A stretch of DNA of 64,000 nt. It comes from Spizellomyces punctatus DAOM BR117. Taxonomy: Eukaryota. Of the stretch, positions 1-64,000 are shown in pieces. The stretch lies in the NCBI GenBank assembly GCA_000182565.2, contig KQ257463.1; one strand, given 5' to 3'. The notes beneath the pieces are model-generated. The model ran no database searches. It was given only the letters and a program-made list of their open reading frames with translations, and was not told the origin of the DNA. The number at the start of each line of letters is the position of its first letter. Within the stretch, counting starts at the first letter, position 1. Both the position numbers and the translations under genes were made by a program.

Positions 1-85
1 CTCAACCCTAACCCTAACCCTAACCCTAACCCTAACCCTAACCCTAACCCTAACCCTAACCCTAACCCTAACCCTAACCCTAACC

Positions 86-126
<41 letters not shown>

Positions 127-255
127 CCCTAACCCTAACCCTAACCCTAACCCTAACCCTAACCCTAACCCTAACCCTAACCCTAACCCTAACCCTAACC
201 CTAACCCTAACCTAACCCTAACCCTAACCCTAACCCTAACCCTAACCCTAACCCT
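1..255 (+). repeat. Terminal telomere (CCCTAA)n, about 42 units, left chromosome end
   Basis: Near-perfect CCCTAA array at the window start, with variant units near 105-110 and 207-215. Confidence 0.97.
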
Positions 256-1129
256 GCTATGTGTCCTGGTTTCCTGCACCTGAAGCAGGCTCCCTTCTTC
301 CTGAGTTCAACCTTCTCAGCTTCAGTGAGTCTGTTGAGCTTTAGCTGGTTGGAGGTGCTGATGTTGTCAATCTCCATGGGGACCACTCCCATCTCTTGAG
401 GCTTCTGGTTCCAGTGGAACTGGGGCTGGTTGGAACCATGGGTGTGCTTCCTACTGTAGGAGTACTGGATTTGGTCCACTCTGTCTGCTACTGCTGCTGC
501 TGTGGCCAGGTTGAGAGTGGATCCTGGGTTGAGTTCCAGCTGCTCTTGAACTCTGGGCTTGAGACCTCTGATAAACTTGTCCAACTTCTCAGCCTCAGAC
601 AAGTCATCAATCTCCAAGCAGAGGGTGCTAAACTTGGTGAGATATTCTTGAACAGAGCCCATCTGCCTAAGCTTTGCTAGTTGGTCTCTTGCAGACCTCA
701 TAGCATTGGCAGGGAGGAAGTAGGCTCTGAGGGCTGTCTTGAGTTCATCCCAGGTGGTGATTCTTCCAGGCTGACCTTCAGGGTGGCTCTTCACATGACT
801 GTGCCACCAGACTTCAGCATACAGCTCCAGGTAGGTTGTGGCAACCATGAGTTGGGCTTGGGGTGACAGGTTGGTGGCTGCTTGGAAGTATTCTTCAAGT
901 CTGGTGATGTAGGTCCTAAGTTCTTGGACCTTCCTGTGCCCCTTGTAGGTCCTTAGCTTGCTCTGGAGGACTTTGACAAGGGTCTTGTCAACTCTGGCTG
1001 AGTCCTGGGGTGGGGTGCTGGTGCTGGCTGGCATGGTGAACTGCTGGAGTCTTGCTTGGTACAGTTGTTCTTTGGCTGTGGTCTCATCCAAGTCAAGGAT
1101 GGCCTGGAAGAGGGCTTGCTCCTGGGGAG
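256..1129 (-). pseudogene. gag: Ty3/gypsy (family A) gag fragment, cut by the telomere inside the zinc knuckle and by a copia LTR at about codon 2
   Basis: Capsid motifs ([36 protein letters not shown]) and [11 protein letters not shown]; aligns by eye with gag at 37269-38180. Confidence 0.9.
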
Positions 1130-1641
1130 TATTGAAACTTAGCGTTTGGAACACTGATTTCCTGTGTAGAAATCACTTCTGAAAGGCCTAGTAATGCCTG
1201 TGGCCGCTAGTAAGACTTCTGGGTGCAGTAACTTGTGGGATAACACGCTTGTATTAATCCAGAGACATTCAAAAGTCCCCTTTATATAACCCAGTACATT
1301 CTCCAGCCTCCCTCCACCTTTGTTTACTGTTTACATGCTTCAGCCCACTTGTTTACATGCTCAGCAGTGCTCAGCAGTGCTCAGCAGCTTCAGCCATGCC
1401 TTGGCAAACATTACCTGAAGATCTAGATCATCACAAACCTTCCAGACCTTCTAAGAGTGCTTACATGATGATTTACCCCTTTAAATCATTCCACACGCGT
1501 CTGTGATCATTCTGATTACTCTAAGTCCAATTCCCCACGTTGTAACTTAGCCAAATCAGATGTGAACTGTCTAATGACATCCCAGCATGATCTCACATGA
1601 TTTATAGATCATACAGCGTGGTTTAAGCCTGAATCTCAACG
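1130..1641 (-). repeat. Copia A 3' LTR (512 bp)
   Basis: Near-identical to 2133-2644 and 6047-6558; preceded on the minus strand by PPT GAGTGGGAG. Confidence 0.92.
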
Positions 1642-2132
1642 CTCCCACTCATTGAATCATCTGATTTCCGACAGAGACCCATTTTACCACAAAGTTTAAG
1701 GTGCTTTGTCTTGGGTAAAGCCTTGGTGAGAATGTCAGCCGTCATTTCTTCTGTCTGACAGTACTTGAGGCTGATTTTCTTGTCTTCTACTGCTTGTCTG
1801 ATGAAGTGGTGCCGCACATCAATGTGTTTGGTCCTTGCATGATGTGTTGGGTTGTTGGCAAGCGCTATGGCGCCCTGATTGTCACCATACAACGTTGTAG
1901 GACCACTTTGCTGATGTCCTAGCTCGCCTAGAAGTGTTCTGAACCAGATAACTTCCTTGGTAGCTTGACAAAGAGCCATGTACTCTGACTCTGTTGATGA
2001 TAGAGCAACTGTAGGTTGCCTCTTGCTTTGCCAGCTGACTGTGCTGCCGCCAATCTTGACTAAGAAGCCAGTGGTAGACTTCCTGAAGTCCAAATCACCG
2101 CCCCAATCTGCATCAGAGTATGCAGATAGCTC
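1623..2132 (-). pseudogene. Copia A RNase H fragment of a second copy, interrupted at 2132 by another copia A LTR
   Basis: SDADWGG, STTESEYMAL-like, DNQGA, RTKHIDVRHHF and ADILTK motifs; duplicates 2626-3135. Confidence 0.9.
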
Positions 2133-2644
2133 TATTGAAACTTAGCGCTTGGAACACTGATTTCCCGTGTGGAAATCACTTCTGAAAGGCCTAGTAATGC
2201 CTGTGGCCGCTAGTAAGACTTCTGGGTGCAGTAACTTGTGGGATAACACACTTGTATTAATCCAGAGACGTTCAAAAGTCCCCTTTATATAACCCAGTAC
2301 ATTCTCCAGCCTCCCTCCGCCTTTGTTTACTGTTTACATGCTTCAGCCCACTTGTTTACATGCTCAGCCGTGCTCAGCAGTGCTCAGCAGCTTCAGCCAT
2401 GCCTTGGCAAACATTACCTGAAGATCTAGATCATCACAAACCTTCCAGACCTTCTAAGAGTGCTTACATGATGATTTACCCCTTTAAATCATTCCACACG
2501 CGTCTGTGATCATTCTGATTACTCTAAGTCCAATTCCCCACGTTGCAACTTAGCCAAATCAGATGTGAACTGTCTAATGACATCCCAGCATGATCTCACA
2601 TGATTTATAGATCATACAGCGTGGTTTAAGCCTGAATCTCAACG
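2133..2644 (-). repeat. Copia A 3' LTR
   Basis: 512-bp direct repeat. Confidence 0.92.
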
Positions 2645-3954
2645 CTCCCACTCATTGAATCATCTGATTTCCGACAGAGACCCATTTTACCACAAAGTTT
2701 AAGGTGCTTTGTCTTGGGTAGAGCCTTGGTGAGAATGTCAGCTGTCATTTCTTCTGTCTGACAGTACTTGAGGCTGATTTTCTTGTCTTCTACTGCTTGT
2801 CTGATGAAGTGGTGCTGCACATCAATATGTTTGGTCCTTGCATGATGTGTTGGGTTGTTGGCAAGTGCTATGGCGCCCTGATTGTCACCATACAATGTTG
2901 TAGGACCACTTTGCTGATGTCCTAGCTCGCCTAGAAGTGTTCTGAACCAGATAACTTCCTTGGTAGCTTGACAAAGAGCCATGTACTCTGACTCTGTTGA
3001 TGATAGAGTGACTGTGGGTTGCCTCTTGCTTTGCCAGCTGACTGTGCTGCTGCCAATCTTGACTAAGAAGCCAGTGGTAGACTTCCTGAAGTCCAAATCA
3101 CCGCCCCAATCTGCATCAGAGTATGCAGATAGCTCCCACTTGCTCTGAATGCCACCCAGTTGAAGTCCTAGGTCTCTGGAGCCATTCAGGTACCGCATGA
3201 TCCATTTGACTGCTATCCAGTGCTGATGTCCGGGGTTTCCTTTGGCTACCAGTCTGGCCTTGTAGCGCTCTACAGAGCCATCTGACTTGAGTTTCAGCTT
3301 GAAAACCCACTTGCAGCCCACTGTGGATCTTCCTGGTGGTAGTTTGACTAAGTCCCATGTCTGATTCTCCATCAGAGAGTCATATTCTGCTTTGACAGCT
3401 GCCTCCCACTGTTTGGCATCATGTCTGGTCCTAGCTTCAGGCAGAATGCTGGGTTCTTCCTGTGGAACTTCCCCAATGGTGAAGGCAAAAGCCAGATTTG
3501 ACTGAGTTGGCTTTGCAATCCACCACTCTCCCGGTGGTTTGTGAAATCTGGCACTCTTCCTGCTGAGTTCTGGCACTTCCTCAGCATCCTGGAAGTCGTC
3601 CCCATCATCTTCTGATGCTGAAGAGTTGTCTGGAGTGATGCTAGATGGTCTCTGAGTCTCTTGAACCGTCCCTAGCCCTTCTTGGTCGTCCAAGAACGAA
3701 GGCTCCCCTCCCAGAGGCATCTGTAGCTCTTGGTCTTGCTGTGGTACACTCTGCAGTCGCTGCTGAGTGCTCCACATCAAGTTTTCATCAAAGATGACGT
3801 CCCTTGACATGATAACTTGGTTCATTTCAGGTACCCACAGTCTGTAGGCCTTACTCTGAGTGCTGTAGCTGACCATGACTGCCTTCTTGGCCTTCTCATC
3901 AAGTTTTGACCGCTTTTCTTTTGGAATATGAGTGTAGGCCACGCAGCCAAACAC
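2626..3954 (-). pseudogene. pol: Copia A pol 3' part: integrase tail, RT N-terminus, RT core deleted, RNase H
   Basis: FGCVAY, CKWVFKLK and YKARLVAKG fused directly to NPGHQHWIAVKWIMRYL; no YVDD motif. Confidence 0.88.
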
Positions 3955-5867
3955 TCTGAGGTGCTGGAGATCTGGTTTACTGCCTGTAAACTCTTGAATG
4001 GTGTTGATTGTTTGCTGAGTGCTGCAGTGGGGCTCCTGTTCCTGAGATAGACCACTGTCATGATTGCCTCGCCCCAGAACTTGTAGCTGAGTTCACTGTG
4101 GTGCAGCATGCACCTTCCCATTTCCACCAGCATCCTGTTCATCCTCTCAGCAACACCATTCTGCTCTGGTGTGTAGGGGGTGCTGAATTGCTGCTGAATT
4201 CCCTTCTGTTTGCAGAATTTCTTGAATTCTTCGCCCATATACTCTCCCCCATTGTCTGATCTGAGAGTTTTGATCTTCTGTCCTGTGAAGTTGGTTGCCC
4301 AGGCCTCAAACTCCTTGAATTTGCTGAGAACCTCACTCTTCTCCTTCAGAAGATAAACTGCCGTCATCCTTGACTTGTCATCAATGAATGTGACAAAGTA
4401 CTTTGCCCCACCATGACTTGGTGTCTTCATGGGCCCACACACATCACTGTGAACCACCCCCAGCAGTAGAGCCGCTCTAGCTGCTTCTCCCTTTGGAAAG
4501 GGACGCCTGGTGATCTTTCCAATGGCACAGGCTTCGCATGGTGATGTTTCTGTGTGACTCTTGACCTCCAGACCGCTTCCCAGCTGGTTCCTAGCCAAGA
4601 TTTTGATGCTGTTGACGTTCAGGTGTCCTAACCTGCGATGCCAGAGGTCCAAACTCATTCCAGAGGCTATGTTTGCATGTTCTCTTGCATGAAACATGTA
4701 TAGACCGCCCCCTAGAGTTCCCTGGATTGCTTCCTGACCGTCTGAAGTCTTGATACAGCATCCCTTGCTGCCAAACTCAACTTTGGCACCGTTTTCAGTG
4801 GCTCTTCTTACTGAAAACAAGTTCTTTTCAAGCTTGGGAACAAACCACACGTCTCTGAGGGTACAGAATCGGTTTCTGCCTGTCTCAAGTGTGATCTGGC
4901 CCTTCCCTATTGCCTGAACTGTTCTGTTGTCCGCCAGATGGACTTGAATTGGTGACATCTCCATGTAATTGGTCATCCAATCCTTCCTGTGTGACATGTG
5001 CTGTGAAGCACCCGAGTCCACAATCCACCAGACTGCTCCCTGAGAGGTTTTGGTGTCATCTCCTGACTGAGCAAAGAATAGGAACTCATTCTGAGTTGCC
5101 TGACTGGTGCTGGCTTGATTGGCTTGTTGTTTGGTGTCCGCCAGAAACTTCCTGCAGTCCTTCTTGAAGTGACCCTTCTTGTTGCAATAGAAGCACTTCC
5201 CTGCTATCTTCTTGGTCCCACCATGCTTGCCAACCTTCTGCCCACCATCCCTGCTGAAAAAGGCCTTCCCTTTGCTATCTCCTTCACTCCCAGCTTCCTT
5301 CCTGCGTGTTTCTTCATGCAAAAGCCGTGAGGTGAGGAATTCCAGCATCAGAGAATCACTCCTGGCCTCCAAAGACACCACCAGCTGTTCATAACTCTCT
5401 GGTAGGCTGTAGAGTAGGGTGATGACTTGGTCTTCTTCACTGACTGGCGCCCCAATGGCCTCCAACTGCTGAGCCATTGTCCTGACCGTGTTTATGTGTC
5501 CCAACATGCCCCCAGTGCCATCTTCCATCTTCAGAGTGAGAAATTTCCTCCTTAGATAGAGCCTACTGGCAATTCCTTTCCTTTGGTGGACGTCACTGAG
5601 CTTTAACCAGGCCTCTTTTGCAGTTACAGCGGTCTGTACATGCATGAGTTGGGCATCACTCAGTGACAGAGCAATTACTGCCATTGCCCGCTCATCCCTT
5701 CTCCTCCAATCCTTGTCAGAGGTTCCCTCCATGCTCTCATCTCCTTCAATCACACCCCACAGCCCCTTTTCCTTCAGCAACATCGTCATTTTGAACTTCC
5801 AGAGGTGGTAGTTCACACCATTGAACTTTTCCATTGTGAGTTTGGTGTCCAAGTCCGTGTTTGACAT
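3822..5867 (-). CDS. gag-pol: Copia A Gag (UBN2-type)-protease-integrase, frameshifted near 3990
   Basis: NYHLWKFKM, CFYCNKKGHFKKDC, WIVDSGASQHM, WHRRLGH, VHSDVCGP, RSDNGGEY, PEQNGVAER. Confidence 0.92.
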   Translation of the reverse strand: MSNTDLDTKLTMEKFNGVNYHLWKFKMTMLLKEKGLWGVIEGDESMEGTSDKDWRRRDERAMAVIALSLSDAQLMHVQTAVTAKEAWLKLSDVHQRKGIASRLYLRRKFLTLKMEDGTGGMLGHINTVRTMAQQLEAIGAPVSEEDQVITLLYSLPESYEQLVVSLEARSDSLMLEFLTSRLLHEETRRKEAGSEGDSKGKAFFSRDGGQKVGKHGGTKKIAGKCFYCNKKGHFKKDCRKFLADTKQQANQASTSQATQNEFLFFAQSGDDTKTSQGAVWWIVDSGASQHMSHRKDWMTNYMEMSPIQVHLADNRTVQAIGKGQITLETGRNRFCTLRDVWFVPKLEKNLFSVRRATENGAKVEFGSKGCCIKTSDGQEAIQGTLGGGLYMFHAREHANIASGMSLDLWHRRLGHLNVNSIKILARNQLGSGLEVKSHTETSPCEACAIGKITRRPFPKGEAARAALLLGVVHSDVCGPMKTPSHGGAKYFVTFIDDKSRMTAVYLLKEKSEVLSKFKEFEAWATNFTGQKIKTLRSDNGGEYMGEEFKKFCKQKGIQQQFSTPYTPEQNGVAERMNRMLVEMGRCMLHHSELSYKFWGEAIMTVVYLRNRSPTAALSKQSTPFKSLQAVNQISSTSECLAAWPTLIFQKKSGQNLMRRPRRQSWSATALRVRPTDCGYLK

Positions 5868-6034
5868 GTCTGAGCTGATTTGGTGAGTGGATTTGTTGTT
5901 GGGGAAGAGGTAAAATCGTCCTAGTATGGTAGGTGGTCCAAATATGAGGTTGGGAAGGAGATAGGTCCGTCAGGAAGATGGTGTGGCCGTCAGAAAAGAG
6001 ATTTGAAGCAGGAAAATATCAGTGATAGCTATCA

Positions 6035-6046
6035 GGGCTCATAACC
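6035..6046 (-). promoter_or_regulatory. Primer-binding site GGTTATGAGCCC (half-tRNAiMet type)
   Basis: Abuts the 5' LTR; complementary to the tRNAiMet anticodon-arm sequence GGGCUCAUAACC, as in Drosophila copia and Ty5. Confidence 0.85.
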
Positions 6047-6558
6047 TATTGAAACTTAGCGCTTGGAACACTGATTTCCCGTGTGGAAATCACTTCTGAA
6101 AGGCCTAGTAATGCCTGTGGCCGCTAGTAAGACTTCTGGGTGCAGTAACTTGTGGGATAACACACTTGTATTAATCCAGAGACGTTCAAAAGTCCCCTTT
6201 ATATAACCCAGTACATTCTCCAGCCTCCCTCCGCCTTTGTTTACTGTTTACATGCTTCAGCCCACTTGTTTACATGCTCAGCCGTGCTCAGCAGTGCTCA
6301 GCAGCTTCAGCCATGCCTTGGCAAACATTACCTGAAGATCTAGATCATCACAAACCTTCCAGACCTTCTAAGAGTGCTTACATGATGATTTACCCCTTTA
6401 AATCATTCCACACGCGTCTGTGATCATTCTGATTACTCTAAGTCCAATTCCCCACGTTGTAACTTAGCCAGAGCAGATGTGAACTGTCTAATGACATTTC
6501 AGCATGATCTCACATGATTTATAGATCATACAGCGTGGTTTAAGCCTGAATCTCAACA
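6047..6558 (-). repeat. Copia A 5' LTR
   Basis: 512-bp direct repeat, TGTTG...CAATA. Confidence 0.92.
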
Positions 6559-8248
6559 CCATGATGCCCTCAGAGTTTGGAGGCCCTACCTGGAAGGAAC
6601 ACCCTTCAAAGTTATCTCAGACCACCAGTCCCTCAAGTGGCTACAGAACCAGCCCTTCTTGACCAGAAGACAAGCCAGATGGGTCATGAACTTCCAATCT
6701 TTTGACTTTGAGATTGGTTATGGCCCAGGAAGACTCCACACAGTGGCAGACATCCTGTCTAGAAGACCAGACCTGGCCCCAAAATGCATCAAGTGCAAAG
6801 CCTTGGTGACAGCAGAGTTAAATGCCATAACTCACAGCACCAACACCCTTGAAGAGAGGTTAAAGACCAGCACCACTTTGGACCCAGAACTTCAAGAGCT
6901 TATTGAAGCATTGGATGACCCCAATGACTTACAAGCTCAAGAGCAAAGGCTGAAGCATCTTAGGCACCAAGATGGCTTACTATACTATCAAAATAGGATC
7001 TTTGTCCCAAGTGATCCAGACCTAAGGTTAAGCCTACTCCAAGAAACCCATGACACTCAGTATGCTGGACACTTTGGCATCACCAAGACCTATGATGCCC
7101 TAGCCAGGTATTACTACTGGCCAAGAATGTACAAGGACATCAAGAAGTATGTCAAGTCTTGTGATTCCTGCCAGAGAAGCAAACCTAGTCAGCAACCACC
7201 GGCAGGCCTGCTGCAGCCCCTTCCAGTACCCAAGACCAGATGGATCCAGATCTCCATTGACCTGATCCCTGACCTACCCATAACTTCCTCTGGTCACAAT
7301 TCCATCTTTGTCATTGTGGACAGATTGTCAAAGAGAGGCCACTTTATCCCCACCACCACCAGAGCCTCAGCCAAGGACCTGGCCCTGCTCTTCTTGAAGC
7401 ATATCTTCAAGCACCATGGCCTGCCAGAAGTAATTGTATCTGATAGAGACACCAAGTTCACCAGTTCATTCTGGTCCAACTTGATGCAACTCTTAGGCTG
7501 CAACACCCTCCTAGCCACTGCAAGGCACCAGCAGACCAATGGACAGGCAGAGAGAACCATCAAGACTTTGAAGATCTACCTGAGAGCTTTCCTGGAGTAC
7601 AATATGAAGAATTGGGAAGATCTTCTACCCTTTGCTGAGTTTGCCTACAACAACAGCATCTCAGAAACTACAGGCTTCACCCCATTCTACTTGGAGAATG
7701 GCCAGCACCCCAGGACCCCAACAACACCACCAGGAGAAAGCAGTAATCCTGAAGCAACAGACTTCCACCAGTACATCCAGCAACTGCTTCAAGTAGCCAA
7801 GGACAACATGATACTGGCCCAAGAAAGACAAGTTCAGCAAGCCAACAAGTCTCTCAGCAATGCCCCAAGCTACCCCATAGGCTCCAAAGTTTGGCTATCC
7901 AGAGAAGGCATCACCCCAGAAGAAGAAGCCCAGAGACCAGCCCAGAAACTTCTTCACCCCTGGCTTGGACCCTACAGAATCAAGGCCAAGGATGAATTTC
8001 AGAATTACACCCTTGAGCTCCCCAGCACCATGAAGATCCACCCAGTGTTCCATGTGAGACTCCTCAAGCCTTACCTGGACCCCACAGAGGACTTCCCTAC
8101 CAGACCAGTACCACCTGAACCTGAGCCCATCATCCAGCAAGGAGAAGAGTTTTGGGAAGTTGAGAAGATACTGGACCATAAGACCAGAAGAAAGAAGAAC
8201 CTCTACCTCATCAAGTGGAAAGGCTACCCCTCCTCTCAGAACACTTAG
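6559..8248 (+). pseudogene. pol: Gypsy A RNase H-integrase-chromodomain, stopped by the telomeric insert
   Basis: [46 protein letters not shown]...YLIKWKGY. Confidence 0.9.
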
Positions 8249-8295
8249 GGTTAGGGTTAGGGTTAGGGTTAGGGTTAGGGTTAGGGTTAGGGTTA
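8245..8295 (+). repeat. Interstitial telomeric tract (TTAGGG)8 TTA
   Basis: Perfect repeats read directly from the sequence. Confidence 0.95.
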
Positions 8296-8333
8296 CCTAG
8301 CCCAGAAGGGAGCTTAATCTTAAAGTGGGGGAG

Positions 8334-8763
8334 TGTAACAGAATTCTTCTGTTAGTTACTTTGTCTTTAGTTAGTCAGTCAGTAGTATCAGTAGTGTAGT
8401 AGTTTGGACTTAGAGATTTTCAGTGCAAGTCCATTAGTCTTAAAATGGCAGGCACATGTCTCTGAAACAAATGTTAGTAAGGAGGCAGGCCTAAAGGTTG
8501 ATTTACCTAAATTAGGCAAGTCAGAGACATGTGTCTGAAACAAATTCCCCTTACTGAGCTGCAGAAAATAATTTTTGCTGCAAAGATAAGGAGGATACAT
8601 TGTGACTCAGTAGTTTAGAAGTCTTTTCATTGGTTAGAGATAAAACTGAAGCCTTGGCATTTTTGTCTATAAAAAGGGAGTGTTCCCACACCCCCCTCTA
8701 ATAGAATAACCAAGTTTTCCCCAAGTCTTCCTAGTCTTCTTGTCCCTGCTGCCAATTGTTACA
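8334..8763 (+). repeat. Gypsy A 3' LTR (430 bp variant)
   Basis: TG...CA ends after the PPT; termini match the LTR at 32579-33069. Confidence 0.85.
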
Positions 8764-8903
8764 GGTTTGCCCAGACCGGTTGAGCTCTGTGGCTCAGCCA
8801 GTGGGGCTGTCCCCGGGACTACTGGGCTTTCCCAGCATGACCCATGCGATTGCATCCAATGCAACACCTTACGTACGTATGATTTTCATCATGATGAGGT
8901 AAT

Positions 8904-9095
8904 TGTTTGGGGGCTGACCCCTGGAGCAGCTTCACCCGGTGCCCACGGGGACCGTTTGCTGAGTCGTTGCTCCATTTCTGGCCCTTTTATACTTTATACA
9001 ATTTGGGGGCTGACCCCTGGAGCAGCTTCACCCGGTGCCCACGGGGACCATTTGCTGAGTCATCGCTCATTTTGGTCATGTATATACTTTATACA
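8904..9095. repeat. Two ~97-bp tandem units at the 3' end of the gypsy B internal region
   Basis: TTGGGGGCTGACCCCTGGAGCAGCTTCACCCGGTG... twice; also present at 18915-19105. Confidence 0.85.
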
Positions 9096-9749
9096 AAAGT
9101 GCACTTATTGCTATCTTGGTGCTAGACAAGCCTTTTACTTTTGTTGTGTCATCTATGTACTAAAGCCCTACTGAATATACATGCATACTTGGAAGCCTCT
9201 TTACGTACAAAGAACCAGTTGCTTTGTTCTTTTAAATGGGAGCGTATTTCACTTTCCCCTCTATCATTCTTACTACCCACTGTTGATAACATCTTTCTTC
9301 AAAGAATGTCTTTTCCCCACATGGACATCACAATACACCTTGGTCCACACTTGAGACTGACTGCACGTGTAAGCCCTGCATGATTTATGCCAGCACCTCA
9401 CTTATCACGTCGTGGGAATGGTTATGGAGGTGGTGACCCAGTGGGTCATTGCCTCCACAATTCCATGCACAGCGTTGTGCACTTGGGTAGGTCATTGTTC
9501 ATTTTCGATTTCTTTTGTCTTTCATGTTGTTAATCGGAGTGGACTGGATTTAGATTTTCGACCAGTCGGGGGCTTGAGAGTATCTTCAAGCCCAGTCATT
9601 CTCAACAAACCACTGAAGAACATATCATTTTTGTTCCATTTTGGGCTGTTGGGACCTTGCGCTTGGGGTTTGTGGTTGGTGTGGGTCTGTTGGGTATGCT
9701 TGTATACTTGTAATAGATGTCATCTTCGTAAATATATGTTTCACATTCT

Positions 9750-11412
9750 TAATGCTCCATTTTCCAAATCTTGTAAGCATCTGTCTGTCGAATGTGGTGG
9801 AGAGGTTCCCAAGTGTTCTTGCTATGTGGGTATCCTTTCCATTTGATGAGGAATTGTGGTTTACCGAGTCATCGGCATTGGTCAATAATCTCCTTGACTT
9901 CATATTTGGGAATCCCTGCGATATGAACAGGAGGTGGTGGTACTACTACATTCCTATAGCGGTGAGATGCTGGGTCTTCATATTTCTTTAGGACACTAAC
10001 ATGGAAGATAGGATATAAGGCAGATAGGCGAGTATCCTGTAACTTGAGCTCGTAGGTGTTTGGATAAGGTCCTATTGCTTTGATTGTGTAGGGACCGATC
10101 CAGCTAGCAGCTAGCTGTGCTGGTTTTTGTAGACTAATGTCTACCTCAATCCCTTTGTGATTGAGTAGGACCTGGTCTCCTATGGTGAAGGTAATAGCTG
10201 TGCATCCTTTGTTATAGTGTCCAGCATATTCATCCTGTAGTTCCTTCATGCAGTGTTGAATGATTATGGCTATTTCATCCATCACTTTTTTGATGTCCTT
10301 AATCTCATTTTGGTCGATAGGTTTCATCATTTGGAGTTCTGTGGAAGTAATGACTCCATCTGCTTGTAAGGGCATTCACCTGATATCTGCCTTGAATGGT
10401 GTCAGTCCATGTTGATTTGGGGTGTTGTTCAATGCGAACTCAAGGAGAGGAAGATACTGTGGCCAATTATCTGCCGCATAGTTGAGGTACAGCTGATATA
10501 TAGACTTTACTGTCCATATCATCCGTTCACATTTGCCATCAGTTTGTTGGTGTCAGGCACTAGCAAATTGGTGTTTCATACCAAGGACTTTACAGAAGGC
10601 CTCAAAGAAATCAGAAAGGGCTTTCGGGTCATGGTCTGTAATAAAGATCCTGGATGCTCCTACATTCTTGTAGACTTGGGACAAATATGTCTGTGCAAGA
10701 TCCCAAGCATTGGAAGCTTGGAGTGTTGGTACGAGGATGGTCTGGTTAGTCAAGTAATCAATGAAACAAAGAATGGCATTGGGTCAGAATCCATGGGTGC
10801 TATTGCCTGGAGGCATATAAGTCATATCAAACCCGATCATATGCCATCGACTATTAGGGATAGGTAATGGTCACAAAAACCCGTGCTTTTGTAAAGGGTT
10901 CTTGTATTGTTGGCATTCAGGACAAGTCCAAATGTATGCATAGATGTCATGTTCGAGGTGAGGCCAATAGAATCTTCATAGAATTTTAGCTAATGTGCAT
11001 CATTGACCTTCATGCGAGCCATCTATTAGGCTGTTGTGATATTGCTGTAAGATTCTAGTATGCTGCATTTCTGGTACATATAGCGAGTCCTTCTCATAAG
11101 TTAGGAGGTCATTTTGTATTGCATAGCATCATAGCCTTGATCCTAAGGCATGGGCTGGTGTTGTCTTCAACGTTTTGATTATTGTAAGGGCATAATTGTC
11201 TTGGCTCAGTGCCTGAATCGATTCTTCGCAATTAAATGGCATTAGCATGGTCTCGGTGCTGGCAACTAATATGGCTTGCAACTGGATTCATTGTTGACAC
11301 TCTGCACATCGGGGTGCATAGTGTGGGTTCCACGAAGGAATGTCTGCAACATGGTTAACTTGTCCGGGCATGTATTCGATCGTCATGTCGAATTGTTGTA
11401 ATGTTTCAACCC
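9750..11412 (-). pseudogene. pol: Gypsy B integrase-chromodomain (outer copy)
   Basis: WIGPY, YPIFHVSVLKKY, YEVKEIID...FLIKWKGY...TWEP; many in-frame TGA stops. Confidence 0.85.
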
Positions 11413-11767
11413 TGTTAGCAATCACAGGTAGCAGACCTCTAAGCCACTGAACTGCTATGCCATGCAGGCATGTCTTCACTGCGCCATGCGCCACATGCGC
11501 CATGCATGTCGTTAGATTTCTCTTGCATCGCTAGTAGTATATTAAAGAATGACTTCTTAACATACAATAGACTTCTTAACATCTATACAAGAGTAGAGTT
11601 CACTCTGTTCCTACTCTCTATCACTAATACATTCCCTATAGGAATATACCCTCACTAGCTAACAGGTTATGAGCCCTGGAAGTAGAGTACCACTTCAAAG
11701 AACACCGCCTCTCACATGCAGCAAAATGCTGGCATGATGAGGCAGCGCTCAAGGAACTTCTACATGC

Positions 11768-14700
11768 ATGCAAGGCATACCATATTTGGACGAACCCTCC
11801 GAGCAGGACCTCCTAAATCAGTCTGTATATCATGACACACTCCCGGAGGACCCTGAAAACACAGACCCAGATGTTGGGTACAGCAGATACCTATTGGACC
11901 CTGTACGGGACCCTGGGGCGCACGTGCCCAAACAGGAAATGGACCAAATAAAGATGGAAATATGGCCAAGCACTCTGGCTGAGGGCACCAGTGAGAGAAG
12001 AATGGAATACTCTGCAGAATATCCTCCAAGTGGGACATATGCTGTGCGCCCGGAGGACATGGACTCGAGCAATTGAATAGATAGGCTTGAAGCACTTGTT
12101 GGACAGCTCATTCTCACTGTAAAAAGAGAAAACAGCAAAGAAGCTGTGAGGACTGAACCAACAGTGCAAACCCATTATGGAAAAGCACAGTATGCGGACG
12201 AGCAAAGGGCAAGACTGCATACACCTAGTGGGGGCATACCACACAGTGGGCCGCCAAACCCTCTCCTACAACCACCCAGCACTTACCACATAGCGATGTC
12301 AGTGAGGTCAAATTCACCCACAAGCTCAGTTTACATGTCAACATCAAGTACGGCAGACAAGCGCGGATGCAGAGCATTTGTGGATGGGATGCTAAAGGAT
12401 ATCGGGCAATATAATGGGGAACCAAATACTATGAAGCTCAATACATTTCTGGGCAGAGTAGACATGGTAATAAAGCACCAGATGGTTCCACCTGACATGG
12501 TTGTAGACTTTGTGAGCACCAAATTCATGGGATTAGCTCAACAATGGTGGACATCACTGTCACCAACAAGACAGGCAAGCTTTACTGCTTGGTATGATCA
12601 AGAGGATGGACACGGACGAACAATAACTGGGTTACGGTCTGCCTTGTATGTGCGCTTCATGCCACGAACACATATGCATGATACATTGAGATGGTTGAAA
12701 CAATTAAAGCCCAAGACAAACCAGTCCCAGAGCATGGATGAGTTTGTGGCATATTTCAACTCTCAGATATACTCACTACCATCTATGCCTGATTTTATTA
12801 AACAGGACTACTTCATTTCTGCCCTACCGGCAGAAGTAGCAGCACTGCTGCAATCCAATGAGGAAAACCTTACCTCTCTGGAAACCCTACAAGAAGCGGC
12901 AACCCGAATCTATCCAGTGATTCACAAGCATGCGAAACCCCAGGGAGGCAGTATGCACGCCGCCCCTGCACAGGTCACGCAAATGGACAATGCATCTGGA
13001 CAATCCACGACTTCCAAAAAGGGAAAGAAAGGAAAACAAAAGAAGCAAAATGAGGGCCACATCGAGAAGCAACCGAATTCAAACCAACACTCAAATCAAA
13101 ACTCGAATCAAAGTACACCTTGACCATGCAGATACTGCAATGCATCACATCCAAGGACTGTATGTCCCTTGATCCTCAAGCTGGTCCAGAAACAATCCAA
13201 CTGCTTGAGTGCAAGCCTAACAGAGGCTTGCCATGTGGAAATGGTACACGATGATGTGCCGTACAGTGCTCTTATCAATTCCGGCGCGACTGACCATATG
13301 ACACCCAATAGGGGTCATTTGGATCCCTCCACCATATATCAGGATGTGAGGAATGTCAGCTTAGCTGACAACACCATTTTAAAATCAACTGTACAAGGCA
13401 ATGTTATCATCAAAGCAGATGGATATTCGACTCCACTCGAATTGCGTGATGTCCTCCATGTTGATGGGCTGCAGAAAAACCTAATCTCCATCCCCAAATG
13501 TAATGAAAATGGTGTGGATGTAACCTTCCACAGTAGTGGAGAAGTTTCTCTCATGAAAAACAGGTGACAAATTGCAAGCGGCATATGATGGAACAATGCA
13601 TATTACCTGGAAGGAACCCTGAAACCCCAGGGCTTTCCAGATACAGAAGTCTGTGCAACAGAGGTATCACCTGCCCTTGCACATGCCAGACTCGGACACA
13701 TAGGACAACATGTCCTAGGAAAGATGGCATTGGCTATGCTCAGCTGGCCCATAGTGGGGGCTCACAGTCATAGGGACTGTGAGGCATGCATACTTGGAAA
13801 ATCATCCTGCACACCATTTCCACCAGCAAACAAAGAACCAAGAGAACTTTGTGAGCTAATTCACTCCAATCTACAAGGACCATTCTGAATTACAGGCCTG
13901 GATGGAGAATGCTACGCTCTCGTGTACATTGAGTACACCTCTAGGTATGGTGTCACTTACTGCATACCAAACAAGGAAGCAGAGACCATCCTCTCCAAAT
14001 TCAAGGAATTCAAGGCATGGCTCGAATGCACCACAGACAAGAAAATATGCACTGTTCATACAGACCGAGGAGGCGAATATCATGGCATATTCCACAAGTA
14101 CCTGATGGACTGTGGCATCCAGCATCAACAGACTACGGCATACTCCAGTCAACAGAACAGCATTGCTGAGCGCTGGAACCATACAAGCTTAGGGCGAGTA
14201 TGCGCCATCTTCGCAGACATGAAACTGCCATGGAAACTATGGGCCATCCTAATACAAATGGTGACCTACCTCCATGATCTCACTCCAAACTCTTTGAGTG
14301 ACAAAACCCCCCACGAGCTACTATTTCAATGCCGCCCCAACGTCACGCACCTCAGGCACATTGGCTGCATTGCGTATGCCCATGTCCCTGCTGCTGGCAG
14401 AGACAAGATGGCCAACAGAGCAAGGAAGACATACCTAGTGGGGTATGCCCAACAAAATGGCACCAAGGCCTACCTTGTTTGGGATCTGGTATGCAATGCT
14501 ATTGCGACCTCCAGGGACATCAAGTTTAACGAAGACGCCCCTCTTGAACTCAAATATCAGCAAGATCCTAGCACTATGGATCTGCTGGATGAGACCACTT
14601 CCGATGATGATCAGGAGTATCAAATTGACTACATCATGGACAAATGCCAGACTCGCGTGCACAAGCCTGAATACCTTGTGAAATGGACTGGTTATACAGA

Positions 14701-16390
14701 CCCTACCTGGGAACCCCGAGTCACTGTCGATGACACACAAGTGCTGGACACATGGGAAAACTGCATCCAAGCATATGCCATTGATGTGCATACAGGAAAA
14801 ATAAACCCTGAGTCCCTGACCTTTAAACAGGCAATGGCAACTCCAGATGCCAACGACTACCTGATAGCCTGCCAACAGGAAATTGAATCCCTGAAGGCAC
14901 ACGGCACGTACGTCACTGTACCGCATCCGCCCCATAAGCATGTGATCAGCACAAAGTGGGTTTGCCACAAAGTATTCAACCCTGATGGCACATTCAAGAA
15001 ATACAAAGCCAGAGCAGTATGCCAAGGCTTCACCCAAAGGCCAGGAATCGACTTTGATGATATGTATTCCCCAACCTTACCACTTCCAATCCTCCGCCTC
15101 TTCCTCATGTACATGGTCCAACATGGATTGGACATACACTCAATGGATTCCGTCACTGCTTTTCTCAACAGTGAAATGGACAAGGAAGTCTTCATTGAGC
15201 AATTTGAAGGCTTTGAACTACCTAACAAGCCAAGGAAAAGCTGGGTACTGATGCTGAAAAAGGCGCTCTATGGCCTGAAGCAGTCACCCCTCCTCTGGTA
15301 CCAAAACCTCAGAACTGCCCTGGAAGAACTCGGCTACTGCGTGGTGGAAATAAGCCCCTGCATGTTCTACAAGTACGCCGCGCCAGGGCACACCAACTCC
15401 GATGTTCAGCCATCCCTGTTGACGCTCGTAATCATAATGATCTTCGTGGATGATCTACTGATCCTAACCAAGGATCCTGAACAAATGAATGAGTCAAAGA
15501 AGGAGCTTCATAGTAAGTTTTCCTTTATGGACCAAGGTCACATAACCAACCATCTAGGACTGGCATATGAGTATGACATCTCCGCAGACATAAGGACCCT
15601 CAAGTTCTCCAACCCGATGTATATTGACAACCTGCTTGACCATTTCAAATTAATGAACTGCCATGCAATTGCCACACCATATGCCATGTCCGTGCGCAGT
15701 CAACAGATGCAAGAATCAGCACCTTTCCCTAACCCCAAGATATACCAAGAAGCAGTGGGGGCCCTTACTTGGGCTTCTATCTCATGGCAATGGGACATTG
15801 CCACTGCGGTCGGATATGTTGCGCGCAACGTCAGCACACCTACCCAATGTGATTGGGAGGCAGTCAAGCATATCTTCAAATATCTGAAAGGAACAAGGGA
15901 CTTTGCCATTACCTACACATCCCTGGAGAAAGATCCCTGCGGTCTCAGGGTGTATACAGATGCGGACTATGCAGGCGACCTCTCGGATTGCAAATCTATG
16001 TCCGGCTTGCTAGCTACCTGGAATGGCTACCCCATCCATTGGAAAAGTAGCAAGCAAACCTGTGTTGCCCATAGCACCACAGAAGCAGAGTACATCACAG
16101 CAAGTGTGGGATTCAGAGAGATCCTCTGGATACACCAAATCCTCGCGGACATGTTTAAGCCCATTGCTGGCTTCCAGCTCGTGCCCACCCCTCTCCATAT
16201 TGACAATGAGAGTGCTGCCACTTTAGCCCAAACCAAGGCCATAAACCAATGCATGAAACATATTGATAGGCATTACCATGGTATATGCAGAGGTGTCACA
16301 GATAAACAAATCGTGATTCTGGACATGGATACAAAGGAGCAGATGGCTGATTACTTCACCAAGCCATTAACCCAGGAGGATCATAATTGA
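11768..16390 (+). pseudogene. gag-pol: Copia C Gag-PR-IN-chromodomain-RT-RNase H polyprotein, apparently one frame interrupted by stops
   Basis: ORFs 11768, 12146, 13169 and 13922 share one frame; CRYCNASH...C knuckle, INSGATDHM, HTDRGGEY, YLVKWTGY...TWEP, YKARAVCQG, LYGLKQS, FVDD, YTDADYAG, ADYFTK. Confidence 0.9.
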
Positions 16391-16524
16391 CTGAGACTGT
16401 GAATCATGGATGGCCTGGATAATATTCAAATGCATGCATGACCCGCGTATGTGGAGGCAAACTCAGTGGAAGCTGAAATGCACGGGGATTGTGAAACACG
16501 ACAACTGAATATGATTGATATAAA

Positions 16525-17553
16525 TTATACAGAAATACCAGCACCACCCAAACCACCAAATCCACCTGCGCCGCCCACACCACCAAATCCACCAAAAGGG
16601 CCAAACAGATCATCCCAACTGTCCAAATCCTCGCTGTCCTTCCCCTCACTCTCCCCCTCTTCCTCCTCCTCTTCCTCACCCTCCCTCACCATCTCTGCAA
16701 ACTCCTCCCCCTCATCAGTCACCACCTCCTCCAAGAGCTTGGTGAGCTTCGCAATCTCGTCGCGCACCACGCCCGCAGCCTTTTTCTTCACATGCCGGGC
16801 TTTCTCCTTCTGGAACTCAGTAGGAGGGAAGGCTGGGGCCCTTCCACTCCTCCAAGCCCTATTCAGAGAAAGGTCTTGGAGACCACGGTACTTCCCCAGA
16901 GCTTCCAGATGCATGGGACTGTGTACGGGCAAGGATCGCGTAACCTCCTGTTCAGTCTTTGCCAAAGACAACTGCCTCTGCAACACCTCTTCCCTATCCT
17001 TCCGGTGTTGCAAGAAGGCACAGCGGCGCGCTGCCTCTATGAACTCATCCTTGAGTGCGCTAAGCTTGCATGCAGGCTCTGGGACTTTTCCCACTGCTTT
17101 TGCCACTTTTCTCTTGGCTGTTAACACCACAGCCTCAAAAACCCCTCTCCTGGGTCTCTCCTCTTCCTTAGGAGTCTTGCCTTGTCTGCCCTCTGGTCGT
17201 GCACCCGCCTCTGCCCTCAGTGACACCACCCCACTCACCGCTCCCTCTACCAAAGGAGCCGGCCCCTGCCACCACTTCTTGCCAAATCCAGGAAACAAAG
17301 GGCCACCAGGGGATGCCGCACTACTCTCCGCCGAGAGCTCGCGCAGCTGTTGGGAAAGGCCCTTTCCCCAAGACTTCTCGCTGGGAAGCTCGAACTTCCC
17401 CTTTTCCTTGCCCTTCTTAGATGAAGGGACCAGCAGGACATCAGGCGTGGTCTCCTGCTCCGCAGACCACTCGCGGATTAGCTCGGCCAATGTCTTTGCA
17501 TGGGGTGGCTCTCCCTTGGCCTTGCCTTTGCCTTTATCTTCCTTTGGTGCCAT
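16525..17553 (-). CDS. Extra antisense ORF of copia C, 342 aa, unknown function
   Basis: Open ATG-to-stop frame between pol and the 3' LTR; basic N-terminus, coiled-coil-like middle, acidic and Gly/Phe-rich tail. Confidence 0.7.
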   Translation of the reverse strand: MAPKEDKGKGKAKGEPPHAKTLAELIREWSAEQETTPDVLLVPSSKKGKEKGKFELPSEKSWGKGLSQQLRELSAESSAASPGGPLFPGFGKKWWQGPAPLVEGAVSGVVSLRAEAGARPEGRQGKTPKEEERPRRGVFEAVVLTAKRKVAKAVGKVPEPACKLSALKDEFIEAARRCAFLQHRKDREEVLQRQLSLAKTEQEVTRSLPVHSPMHLEALGKYRGLQDLSLNRAWRSGRAPAFPPTEFQKEKARHVKKKAAGVVRDEIAKLTKLLEEVVTDEGEEFAEMVREGEEEEEEEGESEGKDSEDLDSWDDLFGPFGGFGGVGGAGGFGGLGGAGISV

Positions 17554-19764
17554 AATACAAAAAAAAAAAAAGAGCTGGAAACACCGTTAGCAGCTAGCCA
17601 AATGAGCTCTGCAAGTCTGCAATGATGTCACGGCAGGTCTTACAGTTGATAGAAGTATGTGTGAAAGTGTAGAAAGTCGGTGGGCAATGGGTTCTTGTCT
17701 TGTAAAGAAAATAGCGGTTCAGACTTTTGACAGGTCTGAGTGGGGGTGTTAGCGATCACAGGTAGCAGACCTCTAAGCCACTTAACCGCTACGCCACGCA
17801 GGCGCATCTTCACTGCGCCACGCGCCACATGTGCCACACACGTCATTAGATTTCTCTTGCATCACTAGTAGTATATTAAAGAATGACTTCTTAACATACA
17901 ATAGACTTCTTAACATCTATACAAGAGTAGAGTTCACTCTGTTCCTACTCTCTATCACTAATACATTCCCTATAGGAATATACCCTCACTAGCTAACAAA
18001 CCCATCCTGCTTGTCATCAGGAAAGGTGTGGCTGCGTTTGAAGGTAGATCAGACTTTTATGGCCAGTGAAGGCACAGAAGAAGATACCAATCAGATATGG
18101 GTGGTTATGTTTCAAGAACTTGACTAGGGCTAAAAGTTCCTGTTTGTGAACTGGATACCACATCTCGGCGGGTTTCATCTTATGGGAGTAAAATGAGACT
18201 GGTCATAGACAGGGTAGTGCTTTAAGTTCTTGGATGGTTTTCGGCAGCAGAGATGGTATCTCATCTTCTGGGTCTGTAGTCTGGGCTAGCCATCCGCTGA
18301 TCGCAAATCCTGATGAATCAGTGAAGATGAAAGTGTCTTTGGTTGGGTCAAAGGTCACCAGGATGGGTGCAGTTGTAACGTCAATCGACCAGATTGCTCT
18401 AGTCGATGTTTTCTGGTGAATCATTGGGCCCTGTGAGAGGGCTGTATAAAGACTTTGTTGTTAATACAAGAGAAAGGGAACTATTGATAGTTCCTCACAT
18501 TGCTAACTAGGCTAGTTGTTCTTCTAGTTTTTCCTTGCTTGCTGCCCCCCTTTCTGAGGGGCTTTGGAGCAGCACTCTTTTATGCTTGCTCCCTCCTTCA
18601 GTGGGGCATCGGCATGAGATTTCCCACCTCTGCCAGTGTGGTCCCTCTTGTGCCAATTGGAAGTGATTGGCACTAGCAAATAAAGAGACAAATAATCTTC
18701 TAACTACGGGGCCACCATGGAACCGAATGACTTTGACAGGTCATCGGCGTGGCGGGGCTTACATAATCTAACTACTGTTACATGCTGCACCATACTTTGG
18801 CCATACATGGCTACATGATCACTATAGCTATATATGGTGATATGAGAGACGTGTCACGAAAATCTAAGTCCGCACGTTAAGTGTGAATACTAAAGGACAG
18901 GTCTACCTTACAATTGTTTGGGGGCTGACCCCTGGAGCAGCTTCACCCGGTGCTCACGGGGACCATTTGCTGAGTCATCACTCCATTTCTGGCCCTTTTA
19001 TACTTTATACAATTTGGGGGCTGACCCCTGGAGCAGCTTCACCCGGTGCCCACGGGCACCATTTGCTGAGTCGTCACTCCTTCTGGTCATGTATATACTT
19101 TATACAAAAATGTGCTTATTGCTATCTTAGTGCTAGACAAGCCTTTTTACTCTTGTTGCATCATCTACATACTAAAGCCCTACTGAATATACACGCGTAC
19201 TTGGAAGCCTCTTTTTACTTACAAAGAACCAGTTGCTTTGTTCTTTTAAATGGGAGCGTATTTCGCTTTCCCCTCTATCATTCTTACTACCCACTGTTGA
19301 TAACATCTTTCTTCAAAGAATGTCTTTTCTCCACATGGACATCACAATGTGGCTTGGTCCACACTTGAGACTGACTGCACGCATAAGCTCTGCATGATTT
19401 ACGCAGGCACCTTGCTTATCACGTCATGGGAATGGTTATGGAGGTGGTGACCCAGTGGGTCATTGCCTCCATGGTCCCATGCATAGCATTTTGCATGCTC
19501 GGGTAAGTCATTGTTCATTGTCGATTTCTTTTGTCTTTCATGTTGTTAATCGGAGTGGACTGGATTTAGATTTTTGACCAGTCAGGGGCTTGAGAGTATT
19601 TTCAAGCCCAGTCGTTCTCAACAAACCCCTGAAAAACATATTGTTTTTGTTCCATTTTGGGCTGTTGGGACCTTGCGCTTGGGGTTTGTGGTTGGTGTGG
19701 GTCTGTTGGGTATGCTTGTATACTTGTAATAGATGTCATCTTCGTAAATATATGTTTCACATTC

Positions 19765-22700
19765 TTAATGCTCCATTTTCCAAATCTTGTAAGCATCTGT
19801 CTGTCGAATGTGGTGGAGAGGTTCCCAAGTGTTCTTGCTATGCAGGTATCCTTTCCATTTGATGAGGAATTGTGGTTTACCGAGTCGTCGGCATTGGTCA
19901 ATAATCTCCTCAACTTCATATTCGGGAATCCCTGTGATATGAACAGGAGGTGGTGGTACTACTATGTTCCTATAGCGGTGAGATGCCAGGTCTTTGTATT
20001 TCTTTAGGACACTAATGTGGAAGATAGGATATAAGGCGGATAAGCGAGTATCCTGTAACTTGAGCTCGTAGGTGTCCGGATAAGGTCCTATTGCTTTGAT
20101 TGTGTAGGGACTGATCCAGCTAGCAGCTAGCTTTGCTGGTTTTTGTAGACTAATGTCTACCTCAATCCCTTTGTGATTGAGTAGGACCCAGTCTCCTATG
20201 GCAAAGGTAATAGCTGTGCATCCTTTGTCATAGTGTTCAGCATATTTATCCTGTAGTTCCTTCATGCGGTGTTGAATGATTACGGCTATTTTGTCCATTG
20301 CTTTTTTGATGTCCTTGATCTCATTTCGGTTGATAGGTTTCATCGTTTGGAGTTCTGTGGAAGTAATGACTCCATCCGCTTGTAAGGGCATTCACCCAAT
20401 ATCTGCCTCAAATGGTGTTAGTCCATGTTGATTCGGGGTGTTGTTCAATGTGAATTCGAGGAGAGGAAGATACTGTGGCCAATTGTCTGCCACATAGTTG
20501 AGGTACGGCCGATATATGGACTTTACTGTCCATATCATCCATTCGCATTTGCCATCAGTTTGTTGGTGTCGGGCACTAGCGAATTGGTGTTTCATACCAA
20601 GGACTTTACAGAAGGCCTCAAAGAAATTGGAAAGGGCTTTTGGGTCATGGTCAGTAATAAAGATCCTGGATGCTCCTACATTCTTGTAGACTTGGGACAA
20701 ATATGTCTGCACAAGATTGCGAGCATTGGAAGCTTGGAGTGTTGGTATGAGGATGGTCCGGTTAGTCAAGTAATCGACGAAACAAAGAATGGCGTTGGGT
20801 CGGAATCCATGGGTGCTATTGCCCGGAGGCATATAAGTCATATCGAACCTGATCGTATGCCATCGACTATTAGGGCTTGGTAATGGTCGCAAAAACCCAT
20901 GCTTCCATAAAGGGTTCTTGTATTGTTGGCTTTCAGGACAAGTCCGAATATATGCGTAGATGTCACGTTCAAGGTGAGGCCAGTAGAATCTTCGTAGAAT
21001 TTTAGCTAATGTGCATCGTTGACCTTCATGCGAGCCATCTATTAGGCTATCATGATATTGCTGTAAGATTCTAGTACACTGCTTTTCTGGTATGTATAGC
21101 TGGTCCTTCTCGTAAGTTAGGAGGTCATTTTGTATTGCGTAGCATTGTAGCCTTGATCCTAAGGCATGGGCTGGTGTTGTCTTCAATGTCTCGATTATTG
21201 TGAGGGTGTAATTGTCTTGGTTCAGTGCCTGAATCCATTCTTCGCAACTAAATGGCATTAGCATGGTCTCAGTGCTGGCGACTAATATGGCTTGCAACTG
21301 GATTCATTGTTGACACTCTGCACATCAGGGTGCATAGTGTGGGTTCCACAAATGAATGTCTGCAACATGGTTAACTTGTCCGGGCATGTATTCGATTGTC
21401 ATGTCGAATTGTTGTAATGTTTCAACCCATCCTGCTTGTTTTTGGGAAAGATGCGGCTGCATCTGGAGGTAGATCAGACTCTTATGGTCAGTGAAGGCAC
21501 GGAAGAAGATACCAATCAGATATGGGTGGTTATGTTTCAAGAACTTGACTAGGGCTAAAAGTTCCTGTTCATGAACTGGATACCATGTCTCGGCGGGTTT
21601 CATCTTATGGGAGTAAAATGAGACTGGTCATAGATGGGGTAGCGCTTTAAGTTCTCCGATGGTCTTCGGCAGCAGAGATGGTATCTCATCTTCCAGGTCT
21701 GTGGTCTGGGCTAGCCATCCACTGATCACAAATCCTGATGAATCAGTGAAGATGAAAGTGTCTTTGGTTGGGTCAAAGGTCATCAGGATGGGTGCAGTGG
21801 TAATAGCATTTTTGATCTTTTCGAATGCCGCTTTTTCTTCTTCTTTCCATTGCCATGTTTTCTTTCCAGATTGTAGTTGCGAGAGGGGCATCACGATTTC
21901 TGCATATCGGTCGATGAAGTCAATGAAGTAATTAGTTAATCCTAAGAATCATTGGACATCATGATGGTTTCACAACTCTGGCCAGTCTTGAACAGCTAGG
22001 ATCTTGCTGGGAGCAATCTGTATTCCGTTTCGTCCGATAATATGTCTGCAGAACTCGACCTCAGGTTGTCCCCACATGCACTTGGCTGGGTTCACATAGA
22101 GTTTGTGTTCAGTTAAGACTCGAAGCACAATATCTACATGCTTCTGGTGTTCCTCCATTGTCCTGGAGAATACCAGGATGTTGTCAAGGTAGGCGAGGAC
22201 TAGGTCATCATAATGTGGGCCAAGGATCTTGTTGATGAGGCGCTGAAATGCAGCTGGAGCGTTAGTTAATCCAAAAGGCATTACCAGATACTCAAAGTGT
22301 CCGAATCATGTATGAATGGCAGTCTTTTGCACATCGTGTGGGTTTATTCTGATGCGATGGTAAGTGTCTTTGATGTCAATACTCGTGAAGCACTTTGCAC
22401 CGGCTACCCAATCTCGCATCTCCTGTAGATTTGGTAGCGGGGTCCGGTCCTTTTTGGTTATGGCATTTAGTCCTCGATAGTCTAAACATACTCATAATCC
22501 CCCATCCTTCTTCTTGGCAAACACTATCTGGGCTCCCCAGGGGCTAGTGGAGTGTCGTATTTGTCCTTTCGCTAGGAGGTTGTTGAGCTGTTGGCGAAGC
22601 TCCTCTAACTCATTGGTACTCATATGTTGTAAGGGGTATGTGAGTGGTTTAGCTCCAGGAAGGAGTTCAATGCTAAAATTGTCTTCCCCTCGGTCTGGGG

Positions 22701-23598
22701 GGAACTCGCCATTCTCGGTAAAAAGCGTGTTGTTGTATTTATTGAGTGTAACCTTAAGGAATCCTGTGCATCCATTATCGGCTGTGTCAAACTCTCCTTT
22801 TCTTTTCTTGCCTTTTGTGTAGAGCCTTGCTGCATGGAAACTCATGTAGCGATCATCGACTTCCTCTGGTTGGATCCTCCATGCTGTCAGGTATCTGTTA
22901 TGTTTGATATCTTTGTCGAATTGCTTGGAGGAGCATTCATCCCATGTCGTCTTGGGTTGAATAAACTGTGAGGGGGGTTTGCCGAATCCTCTCAGATGGG
23001 CGGCATGATATGAGGCAGTGGCTTCCCATGCTCTGCTGGTCCATTGCGCCTCGATGTTGTGGCTCATGTTGTTAAAGTTAAACCGAAGGGTCGGTCATTG
23101 TGTTGTCCAATCGATGGAGACCTGCTTAAGGAGTTTTAATAGAGGTAACCCTATCACTGCATCAATGCCAATATTTGCTACAATGAAAGGGATCTTTCCA
23201 AGGTTTATGAATCCTCGAGGTTGCAAATTGGACAAGACTAGTGAAGAGGTTATCATCAAGTTCGATAGGCTCTGAGATCCTTCTTCGCCCCATTTTATCC
23301 AAATGGGTTGCTCTGGAGCATACTGTTCAAAATGATGTCAGTTTGCAAACTTCTTGTTGATGAGGTAGCTTGTACATCCAGTGTCAAATAATATTCTAGC
23401 AAACTTATCGCCGATACATCCATGGATAATGAAGGGCTCCTCAATCTCAGGATTTTTGATCTTGGTGTCATCATGATGTAACAGTTCTTCCTTTTGGTCC
23501 TGATCTGGTAGTCGTGGTACAATGACCTCATGCATGTGTACCATAGCCGCTGAAGGGATCAGGGCAGTCAGCGGCTTTGCTAAAAATCCTCCATTCAT
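19765..23598 (-). pseudogene. pol: Gypsy B pol (PR-RT-RH-IN-chromodomain), many stops
   Basis: LFDTGC, MPFGLTNAPA, YLDNIL, FTDSSG, TDHKSL, QTDGKCE, FLIKWKGY. Confidence 0.9.
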
Positions 23599-23834
23599 TC
23601 ATCCTCAAAGATTTCTTCAATCGAGGATGGTTCCTCTTGTTCTGCCCAGGTGGGCTCATCGGCCTCCATGGTTTGGTACTCAATTGGGGGGTTTTCAGTT
23701 GTCGTTGATTGAACCTGGGATTGGGACATTCTGACTCCACATCCCCTTCCTGGTCCTGTACCTCTGGTAGAGGGTTGTCCGGGTCCACGAGGAGTTCCTC
23801 AACCTCGTGGCAACTGCGTGGGGTACGGGGCAGC

Positions 23835-24917
23835 TCATACTGGAGCAGATGGACATTGATGAGCATAATGCCCTCTTCCTCCGCAGTTATTGCAGACAAT
23901 GCCAGAGCTTGCTCTCGTTACTGGCCAAGTGGCACCTCGGGTTACCATGGATGTCATGCGGCCGCGGAAGGATCCTCGTCCATGAGTGGACAGGTGACTT
24001 GGCATTGTTAAGGATGGTGCGGGTGCACTGATCCAATCGATGAGTCCCCGATCATTATATGCCATATGAAGGCTCTGCTGGAGGGGGACCAATACATCAT
24101 CTTCATCATTCATTAGTGACAGCATTGTTTTCATCGAGATGAGATGATTATATAATGCTTCTCCTACTCCGCAGTTTCGGCATACGCCCTCCATATAGTA
24201 CCGCAGAATGTTGGCATCCGGTATTCTAGGTCGGCCTGTAAATCGATGGCCTGAGATATCCTCTCCCACAAGGGCGTTAAAGGCCTGGGTGTACTCCGTG
24301 ACACTCTGGCCCATGGTTAAGTTCCGGAACCGCTGGTGGAGATTATTTCGAGAGTCACGGGGGATGAACCTGTGAACACAGGCGGTTTCCAGCTCCTCGA
24401 GAGTATTGGCATGATGGTTGAAGCTAGTCCGGTTGTGCCACCAATCTAAAGCTGGACCCATGAGATAGGTTTGGATATGTGCCTCCACATCCGATCTTCT
24501 TCCTTCATTAGCATGTGCAACATGAAGGTAGCTCCTATGGGCTCCTAGGAACTCTTCTAGTTGACGAGCATCTGGCATGCCATCATATGTATGCAACCGT
24601 GCCCTGAGTGTGCTGAGCGTTGCATTAATCATCATTTCTTGCTGGCGCTCAATGCGGCAGGCAGCTGCAGCATTGGCCGCAGCTTGTTGCATGATCACGT
24701 TCCCGAACGCTTGCTGTTGCACTAGGTTGGTGAGGGTTACCAGGAGCCTGTCTAGATGACCAGGACCTGGAGGGATTGGCAGCTGTGGTGGGGGTGGCAT
24801 CGGTGCCGGCCCTGGTTCTTGCGGCGGCTGGTTGTTCTGCGGTACAGCCTCGAATTGGAAGACTGGGTTCTCTCCCTCTTCCTTGACAGTGATGAACGGG
24901 TGATTGTCTTTGGACAT
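23835..24917 (-). pseudogene. gag: Gypsy B gag
   Basis: YLMGPALDWW, GQSVTEYTQAF, CNNCGGRGHYAHQC. Confidence 0.88.
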
Positions 24918-25592
24918 TTCAGATCATTCATGGGGCTCTGGGCTGAAGGTAGAAGCTTCTGAGTTTCTATCAGAGGCGAATGGGTCGAAGATGATAGAGG
25001 GTTAAATGTCTTCCGATTCTGTAGCATGTGTGGTAGTCTCAGGTGGTGCTACCATGTAACGTCAATTGACCAGATTGCTCTAGTTGACGTTTTCTGGCAA
25101 ATCATTGGGCCCTGTGAGAGGGCTGTATAAAGACTTTGTTGTTAATACAAGAGAAAGGGAACTATTGATAGTTCCTCGCATTGCTAACTAGGCTAGCTGT
25201 TCTTCTAGTTTTTCCTTGCTTGCTGCCCCCATTTCTGAGGGGCTTTGAAGCAGCGCTCTTTTATGCTTGCTCCCTCCTTCGGCGGGGCATTGGCATGAGA
25301 TTTCCCGCCTCCGCCAGTGCGGTCCCTCTTGTGCCAATCAGAAATGATTGGTGCTAGTGAATAAAGAGACAAATAATCTTCTAACTATGGGGCCACCGCG
25401 GAACCGAATGACTTTGACAGGTCATCGGTGCGGCAGGGCTTACATAATCTAACTACTGTTATGCGCTGTGCCATACTTTGGCCATACATGGCTACATGAT
25501 CACTATAGCTATATATGGTGATATGAGAGACACGTCGCGAAAATCTAAGTCCGCATGTAAGTGCGAATACTAAAGGACAGGTCTACCTTACA

Positions 25593-28500
25593 GCAGTGGT
25601 AATAGCATTTTTGATCTTTTCAAATGCCGCTTTTCCTTCTTCTTTCCATTGCCATGTCTTCTTTCCAGATTGTAGTTGTGAGAGGGGCATCACAATTTCT
25701 GCATATCAGTCAATGAAGTCAATGAAGTAATTAGTTAATCCTAAGAATCATTGGACATCATGATGGTTTTGCAACTCTGGCCAGTCTTGGACAGCTAGAA
25801 TCTTGCTGGGAGCGATCCGTATTCCATTTCGTCCGATAATATGTCTGCAGAACTCGACCTCAGGTTGTCCCCACATGCACTTGGCTGGGTTCACATAGAG
25901 TTTGTGTTCAGTTAAGACTCGAAGCACAATATCTACATGCTTCTGGTGTTCCTCCATTGTCCTGGAGAATACCAGGATGTCGTCGAGGTAGGTGAGGACT
26001 AGGTCATCATAATGTGGGCCAAGGATCTTGTTGATGAGGCGCTGAAATGCAGCTGGAGCGTTAGTTAATCCGAAAGGCATCACAAGATACTCAAAGTGTC
26101 CAAATCATGTACAAATGGCAGTCTTTTCCACATCACGTGGGTTTATTCTAATGCGATGGTAAGCATCTTTGATGTCGACACTCATGAAGAACTTTGCACC
26201 AGCTACACAATCTCACATCTCCTGTAGATTTGGTAGCGGGGTCCGGTCCTTTTTGGTTATGGCATTTAGTCCTCAATAGTCTAAACATACTCGTAATCCC
26301 CCATCTTTCTTCTTGGCAAACACTATTTGGGCTCCCCAGGGGCTAGTGGAGTGTCATATTCGTCCTTTCGCTAGGAGGTCATCGAGCTGTTGATGAGGCT
26401 CCTCTAACTCATTGGTACTCATATGTTGTAAGGGGTATGTGAGTGGTTTAGCTCCAGGAAGGAGTTCAATGCTAAAATTGTCTTCCCCTCGGTCTGGGGG
26501 GAACTCGCCATTCTCGGTAAAAAGCGTGTTGTTGTATTTATTGAGTGTAACCTTACGGAATCCTGTGCATCCATTATCGGCTGTGTCAAACTCTCCTTTT
26601 CTTTTCTTGCCTTTTGTGTAGAGCCTTGCTGCATGGAAACTCATGTAGCGATCATCGACTTCCTCTGGTTGGATCCTCCATGCTGTCAGGTATCTGTTAT
26701 GTTTGATATCTTTGTCGAATTGCTTGGAGGAGCATTCATCCCATGTCGTCTTGGGTTGAATAAACTGTGAGGGGGGTTTGCCGAATCCTCTCAGATGGGC
26801 GGCATGATATGAGGCAGTGGCTTCCCATGCTCTGCTGGTCCATTGCGCCTCGATGTTGTGGCTCATGTTGTTAAAGTTAAACCGAAGGGTCGGTCATTGT
26901 GTTGTCCAATCGATGGAGACCTGCTTAAGGAGTTTTAATAGAGGTAACCCTATCACTGCATCAATGCCAATATTTGCTACAATGAAAGGGATCTTTCCAA
27001 GGTTTATGAATCCTCGAGGTTGCGAATTGGACAAGACTAGTGAAGAGGTTATCATCAAGTTCGATAGGCTCTGAGATCCTTCTTCGCCCCATTTTATCCA
27101 AATGGGTTGCTCTGGAGCATACTGTTCAAAATGATGTCAGTTTGCAAACTTCTTGTTGATGAGGTAGCTTGTACATCCAGTGTCAAATAATATTCTAGCA
27201 AACTTATCGCCGATACGTCCATGGATAATGAAGGGCTCCTCAATCTCAGGATTTTTGATCTTGGTGTCATCATGATGTAACAGTTCTTCCTTTTGGTCCT
27301 GATCTGGTAGTCGTGGTACAATGACCTCATGCATGTGTACCATAGCCGCTGAAGGGATCAGGGCAGTCAGCGGCTTTGCTAAAAATCCTCCATTCATTCA
27401 TCCTCAAAGATTTCTTCAATCGAGGATGGTTCCTCTTGTTCTGCCCAGGTGGGCTCATCGGCCTCCATGGTTTGGTACTCAATTGGGGGTTTTCAGTTGT
27501 CGTTGATTGAACCTGGGATTGGGACATTCTGACTCCACATCCCCTTCCTGGTCCTGTACCTCTGGTAGAGGGTTGTCCGGGTCCACGAGGAGTTCCTCAA
27601 CCTCGTGGCAACTGCGTGGGGTACAGGGCAGCTCATACTGGAGCAGATGGACATTGATGAGCATAATGCCCTCTTCCTCCGCAGTTATTGCAGACAATGC
27701 CAGAGCTTGCTCTCGTTACTGGCCAAGTGGCACCTCGGGTTACCATGGATGTCATGCGGCCGCGGAAGGATCCTCGTCCATGAGTGGACAGGTGACTTGG
27801 CATTGTTAAGGATGGTGCGGGTGCACTGATCCAATCGATGAGTCCCCGATCATTATATGCCATATGAAGGCTCTGCTGGAGGGGGACCAATACATCATCT
27901 TCATCATTCATTAGTGACAGCATTGTTTTCATCGAGATGAGATGATTATATAATGCTTCTCCTACTCCGCAGTTTCGGCATACGCCCTCCATATAGTACC
28001 GCAGAATGTTGGCATCCGGTATTCTAGGTCGGCCTGTAAATCGATGGCCTGAGATATCCTCTCCCACAAGGGCGTTAAAGGCCTGGGTGTACTCCGTGAC
28101 ACTCTGGCCCATGGTTAAGTTCCGGAACCGCTGGTGGAGATTATTTCGAGAGTCACGGGGGATGAACCTGTGAACACAGGCGGTTTCCAGCTCCTCGAGA
28201 GTATTGGCATGATGGTTGAAGCTAGTCCGGTTGTGCCACCAATCTAAAGCTGGACCCATGAGATAGGTTTGGATATGTGCCTCCACATCCGATCTTCTTC
28301 CTTCATTAGCATGTGCAACATGAAGGTAGCTCCTATGGGCTCCTAGGAACTCTTCTAGTTGACGAGCATCTGGCATGCCATCATATGTATGCAACCGTGC
28401 CCTGAGTGTGCTGAGCGTTGCATTAATCATCATTTCTTGCTGGCGCTCAATGCGGCAGGCAGCTGCAGCATTGGCCACAGCTTGTTGCATGATCACGTTC

Positions 28501-29390
28501 CCGAACGCTTGCTGTTGCACTAGGTTGGTGAGGGTTACCAGGAGCCTGTCTAGATGACCAGCACCTGGAGGGATTGGCAGCTGTGGTGGGGGTGGCATCG
28601 GTGCCGGCCCTGGTTCTTGCGGCGGCTGGTTGTTCTGCGGTACAGCCTCGAATTGGAAGACTGGGTTCTCTCCCTCTTCCTTGACAGTGATGAACGGGTG
28701 ATTGTCTTTGGACATTTCAGATCATTCATGGGGCTCTGGGCTGAAGGTAGAAGCTTCTGAGTTTCTATCAGAGGCGAATGGGTCGAAGATGATAGAGGGT
28801 TGAATGTCTTCCGATTCTGTAGCATGTGTGGTAGTCTCAGGTGGTGCTACCATGTAACGTCAATCGACCAGATTGCTCTAGTTGACGTTTTCTGGCAAAT
28901 CATTGGGCCCTGTGAGAGGGCTGTATAAAGACTTTGTTGTTAATACAAGAGAAAGGGAACTATTGATAGTTCCTTGCATTGCTAACTAGGCTAGCTGTTC
29001 TTCTAGTTTTTCCTTGCTTGCTGCCCCCATTTCTGAGGGGCTTTGAAGCAGCGCTCTTTTATGCTTGCTCCCTCCTTCGGCGGGGCATTGGCATGAGATT
29101 TCCCACCTCCGCCAGTGCGGTCCCTCTTGCGCCAATCAGAAATGATTGGTGCTAGTGAATAAAGAGACAAATAATCTTCTAACTATGGGGCCACCGCGGA
29201 ACCGAATGACTTTGACAGGTCATCGGTGCGGCAGGGCTTACATAATCTAACTACTGTTATGCGCTGTGCCATACTTTGGCCATACATGGCTACATGATCA
29301 CTATAGCTATATATGGTGATATGAGAGACACGTCGCGAAAATCTAAGTCCGCATGTAAGTGCGAATACTAAAGGACAGGTCTACCTTACA
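25593..29390 (-). mobile_element. 3798-bp tandem duplication of gypsy B RT-PR-gag-LTR (chimeric copy)
   Basis: A second LTR|GCAGT junction at 29390/29391; LTR 28853-29390 near-identical to 25055-25592. Confidence 0.88.
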
Positions 29391-32300
29391 GCAGTGGTAA
29401 TAGCATTTTTGATCTTTTCAAATGCCGCTTTTCCTTCTTCTTTCCATTGCCATGTCTTCTTTCCAGATTGTAGTTGTGAGAGGGGCATCACAATTTCTGC
29501 ATATCAGTCAATGAAGTCAATGAAGTAATTAGTTAATCCTAAGAATCATTGGACATCATGATGGTTTTGCAACTCTGGCCAGTCTTGGACAGCTAGAATC
29601 TTGCTGGGAGCGATCCGTATTCCGTTTCGTCCGATAATATGTCTGCAGAACTCGACCTCAGGTTGTCCCCACATGCACTTGGCTGGGTTCACATAGAGTT
29701 TGTGTTCAGTTAAGACTCGAAGCACAATATCTACATGCTTCTGGTGTTCCTCCATTGTCCTGGAGAATACCAGGATGTCGTCGAGGTAGGTGAGGACTAG
29801 GTCATCATAATGTGGGCCAAGGATCTTGTTGATGAGGCGCTGAAATGCAGCTGGAGCGTTAGTTAATCCGAAAGGCATCACAAGATACTCAAAGTGTCCA
29901 AATCATGTACAAATGGCAGTCTTTTCCACATCACGTGGGTTTATTCTAATGCGATGGTAAGCATCTTTGATGTCGACACTCATGAAGAACTTTGCACCAG
30001 CTACACAATCTCACATCTCCTGTAGATTTGGTAGCGGGGTCCGGTCCTTTTTGGTTATGGCATTTAGTCCTCAATAGTCTAAACATACTCATAATCCCCC
30101 ATCTTTCTTCTTGGCAAACACTATTTGGGCTCCCCAGGGGCTAGTGGAGTGTCATATTCGTCCTTTCGCTAGGAGGTCATCGAGCTGTTGATGAGGCTCC
30201 TCTAACTCATTGGTACTCATATGTTGTAAGGGGTATGTGAGTGGTTTAGCTCCAGGAAGGAGTTCAATGCTAAAATTGTCTTCCCCTCGGTCTGGGGGGA
30301 ACTTGCCATTCTTGGTAAAAAGCGTGTTGTTGTATTTATCGAGTGTAACCTTAAGGAATCCTGTGCATCCATTATCAGCTGTGTCAAACTCTCCTTTTCT
30401 TTTCTTGCCTTGTGTGTAGAGCCGTGCTGCATGGAAACTCACGTAGTGATCATCGACTTCCTCTGGTTGGATCCTCCATGCTGTCAGGTATCTGTTATGT
30501 TTGATAACTTTGTCGAATCGTTTGGAGGAGCATTCATCCCATGTCATTGTGGGTTGAATAAATGGTGAGGGAGGTTTGCCAAATCCTCTCAGATGGGCAG
30601 CATGATATGAGGCAGTGGCTTCCCATGCTCTGCTGGTCCATTGCACCTCGATGTTATGGCTCACGTTGTTAAAGTTAAACCGAAGGGTTGGTTGTTGTGC
30701 TGCCCAATCGATGGAGACTTGCTTAAGGAGTTTTAATAGAGGTAACCCTATCACTGCATCAATGCCAATATTTGCTACAACAAAAGGGATCTTTCCGAGG
30801 TTTATGAATCCTCGAGGTTGTGAATTGGACAAGACTAGTGAAGAGGTTATCATCAAGTTCGATAGGCTCTGAGATCCTTCTTCGCCCCATTTTATCCAAA
30901 GGGGTTGCTCTGAAGCATACTGTTCGAAATGATGTCAGGTTGCGAACTTCTTGTTGATAAGGTAGCTTGTACATCCAGTGTCAAATAATATTCTAGCAAA
31001 CTTATCACCGATACATCCATGGATAATGAAGGGCTCCTCAATCTCATGATTTTTGATCTTGGTGTCATCATGTTGTGATGATTCTTCCTTCTGGTCCTGA
31101 TCTGGTAGTCATGGTACAGTGGCCTCATGCATGTGTACCATAGCCGCTGAAGGGATCAGGGCCGTCAGCGGCTTTGCTAAAAATCCTCCGTTCATTCATC
31201 CTCAAAGATTTCTTCAATCGAGGATGGTTCCTCTTGCTCTGCCCCGGTGGGCTCGTCGACCTCCATGGTTTGGTACTCAATTGGAGGATGTTCAGTCATC
31301 ATTGAGTGAACCTGGGATTGGGACATTCTGACCCCACGTCCTCTTCCTGGTCCTGTACCTCTGGTAGAGGGTTGTCCAGATCCATGAGGAGTTCCTCAAC
31401 CTCGTGGCGACTGCATGGGGTATGGGGCAGCTCATGTTGGAGCAGATGGGCATTGGTGAGCATAATGCCCTCTTCCTCCACAGTTATTGCAGACAATGCC
31501 AGAGCTTGCTCTCGTTACTGGCCAAGTGGCACCTCAGGTTACCATGGATGTCATGCGGCCATGAAAGGATCCTCGTCCATGAGTGGACGGGTGACTTGGC
31601 ATTGTTAAGGATGGTGTGGGTGCACCGATTCAATCAATGAGTCCCCGATCATTATATGCCATATGAAGGCTCTGCTGCAGGGGGACCAATACATCTTCTT
31701 CATCATTCATTAGTGACAGCATTGTTTTCATCGAGATGAGATGATTATATAATGCTTCTCCTACTCCATGGTTTTGGCAGACGCCCTCCATATAGTATCA
31801 CAGAATGTCGGCATCCAGTATTCTAGGTCAGTCTGTAAGTCGATGGCCTGAGATATCTTCTCCCACAAGGGCGTTAAAGGCCTGGGTGTACTCCATGACA
31901 CTCTGGCCCATGGTTAAGTTCTGGAACTGCTGGTGGAGATTATTTCGAGAGTCCCAGGGGATGAACCTGTGAACACAGGCGGTTTCCAGCTCCTTGAGAG
32001 TATTGGCGTGATGGTTGAAGCTCATCCAGTTGTGCCACCAATCTAAAGCTGGACCCATGAGATAGGTTTGGATATGTGCCTCCACATCCAATCTTCTTCC
32101 TTCATTAGCATGTGCAACACGAAGGTAGCTCCTATGGGCTCCTAGGAACTCTTCTAGTTGACGAGCATCTGGCATGCCATCATACATATGCAACCATGCT
32201 CTAAGTGTGCTGAGCATTGCATTAATCATCATTTCTTGCTGGCGCTCAATGCGGCGGGCAGCTGCAGCATTGGCCACAGCTTGTTGTGTGATCATGTTCC

Positions 32301-33085
32301 TGAACGCTTGCTGTTGCACTAGGTTGGTGAGGGTTACCAGGAGCCTGTCTAGATGACCAGCACCTGGAGGGATTGGCAGCTGTGGTGGGGGTGGCATCAG
32401 TGCCAGCACTGGTTCTTGTGGCAGCTGGTTGTTCCCCAGTACAGCCTTGAATTGGAAGACTGGGTCCTCTCCCTCTTCCTCGGCAGTGATAAATGGGTGA
32501 TCGTCTTCAGATATTTCGGATCATTCATGGGGCTCTGGGCTGAAGGTAGCAGCTTCTGAGTTTCTATCAGAGGCAAATTGTAACAGGCTAGCAGGGACAA
32601 GAAGACAACAGAAAACTAGGGAAGACTTGGTTACTACTTGTTATTCTCCTTTGAGGGGCCTCAGAGAGGTCCTCTTTTTATAGACAAAAGGGGCTGACAA
32701 ATGCTATATCCTAACTACCCAATCAGATCTCACCCACATCATCCTAAACTGTTTGTCAGCCTATTGCACCATTTGCAACCAATCAGATCTTGTACATGTC
32801 ATCCTAAACTATTTGTCAGCCTATTGCACCATTTATAGCCAATCACAAGTGAGACAAGTCATCCTAAATACACTGTGCCACTTGATTAAAAGGGGCAGAT
32901 GCTAGTGTGTCAGGATACTCATCTAATTTAGCCAGAAATGGCTAAATCTGCTTATTTATCTAATTCTGGTCAAATGAATGCTGACACCATCAGCAAAGTC
33001 ATGTGACCACTAGTTTGGAACCACATCTAACCAGTATAACCATAGCACTGACAGAAGAATTCTGTCACACTCCCCCACTTTAAGA

Positions 33086-36000
33086 TTAAGCTCCCTTCTG
33101 GGCCAGGAACTCCTTCAAGATTTCTCTGCCATGGGGTAGGATGTTCTCTTCTGGTTCCCAAGTGTTCTGAGAGGAGGGGTATCCTTTCCACTTGATGAGG
33201 TAGAGATTCTTCTTCCTTCTGGTCTTGTGGTCAAGAATCTTCTCAACTTCCCAAAACTCTTCTCCTTGCTGGATAATTGGCTCAGGCTCAGGGGGTACTG
33301 GTCTGGTAGGGAAGTCCTCTGTGGGGTCCAAGTAAGGCTTGAGGAGTCTCACATGGAACACTGGATGAATCTTCATGGTGCTGGGGAGCTCCAGGGTGTA
33401 ATTCTGAAATTCATCCTTGGCCTTGATTCTGTAAGGTCCAAGCCAGGGGTGAAGAAGTTTCTGGGCTGGTCTCTGGGCTTCTTCTTCTGGGGTGATGCCT
33501 TCTCTGGATAGCCAAACTTTGGAGCCTATGGGGTAGCTTGGGGCATTGCTGAGAGACTTGTTGGCTTGCTGAACTTGTCTTTCTTGGGCTAGTATCATGT
33601 TATCCTTGGCTACTTGAAGCAGTTGCTGAATATACTGGTGGAAGTCTGTTGCTTCAGGATCATTGCTTTCTCCTGGTGGTGTTGCTGGGGTCCTGGGATG
33701 CTGGCCATTCTCCAAGTAGAATGGGGTAAAGCCTGTAGTTTCTGAGACACTGTTGTTGTAGGCAAACTCAGCAAAGGGGAGAAGATCTTCCCAATTCTTC
33801 ATGTTGTACTCCAGGGAAGCTCTCAGGTAGATCTTCAAAGTCTTGATGGTTCTCTCTGCCTGTCCATTGGTCTGCTGGTGTCTTGCAGTGGCTAGGAGGG
33901 TGTTGCAGCCTAAGAGTTGCATCAAGTTGGACCAGAATGAACTGGTGAACTTGGTGTCTCTGTCTGATACAATCACTTCTGGGAGGCCATGGTGCTTGAA
34001 GATGTGCTTCAAGAAGAGCAGGGCCAGGTCCTTGGCTGAGGCTCTGGTGGTGGTAGGGATGAAGTGGCTTCTCTTTGACAATCTGTCAACAATGATAAAG
34101 ATGGCATTGTGACCAGAGGAAGTCATGGGTAGGTCAGGGATCAGGTCAATGGAGATCTGGCTCCATCTGGTCTTGGGTACTGGGAGGGGCTGCAGCAAGC
34201 CTGCTGGTGGTTGCTGACTAGGTTTGCTTCTCTGGCAGGAATCACAAGACTTGACATACTTCTTAATGTCCTTGTACATCCTTGGCCAGTAGTAATGCCT
34301 TGCTAGGGCATCATGGGTCTTGGTGATGCCAAAGTGTCCAGCATACTGAGTGTCATGGGTTTCTTGGAGTAGGCTCAACCTTAGGTCTGGGTCACTAGGA
34401 ACAAAGATCCTGTCCTGGAAGTAGAGTAACCCATCTTGATGGCTGAGGTACTTGAGCCTTTGTTGCTGGTCTTCTGGTCTCCTGGGGTCATCCAAAGCTT
34501 GGATGAGCTCTTGAAGTTCTGGGTCTTCTGTGGTACTGGTCTTCAATCTCTCTTGAAGGGTGCTGGTGGTGTGGGTCACAGCATTCAACTCTGCTGCCAC
34601 CAAGGCCTTGCACTTGATGCATCTTGGGGCCAGGTCTGGTCTTCTAGACAGGATGTCGCCACTGTGTGGAGTCTTCCTGGGCCATAGCCAATCTCAAAGT
34701 CAAAAGATTGGAAATTCATGACCCATCTGGCTTGTCTTCTGGTCAAGAAGTGCTGGTTCTGTAGCCACTTGAGGGACTGGTGGTCTGAGATAACTTTGAA
34801 GGGGGTTCCTTCCAGGTAGGGCCTCCAAACTCTGAGGGCATCATGGATGGCTAACAGCTCTTGTTCTCTGGTGTCATATCTGGTCTCTGCTGGGGCCATC
34901 TTCCTGGAGTGGTAGGCAACTGGTCTCATGCCTTTCCCATCATCCTGCCCAAGCCATGCTCCAACTGCATAACCTGAGGCATCAGGGAAGACAGTGGTAG
35001 GCAAGGCTGGGTCAAAGGGTCTGAGTACAGGAGCTTTGGTGACCATATCCTTCAGCTGCTGAAAAGCTTTCTCCTGAGGTTCAGACCAGGTCCAGGGCTT
35101 GTCATTCCTCAACACGTCTGTCAATGGTGCAGCTTGCTCTGCCAGGTCCTCCAGAAAGCTATGGAAGTAGTTCACCAGGCCCATGAACTGTCTGACTTCA
35201 GTGACACTCTTGGGGGTGGGCCATTCTTGAACAGTCTGCACTTTCTTGGGGTCAAGCTTGACTCCTTCATGTGAGACTACATGGCCAAGAAACTCTACTT
35301 CTTGCTTGAAGAACTGGCACTTGCTGGGGTTGGCATACAGCTTGTTCTGCCTGAGGGCTTGCAGAACCTGCTTGAGGTGGTCCAGGTGATCTTCTGGGGT
35401 CTTGGAGTAGATGAGGATGTCATCTAGGTAGACAATAACAAAGATGTCCAAGAAGGGTCTAAGGACATCATTCATCAAAGTCATGAAAGTGGCTGGGGCA
35501 TTGGTCATTCCAAAGGACATGACCAGGAACTCAAAGTGACCATATCCGGTTCTGAAGGCTGTCTTGGGGATGTCTTCTGGGTGGACTCTGATCTGGTAAT
35601 AGCCTGACTTCAGATCTAGCTTGGTAAACACCTGGGCTCCATTCAGCCTATCCATCAGCTCATCAATCCTAGGGAGGGGATATCTGTTCTTGATGGTGAT
35701 CTTGTTCAGAGCCCTGTAGTCCACACACATCCTCAAAGACCCTTCTTTCTTCTTGACAAAGAGGATAGGTGCTCCAAATGGGCTCTTGGATGGTCTGATG
35801 TGGCCTGCCTCCAGAAGCTCTGAAAGCTGCTTCCTCAGTTCTTCTAACTCCAAAGAAGAGAGGTGGTAGGTTGGTCTCCAGGGGGTCTGGTTGGGGTCAC
35901 TGAGTTCAATTCTGTGATCTACTGATCTCTCAGGGGGAAGTCCTGGGGGAAGCTCTTCAGCAAAGACATCTTGATAGTTTTCAAGAAGCTTGGTGACTTT

Positions 36001-37293
36001 GGAATCCATGGTGTCTGGAGGGGTGCTGGTATCTTGAGGGTTCTTGAGATACACAGCAAAAGCTGTTGCTGTCCTCTTCTTCAGTGTTCTGGCCAACATC
36101 TTTACTGATACCATGGTGATAAGATTGGACTTCTGGGATTTGTTGGAAGAGCTGGCCTGCTTAACAGACCATCTGACTCTGGGGTGCTGGGAGGTGGTGA
36201 AGGTCACAGTGTTCTTGTTGTAGTTGATACTGGGATTCCTCCAGGCAAACCAAGGTATACCCAGGATCAAGTCAAACTTGATTGGGGCTACTATAAAGTC
36301 TGACTGTTCTGTGTAGGTTCCTACTGAGTACTGAAGACCTTTGACAAAGCCTATTTCTTGGTGCTTTCTGTCATCAGCCATAGAGATTTCTGCTCCAGGG
36401 AGAGAATGAGTCACCAGTTGTGCCTTCTTGACAAAGGACTGTGACACATAGAGTTGGTTTGCCCCATTATCCAGGAGAATGGTTACTGGGATTCCTTGGA
36501 TTCTACCTTGCACAGTCAGCAAGTGACTCTGGGGAATCCTTGGCCCTTTGGGGGTACTTAAAGAGTATGGAGCCACCTCTACTACATGGATCTTGCTTTC
36601 TTGGTAGGTGGCCTGGGTGGTCTGGGGTTCTGGGGTTCTCTGGGGTTCCTGGGTTTTCTGGGGTTCTAGGGTTCTCTGGGGTTCTGGGGTTCTCTGGGGT
36701 TCTTGGGTTCTCTGGGGTTCTGGGGTTCTCTGGGGTTCTTGGGTTCTCTGGAGTTCTTGGGTTCTCTGGAGTTCTGGGGTTCTCTGGGATTCTGGGGTTC
36801 TCTGGGGTTCTGGGGTTCTCTGGGGTTCTGGGATTTTCTGGGTTTCTGGGGTTCTCTGGGATTCTGGGATTCTCTGGGTTTCTGGGGTTCTCTGGGATGC
36901 TGGGGTTCTCTGGGGTTCTGGGGTTCTCTGGGGTTCTGGGGTTCTCTGGGTTTCTGGGGTTCTCTGGGGTTCTGGGGTTCTCTGGGTTTCTGGGGTTCTC
37001 TGGGATTCTGGGGTTCTCAGGGGTTCTGGGATTTTCTGGGTTTCTGGGGTTCTCTGGGATTCTGGGATTCTCTGGGTTTCTGGGGTTCTCTGGGATGCTG
37101 GGGTTCTCTGGGGTTCCAGGTAAAGTCCATGGATAGTTAAAGTCTCAGGGGTGGTTTCAGGTGGGTCCAATAGGTCCAAAGGTTGAATAACAGGAGAGTG
37201 TACCAGGTGGTGGGTGTCAGGGTTTTGGTTCTTGATATCTTCCCCAGTAGAGGCAGAACCTCCATCTTCTACTGAGTCTGCTTGCCATTTCCC
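33086..37293 (-). CDS. pol: Gypsy A Pol (repeat spacer-PR-RT-RH-IN-chromodomain), one 1-bp deletion at ~34657
   Basis: [26 protein letters not shown], integrase and chromodomain motifs. Confidence 0.92.
36620..37118 (-). repeat. 18-bp coding minisatellite, PE(P/T/S)QRT repeats
   Basis: GAACCCCAGAGAACCCCA-type units, roughly 27 copies, in frame. Confidence 0.92.
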
Positions 37294-38180
37294 TGCTGCT
37301 TGGTCTTCAATGGGCAGAGGGGGGCAATATGGCCTGGTTTTCTGCACCTGAAACAGGCTCCCTTCTTTCTGAGCTCAGTCTTCTCAGCCTCAGTGAGTTT
37401 GGAGAGAGGCTTCCCAGCATTGGTGGATATACTATCTATCTCCATAGGGACTACTCCAGAGTTCTCAGCCTTGGGGGAGTAGTAGCTGGTGGCCTGGCTT
37501 CTTTTCTGGTAGCTGAACTGGATCTGGTCAATCCTATCAGCTGTTGCTGCAGCTGTGGCTAAGTTGATGGTACTGGTGGGATTAAGCTCCAGTTGTTCCT
37601 GAACCCTGGGTTTAAGCCCTCTGATAAACTTGTCTAACTTTTCAGCTTCTGACAAGTCATCCACCTGAAGGCATAAAGTATTGAACTGGTTCAGGTACTC
37701 CTTTACTGAGCCTTGTTGTTTGAGCCTGGCCAACTGGTCTCTTGCTGCTCTGGTGGCATTTGCTGGGAGGAAGTTCTCTTGAAGGGCTCTCTTGAACTGG
37801 TCCCAAGACTGGATTCTGAGAGGGGATCCTACTGGGTGGTTCTTGACATGGCTTTGCCACCAGACTTCAGCATGGAGTTCCAAGTAGGTGGTGGCTACTA
37901 ACAGTTGGCCTTCTGGTGATAGATCTGCAGCTGCCTGGAAGTACTCTTCAAGTCTGAGGAGGTATGTCCTAATCTCTTGGACATTCCTGTTGCCTTTGTA
38001 GGGCTTCAACTTGCTTTGGAGGACTTTTACCAGGGATTTATCTACTCTGGGTTCATACTGAGCAGTGGCTGGTGTGGTGGAGTTCAGCTGCTGGAGCTTT
38101 GCTTGATAAAGCTCCTGCCTGACCTGGTCTATGTCAAGCTCAGCAATGGTGTTGAAGAGAATCTCTTCCTGGCTGGTCAT
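37269..38180 (-). CDS. gag: Gypsy A Gag
   Basis: Retrotrans_gag-type motifs and [14 protein letters not shown] knuckle. Confidence 0.93.
37287..37293 (-). promoter_or_regulatory. Predicted -1 ribosomal frameshift site G GGA AAT
   Basis: X XXY YYZ heptamer just before the gag stop; pol lies in the -1 frame. Confidence 0.7.
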
Positions 38181-38211
38181 GGTGGTAATGGGGTGGAGTC
38201 TTGGGTAGTTA

Positions 38212-38470
38212 CAATATTACTTGTAACAACAACAATAGGGTGGGTCACAGGCCCAAGAGATGCAATGTTACTTGCAGTCAAGATAGGGTGGGTCACAGGC
38301 CCAAGAGATGCAATGTTACTTGCAGTCAAGATAGGGTGGGTCACAGGCCCAAGAGATGCAATGTTACTTGCAGTCAAAATAGGGTGGGTCACAGGCCCAA
38401 GAGATGCAATGTTACTTGCAGTCAAAATAGGGTGGGTCACAGGCCCAAAATATGCAATATTACTTGCAAG
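38212..38470. repeat. 48-bp tandem repeat (about 5 copies) in the gypsy A 5' leader
   Basis: AATGTTACTTGCAGTCAAGATAGGGTGGGTCACAGGCCCAAGAGATGC units. Confidence 0.9.
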
Positions 38471-39009
38471 TACAACTGGTGGGGAGGATACAGGGGGACT
38501 CTACAGCTTCTTCACAATCCCACAATAGAAAAGCTCTATCTGTTTTATCAGAGCTTCTGATGCTAACCAAGTGGTGTGTCTGGTAGTAGTTCTGGAGGTT
38601 GTGCTGGGGGTAGGTTGGTGGTATGGGGTGGTGTGGGCTGGTCTGTAGGAGTCCTTGAAGGGGGTTCTGGGCATAGGTTGGGCCTGGGATAAGAGGCAGG
38701 GGTCTTCTGATATTACTCAGAAGGACTAGGGCTGGGTCTGGGGTCTGGGGTCTGTTGGTCTTCTGATATTACTCAGAAGGTCTAGGGCAGGCTCTGGGGG
38801 TCTGGGGATCTTAGCTTCTAATCTCTCACAGAAGGTCTAAGAGTCTGGGGTTGTTGTCTAAGGTGGTGCTACCATGTAACAGGCTAGCAGGGACAAGAAG
38901 ACAACAGAAAACTAGGGAAGACTTGGTTACTACTTGTTATTCTCCTTTGAGGGGCCTCAGAGAGGTCCTCTTTTTATAGACAAAAGGGGCTGACAAATGC
39001 TATATCCTA

Positions 39010-39285
39010 ACTACCCAATCAGATCTCACCCACATCATCCTAAACTGTTTGTCAGCCTATTGCACCATTTGCAGCCAATCAGAACTCATACATGTCATCC
39101 TAAACTATTTGTCAGCCTATTGCACCATTTGCAACCAATCAGAACTCATACATGTCATCCTAAACTATTTGTCAGCCTATTGCACCATTTGCAACCAATC
39201 AGATCTTGTACATGTCATCCTAAACTATTTGTCAGCCTATTGCACCATTTATAGCCAATCACAAGTGAGACAAGTCATCCTAAAT
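39010..39285. repeat. 60-bp CCAAT-containing tandem repeat in the gypsy A LTR
   Basis: Consecutive 60-nt lines nearly identical; two fewer units in the other LTR. Confidence 0.9.
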
Positions 39286-39563
39286 ACACTGTGCCACTTG
39301 ATTAAAAGGGGCAGATGCTAGTGTGTCAGGATACTCATCTAATTTAGCCAGAAATGGCTAAATCTGCTTATTTATCTAATTCTGGTCAAATGAATGCTGA
39401 CACCATCAGCAAAGTCATGTGACCACTAGTTTGGAACCACATCTAACCAGTATAACCATAGCACTGACAGAAGAATTCTGTCACACAAATGGGTCGAAGA
39501 TGATAGAGGGTCAAATGTCTTCCAATTCCGTAGTGTGTGTGGTAGTCTCAGGTGGTGCTACCA

Positions 39564-40100
39564 TGTACCATCAATCGACCAGATTGCTCTAGTCGACATT
39601 TTCTGGCAAATCATTGGGCCCTGCAAGAGGGCTGTATAAAGACTTTGTTGTTAATACAAGAGAAAGGGAACTATTGATAGTTCCTCACGTTGCTAACTAG
39701 GCTAGTTGTTCTTCTAGTTTTTCCTTGCTTCTTCCTTTTTGAGGGGCTTTGGAGCAGCGCTCTTTTATGCTTGCTCCCTCCTTTGGCAGGGCGTCAGCAT
39801 GAGATTTCCCACCTCCGCCAGTGCAGTCCCTCTTGCACCAATCGGAAGTGATTGGCGCTAGCAAATAAAGGGACAAATAATCTTCTAACTATGGGGCTGC
39901 CATGGAACCGAATGACTTTGACAGGTTGTCAGCGTGGCAGGGCTTACATAATCTAACTACTGTTACGCACTGCGCCATACTTTGGCCATACATGGCTACA
40001 TGATCACTATGGCTATATATGGTGATATGATGATGAGACACGTCGCAAAAATCTAAGTTTGCACTTGTGTGTGAATACTAAAGGACAGGTCTACCTTACA
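39564..40100 (-). repeat. Gypsy B 5' LTR (outer copy)
   Basis: Homologous to the other B LTRs and adjacent to the PBS. Confidence 0.9.
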
Positions 40101-40821
40101 ATAACTGCTACAAAAAATATATTATTTATGCCTCTTTCAATGCCTCCAACAACCCACTGACCATTAATTTGTCTCCCTTTATGATATTTCCTTTTTCCAA
40201 ATAAAGATTCATCAATTTCAACAATTTTTCCAGGGCCTCCAATTTTCAAGCCTGCTCATTGTGATATAATTAAAATATTGGCACAAACTTCTCTATATAT
40301 ATCATACCATTTTGGTACAGTATTTTTTGAGTTAATAGATGCCTCATTAAGGACATGATGTTGCTGACTTCTCTGACACCATTTCCACATTATAATTAAT
40401 GCCTGGTCCACTTTTAGCTTGGTTTTATTGAAAATAGAGTTATGCCTAATAGATAGGCATGTGCTGCACTCCTTACACCTCCATCTATACCCATCTGTAT
40501 GAGTATAATCCTTGATTTTAGTCATAGGAGCACTCTTACATGCTGCCATAGGACAACTCATGCACTTAGCTAATAAACCCAGGTCAAAACACAGAGATAG
40601 TAGGGTACTCTCATATGTGGCAATGGCATTGTAGAAGTCTTTGTCAGTCTTCAATTGTGTCATTGTCTATATTTTTATTGTCAAAAAGGCCCAGATCTAG
40701 TGTTGCAATGCACATGATCAAGATCTGGTTGACAGATCTTGTCTGAATCCCAATCATAAATGAATTACATAATGCATCTGATCATGTGGGATCATGACAG
40801 TCCCCTATAATGGGGAGTACC
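40101..40821 (-). mobile_element. Merlin (IS1016/ISXO2-like) DNA transposon 5' part, truncated by gypsy B
   Basis: ORF 40256-40663 (Zn ribbon, DGYRWRC...SIRHNSIF) continues in frame past TGA into KIGGPGKIVEIDESLFGKRKYHKGR...WVVGGIER; candidate terminus GGTACTCCCC at 40821. Confidence 0.85.
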
Positions 40822-41884
40822 CTGAGGTAGTTTACCACCATTGCCTGATAAAGTTGTGAAGTTGTGAGCTCCTTCTTGCCTGGCATGATATGCATTTGCA
40901 CCAGTTGGATTCACTGTGTTCTGGGATCCCCAAATATGCCTTTCACATCTGATACAATACCTATAATTACAATTTATTCATTCCTAGGTTCTCGGATCTT
41001 CAGTGGCAAACACAAGTCATATGGGTTGCAACCCACTACTTGAGCCCCAAAAGTAACTGTACTATAACACCATGTCAGAGAGGTGTCCTTTCCTTTGGCA
41101 CATAGCCTCACAATTATAGTCCAAAAACAAGGTATCATGAATTCTAAATCAAATCCAATGAACCCAAGGCAGTGATGATTGGGAGCCTCGAGGTTTTCAA
41201 CTGTTGAGAATGTGATCCTAGGGCAGGCCTGTCAGCGTTGATGACACTGGCTATAGTTATTTCTTGAAAAAGTGACGATCTGCAGCAAAGTCTTATAATA
41301 CATAGGATAACTCGGCGTGACCTGGAAAACACATCACTGCGCATGAGGGTGTCAGAGTCGGCCACCCCAGCTTCCATATTCCTCAGCTTTACAATGAAAT
41401 CACTTGAATTATATAGGTATATGTAGCTGAGTGCGCTACGACAAGCAAGTGAGGCACAGTGATGCGTGCAATTATATACACGGAATGCGTGAAGGTCTGA
41501 AATAAGTGTAAAAGATAGGGCATAATCAAAGACTTTTTACAGGATAAATGCATAATATAGAATATAGAGAACTGCTTCAATAGATATAAATAACAATACG
41601 CTGCATCTTCTGTATTTTCCGGTCTTCTGTCAAGTGCGTTGCGCGCATGCATTCCCACTAGTGAAGGTTAGGTCGTAGTATAGCTTGTTCGAACCCATGT
41701 AATACAAAAGTAGCGAAAATATGTAACTAACAAATACGGATCGTAAGATCCGCGATCGGGTGGGTGACGAACAATAATGATCCTCGAAGGCCCTTAGATT
41801 TGCATTCGGGGTTAACCAGTAGCACATCTTCGCCTTTTGCGCTTCCATGACCAGTGTAAAAGATGGAGAAATTTGATCTTCACG

Positions 41885-44378
41885 ATGTCGTCCGAGTGTG
41901 CGAGACCTTACCTAAAAGCAGGAGATTCTCCGCAGTATCTGGTTCAGGTAGTTATAAGAACTATTGTGACCAGTACAGCGAAAGCTATCGATGTGATGAG
42001 CTTTATTTTTGCAGAGTTTATCGATATCTGGAATGACTTGACTGAATATCTGGAGTCAATCTTGATTAGTCAACGTGTAAGTACTGTCCTGCCGGACATC
42101 ATATATGTGTGCGAGGAATAGCAACTAATTTCTGTGCAGTCTACCACGTTTCCAGGGTTCGGCTTCTTCCATGTGAAGAGATTGAAGAAAAAGACTGGTG
42201 ATATGGAGAGGATTTTGTGTCCTCTCTTTTTCCCATCCCGAATGTGGGGAAAAGTTCCTGGTTATGATGTGAAGAGGCACTCGTCTGCTCTTGAAGGTCA
42301 TGCGGTACCTAAATGTGCATAGAAAGAATGGCGTACTAATACGACTGGTATCGAACAGGTATACCAGCGCCTGAGCTATTTAACTTTTCAGGAGCTGCCA
42401 GCCGTTGCAAACGTAGTCGAGAAACAGTCGACCTTGCTATGAAGGACCTTGTTCATGCCCTGCTCCGCATATTGCGAAGAGGATCTACCGTCATTCTTCG
42501 CTTTAAGGGCATCGGCAAATTGCATTTTCGTCAGGGAACTATTCGATTCATGTTAGTTGAACAGTACTTTCAAGTAAACCTGAAGAGAAAAGACGTGGGC
42601 AGCTGTATTAACTTCATCTACCGAGTCAGATTTTCCATGGACTTCCTTTCCAACCTCAACGGTGCCGTGTCTTCTGATAAGCTTCTGCTGCCTTTTGACG
42701 GAAAACGGTATTGTACACTCTGACCTTTCATTTTGTGAACGAGCGGCTCACCAATTGATTCACTACAGAGATGATCGGAAAGAACCAGCGTCTTGTTCCG
42801 ACCCTCCGGCGAGCAACGCTAAGCAAAGGACGGACATGGACGACCAAGAAGATAAAGCGAGCCTTACAGACCCGCCGCTGAAATTAAAGAAGCTTTCAGA
42901 GAGCCTACATCATGGAAACCCTCCTGGCCCCACGCTAACACGTCCTGATTCCACTGCATCGCAACGTACAATAAAGGACGACCAGGGCTACCTTGCGGTG
43001 CCTGCTGGAGTAGACACATGGGTAGGAGGAAAGAATCCGCAGGTTATCACAGTAGAGGGAGACAATCGTCCTTTCAATTTTTTGATCCGTTCAGGTAACG
43101 CAACTGCGTGAATGCTTCTTCCAGCCATTGAGGATACAAGAACTAACCCAGTTGGGGCTTGACTATTTTCATAGTAGGCACTCACACGCACGCCCATTCC
43201 GGAGATCGCCTTTGGAACGACGAAAACTGTCCTATTTGCAGGCATCGCAGTATGCCGATTGTTGATCTCAGGGAGCAACGGGCAAGAAAAGAGAAAGAGC
43301 AAGATCGTCTTATGTTGCACCTATCCCTGGACTTGGACAAAGAATTTGTTCTTAAATCGAGGGTAATGAATTATCTTTTTGTGGTCGATAGATCTGTTGT
43401 AAAATATCCCTGCTCAGGCCAACAAACAAGCAAAGCTGGAGACCACTATGTCCACTGCGGAATATAACCGAGCGAAGGCGGCGGAAAAGGTGAACGAAAT
43501 ATGCTACCCAAAAATCTATCATGCCTAACAACTTGATCTCCAGGAGGTGATTCGTAAAACAGAGCAGCACAAATTACCGGTAGGAAACCTTTTTGAAGAT
43601 CGAGAGCTTGGACCCGATGTGCTGGTGCACGGAAGGCTTATTGCAGCCGGTCTACAAGAACAGGTAGGCTTTAACATCCGCATGCTGTGATTTCAAAACC
43701 TCACAAATGGCTTCCAGATCGCTGCAAACCAACTCAAAAAGGAGCATGAAAGAGTGCAGAGGGACTACGAGAATAAAGTTCTGAATCAGCGGTTATCGAA
43801 AGAGTTGAGTTCATGCCTTTCAGTTAAAAGCGCGATTACCAAGTTTGGAGGGTCCTGCGCTCCTCTCCCTTTGTAGTTACTTACCGCGTGGTGGTTCAGA
43901 TTGTCCACGGCTGAGATTGAGTCCCACATTGAGAAATTGAAGCGACGCCAGCAACAACAAGATATTCTCGCAGAACAAATCAGAAGTCGCCAGCAGCTTC
44001 AACAGCATTCTCCTGAGCCTGCGCTACCAAATCCGTTTGCTCGAAGTGAGAATTTAATGTACCTGTATCAGAAGGAGAAAGCGAAGCAGCTGTATCAGGA
44101 GCAATTGGCAATTATTAAACAGAGGAGAGAGTACGAAGCACGAGTTGCGGACATGGAGCGTCAGCACTCGCTAGACAGGTTGACGATGTCACGTCATGAG
44201 TATGTCCAACGAGCAATCGCATTAAGCCGACAGAATGGCGCGAACAGCTAACATTCACTATAGGTTGGAAAAAGATCTTCGTAATATGAAAAAGGCAAAT
44301 TACGAGCAGCGAAAGTCACTGGAAGCGTATTGGACAGAACAGCTTAGATTCAAGAACAGATTACAATCCAAAGTGTAG
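41885..44378 (+). CDS. CCDC81-like protein (two HU-like domains plus coiled coil), multi-exon
   Basis: Exons give IW...L..ILISQRSTTFPGFGFF and VILRFKGIGKLHFR, then Q/E/R-rich coiled coils; GT-AG introns. Confidence 0.65.
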
Positions 44379-44517
44379 ACGTAGACCTAGGAGTATTGTT
44401 AGTCGACTGATGATTGGACCGGGATTCGCCGAGCAACCTGTGAATAAGCTAGCGTGGATCTTTGCGACAAGTTGTTTATCGCGTTTCATGTTTCTATGTT
44501 GGCGACATGTTATCATT

Positions 44518-45019
44518 NNNNNNNNNNNNNNNNNNNNNNNNNNNNNNNNNNNNNNNNNNNNNNNNNNNNNNNNNNNNNNNNNNNNNNNNNNNNNNNNNNN
44601 NNNNNNNNNNNNNNNNNNNNNNNNNNNNNNNNNNNNNNNNNNNNNNNNNNNNNNNNNNNNNNNNNNNNNNNNNNNNNNNNNNNNNNNNNNNNNNNNNNNN
44701 NNNNNNNNNNNNNNNNNNNNNNNNNNNNNNNNNNNNNNNNNNNNNNNNNNNNNNNNNNNNNNNNNNNNNNNNNNNNNNNNNNNNNNNNNNNNNNNNNNNN
44801 NNNNNNNNNNNNNNNNNNNNNNNNNNNNNNNNNNNNNNNNNNNNNNNNNNNNNNNNNNNNNNNNNNNNNNNNNNNNNNNNNNNNNNNNNNNNNNNNNNNN
44901 NNNNNNNNNNNNNNNNNNNNNNNNNNNNNNNNNNNNNNNNNNNNNNNNNNNNNNNNNNNNNNNNNNNNNNNNNNNNNNNNNNNNNNNNNNNNNNNNNNNN
45001 NNNNNNNNNNNNNNNNNNN
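44518..45019. other. Assembly gap
   Basis: Run of N. Confidence 0.99.
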
Positions 45020-46325
45020 CAAACTGGTTCATGTCACCTTGCGTAGCTACGCCATTTATGCCAACGGATCGTTGGGGAGGCTGTCCTTCCAGCAATCCAG
45101 GTAAATTTGGCAACGCGAGAGCTAGCAGATCATCTAGAATCCCTCTCTCTCTATTGCTCCCAAATACGGTATCGTCGGGTAGTGCAAGAGTCTTCCTTCG
45201 ACGCTGTTGCATTAGGGGAAGGACGCGCTTTAATGGCACATACGCCCGCATTTCATCATTGCAAGGATTTTTGGATCGCACCGCCGCAAGTGCACCTTTA
45301 TAGAGCTGGCGAGAGTTTTCTTCTGGAACTGAAGGAAACAGCTCATTTGGTTCAGACGGGGAGAACGGTGGGGCCAGGAGGACGTCCAAAGTCGATCGAG
45401 TCATTTTTGATTGTTCAACAGGTATAATACACTCATAGTTGGCACGTTTTCGTTTCCTCGTTTCTGAAGGGAGTGAAAAATCAAGTGCAGCATCGAAACC
45501 ACTCAAATTTTCATCATCAGATGGGCCCAACGCAGGTGATATCGTATTTACTCCAGGCTTCGGAACTTGCTCCAGCAAAGGGGACACTTGATCGCCGGGT
45601 GCAATCGTTGGCGGCAATGCGCACCTATTTACCTGTTCTGACGTCTCTCTCGTTGATACATGGTGATCAGGCAGGCTGGCTAACCTCTCCGTGAGAGTCT
45701 CCCCCGACATGGGTCCAAGTTCATCGATATCTGCAGAGGCACAAATTTAATACTTGTGACTAAAGTATCAACCGTCATCACAGGGTTGCTTTTGGTGCAC
45801 TGTACGGTCGGGGTGCTCCGTCAGCGGTTGGCCGAGAACAGCCTACTCACTTATAGGAAAGGCGCCGGGTTCCATAACCGGAAAGCCGGTGACTTCCTCG
45901 GTTTCCGACGGAGCGAGAGCAATACCGTCATGTTCGCTTGCCAATGGCAGACTGACTCCATATCTGCTGAATCTTAAACCTCCAGTGCCCCCTAGCGTTG
46001 TGTTCGTCCCTGAACCCACCGTGTCCTGCACGTCGGTCGAGGTCGATAAAATTGCTCGCTTGGCCCATGCTCTACAAAAGTCCCGCAACGCTTCCGGGTC
46101 AACACCTAATTCCTCTAAGCTTCTTGAAGCGTCTTCCAAATTCGTAACCGTTCGACCTTGCAGCTGAGAATACTCGGAGGCCCTGGTCGCCAGCAAATCC
46201 AAAAATCGCACAAGCAGGTCTGAGAGCACTGCACAAGCGGAGTCTTGAACCCGCTCAAAACCCGCCTGGTGAAGAACTTGAGCGACCGCAATGCGGACCA
46301 GGTTTGCAGCAAAAGAGTCGCTCAT
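45020..46325 (-). CDS. Bromo_TP histone-fold protein (TAF3/TAF8-like), 3' end in the gap
   Basis: LVRIAVAQVLHQAGFERVQDSACAVLSDLLVRFL...GRT..NLED. Confidence 0.75.
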
Positions 46326-46535
46326 GCCTAACACTGTGTTAGAGCTCAACCACCGATATTCGTTTAAAATGTACGTTAGGACGTCTTCCAGAGTCAGGAT
46401 CATCACGTGGATTGTGTATCACGTGAGAGATCATTCAAGGTCTGTGACTGCGCCGCTTCAAGTTCTCTTCAAATGCGCTTGCTACTTTCTTGTGGTTCTC
46501 GCTGGTTGACCACAAATTCTCTGCGGGCTCGTGGA

Positions 46536-47651
46536 ATGGCTCAAGTTACGACAGCCACTGCTGCAGCCGTTGCGCTAGCAGAGGCTCTGGTGACGGAAGG
46601 TGCATCGACGCTTTATATTTATTGCGACCGGTCATAAGGAAGTGTGTTCCTTTGTCCTCGTTCTGAACCCACTGCTTTATTGTTCTGGTGTTACCCCTAG
46701 CTAAGCGCAAGGCTTCGTACACGGCTGTTGACGAGCACATAACCACAGAAACACGAGTTGTGGGGATAGGTACACGACAGGCAGAGGGACACAAAAGACG
46801 TATTCGAGTTCACCAAAGCTTTGATAGGTTCAGGGAGTACGGTTGTGTTTTGCGTCGAACGATTAGCACAACGCGTAAAATCTGAGAACCTGGGGATAAA
46901 AGCTTGCATTCCAACATCATTCCAAGCAAAGCAGTTAATCATCGAGGCTGGGTTGCCACTATCTGAGTTGAACCAGTTCCCCGACATTGATGTGGCCTTC
47001 GATGGTGCGGATGAGGTCGATGCACAGTTGAATTGCATCAAAGGCGGTGGTGCTTGTCAATTGCAGGAAAAACTGGTTGCGAGCTGCGCAAAGAAGTTTG
47101 TCATTGTCGCAGACTACAGAAAGAACTCGATGGTTTTGGGAGAGCAGGTATATATATAAGCCTAACATAGTACCTTTGCGTCTTCTGACAAAATCGCTTC
47201 GTTTTCATACAGTGGAAGCTGGGTGTACCGCTAGAGGTGATTCCCATGGTGTACGCTCCGTTACTCTCGGTAGGGATTACTTTCGCGTCAGCGTAAGGTT
47301 ACCTGCAACTGACGATTGTCCCCGTGGCATTCAGAAACTTCGGGCGCTAGGCGCAAACCCTGTTCTTAGGATGGCTATGCGCAAAGCAGGGCCTGTTGTA
47401 ACGGATAACGGAAATTTCGTCATAGATGCAGACTTCGGTGGCATTCAAGATCCTGTCGCGTTGGAACGTATGTTAATTGCGATTCCCGGTATAGTGGAAA
47501 CGGGACTCTTCTGTAATATGGCGAAATGGGCATACTTTGGAATGCAGGATGGGTGAGTAGCCGTTTTTCCCCTGCAGTTCTTTGTGATGCGTATTAGCTT
47601 ATCGTACTTGGGGGCATTCACTACAGTTCTGTTCAACTGCGCAGTGCCTAG
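46536..47651 (+). CDS. RKI1: Ribose-5-phosphate isomerase A, multi-exon (first exon uncertain)
   Basis: [47 protein letters not shown]. Confidence 0.95.
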
Positions 47652-47806
47652 ATCTGAGACGAAAGGCAGGGCCCTATTATTCACGAAGACCACATGAGGC
47701 GCATCTCCGCATTTTTCATATGGATACAGAATATATTGCAAGCCACATATACATGTAAACCCGATTCTCAACTCAACTCCATCAATGCCACAAATGACTT
47801 TTTACG

Positions 47807-49670
47807 TTATTGTTGTTTACACTCCTGTGGCTTCTCCGTGGAAGTAGTGCCAACCGCCTGACAGTAATCTTTCAGTGCAAAGCTCCACACACGTGAATAG
47901 CTTCCATCATACCTGAGTACCATCATCGTCGTCATCCTCCACATCATCTATATGGAATGTAAGACATTTAGCAAGTACCGGAACGAGACTGCAATCTCCA
48001 GATCTCACTCACCGTCATCACCATCATCATCATCATCCTCTCCAGGATACCATTCTTCGATATCATCTGGAAATGACTTGAGTTCCTTCGCTGTTGGTGT
48101 CGGTCAAATCAAGAGCTCAGTTCACCTTCATCAAACTCTCCTTCTTCGTACTCCAGAGCCTTCCCAGTAAACCAATCGATCGCCCGGGGGATCAATTTCT
48201 CCTTGACAATTTCACCGACTTCATAATCGGCTTCGAGTTTAGCATCCAGTTCATGAAGCTTATCAAACATGTTAAGGGACTTTCGCCAACTATATAGTAA
48301 AGACGGACTGACGGATTTTCTCACCTCTTCATCGTCCGCCTCTTCGTCATCCACAGGTCCCTTTGGGGGATTAAAAAATTGGAAGAAAGTTTCCGCTGGT
48401 ACTGTCTTCTTGACGGTACGAGTCTTGTTGTCCCTATTTACAGCCATCAATACACAACCGCTTGGCTTGATATGCCAANNNNNNNNNNNNNNNNNNNNNN
48501 NNNNNNNNNNNNNNNNNNNNNNNNNNNNNNNNNNNNNNNNNNNNNNNNNNNNNNNNNNNNNNNNNNNNNNNNNNNNNNAGCGATCAGTCGCGTGATATCC
48601 GAACTGAGTAGTGGAGAAAAATCATACCATAGGCGGCATCGGGAGAGTTCTCGAGAAAATAGGTCTTTGTCAGGATGGAATCGGTGAAATATTCATTTTC
48701 GTCAAAGATGAATTCCAGTTTGAAGCCCTATTGACACCATCATGTATTAAATGCTAGTTCATTCGTTCACATTTCAGACATGAATATGAAAGCTTCATAC
48801 CGGGTTGTTGTCTAGATAACCGACTTTTATGTCTTTCAAGGTCTTTAGGGCATCCTCATCCCTATCAGTGATCAGATCGGCAATCGTCGGCTGATTCTTG
48901 AAGGCAGTCAACCAGAATTCAGGGATCCCAGGAACTCTTTCGGACGGCTGGCCCTCGGGCTTCTCATCTCCTTCCTTCAGTCGTAAGCATAAGATAGTGT
49001 TGATTAATTATGCAAAACATTGAGAAACTATACCGGTGCCTTCTCGGGTACTTCCACTTGTCGTTCACATTCCTCATCAGAGGGCTCCACTTGTCCTGTA
49101 ATGATATCGCGCCTCTACCAGAGTTTCAGTACTCAGTTACATTTGGTAGAAAAATGGAAAGGTAATCGGAAACCATTCACCTTCTCATAAAGAGGTTGAT
49201 ACTTAGTCAGATATTTCTTTTCGAGAGCAAGAACTTCCTCTCGAAAGGCCGCCTCAATCGCCGTATGCTTATCCTGAAGATCACATTTGCTTAGTGACGA
49301 ATACTACCTTCAAACTACTTAAAATTGTTTGACACACCTGCAGATTCTGAAGAGCGTTCAAGCGCCGCTTGACCTCAGCGGGAAGCGAGTCTATATAACC
49401 AGACGGCCGACCAACGAGTGAGTCCAGTCGATTCTACGCAGGTAAGCAGCGTGAGTCAGAACACCGCCATGTCCAGAGAGAAATGTGCGGAATGTGGACG
49501 TACCTGAAGTGCCCCGAGCAACGCTGGGTTCTGGAAAACGTTACCCGCTGGCACACCTGTTTGAGATGTAGAGTGAGTACCAATCAGGTTGAATAGTAGT
49601 CAAGTCTGTTTCTCCTTTAATAGTATGATAGGTTGTGAAGGGTTCGACTCTTACTTGTTTCCTCACTCAT
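47807..49670 (-). CDS. NAP1: Nucleosome assembly protein 1, multi-exon, spans the gap
   Basis: [42 protein letters not shown], acidic tail, C-terminal CKQQ. Confidence 0.93.
48479..48578. other. Assembly gap (100 N)
   Basis: Run of N. Confidence 0.99.
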
Positions 49671-50555
49671 TTTTAGTGGTGTGCAAAGGAATGTGATCTC
49701 AACAAAGGGGATTTTCGCAAGGTGGAAGAGCAACCCTTGAACTTGTTGCCATACCAACAGCACGTGTGGGTCATGTGATAGTATCTCGAAAGTGCCTTCG
49801 CTTCCTGGTGGGTTGGCGGTGGAGGACGGATTGCACAAGGCTGGGCAGTCATGCCGTAAAGTTCTACCTTGGTGCATCAACTCAGGCCGATTGGCGATAT
49901 CACGGATATTCATATGGCAACATATAAATGTGTTTTCATCTGGTGCCGTGCATGCGGGGGGGGGGGGTTGTAGTAACGATTGCCAAACTGATGGAAGTTT
50001 GCCCTGCTACGGTTTGAAACAAAGCGAGTTGGTGGGACAGGAGGACTTCAGTCCGGGTAGGGCATAGTTGTAAAAAATGCTGTACCAATTACTATTAAAT
50101 ATAATAGAGTTAGAAAGCTGAGCCGCAAGGTAACAGTGCGATCTAATTAACAGGCGGGCATCATCCTTTATGAGCTACTTGCAATCATTGCCCCTGATTG
50201 TAGGTAGGTAGGTGGTGGGTCATGATTATGATTTTGACTACATCAGTGGCCTGCTGACCCCGTCTCTCAAGCATTGGAAATATGTCGTCCAACATGGCAG
50301 GCTGTTCACCTGATTCTCGGTAGCCTGCATCAAGTATGCTTTGTTCAAGCCGTTTCTACGACGAGTTTCTTTGCATGGGATGATGAAATCCGACAAATCT
50401 AGTAACATGTTAGTTAGCATCGGGGCGTGCTGTGTTGGGTCTTGTATGGGGGTACAGCGACTTTTTGTAGTGACGTTGCGAAAGTCACCTGATCCAAAGG
50501 AATTGGAGGATCGTACAGATTTGGCATTCCTGGCCATGATCAATTTCACTAGGCA

Positions 50556-51887
50556 ATGGATGACCTGTTGAGACAAATCAAAGCTGTCGAAAGGGCGGGA
50601 GTAGAAAAGCCCTGGGCAGATTTGCTACCTGTTCTTAAGGCGGCTAGCTCTGCGGTATTGTGCTCATGTACCGTTGATGGCCAGGACCCACTCGACCTTT
50701 TAAACCCGAAAGACCACAGCCTTGCTTACCTCTTCATCCTAGTCGCGCGCATGAAGGCGACCAATGCTGATGGAGGGGTTCTACTGCAAGCCGCAATGCG
50801 CTTTGCTGAACAGTTTGAACGCGATCAGGTTCTTTTGGCGCCAGAGCAAATGACTGCTTACGGGGAAGCCACAGCCCGCCTGGCCGACAAGATTGATCGA
50901 CCCATAAGTTCAGTGCGTCCAATACAAATTGCTTGTATCAGATGGTCGGGTTCGAAAGGAAATCACCTTACGTCGCTACATCGTATGGTTTTGAAGTGCT
51001 GCCTACTTGCAAAAACGTATCGTGCTGCACTTCCTGTATTGGATCGGGATATAACTGAAATAGATCCTCAATCCTACGACCTGAAATACCAGGACTTCTT
51101 ATTGCATTACTACTACGGAGGCATGATTTATGTCGGATTGAAGCGTTTCGAGCGGGCACTTCAGTGCTTCCATCTGTGTCTCACGGCGCCTGGATTCGTT
51201 GCGTCCGCAATACAGGTCGAAGCCCATCGAAAGTACATCTTGGTATCTCTCATCTTGCACGGAAGAAGTGAGCCTTTGCCAAAGTATACAAATTCGGCCG
51301 TTTTTCGAGCATGCAAGCAGTATGGCGCAGCCTACCTCGATTTTGCGCATGCGTACGAATCGCTCAACTTTACCCGGATAGAGACTGAATTCAGGAAGAG
51401 CGAGCAGCAATTTGAAATCCACGGCAATCGGGGCCTTGTCATGCAGTCCATGACAGCGCTGGTTCGTCGCAACATCCAGCAATTGACGCAGACATATTTG
51501 ACATTATCGCTATCAGACATCGCAAAGTCGGTAAAACTTTCCGGGGCAGCAGAGGCCGAGCGTATCGTTCTGCAGATGATTGAGGATGGGGAGGTATTTG
51601 CAACAATCAACCAATGTAGCGGGGGAATGGTGTCGTTCCGAGATGCACCAGAGACCTATAAAGCTATCGAAACCATGCGAAGGCTGAAGGGAGAAGTAAC
51701 GCAGGCTATTGATCTTGGGGAGCGAGTAATTAGAATGGATCGAGCCCTTGGTCTGTCCAAAGACTTCCTCTCAAAGATCCTTCATGGCGAACGAGGCCAA
51801 GGTGCGAATATTGGGACCGCGGATGACGACATGTTTGGGGATGATTCCATAGGAGAGTATTGGGCCGGAAATCGAGGGGGGGCTTAG
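50556..51887 (+). CDS. CSN3: COP9 signalosome subunit 3 (PCI domain), intronless
   Basis: HSLAYLFIL, LTSLH, YYYGGMIY, SAIQVEAHRKYILVSLIL, IQQLTQTYLTLSLSDIA. Confidence 0.92.
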   Translation: MDDLLRQIKAVERAGVEKPWADLLPVLKAASSAVLCSCTVDGQDPLDLLNPKDHSLAYLFILVARMKATNADGGVLLQAAMRFAEQFERDQVLLAPEQMTAYGEATARLADKIDRPISSVRPIQIACIRWSGSKGNHLTSLHRMVLKCCLLAKTYRAALPVLDRDITEIDPQSYDLKYQDFLLHYYYGGMIYVGLKRFERALQCFHLCLTAPGFVASAIQVEAHRKYILVSLILHGRSEPLPKYTNSAVFRACKQYGAAYLDFAHAYESLNFTRIETEFRKSEQQFEIHGNRGLVMQSMTALVRRNIQQLTQTYLTLSLSDIAKSVKLSGAAEAERIVLQMIEDGEVFATINQCSGGMVSFRDAPETYKAIETMRRLKGEVTQAIDLGERVIRMDRALGLSKDFLSKILHGERGQGANIGTADDDMFGDDSIGEYWAGNRGGA

Positions 51888-52231
51888 AAGCTCCTCATGT
51901 ATATATCAATACATACATTTCTTTTAAAACAGAGTATGTATAGAGGGAGATCTCCATTATGACTACAATTGGCTGAAAGGACGTAAACCAGTCTGGTATT
52001 ATGACAAATGACCTATCTCAAGCTTCTAGGATGAAATAGGGAGCCCATATTGCATAGTTCACCACCGCAGACAGCTCATGCGAACCTTCGGTTGTACCCG
52101 GTCAGACTTCCGAAGTGAGCGCTTGCGATATTGCCATCCGGAGACTGTTCAACATCCTATTTAGCGGGTATACGCTTCGCTCCAATACACATCCGCATGT
52201 ACTAGCGGACCCATTTAGCATGCATATGACC

Positions 52232-52417
52232 TCACGCATCTCCCCTGGCGTCCGAGTTTGTCGCCCCCCAATACTGCTTCAAGTAAGGCTCGAAGACGTA
52301 AGCTCCAGTAAAGGCTGACACGACACCAACAAGAACGTAAACTTTTAGGGATACCGATCCCGTCCGCTGCGGAATTATGGAGTTGAGGAGAGGCTCCCGT
52401 GGACGCACTAGACGCAT
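52232..52417 (-). CDS. Small single-TM protein, PIGBOS1/Ecm19-like
   Basis: 61-aa ORF with VLVGVVSAFTGAYVFEPYLKQY. Confidence 0.5.
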   Translation of the reverse strand: MRLVRPREPLLNSIIPQRTGSVSLKVYVLVGVVSAFTGAYVFEPYLKQYWGATNSDARGDA

Positions 52418-52620
52418 TTTGCAAATCAAAACTTCAAGGCGAACAAACTCTAAGCTGCCAGCTGCTTTTCCAATTTCATTTATATCCCTGTTGCCATGAC
52501 AATGAACGTCGACCTAGCCAATGGGTCAAATACCAAAAGCATTTGCGCAAACGTTTCTAAGAACACTACAGTGCAAGCGCGACTAACTTCGCGAAAACGT
52601 CCAGCGCTTTTGATTGCTAT

Positions 52621-55600
52621 TTACAGATATACTTGGCGGATATCCTGTTGTGCAAACGCTATTCCGCAGGTAGGGCACTTCCGCTGGCGGGACGTCCACA
52701 TGTCATCGATGCAATCCTTGCTAGTTACAAAAACATATTCTCACGTTATTTGGGCCCATGAATGAAAATGACAGATCTTCTGTGCTCTTACCAGAATGTG
52801 TGCATGCATTTATTTAACACATGACTTTTGAAGTTATTATTGCAACTGCTGCACTTCAGCAAGAGCTGGTAATCCGAAAATCGAAAATCAGTGAAGTTCA
52901 CAAATAAAATACGATACAGACCACCAGTACCTTATACTCTTCAATTTGTCGCATCAAGTTTGTGTCGGGCGTAGTCTCGGACTTCGTGTATTTATCCAGT
53001 CTTCGCTGTAAGATTTCAACCTCCTCTCGGGCTTTTCTATGTTCTTCGGCCGTGTTCTCAAGGAGAGTGATTTTCTTTTTCAGTGCGCTGGTTGCCTTAA
53101 AGCAGTCGAAGTGCGGAAATATATCATGAATCCCCTATTACAGAGCAACATTCTCGTCTAATGTGACCTACATTGTCATACTTCGCAGACCATCGCTGCT
53201 CTTTATCCTTCAATCCAGCAACTTCACGTATGAGGTCTCCACATCGTCTCTGTTGCTGATCGCCTGCGATGCTTTTTGCTGCTAATTCTTTCTCTCGTGC
53301 TTGCTGTAAAACCTCGATTATTAAAAAAATTTGGAGACATCAGGAAGCATAAGCATAGTCACTAACCAGTTGCTGCGACAGGGCCTTTTCGCGCTGTTCA
53401 AGAATTCGTATTTGCTCCAGTTGCTTATCAGACTGCCGTTTTAATGCTATCCCAAGGTTGTTATAGGTTGTGCTTTGCTTCGTAAGCATCGCACATTTTT
53501 GATCGTATTTCGTTTTCTGGCGTTGCCTGGAATTAGCACTGAGCACTAGCAGCGGACAGGACTGGCTTGATTTCATACCTCAGCCATCAGTCGAAGGATA
53601 TGGTCTTCTTTCTGCGCTAAGTTGAGCACCTTCCGCGAGTTTTGATCCTCCAACTCAGCCCACGCCTTACCAAGCGTTTCGATTTCCGATAATAACCGGG
53701 ATTCGGTCTGAAAGGCACTTTTGAGGAAACGCAGCTGCTTGAGAGTTTGCAAGGTAACACTTACTTTTTCATAGTATTCAATCTTTCCTTGCAATTTCTC
53801 GAGCAATGCATCTTTTTCATGTAATTTTGCAACCAGATGCCCCGCGGCGTCGTCTGAGTCTGGAAGGGTTCCGAAACATCGTTCATATGACTCTAGCTGG
53901 CGTTGCGCGCTCTCCAATTCTCTTCTTGCTTGCCGCTCCGAAAGCATTATCTGCTGACGTTCTACAACACTTTCGGAAGCGTCCTGATACGAATTAACGG
54001 TATCCTCAAGGCTTTTGATTTTATTCTCTGCAGCGCTTCATAACGCGGAATAATTTACATTTTGGATAAACCGGGAAGTAAGGATAAGGCGAAACAAAGT
54101 ACTTACCGCAGTTTTTGCCGCAAATCCTCCAACGGATTTCCGTCTGTCGCTTCTTCGAAAAAGCGCAACAAAGCTTGATCTCCCATATCGGCTGCAATTT
54201 GCATCTTCAGCCTTTGAAGGTCTGCCTCTAGACACACGATTCGATCCTATGATCACTCTTGAGTTGGACACGCTATAAATCTTCTGTCTGTACCCTCATT
54301 ACCTTTCTGGTGTTGGCAATCACGCGGATTTCCTGCATTTGCACGATTTCAACCTCATCCTTTGAACATCGCAGATCCAGAGCATGTTGCAAATGATCAC
54401 GATTCCCGCGAATGCGCGTTAGGTCGCCCTCCAGCTTGCGCATTTCTGTCTCCAACACCTTACGACGTGAACTCTCCTCATTCTAGCATATTAGGGAAGA
54501 GACGTAAGCGTTGCGAAAAGCACTAGAAAGTACGAGAATATTCGAAATGATTCCGACCTCCAACTCTTCAGTGAACTTTCGTCTCTCGCTCCTCAGTTCC
54601 TCAACTTCCCTACTTAGCTTCTCTAATCGAGTTTTGATAATCTCATTCTCATTGACATGATATTTATACTCTTCCTCCAAATTTTTATAAATAGGAGAGT
54701 CCCGTATTCTGTCATCTGAAAAAATACCGTTTGCAACCTAAGGAAAGGCTGTTAATTCAAGGAGAGGAGAGAAACATAACCTGCATTTGTGCATACCTGT
54801 AGTCGCAATTGTTCGAGCTCATGCATCAGTTGACCTTTCTCAGCCCGGATTCGCTGAATGTCAGCAAGTCGGATCTCTGCCACCATCGAAGCAGAATCGG
54901 CTTCTTCTTCGCACTGGTAGAAAACGGTTAGAAATCTTCGGTAGCGATCACTCAGCCCATCAAATCTGTAATTACTTTTCTTGGGGGAGAGCACATTTCG
55001 CTTTCAATTTTTATATCCTCCTTCACAATTGCTGCCGGTTCGGTTTTCGACCGATCCAGCTTTCGCTCAACGCTTGACAGACGATCCCTAGCTACACTAA
55101 GTTCGTTCTGCAAGTGACGAGTTTCCCTTTTTCGCAACGTCAAGTCGCCTCGTAAGGCGGAAACCTGTGATGCCAATGTTGTGAGCCAGTGACGACGTTC
55201 TGGTGGCCCTCACCAAAGACTACCTCGAAAGTCAATTGTTCACATCGTGCCTGCAGATTGTCGACCTTAGCACGCTCAGCACGCAATTGTTCAGAATCAC
55301 TCATGTTACGGGAATCTGAATCTGGAATTGTAATTCTAACTATGAACAAGAAATATATACTAACTGTAATAAACATCTACATGCTACTTACCATGTGAAG
55401 ATGCCAGAATAGCAGCTGCGGAATCGATTCCTCTTAACAGATCTTGCAGCAGATTTCTTATGGAAACCCACTGTTCCCGCATTGTATTGTCAATCCCTTC
55501 AATTGAAATTTCGGGATCTGCCAACTGTTTCAGCAATTCTGAACCGTATATATCTGTAAGTTCCTATCATCAGTGGATCTTGCCATTTGTCACGATAGGC

Positions 55601-56256
55601 ATGTCTGCGACCCTACCATCAGTTTGGTATTTTCGGATCTCCTCGCCCCTCAACGATGAGTTCATCCGATCTCGAAAGTGTAGCAGATCTTCAAATACCT
55701 TACATGTGAGTGCCCTCATGAGATGCCATGATTATAACACGTCGCGAAGCTCTAACCATCTCCACCATACCTTGGTACAGTAAGTGTTTACATGTACTAA
55801 TGTGGATTCAAACGTCTTCTCCTTCTGCTCGAAAGCCGTAAGTCGTTCCGCTGCTCGCTCATATCTACGTTTGTAAAACTGCATTTGACGCCAAATTGCC
55901 TTCTTTTGATATGCCAAAACGCCCGATCCGGGTATATCGCCGTCCGCATCTTCCTGATGAACAATTTCTGTCAAGAAAAGCAAAGCCAAGGATCTAGGCA
56001 ACTTACGTGCCCGACGAACTATTACCATATCCATTTCCAGTGCAGTCCCACTAGATACTGGCTGACGTGATACATTTCCATCATAATTACTCAACCTGAC
56101 CGGTCGGCCCGAACTGAGCTCGTCATTGCTGGGACCTATATACAGAGAACTGGCCGTATCGCCAGTGTATTGTTTCTTGGAAGGATGAGCTGAGTCTTGG
56201 GAAAAATCCTCCTCTGCCCTGCGCTTGCGCTCTTCCGGGGTGTGGAAATCAGACAT
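52621..56256 (-). CDS. BRE1: H2B ubiquitin ligase Bre1, multi-exon
   Basis: YQKKAIWRQMQFYKR, long coiled coils, SEIETLGKAWAELEDQN, C-terminal RING ...CIDDMWTSRQRKCPTCGIAF...DIRQVYL. Confidence 0.9.
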
Positions 56257-56898
56257 GCAGCGCTGGAGGAGACTGTAGTGCAAATGCCAGCACTAGAAGT
56301 TTCCGGAAACAAGGCTATAAAGGCTTGTTGTACTGCTGTTTAGAAGAGACGGGACGGCAAAGTTCTGCAGTGATAGTACCTTGCTGATCACCGTCGGAGC
56401 CAAACTTCACGTCTTGGAAGTCCAGGTTGCTTAGCAACTGTAATGAAAGTCCAGTCAACTCTCACATTCATGCCATCCGATTCTAATAAAATTGACCTGC
56501 CCTCAAAAATGAACAGATCAGGTCCAGCCAAGTTGCCCGCTCCAAACTCTTCAAACATCTGGAGAGAATTGCTGAATCCGGGGAATGTGAAGATTGTTTT
56601 CCATGCCGGCGTGTAAGTAGCTTTTTAGGGCTGTTCGACAAGGCTGCGCATCAACTCATACCCCGACCTAGCTATACCGCTGCGGTCTGGTTATTCTCTC
56701 AGGCTGGAGACCTCCTCATGGTGTAAATGTGGAACATCTGCGCTGTGGAACACGTACGGTTATAAGAGGCGACTATAGCAAGTCAACGAGCCCTAGCCTG
56801 CGCCGTCGTGGGGTGATCTTTGCATGGGGTTGACAGCGATGGTCAAAACATTTTTATATAAGGAAATATATATCTCGGGCTTTTGTATGTGGGGCCCC

Positions 56899-58808
56899 TT
56901 AATGTGGGGACCTCTGTTTACGCAGAAGGCTTACCGTCCCCCTCTCTGGGATTTCCATGAGGGAAATTCGCTTTCGCAGATGGTCGATGTCTGCTCGCCT
57001 AATTTTGACCCGCAAAGAGGCTTCAACCAAATGATCTGCCTCGAGCTTGTCCCTAGGAAGGTGAAGTAGTAGGCTGAGTATCTCCGCGTTCGTCGGACAT
57101 TGCTTCAACAAGGTATCTGTATTGAGGAGCTCATTAGACCTTCCTTTCATAATCGGCTGGAGCTCCTTTACCTCTATTGACCCGTAATATGGCCAGACCA
57201 ATCCGAAATAATGGCTTGACTCCTGGAATGAGCATCCTCTGAATATAATGCCGGAGAATTTTATGTAGTGGTCAAAACGTTTGGCTCATACCCACCTTCG
57301 CAGTACAACATATCCCATACTCGGAGCACTGTATCCCAGGGCAATGTCGTTGTATATAGTGTCAGAAACCATTGTGTTATGTACATCAGAGGGGGAACTT
57401 CTTGCTTATCCTGTATCAACTGAGTGTTTACAACGTGTTGCCGATTCTCGAATCTGATCAAAACATCTTACCAGATGGACAGCCAATCGCTTGGATGTTT
57501 TATGAAGCAGAACCTCAAACACTGCCGCATCCATACGCAGCTGCAGAAGCACGGGTGTGAAAAAGTTTTTGAGGTGCTTTTCCAAGGTACTAACGAGCAA
57601 CCAAAAGCTTTCCTTCCTCCAAAAAGTGAGAGGCTAAGTGAGACTTGTAACAGAACTCTCCGCTACAGCACGCCCACTTACCTCAGGCGGCATGTGCATT
57701 AGCATCATCCCCGCCAGCATCCCCATCCCTTGGCAGTATCCGATCTCGGGATTGTAAACGGCGTACGCGCGCAAAACATTCCGTAGATTTGTTTGCCTAA
57801 ACAACTATCTGGATGAATAAAACCCTCAAAATCTCACCCATGAGGGGAAAAGTCAACCCGTACCCTTCGCCCCCTTCCTCCGCAAACATGCTATGTTCTA
57901 CGCGGATGATTGTTTAGACAGCGTAGATTCGAGTGCAAAGAAATTCTGTAACGGTACCTGGAAAGCATCGACTAATATCCCGTTCAATCACTTCGAACAA
58001 GGGAGAGTTTCCTTCGGCCAACAACCGCTAAATCGATGAGTGACAAAATCAGATCATAGTCAAGAGTTTAGGATGATGCACAAGCTTGATTTACCTCATA
58101 TATTCCTGGCTCTTTTAGTTTATCGCTTCCCGCCAGAGCGGTCCAAGCTTTTGCTCGTAGTGATTCCGGGATCCCGCTCCTGCCCAACTTCTTTATCTAA
58201 GAAAACCTTCTGCTTCAATTTTCACTGCAAGGGGAGAACTATAATTCGTGTAAGAAGACCTTGGATCGCTTTTTAGCAAACTGCTTATCCCAATGGGACA
58301 GAAGATCCAGCCACTGCTGCTCTTTGCTCCCAACGGAAACCTTCTGCTTGCCACTAGATGACGAACATAGGAGGTGTAAGCCCTACAGGTACTGCCAGTC
58401 TGATCCGTAAACAAGCAAGAACCTTTGCGCCATGCCTATTGCCGCTGAAGAGGGGTGGCTGTGATTCGTCGGGGAGGGGTCACGATAAAAGCCGTACTCG
58501 TCCACAGCCATTTTCTGTCGTCTTACAACTGTCTCTTGCCGGAGTAAGCTCATAGCAGAAGGCTCTTGCGCTGAATTAACTACAGGAGGGATTGCATGCA
58601 GTTGAGCACCGACTTCAGTTGGTACCCGACTGCTAGCATCGTCCATTGGAGTGCCACGATCTGAATGCGCATCGGCAGAAGGGGCCACCGACGATAGGTC
58701 GTCATCGCTGGTATCGCTCGCCTCATCGTGCATTCCATTTTCGCCACCATCCGAGGAAAGAGATCTTGGTAAAGGTATAAGCTCGGGACGAAAAGGCCCG
58801 GTGCTCAT
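56899..58808 (-). CDS. TBC-domain Rab GTPase-activating protein, multi-exon
   Basis: DEYGF, RKGIP, IERDISRCFP, YNPEIGYCQGM, QWFLTLY, LRVWD. Confidence 0.88.
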
Positions 58809-59140
58809 CCTTCTGACGAATGTGGAGGCACCCTGACTTTGTCCTTGGTCTTCAACAACTAGAAGACACTCAGGTCCGGGTCGCTGATACAAGCAGTTAT
58901 GATTTCAGCGTTTCTTCAGGCAACAACGAGTTTGTGATAAACTTCAGGATAATGTCTCGAATGCAGGTGGACGATGAACAGGTGCCAAATGGGTGAGACG
59001 GTGGGCGGAATAGCAAACCTGCCAGGCCATATGCCGTAAGCGCAGGTCACGTGATATACTGGATCATACGAGATGTCATTACGCGACACCTCGGCACACA
59101 TCGACGGTCAATTGTTGGTTGCGAGCCCGTGCAGGACAAG

Positions 59141-59697
59141 ATGGTGAGCATTTACTACCCGGAATCGAAAAGCTGAGAACTGAGTGGATGGTCTGTGGGA
59201 TGGATGGATGGATGGATGGATGGATGGATGGATGGATGGATGGTTGAATCATGTTTGACTGGTGGTCCCTATCAGTGGAGATGCGGGCTCTGAAAGGCAG
59301 CGACTGCTGACGGTTAGCAATGTAGCTATCCATATTGGGCTGAATATTGTATTGTCACCGAATACCACCCAGTACAACCTAACGCGTGGATGTGGGTGGA
59401 ACTTGCTTTGATTTGGGATGAAGGTTTGATGTTTTCAATCCTCACAAAGTTATTATTCAATTTCGCTTAGCCGTCCCACAAGACATTTCGCATCAAGCGT
59501 ATTTTGGGCAAGAAGATGAAACAAAACCGCCCTATTCCCAACTGGATACGCCTGCGAACTGACAACAAGATCAGGTATATATCGGCTGCTCAGTACATGA
59601 GTTTGCTCCGCCAGGACTTACAATACTATCGGTGTGCCAAATGATTAGATATAACGCCAAGCGTCGTCACTGGCGCCGAACCAAACTCAACCTCTAA
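59141..59697 (+). CDS. RPL39: 60S ribosomal protein L39 (ATG-only exon 59141-59143, exons 59471-59574 and 59649-59697)
   Basis: [59 protein letters not shown] donor inferred. Missing from the ORF track. Confidence 0.93.
59198..59243 (+). repeat. (GGAT)n microsatellite in RPL39 intron 1
   Basis: About 11 tetranucleotide units. Confidence 0.9.
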
Positions 59698-59918
59698 GTA
59701 GCCGCCGGTGTGGCCATTTGCGAAAAGATAGCATGCGGCGGATTCTCTTGATTTTGTGCGGTTGATGATGTGGGAAGATTCATGAAGTCATTCAAAACCC
59801 TTTTGTGTCGTGTTCAATCTAGAACACGGTATGCCAGCAGCTTGTTGCCTATTGTACAGTTTCTGCAACAGAATCCTATACCTCAGCCTTGATGACAAAG
59901 ATGCGGCAGCGTTTATAT

Positions 59919-62646
59919 TTATTGTACAAATGCGTCCGTTTTATTTGCAGTAACGGTGGTCTCGTCATGCCTCCAGTCTTGTTCAGATCTCTCACGCATG
60001 ATGATATCCACGGCCCCAGTCAAGGCATTATATGCATTCTCAATAGACGCCTTGCGCATATTGGCATTGCGTGCGGTTTGATACAGGGGCGTGTTATCAT
60101 CATCTATATCTGCCTCCTGTGCTAGTTGCTCGTTGCTCAGACGTGCTAACGTCATCTTACCCGTCTGTGCGGCTCCCTGAAGGCGTTCGAGGATGGCACC
60201 ATATTTCTCGTTGTCCTCCATCAGATTAGCACTGGTTTCAACTTCTGTTGCCAGAATCCCTACAAGTTCCAATGAAGTGTGCAACCGATTCTCGACCGGA
60301 TCATCTACGGTATCCTTCTGAAAGGTCAGCAATATACCGGTTATCTCTTGTAGCACACTACTCAGACGATCTGCACCGCTGCCAGAGACCGCGGGGGCGC
60401 TGCGAGGGCCTTTCATGTCGGCTCCAATATACGGATTAATTGAATCAATGAGTGAGCTCAATTTCGATACAGCGGTCAGTGTGTTGGAGCGTGAACGAGT
60501 AATCGCCGATTTCGTCTTATCGGCCATGGTTGTAATGTCTTCGGTGCTCATCGACCTGCGAATACTGGTGGACTGTCCCACCTGTTGCCGCTTATACAAG
60601 CTACCGGACGTCATATCGAGATCATCATCTTGGGGAGCTATGGGGGAGGCTGCGACTGCTTGGTTCTGAAGGATGCTGAAATCTTCCTTATCCGTGTTCC
60701 CAAGTGTTTCCGCATCTGGAATCAGAGTTATTAATAGATGTGCGGATGATACGACACATTCTAACACATGCCTTCCGTATCACCGGCTTCATGAATCGTT
60801 ACATAACAGGAGGGGACCCACCCACTCTCACCCCTACATTCGGCCAGCAACCAATGTTCATATTTGTTTCTAACCAACAGCTGATCTCCCTTCTTAATGC
60901 TAAGCTCATTTGGTGAAATTTTGGTGTAATCATACAGCGCAACTCCTTTCTGTGTTGCCACCCCAGGATCTTCCGCAGTTTTGAAGTCATCTCGTTCGCT
61001 CTGTGCCAAACAACCCTCCGGTACCCATCCTAGCTTTCCTTCCTTTTCCACAATACACCAGCCCCTCTCCCGTCGCACGATTTTAAATCGATCACCAATC
61101 GCTACGTCCACTTCATCCTCCAACGTCGCCTGATACTCGTAAACCGCCACTGCGTTAGGCAGGTGTTCTCGATCTGCTTCAACGCCAGATGGTGGCATGT
61201 CGGCACCGCGGCTGGAAATGACTGGGTTTTCGCTCAACCGTGACGCGGGAGATGTCACCTGCTTGATATGTTTCAAGGTAAAGGTGGGCACGGTACTCTC
61301 ATCCTTGAGGTCCTGGATAAGGGCAAGTGGCCTCTCGTCGAAGCTTAAGCAGCGCTCTTTCATGCTGTTTAAGTGAAAGAAGAATGATATGTTTGAGGCA
61401 CAGCAATCTTACCTGAGCCTTTATGTCGCATGAACAGCGCATAGTGTTGCCAGTCATTACGTATTTTATACTTGCGAAGAATTTCAGGTAAGATTTCCGC
61501 ACAAGTATCCTCCATCGATACCTGTACTGTTTTATACGGTTCATTTTCGCGATTCATCTGCCTATCGGTGTAAATTCTGACAGCAGACACATTGCCACTC
61601 TAAAAAGACTTTAGGTCTAATCCGAGGAGTCATACACTATGTTTCACTTACCCGGCCAGGGCGCGAACTATTCGGTGCCGAAGATATTTCCGCGGTAAGC
61701 GTGTTGCTTGGGACTTTGACGGCTGACGGTAACTTGGATGGTGTCTTGGCTACTCCCTTCCCAGATGTTGGTAACTTTAATGATCGCTTTGTATCATTTC
61801 TGCCGGATTTCTTCTTCTGCTCAAATTCCTACGAAATGACATGGGCGGATTTAGTCGTCACATATCTAGGACATCACAAATTGCAAGTTATTATAAATCA
61901 CCTCGTACTCTTTCACCATCGACCAAACCGGAGACAGATCCTCTCTTATCCGGACAATCTCAGCTGACAAGTGCTCAATCTCCTTTGCAAGGCGATGAAT
62001 GCTCTGATCTGGTTGCGAACAAATAATTAGGACTGACGAACTTCTTCCTCCAATGCGTTGAAAACTACCTTGTTGCTTTACGACCGCTTTCAGGCGGGCA
62101 TATTCTTCAGGATCTGATTTATCGTCAGCTCTACTTGATGTACCACCCTGCTGTACCACATGTGAATCTTACAAGACTTAGTGCGCATATCGCAACTTGC
62201 AGAAGACGCCGTAGCGTGGAGAAGCGCCCATACCTTCAATCCTGGAGAAGCCCAGGAGCTACCTAAGGTACGAACGATGGTATGTCAACGCCAGTGCTCT
62301 GGAAGGGTAATACTTCAACTCGCTCGGGCGAATAGCGGCTATTCATACTTTCTGGAACCCAGTCATCCTGATCGAAGGGAATACCCTGCGATATCTTCAA
62401 ACCGTAAATTGCGCGTAATAAGTTAAGGCGGTGTCCAACCGATTTGATGTCGAGCTCTTTCAACATATTGTGGTCGGCGTGAACCAGCACGTCTCCAGAT
62501 ATGTCATTTTCTAAAAGCGACGAGAATAAGATTTATTGGATAAGAGCCAAAGCAATATGACAAGTACCTCTAAATTTTCGCTCATGAAAACCAAGACCCA
62601 TGAATTTGATCCATTCCACTACTTGATCCACACTCCAAGTGTTCAT
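59919..62646 (-). CDS. STE50: Ste50/Ubc2-type MAPK adaptor (SAM, RA, two SH3), multi-exon
   Basis: WSVDQVVEW...LKELDIKSVGHRLNLLRAI (SAM); YKTVQVSMEDTCAEILPEILRKYKI...ERCLSFDERPL (RA); two ALYDY/GWVP SH3 domains. Confidence 0.85.
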
Positions 62647-62814
62647 CTCGACAAGACCATAAACAAGCTGAAAACCAGCGGCTTAAATGCTCGAATCTCG
62701 CACTGAATGCGATCTTGGCCACGGGTGGTGCTTTTAACCATTGCTAAGCATGGCTTAGGTTGGTGTTTCTCGGCTTGCCGCGACTGCATTCCAGCTCCGT
62801 TGACTTCCACCAAT

Positions 62815-63777
62815 ATGCCACAGATTGAAGAAACCCAACAAAATGTCCCCACGATAGGAACTCAGGAACAGCCTCCGACTCCCAGTCGACCGTCCTCGTA
62901 CTCTTTTGACGCTGCCTCTTTGCGGCAGCGCAATGCGCCTTTGCGGGAAGCAGTCGGATCGTCCACCATGTCGGCCACTGCCAGCACGGCGTCACCGAGT
63001 GAAAGCGACAGAGATGACGAGGGAAATGAATTTGAGTGTAACATATGGTGAGTATAAGAAATTGGTACATTCATGTCGTTTTGACCAACGAAAAACTTAT
63101 ACGTCCAAGTCTGGAAATGGCGTCGAACCCCATCGTCACTCTCTGCGGCCATTTGTTCTGTTGGCCATGTATGTATTGTTCAACGCCACCACCTTAAATA
63201 ACGACGTACTTCTAATCATGTAAATTTGCATCCAAAAGGCTTACATAGATGGATGCAGTCACGGTCACCCTCAGCCAATGCCTGTCCGGTTTGTAAGGCG
63301 AAGGTCGAAAGAAGCAAATTGGTTCCCATATATGCACGGGGCAGGCAATCAAAAGACCCAAGGGAGGAGGTTATTCCTGAGCGTCCCACTGCGCAGCGAC
63401 CTGAGGCGGCACCATCGCAGGCGAATCGCGGTTGGGATAACTTCTTCTTCCCCGGAGGCACAATACCTACCGGCAACGGTATAACGGTCGGCTTTGGCCT
63501 TTTTCCATCCTTATTTGGCCTTCACTATGTAGGTTATAGGACACTACCTTGCTAATGACTGAAAGCTTCTCATCCATATTTTGTCAGACTTTTGGGGTCC
63601 CTGCGCACTTGGGCTCTCGTGACCGGCAGGCGCAAGGTCCGTTTTTGTTGGCATAGCCATACTCAATCGACTCTCTCATCCTGTTCTCTTCTTTCAGTCG
63701 CCCAACAACAGGCCTTTCTCTCTCGGATTTGCATGATGGTGGGGATTCTGGTGATGATTGCGATTCTATTATACTAG
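62815..63777 (+). CDS. ER-anchored RING E3 ligase, RNF5/RNF185 (RMA1)-like, multi-exon
   Basis: FECNICLE...PIVTLCGHLFCWPCLHRW, CPVCKA, VPIYARG, C-terminal transmembrane tail. Confidence 0.9.
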
Positions 63778-64000
63778 GTAATATTGGTATGAGTCAATGA
63801 TTCGGTGTATCTATTAACCTTTTTGAGTCCCTCAACAGTAAATAAAAACGCACTTTGCATTTGGAAAGTGGCAAGACGGTACGGGCTCTTACTTGGTCTT
63901 TTCACGTGTCCGGCATTCCCTCAAGTCCTGGATTCATCCAATATAACGGACGATTACTTGTCCCAGTGCGCGGCAAAAGCCATAGCCAGGAAGTCATGCG

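What the first reader, a model, noticed from the sequence alone, without database searches (positions are those of the whole stretch)
1..8333. An 8.3-kb TE cassette bounded by outward-facing telomere tracts, both added to the same gypsy family on its coding strand
Seen: (CCCTAA)n at 1-255 joins a minus-strand gypsy A gag, and (TTAGGG)8 at 8245-8295 joins a plus-strand gypsy A chromodomain. In both cases the G-rich strand extends the element's sense strand, so 1-8295 has the layout of a linear minichromosome made only of retroelement DNA. Inference: this family may be a recurrent site of breakage plus telomerase healing (possibly targeted TE cutting or elimination), or telomere-capped linear TE molecules exist. 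A read-collapse artefact is a real alternative.
Basis: partly seen in the sequence, partly recalled or inferred. Interest (0 to 1): 0.8.

Follow-up and report, generated by a model that had tools for sequence, protein, structure and literature searches.

The report
Healed chromosome end plus internal telomere patch
The left telomere tract is an ordinary chromosome end healed onto a broken retrotransposon, while the right tract is a 51-base patch of telomere repeats inside an otherwise continuous retrotransposon copy, so there is no telomere-capped cassette.

Summary
Both tracts exist as described. (CCCTAA)42 lies at 4-255 at the record's end, and a perfect (TTAGGG)8.5 lies at 8245-8295. They are the only telomere tracts in the 64 kb.

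The right tract is not an end. The same Ty3/gypsy copy resumes in register after it:
- the last six pol codons and the stop (8297-8317);
- the polypurine tract (8322-8333);
- a complete 430-bp 3' LTR (8334-8763).

Against a full-length copy in the window, 49 telomeric bases replace 52 chromodomain bases. A TT at the 5' junction is in register with the repeat. This matches the known short interstitial telomeric insertions made while a double-strand break is repaired.

The left tract is a normal chromosome end healed inside a gag zinc knuckle. That gag is only 66% identical in protein to the gag of the pol family's full-length copy in the window.

The pieces between the tracts are rearranged copia and gypsy debris, not a unit.

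I could not test the assembly. No genome is held, the reads were at most 51 nt, and the tool masked the tract.

The scan holds no earlier telomere finding for this genome. The result is ordinary, of low interest.

The parts
1..255 (-). Terminal telomere tract. It reads (CCCTAA)42 on the plus strand, so the G-rich strand runs toward the record's end. Two variant units.
256..1129 (-). Ty3/gypsy gag fragment, from about codon 2 to inside the CCHC zinc knuckle. The telomere is joined directly to it (...CACATAGC|AGGGTTAGGG on the minus strand).
1130..6557 (-). Ty1/copia composite: LTR 1130-1640, a 492-bp pol tail, LTR 2133-2643, the internal region with most of RT deleted, and LTR 6047-6557. It holds a 1003-bp tandem duplication. 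The flanks GGGAG and ACCAT do not match, so there is no target-site duplication.
6559..8246 (+). Ty3/gypsy (chromovirus) pol fragment: RNaseH tail, integrase, SH3-like domain and the first 31 profile positions of the chromodomain. It is 93.7% identical in DNA to the full-length copy.
8245..8295 (+). Interstitial telomeric tract, a perfect (TTAGGG)8.5. After the shared TT, 49 nt of repeat replace 52 nt of chromodomain coding sequence. This puts a TAG stop in frame at 8246-8248.
8296..8333 (+). The same element resumes in register: the last six pol codons (LAQKGA) and the TAA stop at 8297-8317, then the polypurine tract AAAGTGGGGGAG at 8322-8333.
8334..8763 (+). Complete 3' LTR of that element (TGTAACA...TGTTACA). 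Its U3 differs from the full-length copy's LTR, while the ends and the TATA region are shared.
   Evidence: repeat boundary seen as loose ends at 8763-8765
32579..39485 (-). Full-length copy of the same pol family, used as the 'empty site' proxy. LTRs at 39485-38875 and 33069-32579. The 52 nt missing from the other copy are 33159-33108.

Best explanation
Two separate and ordinary telomerase events lie in a transposon-filled chromosome end.

(1) Left tract. The chromosome was truncated inside a Ty3/gypsy gag gene, and telomerase built a new telomere on the broken 3' end. This is now the chromosome end.

(2) Right tract. About 8 kb inward, a double-strand break hit the chromodomain-coding part of another gypsy copy.
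- About 52 nt were lost.
- Telomerase, or a polymerase copying telomeric template, extended the 3' end that finished in ...CACTT by AGGG(TTAGGG)7TTA.
- The extended end was then rejoined to the other side of the same break.

The result is a short interstitial telomeric sequence inside an otherwise collinear, already dead element.

Shown here: the tracts, their junctions, the in-register continuity and the replaced segment.

Inferred: the break, the role of telomerase and the order of events.

The gag and pol fragments face outward because copia-mediated rearrangement brought them together, not because they form a unit.
For: - Tracts and junctions.
- Continuity across the right tract. Left anchor 8200-8246 matches the full-length copy at 45 of 47. 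Right anchor 8296-8356 matches at 58 of 61. The offset differs by only 3 nt, with 52 reference nt against 49 tract nt (alignment).
- The downstream part is a proper element end: pol stop, polypurine tract and a 430-bp LTR with inverted termini.
- TT at the 5' junction is in register with the repeat.
- Passages read in PMC2246262. Mammalian telomeric insertions came with flank deletion in 50% (65 of 130) of rodent and 52% (13 of 25) of primate loci. Nucleotides in register were seen in 67-80% of informative loci.
- Passages read in PMC7215372. In the horse, deletion occurred at 20 of 66 loci and register nucleotides at 31 of 40.
- Passages read in PMC7367193. In a fungus, 19 of 24 de novo telomeres grew from seeds of 1-4 nt.
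- PMC1635262 (abstract and passages) reports frequent terminal truncation and transposon recombination at fungal chromosome ends.
- The right junction, (TTAGGG)n followed by sequence, has the wrong polarity for any natural chromosome end. Reads from true ends alone could therefore not have produced it (inference).
Against: - No read or contig was shown to span the tract. The three raw-read runs had reads of at most 38, 51 and 50 nt. The tool masked 8238-8303, and the bin 8242-8275 has depth 0 in all 4 runs.
- The 'empty site' is a paralogous copy, not an orthologous allele.
- The near-equal lengths, 49 nt in for 52 nt out, are a coincidence under this model. They would be more natural for a consensus artefact or a templated patch.
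- The 3' junction (GGGTTA|CCT) shows no clear microhomology.
- Telomerase involvement cannot be told from copying of the nearby telomere.
- Whether the left tract is a physical end rests only on its position and polarity at the record's start.
Confidence: 0.6

Rival explanations
1. Assembly or consensus artefact. The 51-bp tract, or its length, was produced by the assembler or polisher in a multi-copy element. One route is telomere-bearing reads of another gypsy copy being forced onto this copy. The tract could also be a collapsed longer one.
For: - The element is multi-copy. Only about 20-30% of laid reads carry this copy's alleles near the tract. In run X9 these are 17 of 79 reads at 8227 and 50 of 170 at 8337.
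- The replacement nearly conserves length, 49 against 52 nt.
- The record is a gapped scaffold, with N runs at 44518-45019 and 48479-48578.
- PMC1635262 (passage) notes that the one internal telomere-like array in a fungal genome sequence was a mis-assembly.
Against: - The right junction has a polarity that no true chromosome end supplies, so a chimeric read would be needed (inference).
- Both flanks carry this copy's own alleles.
- A 107-nt contig of run X2 matches 8140-8237 without a mismatch and ends about 8246. That is exactly where the telomeric and the intact versions diverge, as expected at a graph branch. This is weak evidence, and X2 may be the assembly's own data.
Confidence: 0.15
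2. Telomerase-independent templated patch. During repair or replication of a break in the chromodomain, the 3' end ...CACTT switched template to the terminal telomere tract only 8 kb away. It copied about 50 nt and switched back (microhomology-mediated template switching).
For: - The tract is inverted relative to the terminal tract and lies 8 kb from it. My recollection is that template-switch insertions favour a nearby, inverted donor; no paper was read for this.
- The inserted and lost lengths are similar.
- The terminal tract holds perfect runs long enough to serve as donor.
Against: - The product is identical in sequence to a telomerase product, so nothing here discriminates the two.
- The TT register at the 5' junction fits telomerase seeding equally well.
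- No second templated fragment or junction scar is present.
Confidence: 0.12
3. Acquired during reverse transcription. A gypsy copy that was truncated in its chromodomain and healed at some chromosome end was transcribed through into the telomere. Copy-choice recombination with a normal genomic RNA then produced a cDNA carrying the repeats, which integrated here.
For: - Length and frame are nearly preserved, 51 for 54 nt counting the shared TT.
- Subfamilies of this gypsy show mosaic relatedness: 98%, 87% and 94% identity in consecutive pol blocks, and a different U3 on a shared backbone.
Against: - It needs a second, unseen healed copy and two template switches without clear homology at the 3' junction.
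- The copy's 5' half is missing, so no target-site duplication can be checked.
- No other copy with the tract was found, but none could be looked for.
Confidence: 0.04
4. Positions 1-8295 are, or derive from, a telomere-capped linear molecule made only of transposon DNA, or this gypsy family is cut on purpose and healed.
For: - The two tracts face outward, and the G-rich strand follows the sense strand at both junctions.
- Passages read in PMC7367193 say internal tracts of more than 3 TTAGGG units are breakage-prone in another fungus. A break here would leave a G-rich 3' end on the 8.2-kb side.
Against: - The element runs on in register past the right tract.
- The two junction sites differ, and the gag is only 66% identical to the reference gag.
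- The interior is rearranged copia debris.
- Such a fragment would have no centromere (inference).
- With n = 2 in DNA that is about 70% gypsy by my rough count, no enrichment can be claimed.
Confidence: 0.02

Closest known systems
Short interstitial telomeric sequences inserted at repaired double-strand breaks in mammals (PMC2246262, PMC7215372; passages read)
   Same: - A short, exact run of telomeric hexamers at an internal site.
- Flanks collinear with a sequence that lacks the tract.
- Loss of a short stretch at the site.
- Nucleotides at the 5' junction in register with the repeat.
- PMC2246262 also deduced some insertion mechanisms from repeat-element consensus sequences, as was done here with a paralogous copy.
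   Different: - Here it lies in a fungal-type genome; earlier AI notes call it a chytrid, which I did not check.
- It sits 8 kb from a telomere.
- The 'empty' state is known only from a paralogue.
- No telomerase-RNA-derived flank is present.
De novo telomere formation after terminal truncation in fungi (Pyricularia/Magnaporthe: PMC1635262, PMC7367193, PMC8381367; abstracts and passages read)
   Same: - Telomere repeats joined directly to non-subtelomeric sequence, here a transposon gene.
- Transposon-rich ends with ectopic recombination among elements.
   Different: - No seed nucleotide can be shown at the left junction, because the ancestral sequence beyond the break is unknown.
- Only one chromosome end was seen.
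Internalised vestigial telomeres and MoTeR-generated interstitial telomeres of Pyricularia (PMC8381367, PMC7367193; passages read)
   Same: An interstitial TTAGGG tract of several units close to a chromosome end, of a length those papers report as breakage-prone.
   Different: - Those tracts mark boundaries between unrelated or tandemly added blocks, and they point toward the chromosome end (my inference from the mechanism described).
- This tract points away from the end and interrupts one continuous element.
Telomere-targeting retrotransposons (MoTeR and FoTeR of fungi: PMC7367193 passages read, PMC12857005 seen only in a search listing; HeT-A/TART and Athena-type elements recalled)
   Same: Retroelement sequence directly next to telomere repeats.
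   Different: - These are LTR elements of the Ty3/gypsy type, truncated at arbitrary internal positions rather than joined at an element terminus.
- The sense strand is followed by TTAGGG. Priming on the G-overhang would give the opposite arrangement (inference).

Membership tests
Short interstitial telomeric sequence inserted at a repaired break | A short run of exact telomeric repeats at a non-terminal site | tested here: met
   (TTAGGG)8.5 at 8245-8295 with 100% matches, and element sequence on both sides.
Short interstitial telomeric sequence inserted at a repaired break | Flanks collinear with a tract-less version of the same sequence | tested here: met
   The anchors match the full-length copy at 45 of 47 and 58 of 61, with an offset difference of 3 nt. 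The comparison is with a paralogue, not an orthologous empty allele.
Short interstitial telomeric sequence inserted at a repaired break | End-joining type change at the site (none, deletion, addition or duplication) and nucleotides in register with the repeat | tested here: met
   52 nt are lost and TT is in register at the 5' junction. Frequencies of these features are given in PMC2246262 and PMC7215372.
Short interstitial telomeric sequence inserted at a repaired break | Made by telomerase | not testable with these tools
   Sequence alone cannot separate a telomerase product from a copy of the nearby telomere.
Short interstitial telomeric sequence inserted at a repaired break | Present in the DNA (reads span it) | tested here: inconclusive
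   Reads were at most 51 nt. The tool masked 8238-8303, so depth is 0 in bin 8242-8275 in 4 of 4 runs. No joints were reported.
Healed (de novo) terminal telomere | Repeat tract at the physical end, with the C-rich strand 5' at a left end, joined abruptly to non-telomeric sequence | tested here: met
   The tract lies at 4-255 at the start of the record and is joined inside a gag zinc knuckle. Whether molecules end there was not tested.
Linear minichromosome or telomere-capped transposon molecule | Both tracts are termini, with nothing of the same sequence continuing beyond them | tested here: not met
   The gypsy copy continues for 468 bp beyond the right tract, through the pol stop, the polypurine tract and the LTR 8334-8763.
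Linear minichromosome or telomere-capped transposon molecule | Free molecules of about 8.3 kb exist | not testable with these tools
   This needs long reads or a Southern blot. No genome is held, and only short reads or contigs were available.
Internalised vestigial telomere (Pyricularia type) | Same polarity as the terminal tract, marking a boundary between blocks added at an eroded end | tested here: not met
   The polarity is opposite to the terminal tract, and the flanks belong to one element. The polarity criterion is my inference from the mechanism described in PMC8381367.
Telomere-targeting retrotransposon | A non-LTR or Penelope-like element joined to the repeats at a defined element terminus | tested here: not met
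   The domains are Ty3/gypsy gag, integrase and chromodomain. Both junctions lie inside coding sequence.

The most novel reading that the evidence does not exclude
The internal tract is a live fragile site. In a fraction of nuclei the chromosome breaks within it. Only the 8.2-kb distal side then carries a G-rich 3' end, so telomerase caps that side. The wrong-way polarity would also explain why break-and-heal has not removed the tract.
Probability: 0.05. Interest if true: 0.55.

Novelty: new member of a known kind. Interest (0 to 1): 0.2.

Why it matters
Mostly as a correction: there is no telomere-capped transposon cassette here. What remains is a tidy example, outside mammals, of a short telomeric insertion at a repaired break. 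The pre-insertion sequence can be read from a sister copy of the same transposon. It sits beside an ordinary healed chromosome end. If confirmed with long reads, it would show that telomerase (or telomere-templated repair) patches internal breaks in an early-diverging fungus as it does in mammals. It would also provide a natural 8.5-repeat internal tract for testing fragility close to a telomere.

Tried and rejected
- Whole-genome tabulation of telomere junctions: not possible, because no genome is held.
- Read support. The one run search listed 12 runs, of which 7 held part of the stretch and none held half of its words. The one read-laying run used X8, X9, X10 and X2. Reads were at most 51 nt and the tool masked the tract, so it says nothing for or against the junctions.
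- Exact-match scans of the metagenome collection for the left and right junction strings: 0 matches each.
- Protein search with the pol fragment, to look for other copies ending at the same codon. It found 1501 proteins at E <= 1e-30 among 8000 scored candidates. The best of the 120 proteins listed was 48% identical. This family is therefore not represented in that length range, and the test failed.
- Earlier notes of this scan: five look-ups, none about telomeres or this stretch.
- Taxon. The Atlas placed the CSN3 gene only as eukaryotic. The label 'chytrid' comes from earlier AI notes and was not checked.
- Rejected as an internalised old telomere, because the polarity is opposite and the flanks are collinear.
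- Rejected as a telomere-specific retrotransposon, because the element class and the strand arrangement are wrong.
- Considered, and kept only as a loose idea (about 30%). The gag(-) and pol(+) fragments may be the two sides of one element inverted by recombination between two oppositely oriented copia insertions, then truncated at gag. The layout and the missing copia target-site duplication fit. The very different identities to the reference copy, 71% against 93.7%, do not help.
- Print check. Searches turned up no listed title on telomeric insertions inside LTR elements of chytrids. I judged this from titles and the abstract openings in the search listings only, so it is weak evidence of absence.


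Full report
OBSERVATION

The window starts with CTC followed by (AACCCT)42 at 4-255, at 98% matches with two variant units. A perfect (TTAGGG)8.5 lies at 8245-8295.

A scan for three hexamers with up to one mismatch gave 41 matches. Of these, 35 were on the minus strand within 6-251 and 6 on the plus strand within 8245-8292. There were none elsewhere in the 64 kb and none in 100 shuffles. Both tracts are therefore real features of the record.

At the left, the minus strand reads gag and then TTAGGG. At the right, the plus strand reads pol and then TTAGGG.

WHAT THE TRACTS ARE JOINED TO

- 256-1129 (-) is a Ty3/gypsy gag: Retrotrans_gag 68.8 bits and Ty3_capsid 46.2 bits. It runs from about codon 2 to ...[11 protein letters not shown], inside the CCHC knuckle, where the repeats begin.
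- 6559-8246 (+) carries the tail of RNase H, the integrase zinc and core domains, the Tf2-type SH3 domain and the first 31 of 53 profile positions of a chromodomain.
- A full-length element of the same pol family lies at 32579-39485 (-). It has LTRs at 39485-38875 and 33069-32579 and a complete chromodomain, Chromo 69.4 bits over profile positions 1-51.

THE KEY RESULT

I aligned 8050-8900 with the full-length copy and then anchored the flanks exactly.

- 8200-8246 matches the reference at 45 of 47.
- 8296-8356 matches at 58 of 61.
- Between the anchors the reference has 52 nt (GGGAACC...GGAGTT, encoding the rest of the chromodomain).
- The copy has 49 nt there, AGGG(TTAGGG)7TTA.

After the tract the copy carries:
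- the last six pol codons LAQKGA and the stop (8297-8317);
- the polypurine tract AAAGTGGGGGAG (8322-8333);
- an LTR that starts TGTAACA at 8334 and ends TGTTACA at 8763.

Loose ends in the laid reads at 8763-8765 include the sequence TGGTAGCACCACC, which follows the 5' LTR of the full-length copy. This marks the same LTR boundary.

The right tract is therefore a patch inside one collinear element, not a terminus. It introduces a TAG stop at 8246-8248, so the copy is dead. The copy is also cut at its 5' side by a copia LTR at 6557/6559.

THE INTERIOR OF THE 'CASSETTE'

- 1130-6557 is a minus-strand Ty1/copia composite with three LTRs (1130-1640, 2133-2643, 6047-6557) that are 98-99% identical.
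- It holds a 1003-bp tandem duplication, 1130-2132 against 2133-3135 at 98.2% identity.
- Only 42 of 244 RVT_2 profile positions remain in its internal region.
- Its outer flanks, GGGAG and ACCAT, do not form a target-site duplication.

The gag and pol fragments were therefore brought next to it by recombination, not by one insertion.

The terminal gag is 66% identical in protein (193 of 293) and 71% in DNA to the gag of the full-length copy. The pol fragment is 93.7% identical in DNA over 1689 aligned positions. 'Same family' is thus only loosely true. The family is also mosaic: consecutive pol blocks are 98%, 87% and 94% identical, and the U3 of the LTR differs.

MECHANISM

The right tract has the anatomy of the short interstitial telomeric sequences described in mammals. 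These are exact hexamers inserted at a break, often with loss of a short flank and with nucleotides at the 5' junction in register with the repeat.

- In passages read from PMC2246262, deletion accompanied 50% (65 of 130) of rodent and 52% (13 of 25) of primate insertions. Register nucleotides were seen in 67-80% of informative loci, against less than 25% expected.
- In PMC7215372, deletion occurred at 20 of 66 horse loci and register nucleotides at 31 of 40.

Here TT is in register and 52 nt are lost.

[quoted passage not shown] This is reported as frequent at fungal chromosome ends (PMC1635262, abstract and passages). In PMC7367193 (passages), 19 of 24 such events grew from seeds of 1-4 nt.

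I infer two independent events, at 0.6 confidence. The steps 'break', 'telomerase' and 'rejoining' are inferred, not shown.

POLARITY

- The internal tract points away from this chromosome end. It cannot be a vestigial telomere of this end that was internalised by distal addition, the mechanism described for Pyricularia in PMC8381367 (passages).
- It also cannot come from reads of any natural chromosome end, because (TTAGGG)n followed by sequence is not an end polarity. This lowers, but does not remove, the artefact reading.
- A break within the tract would leave a telomerase-usable G-rich 3' end only on the centromere-less 8.2-kb side. I keep it as the novel case at 0.05.

RIVALS

- Assembly or consensus artefact, 0.15. 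The element is multi-copy, the patch nearly conserves length, and the scaffold has N gaps at 44518-45019 and 48479-48578.
- Template switching to the nearby telomere, 0.12. It cannot be distinguished by sequence.
- Acquisition by copy-choice during reverse transcription, 0.04.

CHANCE

From my own interval reading (not a tool count), about 12 kb of the first 40 kb is copia-type and most of the rest is Ty3/gypsy, roughly 70%. Two random junctions both falling in gypsy DNA would then be about an even chance. Both being sense-strand is 1 in 4. Two junctions cannot support recurrence.

WHAT COULD NOT BE TESTED

- No genome is held, so other ends could not be tabulated.
- The run search found runs of one coded organism. 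None held half of the stretch's words.
- Laying X8, X9, X10 and X2 on 7800-8800 gave reads of at most 38, 51 and 50 nt. The tool masked 8238-8303, so depth is 0 in bin 8242-8275 in all four runs, and no joints were reported.
- One weak hint came from X2. A 107-nt contig matches 8140-8237 with no mismatch, carries this copy's alleles, and ends about 8246, where the telomeric and the intact versions diverge. X2 may be the assembly's own data.
- Junction strings found nothing in the metagenome collection.
- A protein search found no close relatives; the best listed was 48% identical.
- The organism label 'chytrid fungus' comes from earlier AI notes. The Atlas search resolved only 'eukaryote'.
- TTAGGG is used as the telomere screen in a chytrid assembly paper, PMC11797018 (passages).

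VERDICT

- Observation: partly confirmed.
- Interpretation: partly supported. Breakage and telomerase action stand; the cassette, the family hotspot and the linear molecule do not.
- The finding is a new member of a known kind and of low interest, pending long-read confirmation.
- The scan holds no earlier finding of this kind for this genome or elsewhere.

Noticed in passing
window 11413-17998 (ORF 13889-16390, +): A Ty1/copia-type element (RVT_2 168.4 bits, retroviral SH3-like, rve) carries a chromodomain (PF00385, 30.4 bits against a cut-off of 25.1) between the integrase and the reverse transcriptase. It is flanked by 252-bp direct repeats at 11413-11664 and 17747-17998 (94% identical). 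To my recollection chromodomains are typical of Ty3/gypsy chromoviruses, so one in a copia-type pol may deserve its own look.
   Followed up: partly
window 36621-37116 (-): An 18-bp unit repeated 27.6 times lies inside the open reading frame of the full-length gypsy copy, between gag and protease. It encodes a long run of PEPQRT-like repeats.
   Followed up: no
window about 21400-32500: A tandem array with a period of 3798-3799 bp, made of pieces of a second gypsy family (gag plus LTR). Some units are 100% identical over 300 nt (families D6-D9).
   Followed up: no
window 1130-3135: A 1003-bp tandem duplication (LTR plus 492 bp of the pol tail) inside the copia composite. The internal region has lost most of its reverse transcriptase.
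   Followed up: partly
window 32739-32868 and 39015-39284: The two LTRs of the full-length gypsy copy differ in length (491 against 611 bp), consistent with a 60-bp repeat present in 2.2 against 4.5 copies.
   Followed up: no
window 44518-45019 and 48479-48578: Two runs of N (502 and 100 bases), so the record is a gapped scaffold.
   Followed up: yes
window 50553-51887 (+) and 60761-61408 (-): The first host-type genes appear about 50 kb from the end. One is an intron-free COP9 signalosome subunit 3 (COP9_hel_rpt 184 bits, PCI 52.8 bits). The other is a protein with two SH3 domains.
   Followed up: partly

Follow-up and report, generated by a model that had tools for sequence, protein, structure and literature searches.

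A copia-type LTR retrotransposon with a Ty3-type capsid and an integrase chromodomain in Spizellomyces punctatus

Closest described systems and composition of the element

The closest described systems are CoDi-A and CoDi-I of the diatom Phaeodactylum tricornutum, Ty1/copia elements with a putative chromodomain at the integrase's C-terminal end. In the accessible parts of the two sources (Llorens et al. 2009, PMC2774666; Ustyantsev et al. 2017, PMC5348765) no other copia group is reported to have an integrase chromodomain, and CoDi-A and CoDi-I are placed in copia 'Branch 1' alongside Ty and GalEa; nothing on the type of their Gag was found in these parts. The likeness to the element presented here, compared by description only, lies in the combination of a copia Pol with an integrase chromodomain; a difference lies in the hosts, which are diatoms. 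Another copia lineage with an acquired reader of chromatin or DNA marks is CopiaMBD, which is found in arthropods only. Here the reader is a methyl-CpG-binding domain (against a chromodomain in our element), which was tested biochemically and is suggested to direct new insertions towards silent repeats (de Mendoza et al. 2019, PMC6673714). Our literature search, with GyDB, REXdb and Repbase outside its scope, returned no copia element with a Ty3-type Gag; on chromodomains in copia it yielded the CoDi reports and no others.

The window, meaning the whole stretch of DNA that was analysed, comprises 64,000 nt of contig KQ257463.1 (GCA_000182565.2) of S. punctatus DAOM BR117. Positions 11413-17998 form one LTR retrotransposon, as follows from the LTR pair, a 5-bp target-site duplication (TSD) and an empty site: an uninterrupted paralogous gypsy copy (21330-21520) joins both flanks with a single AACCC. 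The features are given below.

11408..11412, plus strand: left target-site duplication AACCC (flank sequence; AACCC single in the uninterrupted paralogue)
11413..11664, plus: 5' LTR, 252 nt, TGTTAGC...GCTAACA (LTR pair comparison)
11665..11679, plus: primer-binding site GGTTATGAGCCCTGG, directly 3' of the 5' LTR (adjoins the LTR; recurs in copia A)
11768..16390, plus: gag-pol reading frame, 1540 codons (five in-frame TGA: 12074, 13121, 13565, 13586, 13886)
12389..12859, plus: capsid part of Gag, Ty3_capsid / Retrotrans_gag type (Pfam, hhalign, AF2 model and Foldseek)
13127..13165, plus: nucleocapsid zinc knuckle CX2CX3HX4C (aligned with the knuckles of six relatives)
13271..13513, plus: copia-type protease, Pol_BBD (Pfam E 4.4e-15)
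13601..14539, plus: integrase with gag_pre-integrs (HHCC), rve core and SH3_retrovirus (Pfam and alignment)
14618..14758, plus: chromodomain, between integrase and RT (Pfam Chromo E 3.7e-7, 30.4 bits, cut-off 25.1)
14906..15682, plus: reverse transcriptase RVT_2 with FVDD (Pfam E 2.7e-49 and motif alignment)
15900..16387, start approximate, plus: RNase H, TDADYAGD ... ADYFTKP (placed by motif alignment)
17738..17746, plus: polypurine-like tract GAGTGGGGG, adjoins the 3' LTR (read from the sequence; putative function by position)
17747..17998, plus: 3' LTR, 252 nt (LTR pair comparison)
17999..18003, plus: right target-site duplication AACCC (flank sequence and empty-site alignment)

A single frame encodes Gag, protease (PR), integrase (IN), chromodomain, RT and RNase H in turn, and the Pfam coordinates give the PR-IN-RT-RNase H order of Ty1/copia (Pseudoviridae). 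Pfam, the Pol search and the RT trees all group its RVT_2-type RT with copia RTs. Pol_BBD, gag_pre-integrs and SH3_retrovirus are present in the element as well as in copia A, a classical copia at 2629-5969, and are absent from the gypsy polyproteins of the window. The 5-bp TSD and the TG...CA ends of the LTRs also agree with copia, and over its full length the Pol is 29-32% identical to that of plant Tnt1-like copia. A 14/15 copy of the primer-binding 15-mer adjoins the LTR of the unrelated copia A (6032-6046, minus strand), and the 15-mer includes the complement of a CAU anticodon loop. In the manner of Drosophila copia, GGTTATGAGCCCTGG may pair with initiator tRNA-Met at its anticodon arm. 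The window contains 0 tRNA genes; among at least 120 matches of the 15-mer in prokaryote genomes, the 32 loci examined included 0 tRNAs, and these matches are due to chance only and silent on eukaryotic tRNAs.

Classical Ty1/copia elements (copia, Tnt1, copia A) share with our element the domain order, RVT_2, Pol_BBD, gag_pre-integrs, SH3_retrovirus and the 5-bp TSD, but have their own Gag (PF14223, E 4e-47 for copia A) and no chromodomain; on both points the element is the opposite. Its chromodomain directly follows the SH3 domain of the integrase, the C-terminal position known from chromoviruses, and, in an alignment with nine relatives and three local chromoviruses, has all three aromatic residues of the cage (Y, W, Y) as well as TWEP. 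With chromoviruses (Ty3/gypsy; for example MAGGY, Tf1 and, in PMC2864245, the Tcn1 clade), three families of which are present in the window, it shares this full-cage chromodomain at the integrase end, likely put to the same tethering use, together with the Retrotrans_gag/Ty3-type capsid. They differ in RVT_1, the order PR-RT-RH-IN, Integrase_H2C2 with SH3_Tf2-1 and a retropepsin-type protease, whereas the Pol of the element is copia-type throughout. Classification as a chromovirus was rejected, since the element lacks a gypsy Pol (RVT_1 RT, PR-RT-RH-IN, Integrase_H2C2).

The Gag is of the Retrotrans_gag / Ty3_capsid type of chromoviruses and not of the copia types (PF14223/UBN2 group or TYA). 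It scores just under the Pfam cut-offs for Ty3_capsid (E 1.5e-6, 28.2 bits against 29.1) and Retrotrans_gag (E 2.9e-4, 21.5 bits against 24.1), and the type assignment rests on the relatives and on profile comparison. The Pfam scan of the element shows no copia Gag family at E<=1, and BLASTP against the copia A Gag gives no significant match (E 7). With hhalign, 11 Gags of the lineage align to 4 window gypsy Gags over 226 columns (prob 99.8, E 6e-30) and to 46 PF14223-type Gags over 131 columns (prob 98.0, E 1.7e-13). In the AF2 model of the Gag, pLDDT is >88 for residues 110-280 or thereabouts; Foldseek ranks the dArc1 capsid first among the matches to this model.

The preliminary description had already placed all parts within one TSD-bounded element, with a copia Pol, copia-type priming, a chromodomain and a Gag of the Retrotrans_gag/Ty3 kind unlike that of copia A. 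Each of these assignments is upheld: by the LTR pair, AACCC and empty site; by the domain order, RVT_2 and the three copia-type domains; by the 14/15 copy of the putative primer site at the copia A LTR; by the Chromo score above the cut-off and the cage residues; and by Pfam, hhalign and the relatives, respectively. The peptide words quoted are present in the translation. Its gag start needs revision, as the frame opens further upstream (ATG at 11768).

Decay of the copy and its insertion site

Besides the five in-frame TGA codons, the catalytic Asp of the protease has changed to Asn (NSGATDH, nt 13277), as has the first catalytic Asp of the integrase (nt 13868); 6/6 relatives have Asp at either position. 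Given the TGA codons and the Asp-to-Asn changes in both active sites, the copy is dead, broken rather than intact. The LTRs differ at 15/252 positions, nearly all of them CpG/TpG, and CpG observed/expected is 0.43 in the element against about 0.93-1.03 in host genes; the copy has evidently decayed after insertion through CpG-type mutation. DNA contigs of low coverage that bear the label of this organism reveal another copy (~3% different) and other LTR flanks, and the family therefore has more than one copy.

Family knowledge allows the following steps to be proposed. The gag-pol polyprotein would be cut by the copia-type protease, leaving the chromodomain as a tail of the integrase; reverse transcription would be primed at the site typical of copia elements using an initiator tRNA-Met fragment, and integration would yield the 5-bp duplication. 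By analogy with chromoviruses, the chromodomain with its intact aromatic cage may tether the integrase to methylated histone H3 in heterochromatin. Work of Gao et al. from 2008 is said to describe such tethering of integration to heterochromatin by the chromodomain. The insertion point, inside the pol gene of a chromovirus within a nest of transposons, agrees with this, albeit as a single site in a window that consists mostly of transposons anyway.

Relatives and origin of the Ty3-type Gag

The Pol search yielded 1977 homologues at E<=1e-10, and domains were counted in the best 120 of these. RVT_2 is found in 120/120, Chromo in 8/120 and Retrotrans_gag in 4/120; all 4 of the latter also contain Chromo, and none of these best 120 of 1977 combines the PF14223 copia Gag with Chromo in one protein. 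Rescanning of full-length relatives shows an N-terminal Retrotrans_gag (45.8-57.8 bits, cut-off 24.1) and Chromo between SH3 and RVT_2 in 4/4. In each of five full-length public relatives, a single ORF (1371-1457 aa) encodes Retrotrans_gag, copia Pol and Chromo together, and distant relatives from other sources (30-38% Pol identity) have the same architecture. All relatives stem from metagenome or run assemblies.

Word-indexed searches with the Gag alone gave no match at near or longer lengths, whereas an exhaustive search of 1.84 billion representatives did find homologues (19 matches). Of these, 15/19 fit Retrotrans_gag and 0/19 a copia Gag family according to Pfam, and no gypsy protease family is present among the 19. 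Copia-type Pol_BBD occurs in 6/6 homologues that extend past Gag, and RVT_2 in 2/2 that reach the RT; the closest Gag homologues are all located in copia elements. A metagenome locus scan with four close Gag sequences added one fragment of 1123 nt (L001). A locus from the viral-contig scan (L122) was rejected as a relative, being an ordinary chromovirus.

These relatives bear on two rival explanations. One is an artefact of nesting or assembly, with the Gag derived from a separate gypsy fragment beside a gag-less copia. Elements are densely nested in the window, which also contains 602 N, but Gag, zinc knuckle, protease and Pol lie in a continuous frame inside one LTR pair with TSD and empty site, and the five relatives independently repeat the order in single ORFs; we consider such an artefact very improbable. 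It is just as hard to believe that a resident copia recently recombined with a resident gypsy in the same genome, even though the window has copia and gypsy/chromovirus elements next to and inside one another. Against the three gypsy Gag families of the window the Gag reaches 22-28% identity (45-55% against its nearest homologues, P0121 and P0122), and it does not match copia A significantly; moreover, blastn of the element against the remainder of the window gives no match, and the distant relatives share the architecture. As far as these comparisons reach, the mix of Gag, Pol and chromodomain is a trait of the whole lineage, neither local nor recent. The element, now inactive, is probably an originally autonomous LTR retrotransposon from an old, distinct Ty1/copia lineage with a Retrotrans_gag/Ty3-type capsid and a chromodomain at the integrase C-terminus.

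Part of the earlier suggestion of an undescribed lineage thus stands: the lineage is distinct and was not found described with such a Gag, but a chromodomain on a copia integrase was already in print (CoDi-A/CoDi-I, PMC2774666, PMC5348765). The further claim that it was built by module exchange finds no support in the form given: the closest Gag homologues sit in copia elements, the Gag is as distant from the gypsy Gags of the window as from other members of its lineage, and the RT and Gag trees fit exchange and ancestral retention alike. The branch may have inherited the Ty3-type Gag, or may have taken it over from a gypsy element in a single ancient event.

RT trees were made without CoDi, GalEa or Ty1 reference sequences. 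Quick free trees split the 13 Retrotrans_gag/Chromo rows into two or three groups, while a tree with these rows forced into one clade lies 27 lnL units above the quick free tree (p-AU 0.84). The Gag tree (25 rows) is without resolution and has many long branches; the window gypsy Gags interleave with copia-linked Gags, but a tree that keeps the former together is not rejected (p-AU 0.24).

On the reading of an ancient exchange, an ordinary copia ancestor swapped its gag for a gypsy one, with a chromovirus as the probable donor, and also gained the chromodomain. We regard this as a possibility of somewhat less than even weight, and the same reserve applies to the route, for which illegitimate recombination or template switching may be considered. 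Retrotrans_gag and the chromodomain, both hallmarks of chromoviruses, do co-occur, and the quick free RT tree with one gypsy outgroup nests the lineage (two starred clades) within a backbone of PF14223-type copia that lacks resolution, rather than at its base. In addition, the likeness to gypsy Gag covers both capsid lobes, whereas that to copia Gag is confined to the C-terminal lobe and the knuckle. However, the backbone supports in the outgroup tree are only 80-82, and a tree that unites the 37 classical copia rows in a clade and leaves the lineage with the outgroup is equal or slightly better (lnL +3.1, p-AU 0.53). The copia Gag profile is also closer to the lineage Gag (score 102) than to the window gypsy Gags (score 64), by profiles of differing depth, so that the lineage Gag looks intermediate rather than transferred. 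The lack of resolution in the Gag tree does not help an exchange either, two events are required given the different places of Gag and chromodomain, and chromodomain capture recurs independently (PMC5348765, in the part available).

It might alternatively be argued, though we think it rather unlikely, that copia elements with Retrotrans_gag and chromo-integrase are a deep branch outside all classical copia, which keeps the type of capsid (perhaps the chromo-integrase too) that the common ancestor of Pseudoviridae and chromovirus-branch Metaviridae had. If true, the lineage would stand between the two superfamilies as a living intermediate, and the familiar copia Gag would be a derived state. 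The lineage also offers a concrete test of capsid genes moving between Pseudoviridae and Metaviridae against divergence of the copia Gag from a Ty3-like ancestor.

Classification and annotation tools for LTR retrotransposons take Gag type and Pol type as linked superfamily markers. This link is broken by a coherent lineage that joins a copia Pol to a Ty3-type capsid, and domain-based classifiers could misfile or split such elements. With this lineage, found in a fungus-type genome and among environmental eukaryotes, the copia groups with a chromo-integrase number two, which strengthens the case for reading of heterochromatin marks as a recurrent solution for safe integration. The window copy itself is a fossil without activity of its own.

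The antisense reading frame between pol and the 3' LTR

16525..17553, minus strand: antisense ORF, 342 aa from ATG, E/G/A/K-rich, candidate extra gene (ORF list, composition)

Opposite-strand extra ORFs between pol and the 3' LTR are likewise described for plant Retand/Tat gypsy elements in the available part of PMC11963269; these belong to another superfamily and another kingdom, and we found no sequence similarity to the ORF presented here. The preliminary description spoke of an antisense gene: the ORF of 342 aa indeed exists, but the searches gave no homologue and the RNA reads no support for expression. By its make-up it looks like coding sequence. The whole frame runs from 17586 down to 16525 (minus strand) with the ATG 11 codons in, and an ORF of at least 353 codons arose in just 1/2000 Markov-1 simulations of the region. 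Codon position 1 has G 0.44 and purines 0.65, as in gag, pol and host genes (against G 0.24 and 0.17 in the sense frames), and the purine-rich strand switches to the minus strand exactly over the ORF region.

Nearly as much can be said for the ORF being no gene at all, i.e. a frame open by chance or as a shadow where the spacer is G+C-rich and strand-skewed, or a copy-specific captured remnant. It has no relative among families, solved structures or the Atlas (Atlas model mean pLDDT 0.45) nor elsewhere in the window, two sense frames (382 and 201 aa) are likewise open there, and the contig of the paralogous copy diverges from the window at 17522, inside the 5' end of the ORF. In one raw RNA run labelled as the same species, ~6% of the run gave 46 reads on 7 kb, too few to decide on transcription of either strand; over four bins (16582-17517) the depth is 0.29 in one and none in three. 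The search of sequencing runs listed no RNA run as containing the element. The sense frame of 382 aa, which follows pol in the pol frame, was rejected as coding on the basis of its codon-position make-up and a TGA at 16439 that is also present in the paralogous contig.

Structure of the element and its insertion

The retrotransposon (11413-17998) has the following features:

11413-11664 and 17747-17998: 5' LTR and 3' LTR, direct repeats of 252 nt that start with TG and end with CA
immediately after the 5' LTR: primer site GGTTATGAGCCCTGG
11768-16390: gag-pol reading frame, starting with ATG and broken by five in-frame stops
14618-14758: chromodomain, with a Pfam Chromo match above the cut-off
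16525-17553, minus strand: antisense ORF, 342 aa from ATG

The element is a real, single insertion. Its two LTRs differ at 15 of 252 positions (CpG/TpG accounts for most) and AACCC is found directly outside each end. On either side lies part of a minus-strand gypsy pol gene, and an uninterrupted second copy of that gypsy element (21330-21520) aligns over the junction and carries AACCC once. Given this empty site we conclude that a true transposition took place with a 5-bp duplication, in agreement with the preliminary description, which had reported one element bounded by target site duplications. With blastn no further copy is detected in the rest of the 64-kb window. A second copy is present in contigs of the DNA runs X1 and X2 (same organism label), differing from the window in pol at 33 of 1028 letters (~3%). 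It does not have the TGAs at 16388 and 16400, and the original Pol end is probably the TGA at 16439. At 17522, within the 5' end of the antisense ORF, the contig of this paralogous copy and the window sequence part ways, so copies may differ in the stretch that separates pol from the 3' LTR.

A 14/15 copy of the primer site adjoins the LTR of copia A (6032-6046, minus strand), a classical copia element of the window that belongs to a separate family with a PF14223 (copia-type) Gag. The presence of a shared 15-mer at the same place in two families supports GGTTATGAGCCCTGG as a real primer site for a common host RNA. In the reverse complement of GGTTATGAGCCCTGG, stem halves enclose a CAU anticodon loop, which would fit the anticodon arm of the eukaryotic initiator tRNA-Met; such 'half-tRNA' priming is known from Drosophila copia.

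Pfam domains follow the order Ty3_capsid/Retrotrans_gag, Pol_BBD, gag_pre-integrs, rve, SH3_retrovirus, Chromo and RVT_2, and alignment with relatives shows the zinc knuckle, the RT motif FVDD and the RNase H motifs in place. The PR-IN-RT-RH order and all Pol domains are of the copia kind: the Pol domain set is identical to that of copia A, but unlike that of the gypsy elements in the window. In the chromodomain the three positions of the aromatic cage are kept together with TWEP, as they are in nine relatives and in the local chromoviruses (alignment). Both the copia Pol and the chromodomain recognized earlier are hereby confirmed.

Gag type and relatives of the element

The Gag of the element matches Ty3_capsid (E 1.5e-6) and Retrotrans_gag (E 2.9e-4) at scores slightly below the curated Pfam cut-offs, while copia Gag families such as PF14223 give no match in the element at E<=1. 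In the relatives Retrotrans_gag reaches 45.8-57.8 bits against a cut-off of 24.1. A lineage profile built from 11 Gags physically joined to a copia protease or Pol aligns with the four gypsy Gags of the window over 226 columns (probability 99.8, E 6e-30), a span that includes both capsid lobes and the knuckle, against 131 columns (probability 98.0, E 1.7e-13; C-terminal lobe and knuckle only) for 46 copia Gags of the PF14223 type. The gypsy and copia Gag profiles match each other at E 7e-9 over 65 columns.

Among solved structures, a 14-sequence Gag profile (which takes in Gag-only proteins whose Pol type is not known) reaches E 2e-15 with Arc1 of Drosophila, a domesticated gypsy capsid, against 1.4e-6 with the Copia capsid and 2.6e-5 with Ty3. 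The AlphaFold model of the Gag (mean pLDDT 72, >88 over about residues 110-280) has the two-lobed fold of retroviral capsids. In Foldseek the top match is dArc1 (E 7e-5), with the Copia capsid in 11th and Ty3 in 21st place, so the fold gives no sharp separation of the superfamilies. Sequence profiles, unlike the fold, do separate them, and by this measure the Gag is of the Ty3/gypsy type, as had been proposed from the sequence.

The combination recurs in other proteins. A Pol search yielded 1977 proteins at E<=1e-10, and among the best 120 of these Chromo is present in 8. Four of the eight are full-length and all four carry Retrotrans_gag; the remaining four are N-terminally short and do not include the Gag region. 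PF14223 and Chromo do not occur together in any protein of the best 120. An exhaustive Gag search against 1.84 billion representatives gave 19 matches, with Retrotrans_gag in 15 and a copia Gag family in none. The copia-type Pol_BBD is seen in all six that reach past Gag, and RVT_2 (copia RT) in both that reach the RT, namely P0133, with Chromo, and P0135, without Chromo at E<=0.01. Pfam gypsy protease families are absent from all 19, and two weak, sub-threshold matches to RVT_1 (gypsy RT) lie beneath RVT_2 matches. Overall, the mix of Gag, copia Pol and chromodomain is a lineage trait rather than a one-off, and the distinct lineage suspected earlier is thereby borne out.

A recent local swap of gag could also have produced such an element, as several gypsy elements lie in the same window. 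With the three gypsy Gag families of the window the element's Gag shares only 22-28% identity (and it has no significant match to copia A), against 45% and 55% with the relatives P0121 and P0122, which rules out this explanation.

Several further repeats were observed in the window. At 21794-33000 a unit of ~3.8 kb occurs in three head-to-tail copies (spacings 3798/3799, identity 92-100%), each with a Gag-only ORF containing Retrotrans_gag and a zinc knuckle (23838-24923 and 27636-28721, 362 aa; 31831-32520, shorter); the three units may represent an LTR element with gag alone, arrayed in tandem. A tandem array with an 18-bp period (36513-37140, 46 overlapping copies) lies inside the gypsy polyprotein ORF 34588-37374, where several frames are open on both strands, and a 12-bp-period repeat (16 overlapping copies) occupies the window start (1-289).

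Origin and precedents

The RT-RNase H tree comprised 50 rows: the window element, 12 proteins picked for Retrotrans_gag, Chromo or the nearest RT, and, of the 109 remaining best-120 proteins with the full region, every third one (the partial P0002 was excluded). In a quick free tree the 13 special rows split into groups, yet a one-clade constraint scored 27 lnL units above it and was not rejected (p-AU 0.84). When a single, long-branched gypsy outgroup is added, the free tree recovers the special rows as two starred clades (8 rows and 5 rows) within a backbone whose supports are only 80-82. Grouping the 37 classical rows into one clade, with the lineage falling on the outgroup side, gives a tree that is no worse (lnL +3.1, p-AU 0.53). 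The Gag tree is saturated and gives no resolution. Given the weak backbone, the outgroup-side alternative and the saturated Gag tree, an ancient capture of a gypsy gag by the ancestor of the lineage and a deep copia branch that kept an ancestral-type gag are about equally probable. The preliminary description had proposed module exchange between superfamilies: the lineage and its parts stand, whereas the exchange itself is unproven.

The suggested novelty of a chromodomain on copia was too strong. Llorens et al. 2009 (PMC2774666) describe a putative integrase chromodomain in the diatom CoDi-A copia and state that it is found in no other copia; in the accessible text of Ustyantsev et al. 2017 (PMC5348765) chromoviruses and CoDi-I remain the sole entries. 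Neither a copia that has a Ty3-type Gag nor a chromodomain-bearing copia from a fungus is described in the accessible parts of two fungal LTR surveys (PMC3248453, PMC5445492) or in those of the diatom CoDi (PMC2806351) and CopiaMBD (PMC6673714) papers. Phrase and accession searches of the literature found neither; since GyDB, REXdb, Repbase and the supplementary CoDi chromodomain alignments fall outside such searches, the lineage may be catalogued without a paper.

Decay of this copy and the antisense ORF

All five in-frame stops (12074, 13121, 13565, 13586 and 13886) are TGA. The catalytic Asp of the protease and the first catalytic Asp of the integrase are both replaced by Asn, against Asp in 6/6 relatives. 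With these stops and replacements, this particular copy is dead, a fossil. Observed/expected CpG is 0.43 in the element (11413-17998), 0.22 in copia A (2629-5969) and 0.01 in one gypsy (33089-38216), whereas three host genes (50553-51884, 59922-61408 and 45846-46418) have about 0.93-1.03. The low CpG and the CpG/TpG differences between the LTRs fit decay by cytosine deamination. Among the window regions measured the depletion is limited to transposons, and all 7 TGAs in the pol frame are compatible with CGA-to-TGA decay, which together point to cytosine methylation directed at repeats in this genome.

The antisense ORF had been described as a gene. Over this region G+C rises to 0.53-0.60 and the purine-rich strand switches to minus. 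Codon position 1 of the ORF (G 0.44, purines 0.65) is as in real genes here, unlike that of the two sense frames open over the region, and composition-matched simulations produced an ORF of such length once in 2000 runs. On the other hand, it has no relative in Pfam, PDB, the Atlas or the 64-kb window (its own Atlas entry has a low-quality model, pLDDT 0.45), and a single RNA run has almost no reads on any part of the element. The chances that the ORF serves, or once served, the element as a gene are about even. A region resembling it occurs at 44290-45746, where a minus-strand ORF of 461 aa without a Pfam match is overlapped by several open frames on both strands.

Follow-up and report, generated by a model that had tools for sequence, protein, structure and literature searches.

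Chromodomains in described LTR retrotransposons

Chromoviruses, the Ty3/gypsy retrotransposons to which MAGGY and Tcn1 belong, carry a type-I caged chromodomain after an SH3-like module of the integrase, together with a Gag of the gypsy type. The copia element Ty5 targets silent chromatin via its integrase C terminus and uses a short Sir4-binding peptide, not a folded histone reader. The chromovirus cage as an integration tether is credited to Gao et al. (2008), the primary paper cited in PMC2774666, PMC6317226, and PMC11541908, and type-I cages are described as binding methylated H3K9 (PMC6317226). In copia elements, chromodomains were reported in diatom CoDi-A and in no others at that date, according to the available text of Llorens et al. 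(2009, PMC2774666), a statement repeated in PMC5348765 and PMC11541908. The diatom CoDi-A and CoDi-I elements are described as having the copia domain order and a chromodomain at the integrase C terminus, and fungal chromodomains are linked to gypsy in PMC3248453. An earlier note on the DNA analyzed here, made from the sequence alone, had called chromodomains rare in copia, which agrees with the published cases, those of diatom CoDi-A. The accessible portions of PMC6317226, PMC12477816, PMC9998398, PMC11797018, and PMC6875170 and of bioRxiv 10.64898/2025.12.07.692804, 10.1101/2025.03.17.643675, and 2025.04.25.647736 mention no fungal copia chromodomain, and the words "chromodomain" and "chytrid" are absent from PMC5445492. 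In the literature that was searched, neither a chytrid chromodomain copia nor a copia with a gypsy-like Gag was found; Repbase, GyDB, subscription journals, and preprint supplements lay outside this scope and may hold some. Chromodomain-bearing copia elements are known already in diatoms, and the fungal case described here, with its gypsy-type Gag, is apparently new to print.

Structure and decay of the element

The window (the whole 64-kb stretch of DNA that was analyzed, from contig KQ257463.1 of the chytrid Spizellomyces punctatus DAOM BR117) contains a full-length, decayed Ty1/copia (Pseudoviridae) retrotransposon at 11413-17998 that bears a chromodomain (Table 1). The TG...CA LTR ends, primer-binding site, polypurine tract, and target duplication of Ty1/copia elements are all present, and the pol order, protease-integrase-RT-RNase H, is that of Ty1/copia, as in Ty5, Osser, and Bryco, which are half-tRNA-primed copia elements. 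In the Pfam search of the polyprotein, no RVT_1 match was obtained. We take the primer-binding motif to be of the half-tRNA-iMet type, as in Ty5/copia. A second copia element in the window (copia A) has this motif, too, after its 5' LTR, and no tRNA gene for comparison with the primer site was found within the 64 kb. PMC6317226 and bioRxiv 2025.04.25.647736 describe the half-tRNA-Met type of priming, which is likely that of the element. The zinc-knuckle-like stretch has no Pfam match, and the corresponding searches with the relatives P0014 and P0038 give weak zf-CCHC matches. The antisense ORF has no match in Pfam and no usable match in the Atlas, and in a tblastn comparison the tail of the intact relative P0162 yields low-complexity matches in the 3' region and one eight-residue match at the polypurine tract.

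Table 1. Features of the chromodomain-bearing element and its flanks (positions in the window)
Feature	Position	Strand	Evidence or remark
Left target-site duplication, 5 bp	11408..11412	+	Identical to 17999-18003
5' LTR, 252 bp, TG...CA ends	11413..11664	+	94% to 3' LTR
Primer-binding site, GGTTATGAGCCC	11665..11676	+	Directly 3' of 5' LTR
Single gag-pol frame, decayed	11669..16390	+	Seven internal TGA stops; reference for comparison, P0162 (intact)
Gag capsid, Ty3/gypsy-type by sequence	12380..12934	+	Ty3_capsid match, Gag profile, capsid fold
Zinc-knuckle-like C-x2-C-x3-H-x4-C stretch	13127..13165	+	Seen in translation
Copia-type protease	13271..13513	+	Pol_BBD, 56.9 bits
Integrase zinc finger and core	13601..14146	+	gag_pre-integrs, 35.5 bits; rve, 25.6 bits, partial domain, below cutoff
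Copia-type integrase SH3 module	14327..14539	+	SH3_retrovirus, 73.2 bits
Type-I chromodomain, aromatic cage Y/W/Y	14618..14758	+	Pfam, PDB matches, cage codons, modelled fold
Short linker, putative protease cut site	14759..14824	+	Small-residue motifs after helix in relatives; cut inferred
Copia-type reverse transcriptase	14906..15682	+	RVT_2, 168.4 bits
RNase H	15956..16378	+	Translation motifs; 72/141 identical to P0162
Antisense ORF, 342 codons	16525..17553	-	Open frame
Polypurine tract	17738..17746	+	Purine run 5' of 3' LTR
3' LTR	17747..17998	+	Pairs with 5' LTR
Right target-site duplication	17999..18003	+	Identical to 11408-11412

The copy is dead and can no longer transpose by itself; the earlier note mentions neither this decay nor the gypsy-type Gag. 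In addition to the internal stops, the catalytic Asp is replaced by Asn in the protease and at the first integrase position, where P0162 has Asp at both. Of the 15 differences between the LTRs, 14 are CpG-type transitions, and the CpG observed/expected ratio is 0.43 in the element versus 0.92 to 1.0 in the genic stretches at 45100-64000; we infer a fairly young insertion that was eroded by cytosine methylation. The element interrupts the pol of a gypsy retrotransposon, and its flanks match 18912-21428 and 21424-21803. One RNA run gave 63 reads on 7.5 kb, part of them low-complexity, which are too few to judge expression. A Spizellomyces protein falls into one 90% cluster with the neighboring CSN3 gene, in line with a host from the chytrid order Spizellomycetales.

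Identity and fold of the chromodomain

The earlier note had described a canonical chromodomain with a Y, W, Y cage, embedded in a Ty1/copia polyprotein between integrase and RT, and had proposed a PF00385 search. In this search, aa 244-290 of the 833-codon open stretch at 13889-16390 score 30.4 bits against Pfam Chromo (cutoff, 25.1; E value, 3.7e-7), and the short stretch alone scores 34.4 bits. The domain is flanked in frame by SH3_retrovirus upstream (aa 147-217) and RVT_2 downstream (aa 340-598), so both the identity and the location that had been proposed are borne out. The peptide quoted in the note starts at E243, whose codon begins at 14615, and its LDTWE end falls at 14758; the cage aromatics are Y244 (codon 14618-20), W266 (14684-86), and Y269 (14693-95). 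A PDB sequence search gave 53 distinct matches at an E value of ≤0.01, and all those among the matches listed are chromodomain proteins. In the AlphaFold model, which is poor as a whole (mean pLDDT, 48.7), the chromodomain part forms three strands and a helix with a block pLDDT of 63 to 79. Its best fold matches are H3K9me3-bound chromodomains with Z scores of 7.9, 7.8, and 7.2, tied with others, the best having a root mean square deviation (rmsd) of 2.8 over 58 aligned residues. The domain at 14618-14758 is a type-I (HP1-like) chromodomain with three cage aromatics, three strands, and a C-terminal helix. Compared with P0162, it is identical at 22/47 positions and the linkers at 12/26 and 11/22, i.e., the chromodomain is no better conserved than its surroundings in a comparison that is blurred by the CpG decay of the query.

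Other copies and relatives

Two sets of DNA reads, X17 and X18, come from ChIP libraries for which the antibody is not stated, and the X17 depths therefore serve as a rough copy estimate only and not as a chromatin mark. In X17, 2,056 of 3,990 mapped reads are at least 99% alike to the element, and read ends are loose at the LTR edges, which indicates other flanks or insertion sites. The depth is about 9 to 18 over gag and 19 to 31 from integrase to RNase H, without a dip at the chromodomain. At 14560-14860, 80 of 169 X17 reads are at least 99% alike, the remainder representing a second version, and the 13 substitutions listed for 14603-14762 leave all cage codons unaltered. In another copy, 5 bases are deleted at the Trp codon of the cage (7/32 reads in X17 and 2/3 in X18), which counts against a role of the domain in targeting. 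The chromodomain copia family is small and decayed in this host.

A HMMER scan with the SH3-chromodomain-RT junction gave 6,374 matches, and the best 150 include 17 other proteins in which a chromodomain adjoins a copia SH3 module or RT. Further relatives were gathered by an alignment search (98 matches) and a metagenome scan (best 80 of 196 loci). After the removal of near-duplicates at 80%, and with P0025 labelled by hand on the basis of an alignment with the RT start, a set of 30 distinct chromodomains borne by copia elements was left, and 28 of them are aromatic at all three cage sites. Together with the absence of a dip in read depth and the unchanged cage codons, they answer the concern of the earlier note that other copies might lack the domain. 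In the listed proteins, the domain starts 13 to 35 residues past the SH3 module, the exception being the three members of the P0075 cluster, in which the distance is 75 residues. P0162 is an intact relative of 1,666 aa that is 54% identical over the query, and intact relatives with the same architecture come from ENA, JGI, Logan, and NCBI. Two relatives are proteins of Powellomyces hirtus, which belongs to the same chytrid order as the host. Another is labelled "archaeon," comes from a 2.3-kb contig, and is likely a binning contaminant. When residues 130-345 of the decayed element served as the query, word-index searches gave no match at an E value of ≤0.001, scans of viral contigs gave no relative, and an Atlas search with P0014 returned generic copia clusters only. 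Judged from the sequences, the combination of a chromodomain with a gypsy-type Gag is a trait of the lineage that is common to its intact relatives.

A Gag of the Ty3/gypsy type by sequence

The trimmed Gag domain of the element matches Ty3_capsid at 30.2 bits (cutoff, 29.1), and a copia-type Gag (PF14223), which is typical of Ty1/copia but does not define it, was not found in the element. A profile built from ten lineage Gags scores 122 and 119.5 bits on the two gypsy Gags of the window and 54.4 bits on a linked gypsy Gag in L054 and does not exceed 9.1 bits on 53 copia-type Gags. Against the PDB, it matched dArc1, PEG10, dArc2, and Arc, and neither the Ty1 nor the Copia capsid is among its 13 matches at an E value of ≤10. 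The ten lineage Gags match Retrotrans_gag in all cases, Ty3_capsid in eight, and PF14223 in one at an E value of 0.013. In the alignment search (98 matches), nine copia proteins bear a chromodomain and have an annotated Gag; all nine contain Retrotrans_gag, in part together with Ty3_capsid, and PF14223 is absent from them. As these rows are kin, they do not represent nine independent events. Among the chromodomain-free copia matches of the same search, 46 have PF14223 and one (P0218) has a gypsy-type Gag. The modelled Gag has a retroelement capsid fold (pLDDT, 87.9). Its best Foldseek match is dArc1 (E value, 1.3e-4), with Copia at 0.15, and in the fold comparison (VIA), the Copia capsid of Drosophila (Z, 12.2; rmsd, 8.7; 152 aligned) ties with PEG10 (Z, 12.1; rmsd, 2.3; 85 aligned), which is expected because the capsids are homologous. 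By fold, the gypsy and copia types are thus not told apart.

By sequence comparison, the Gag of the element is thus classed as Ty3/gypsy-type, and three enzymes (protease, integrase, and RT) as well as the order of the domains are classed as copia. The junction between the two would fall between Gag and the protease since the latter is copia-type. P0075 is an exception in that it has a chromodomain but a weak Gag match of the copia type, and it stands apart in the trees; its chromodomain is probably a separate acquisition. With chromoviruses, the element shares the caged chromodomain after the integrase SH3-like module and, by sequence, the type of Gag, and short-loop chromodomains like its own occur in gypsy loci. 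Chromoviruses, in contrast, have a gypsy RT and an integrase that follows RNase H, whereas the element has RVT_2, an integrase that precedes RT, and a copia-type protease and SH3 module. The likeness to CoDi-A and CoDi-I is one of published architecture; their hosts are diatoms rather than a chytrid fungus, and CoDi2.4 is scored without a CCHC array in the PMC2774666 supplement, in contrast to the knuckle-like stretch of the chytrid lineage.

Phylogeny and origin

The RT-RNase H and integrase trees were built from 43 to 45 rows hand-picked from about 120, with short rows left out. In the RT-RNase H trees, which have no non-copia outgroup, the RT of the element aligns and groups among the copia rows. 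The element is grouped with chromodomain copias in the RT-RNase H and integrase trees (99 SH-aLRT with 7 of 43 rows and 94/85 with 9 of 45 rows), and a second chromodomain copia group with the same Gag type is placed elsewhere without strong support. Members of both groups unite at 90/91 in the Gag tree. Overall, the chromodomain copias form three groups in the RT and integrase trees, requiring three to four changes. A tree with groups I and II joined scores 2.2 log units above the free search (p-AU, 0.53), and p-AU is 0.35 for all three joined, so that a single clade is neither demonstrated nor rejected. The chromodomain phylogeny proposed in the earlier note gave a tree (117 rows, 54 columns) that lacks resolution, contains no chytrid HP1, and requires 11 changes for the copia rows, and one open half of it holds 28 of 30 copia and 17 of 31 gypsy rows with a support of 92/94, unstarred.

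The Gag appears to have come from Ty3/gypsy elements by old recombination, and the same may hold, less securely, for the chromodomain. We tentatively propose an old, undescribed lineage of early-diverging fungi that would combine copia enzymes and priming with a capsid and a heterochromatin-reading chromodomain from Ty3/gypsy chromoviruses, independently of diatom CoDi-A. Less probably, the source of the chromodomain was a host gene (HP1/CDYL-like) instead of a gypsy chromovirus, perhaps through repeated captures, and this would leave the question of function untouched. The poor resolution of the chromodomain tree, with its many changes and its lack of chytrid HP1, the three groups in the RT and integrase trees, and the weak copia-type Gag match of P0075 are all compatible with such a capture, but uniting the groups is not rejected, and when one profile is applied to both, the top gypsy chromodomains reach 67.4, 66.4, 64.7, and 63.4 bits versus 52.3 for the best cellular one in the PDB, although the gypsy scores are inflated because a pattern derived from the copias under study served to collect that set. 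It is very improbable that an ordinary copia received both its chromodomain and its Gag from gypsy by a one-off local recombination or as an assembly chimera. Nested gypsy elements that bear chromodomains do fill the window, but the gypsy chromodomain closest to that of the element is not one of theirs, the frame is single and continuous inside paired LTRs and a target duplication, and a contig that may be the source of the DNA analyzed here spans the domain without differences. The shared architecture of the intact relatives from four sources, with P0162, P0014, and P0144 as examples, rules a one-off event out.

Proposed role in integration targeting

We consider it fairly probable (about 0.6) that in active relatives the chromodomain stays on the mature integrase, tethers it to methylated H3, and biases insertion to heterochromatin. 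Processing of the copia polyprotein by its protease is the model for the proposed cut. The chromodomain of the element is internal in the polyprotein and, unlike that of chromoviruses, would need a cut to become C-terminal. The copia protease would cut shortly after the chromodomain helix, at small-residue motifs of the relatives, and because this cut would fall just past the helix, the mature integrase would end in the chromodomain. By analogy with chromoviruses, the cage would bind methylated histone H3 (K9, perhaps K27) and tether the integration complex, which would bias insertion into heterochromatin. Transposable elements of S. punctatus are described as high in both H3K9me3 and H3K27me3 in the available text of bioRxiv 10.1101/2025.03.17.643675, and either mark could therefore be read.

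The earlier note had taken the nesting of the element in other transposable elements as consistent with heterochromatin targeting. The nesting itself stands, as the element is inserted in a gypsy pol, and like the CpG decay it speaks for this reading, but the argument is weak, because copia A (1130-6558), which lacks a chromodomain and has a copia Gag, likewise lies among gypsy pieces. Its CpG observed/expected ratio of 0.26 is below that of the element, so that neither location nor decay singles out the chromodomain family. In addition, centromeric and noncentromeric relatives in brown algae alike keep an intact chromodomain (bioRxiv 10.64898/2025.12.07.692804, as far as accessible), and an intact cage need not decide targeting, given that these elements differ in target preference. 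Such observations would suit a chromodomain that is functional without choosing heterochromatin, as a general tether to chromatin or a module that binds protein or RNA, with nesting reflecting survival in gene-poor regions. The best single PDB sequence match, cpSRP43, which is not a histone reader, and the deletion of two residues ahead of the TWE motif relative to CDYL point the same way. We regard this alternative as rather unlikely, in view of the cage that is retained in nearly all recovered domains, the top PDB matches of the lineage profile (CDY/CDYL, HP1, and Chp1), and a chromodomain position that is the same as in chromoviruses. Heterochromatin targeting by a cleaved integrase in active relatives is the reading that we prefer, and the question can be tested because published chromatin maps exist for S. 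punctatus (bioRxiv 10.1101/2025.03.17.643675, in the part available).

Implications

The fungal lineage widens the range of chromodomain-bearing copia elements, which are known from diatoms in the literature available to us, and it offers a natural test of whether a histone reader functions as part of a copia integrase whose release from the middle of a polyprotein requires cleavage. The gypsy-type Gag with a copia pol bears on the modularity of LTR elements and implies that a capsid from the other superfamily is compatible with the protease, RT, and RNA of a copia element. If the hybrid origin is true, the lineage would be a "copia chromovirus," and capsid and targeting modules would move between the two main LTR superfamilies.

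Other copia and chromodomain proteins, and the antisense ORF

The copia pol protein P0218 combines a gypsy-type Gag with copia pol, is devoid of a chromodomain, and was placed in the RT-RNase H tree as a weak sister to the group of the chromodomain copia element. It may have lost the chromodomain or may represent a stage preceding its gain. P0075 and P0175 formed a small separate group among the chromodomain copias, and P0075 shows a weak copia-type Gag match and longer linkers; this group possibly acquired its chromodomain independently. In the metagenome protein P0009, six chromodomains occur together with an ADP-ribosyltransferase-like Pfam match at the N-terminus.

The antisense ORF of the chromodomain copia element starts on the side towards the 3' LTR, and its predicted product contains stretches that are basic, coiled, or acidic. 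It has no Pfam match, and a search of the Atlas protein clusters, which contain an identical sequence, returned no usable match.

Neighboring elements

Features in the window
Feature	Position	Strand	Description
Chromodomain gypsy group	207-1129	-	CpG-poor
Copia A	1130-6558	-	Ordinary copia; copia Gag, without chromodomain
Chromodomain gypsy group	6559-8356	+	CpG-poor
Antisense ORF	16525-17553	-	342 codons; between RNase H and 3' LTR
Chromodomain gypsy group	33047-38216	-	CpG-poor

Copia A shares its primer motif with the chromodomain copia element. Its 3' end is duplicated (1,003 bp), and it lacks a matching target duplication; therefore, copia A is probably rearranged.

A gypsy LTR-gag segment is repeated in tandem in 3.8-kb units (21794-32578), some of which are near-identical, and tandem arrays of 18-bp and 48-bp units lie within a gypsy element (36500-37150 and 38187-38474).

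CpG is nearly absent from the chromodomain gypsy group, with 3 CG in 3,354 bases versus 202 expected and further counts of 0 in 948, 1 in 1,798, and 0 in 923 bases, and long open frames are retained. The pattern resembles evolved avoidance of CpG more than it does decay; the group may escape damage from methylation.
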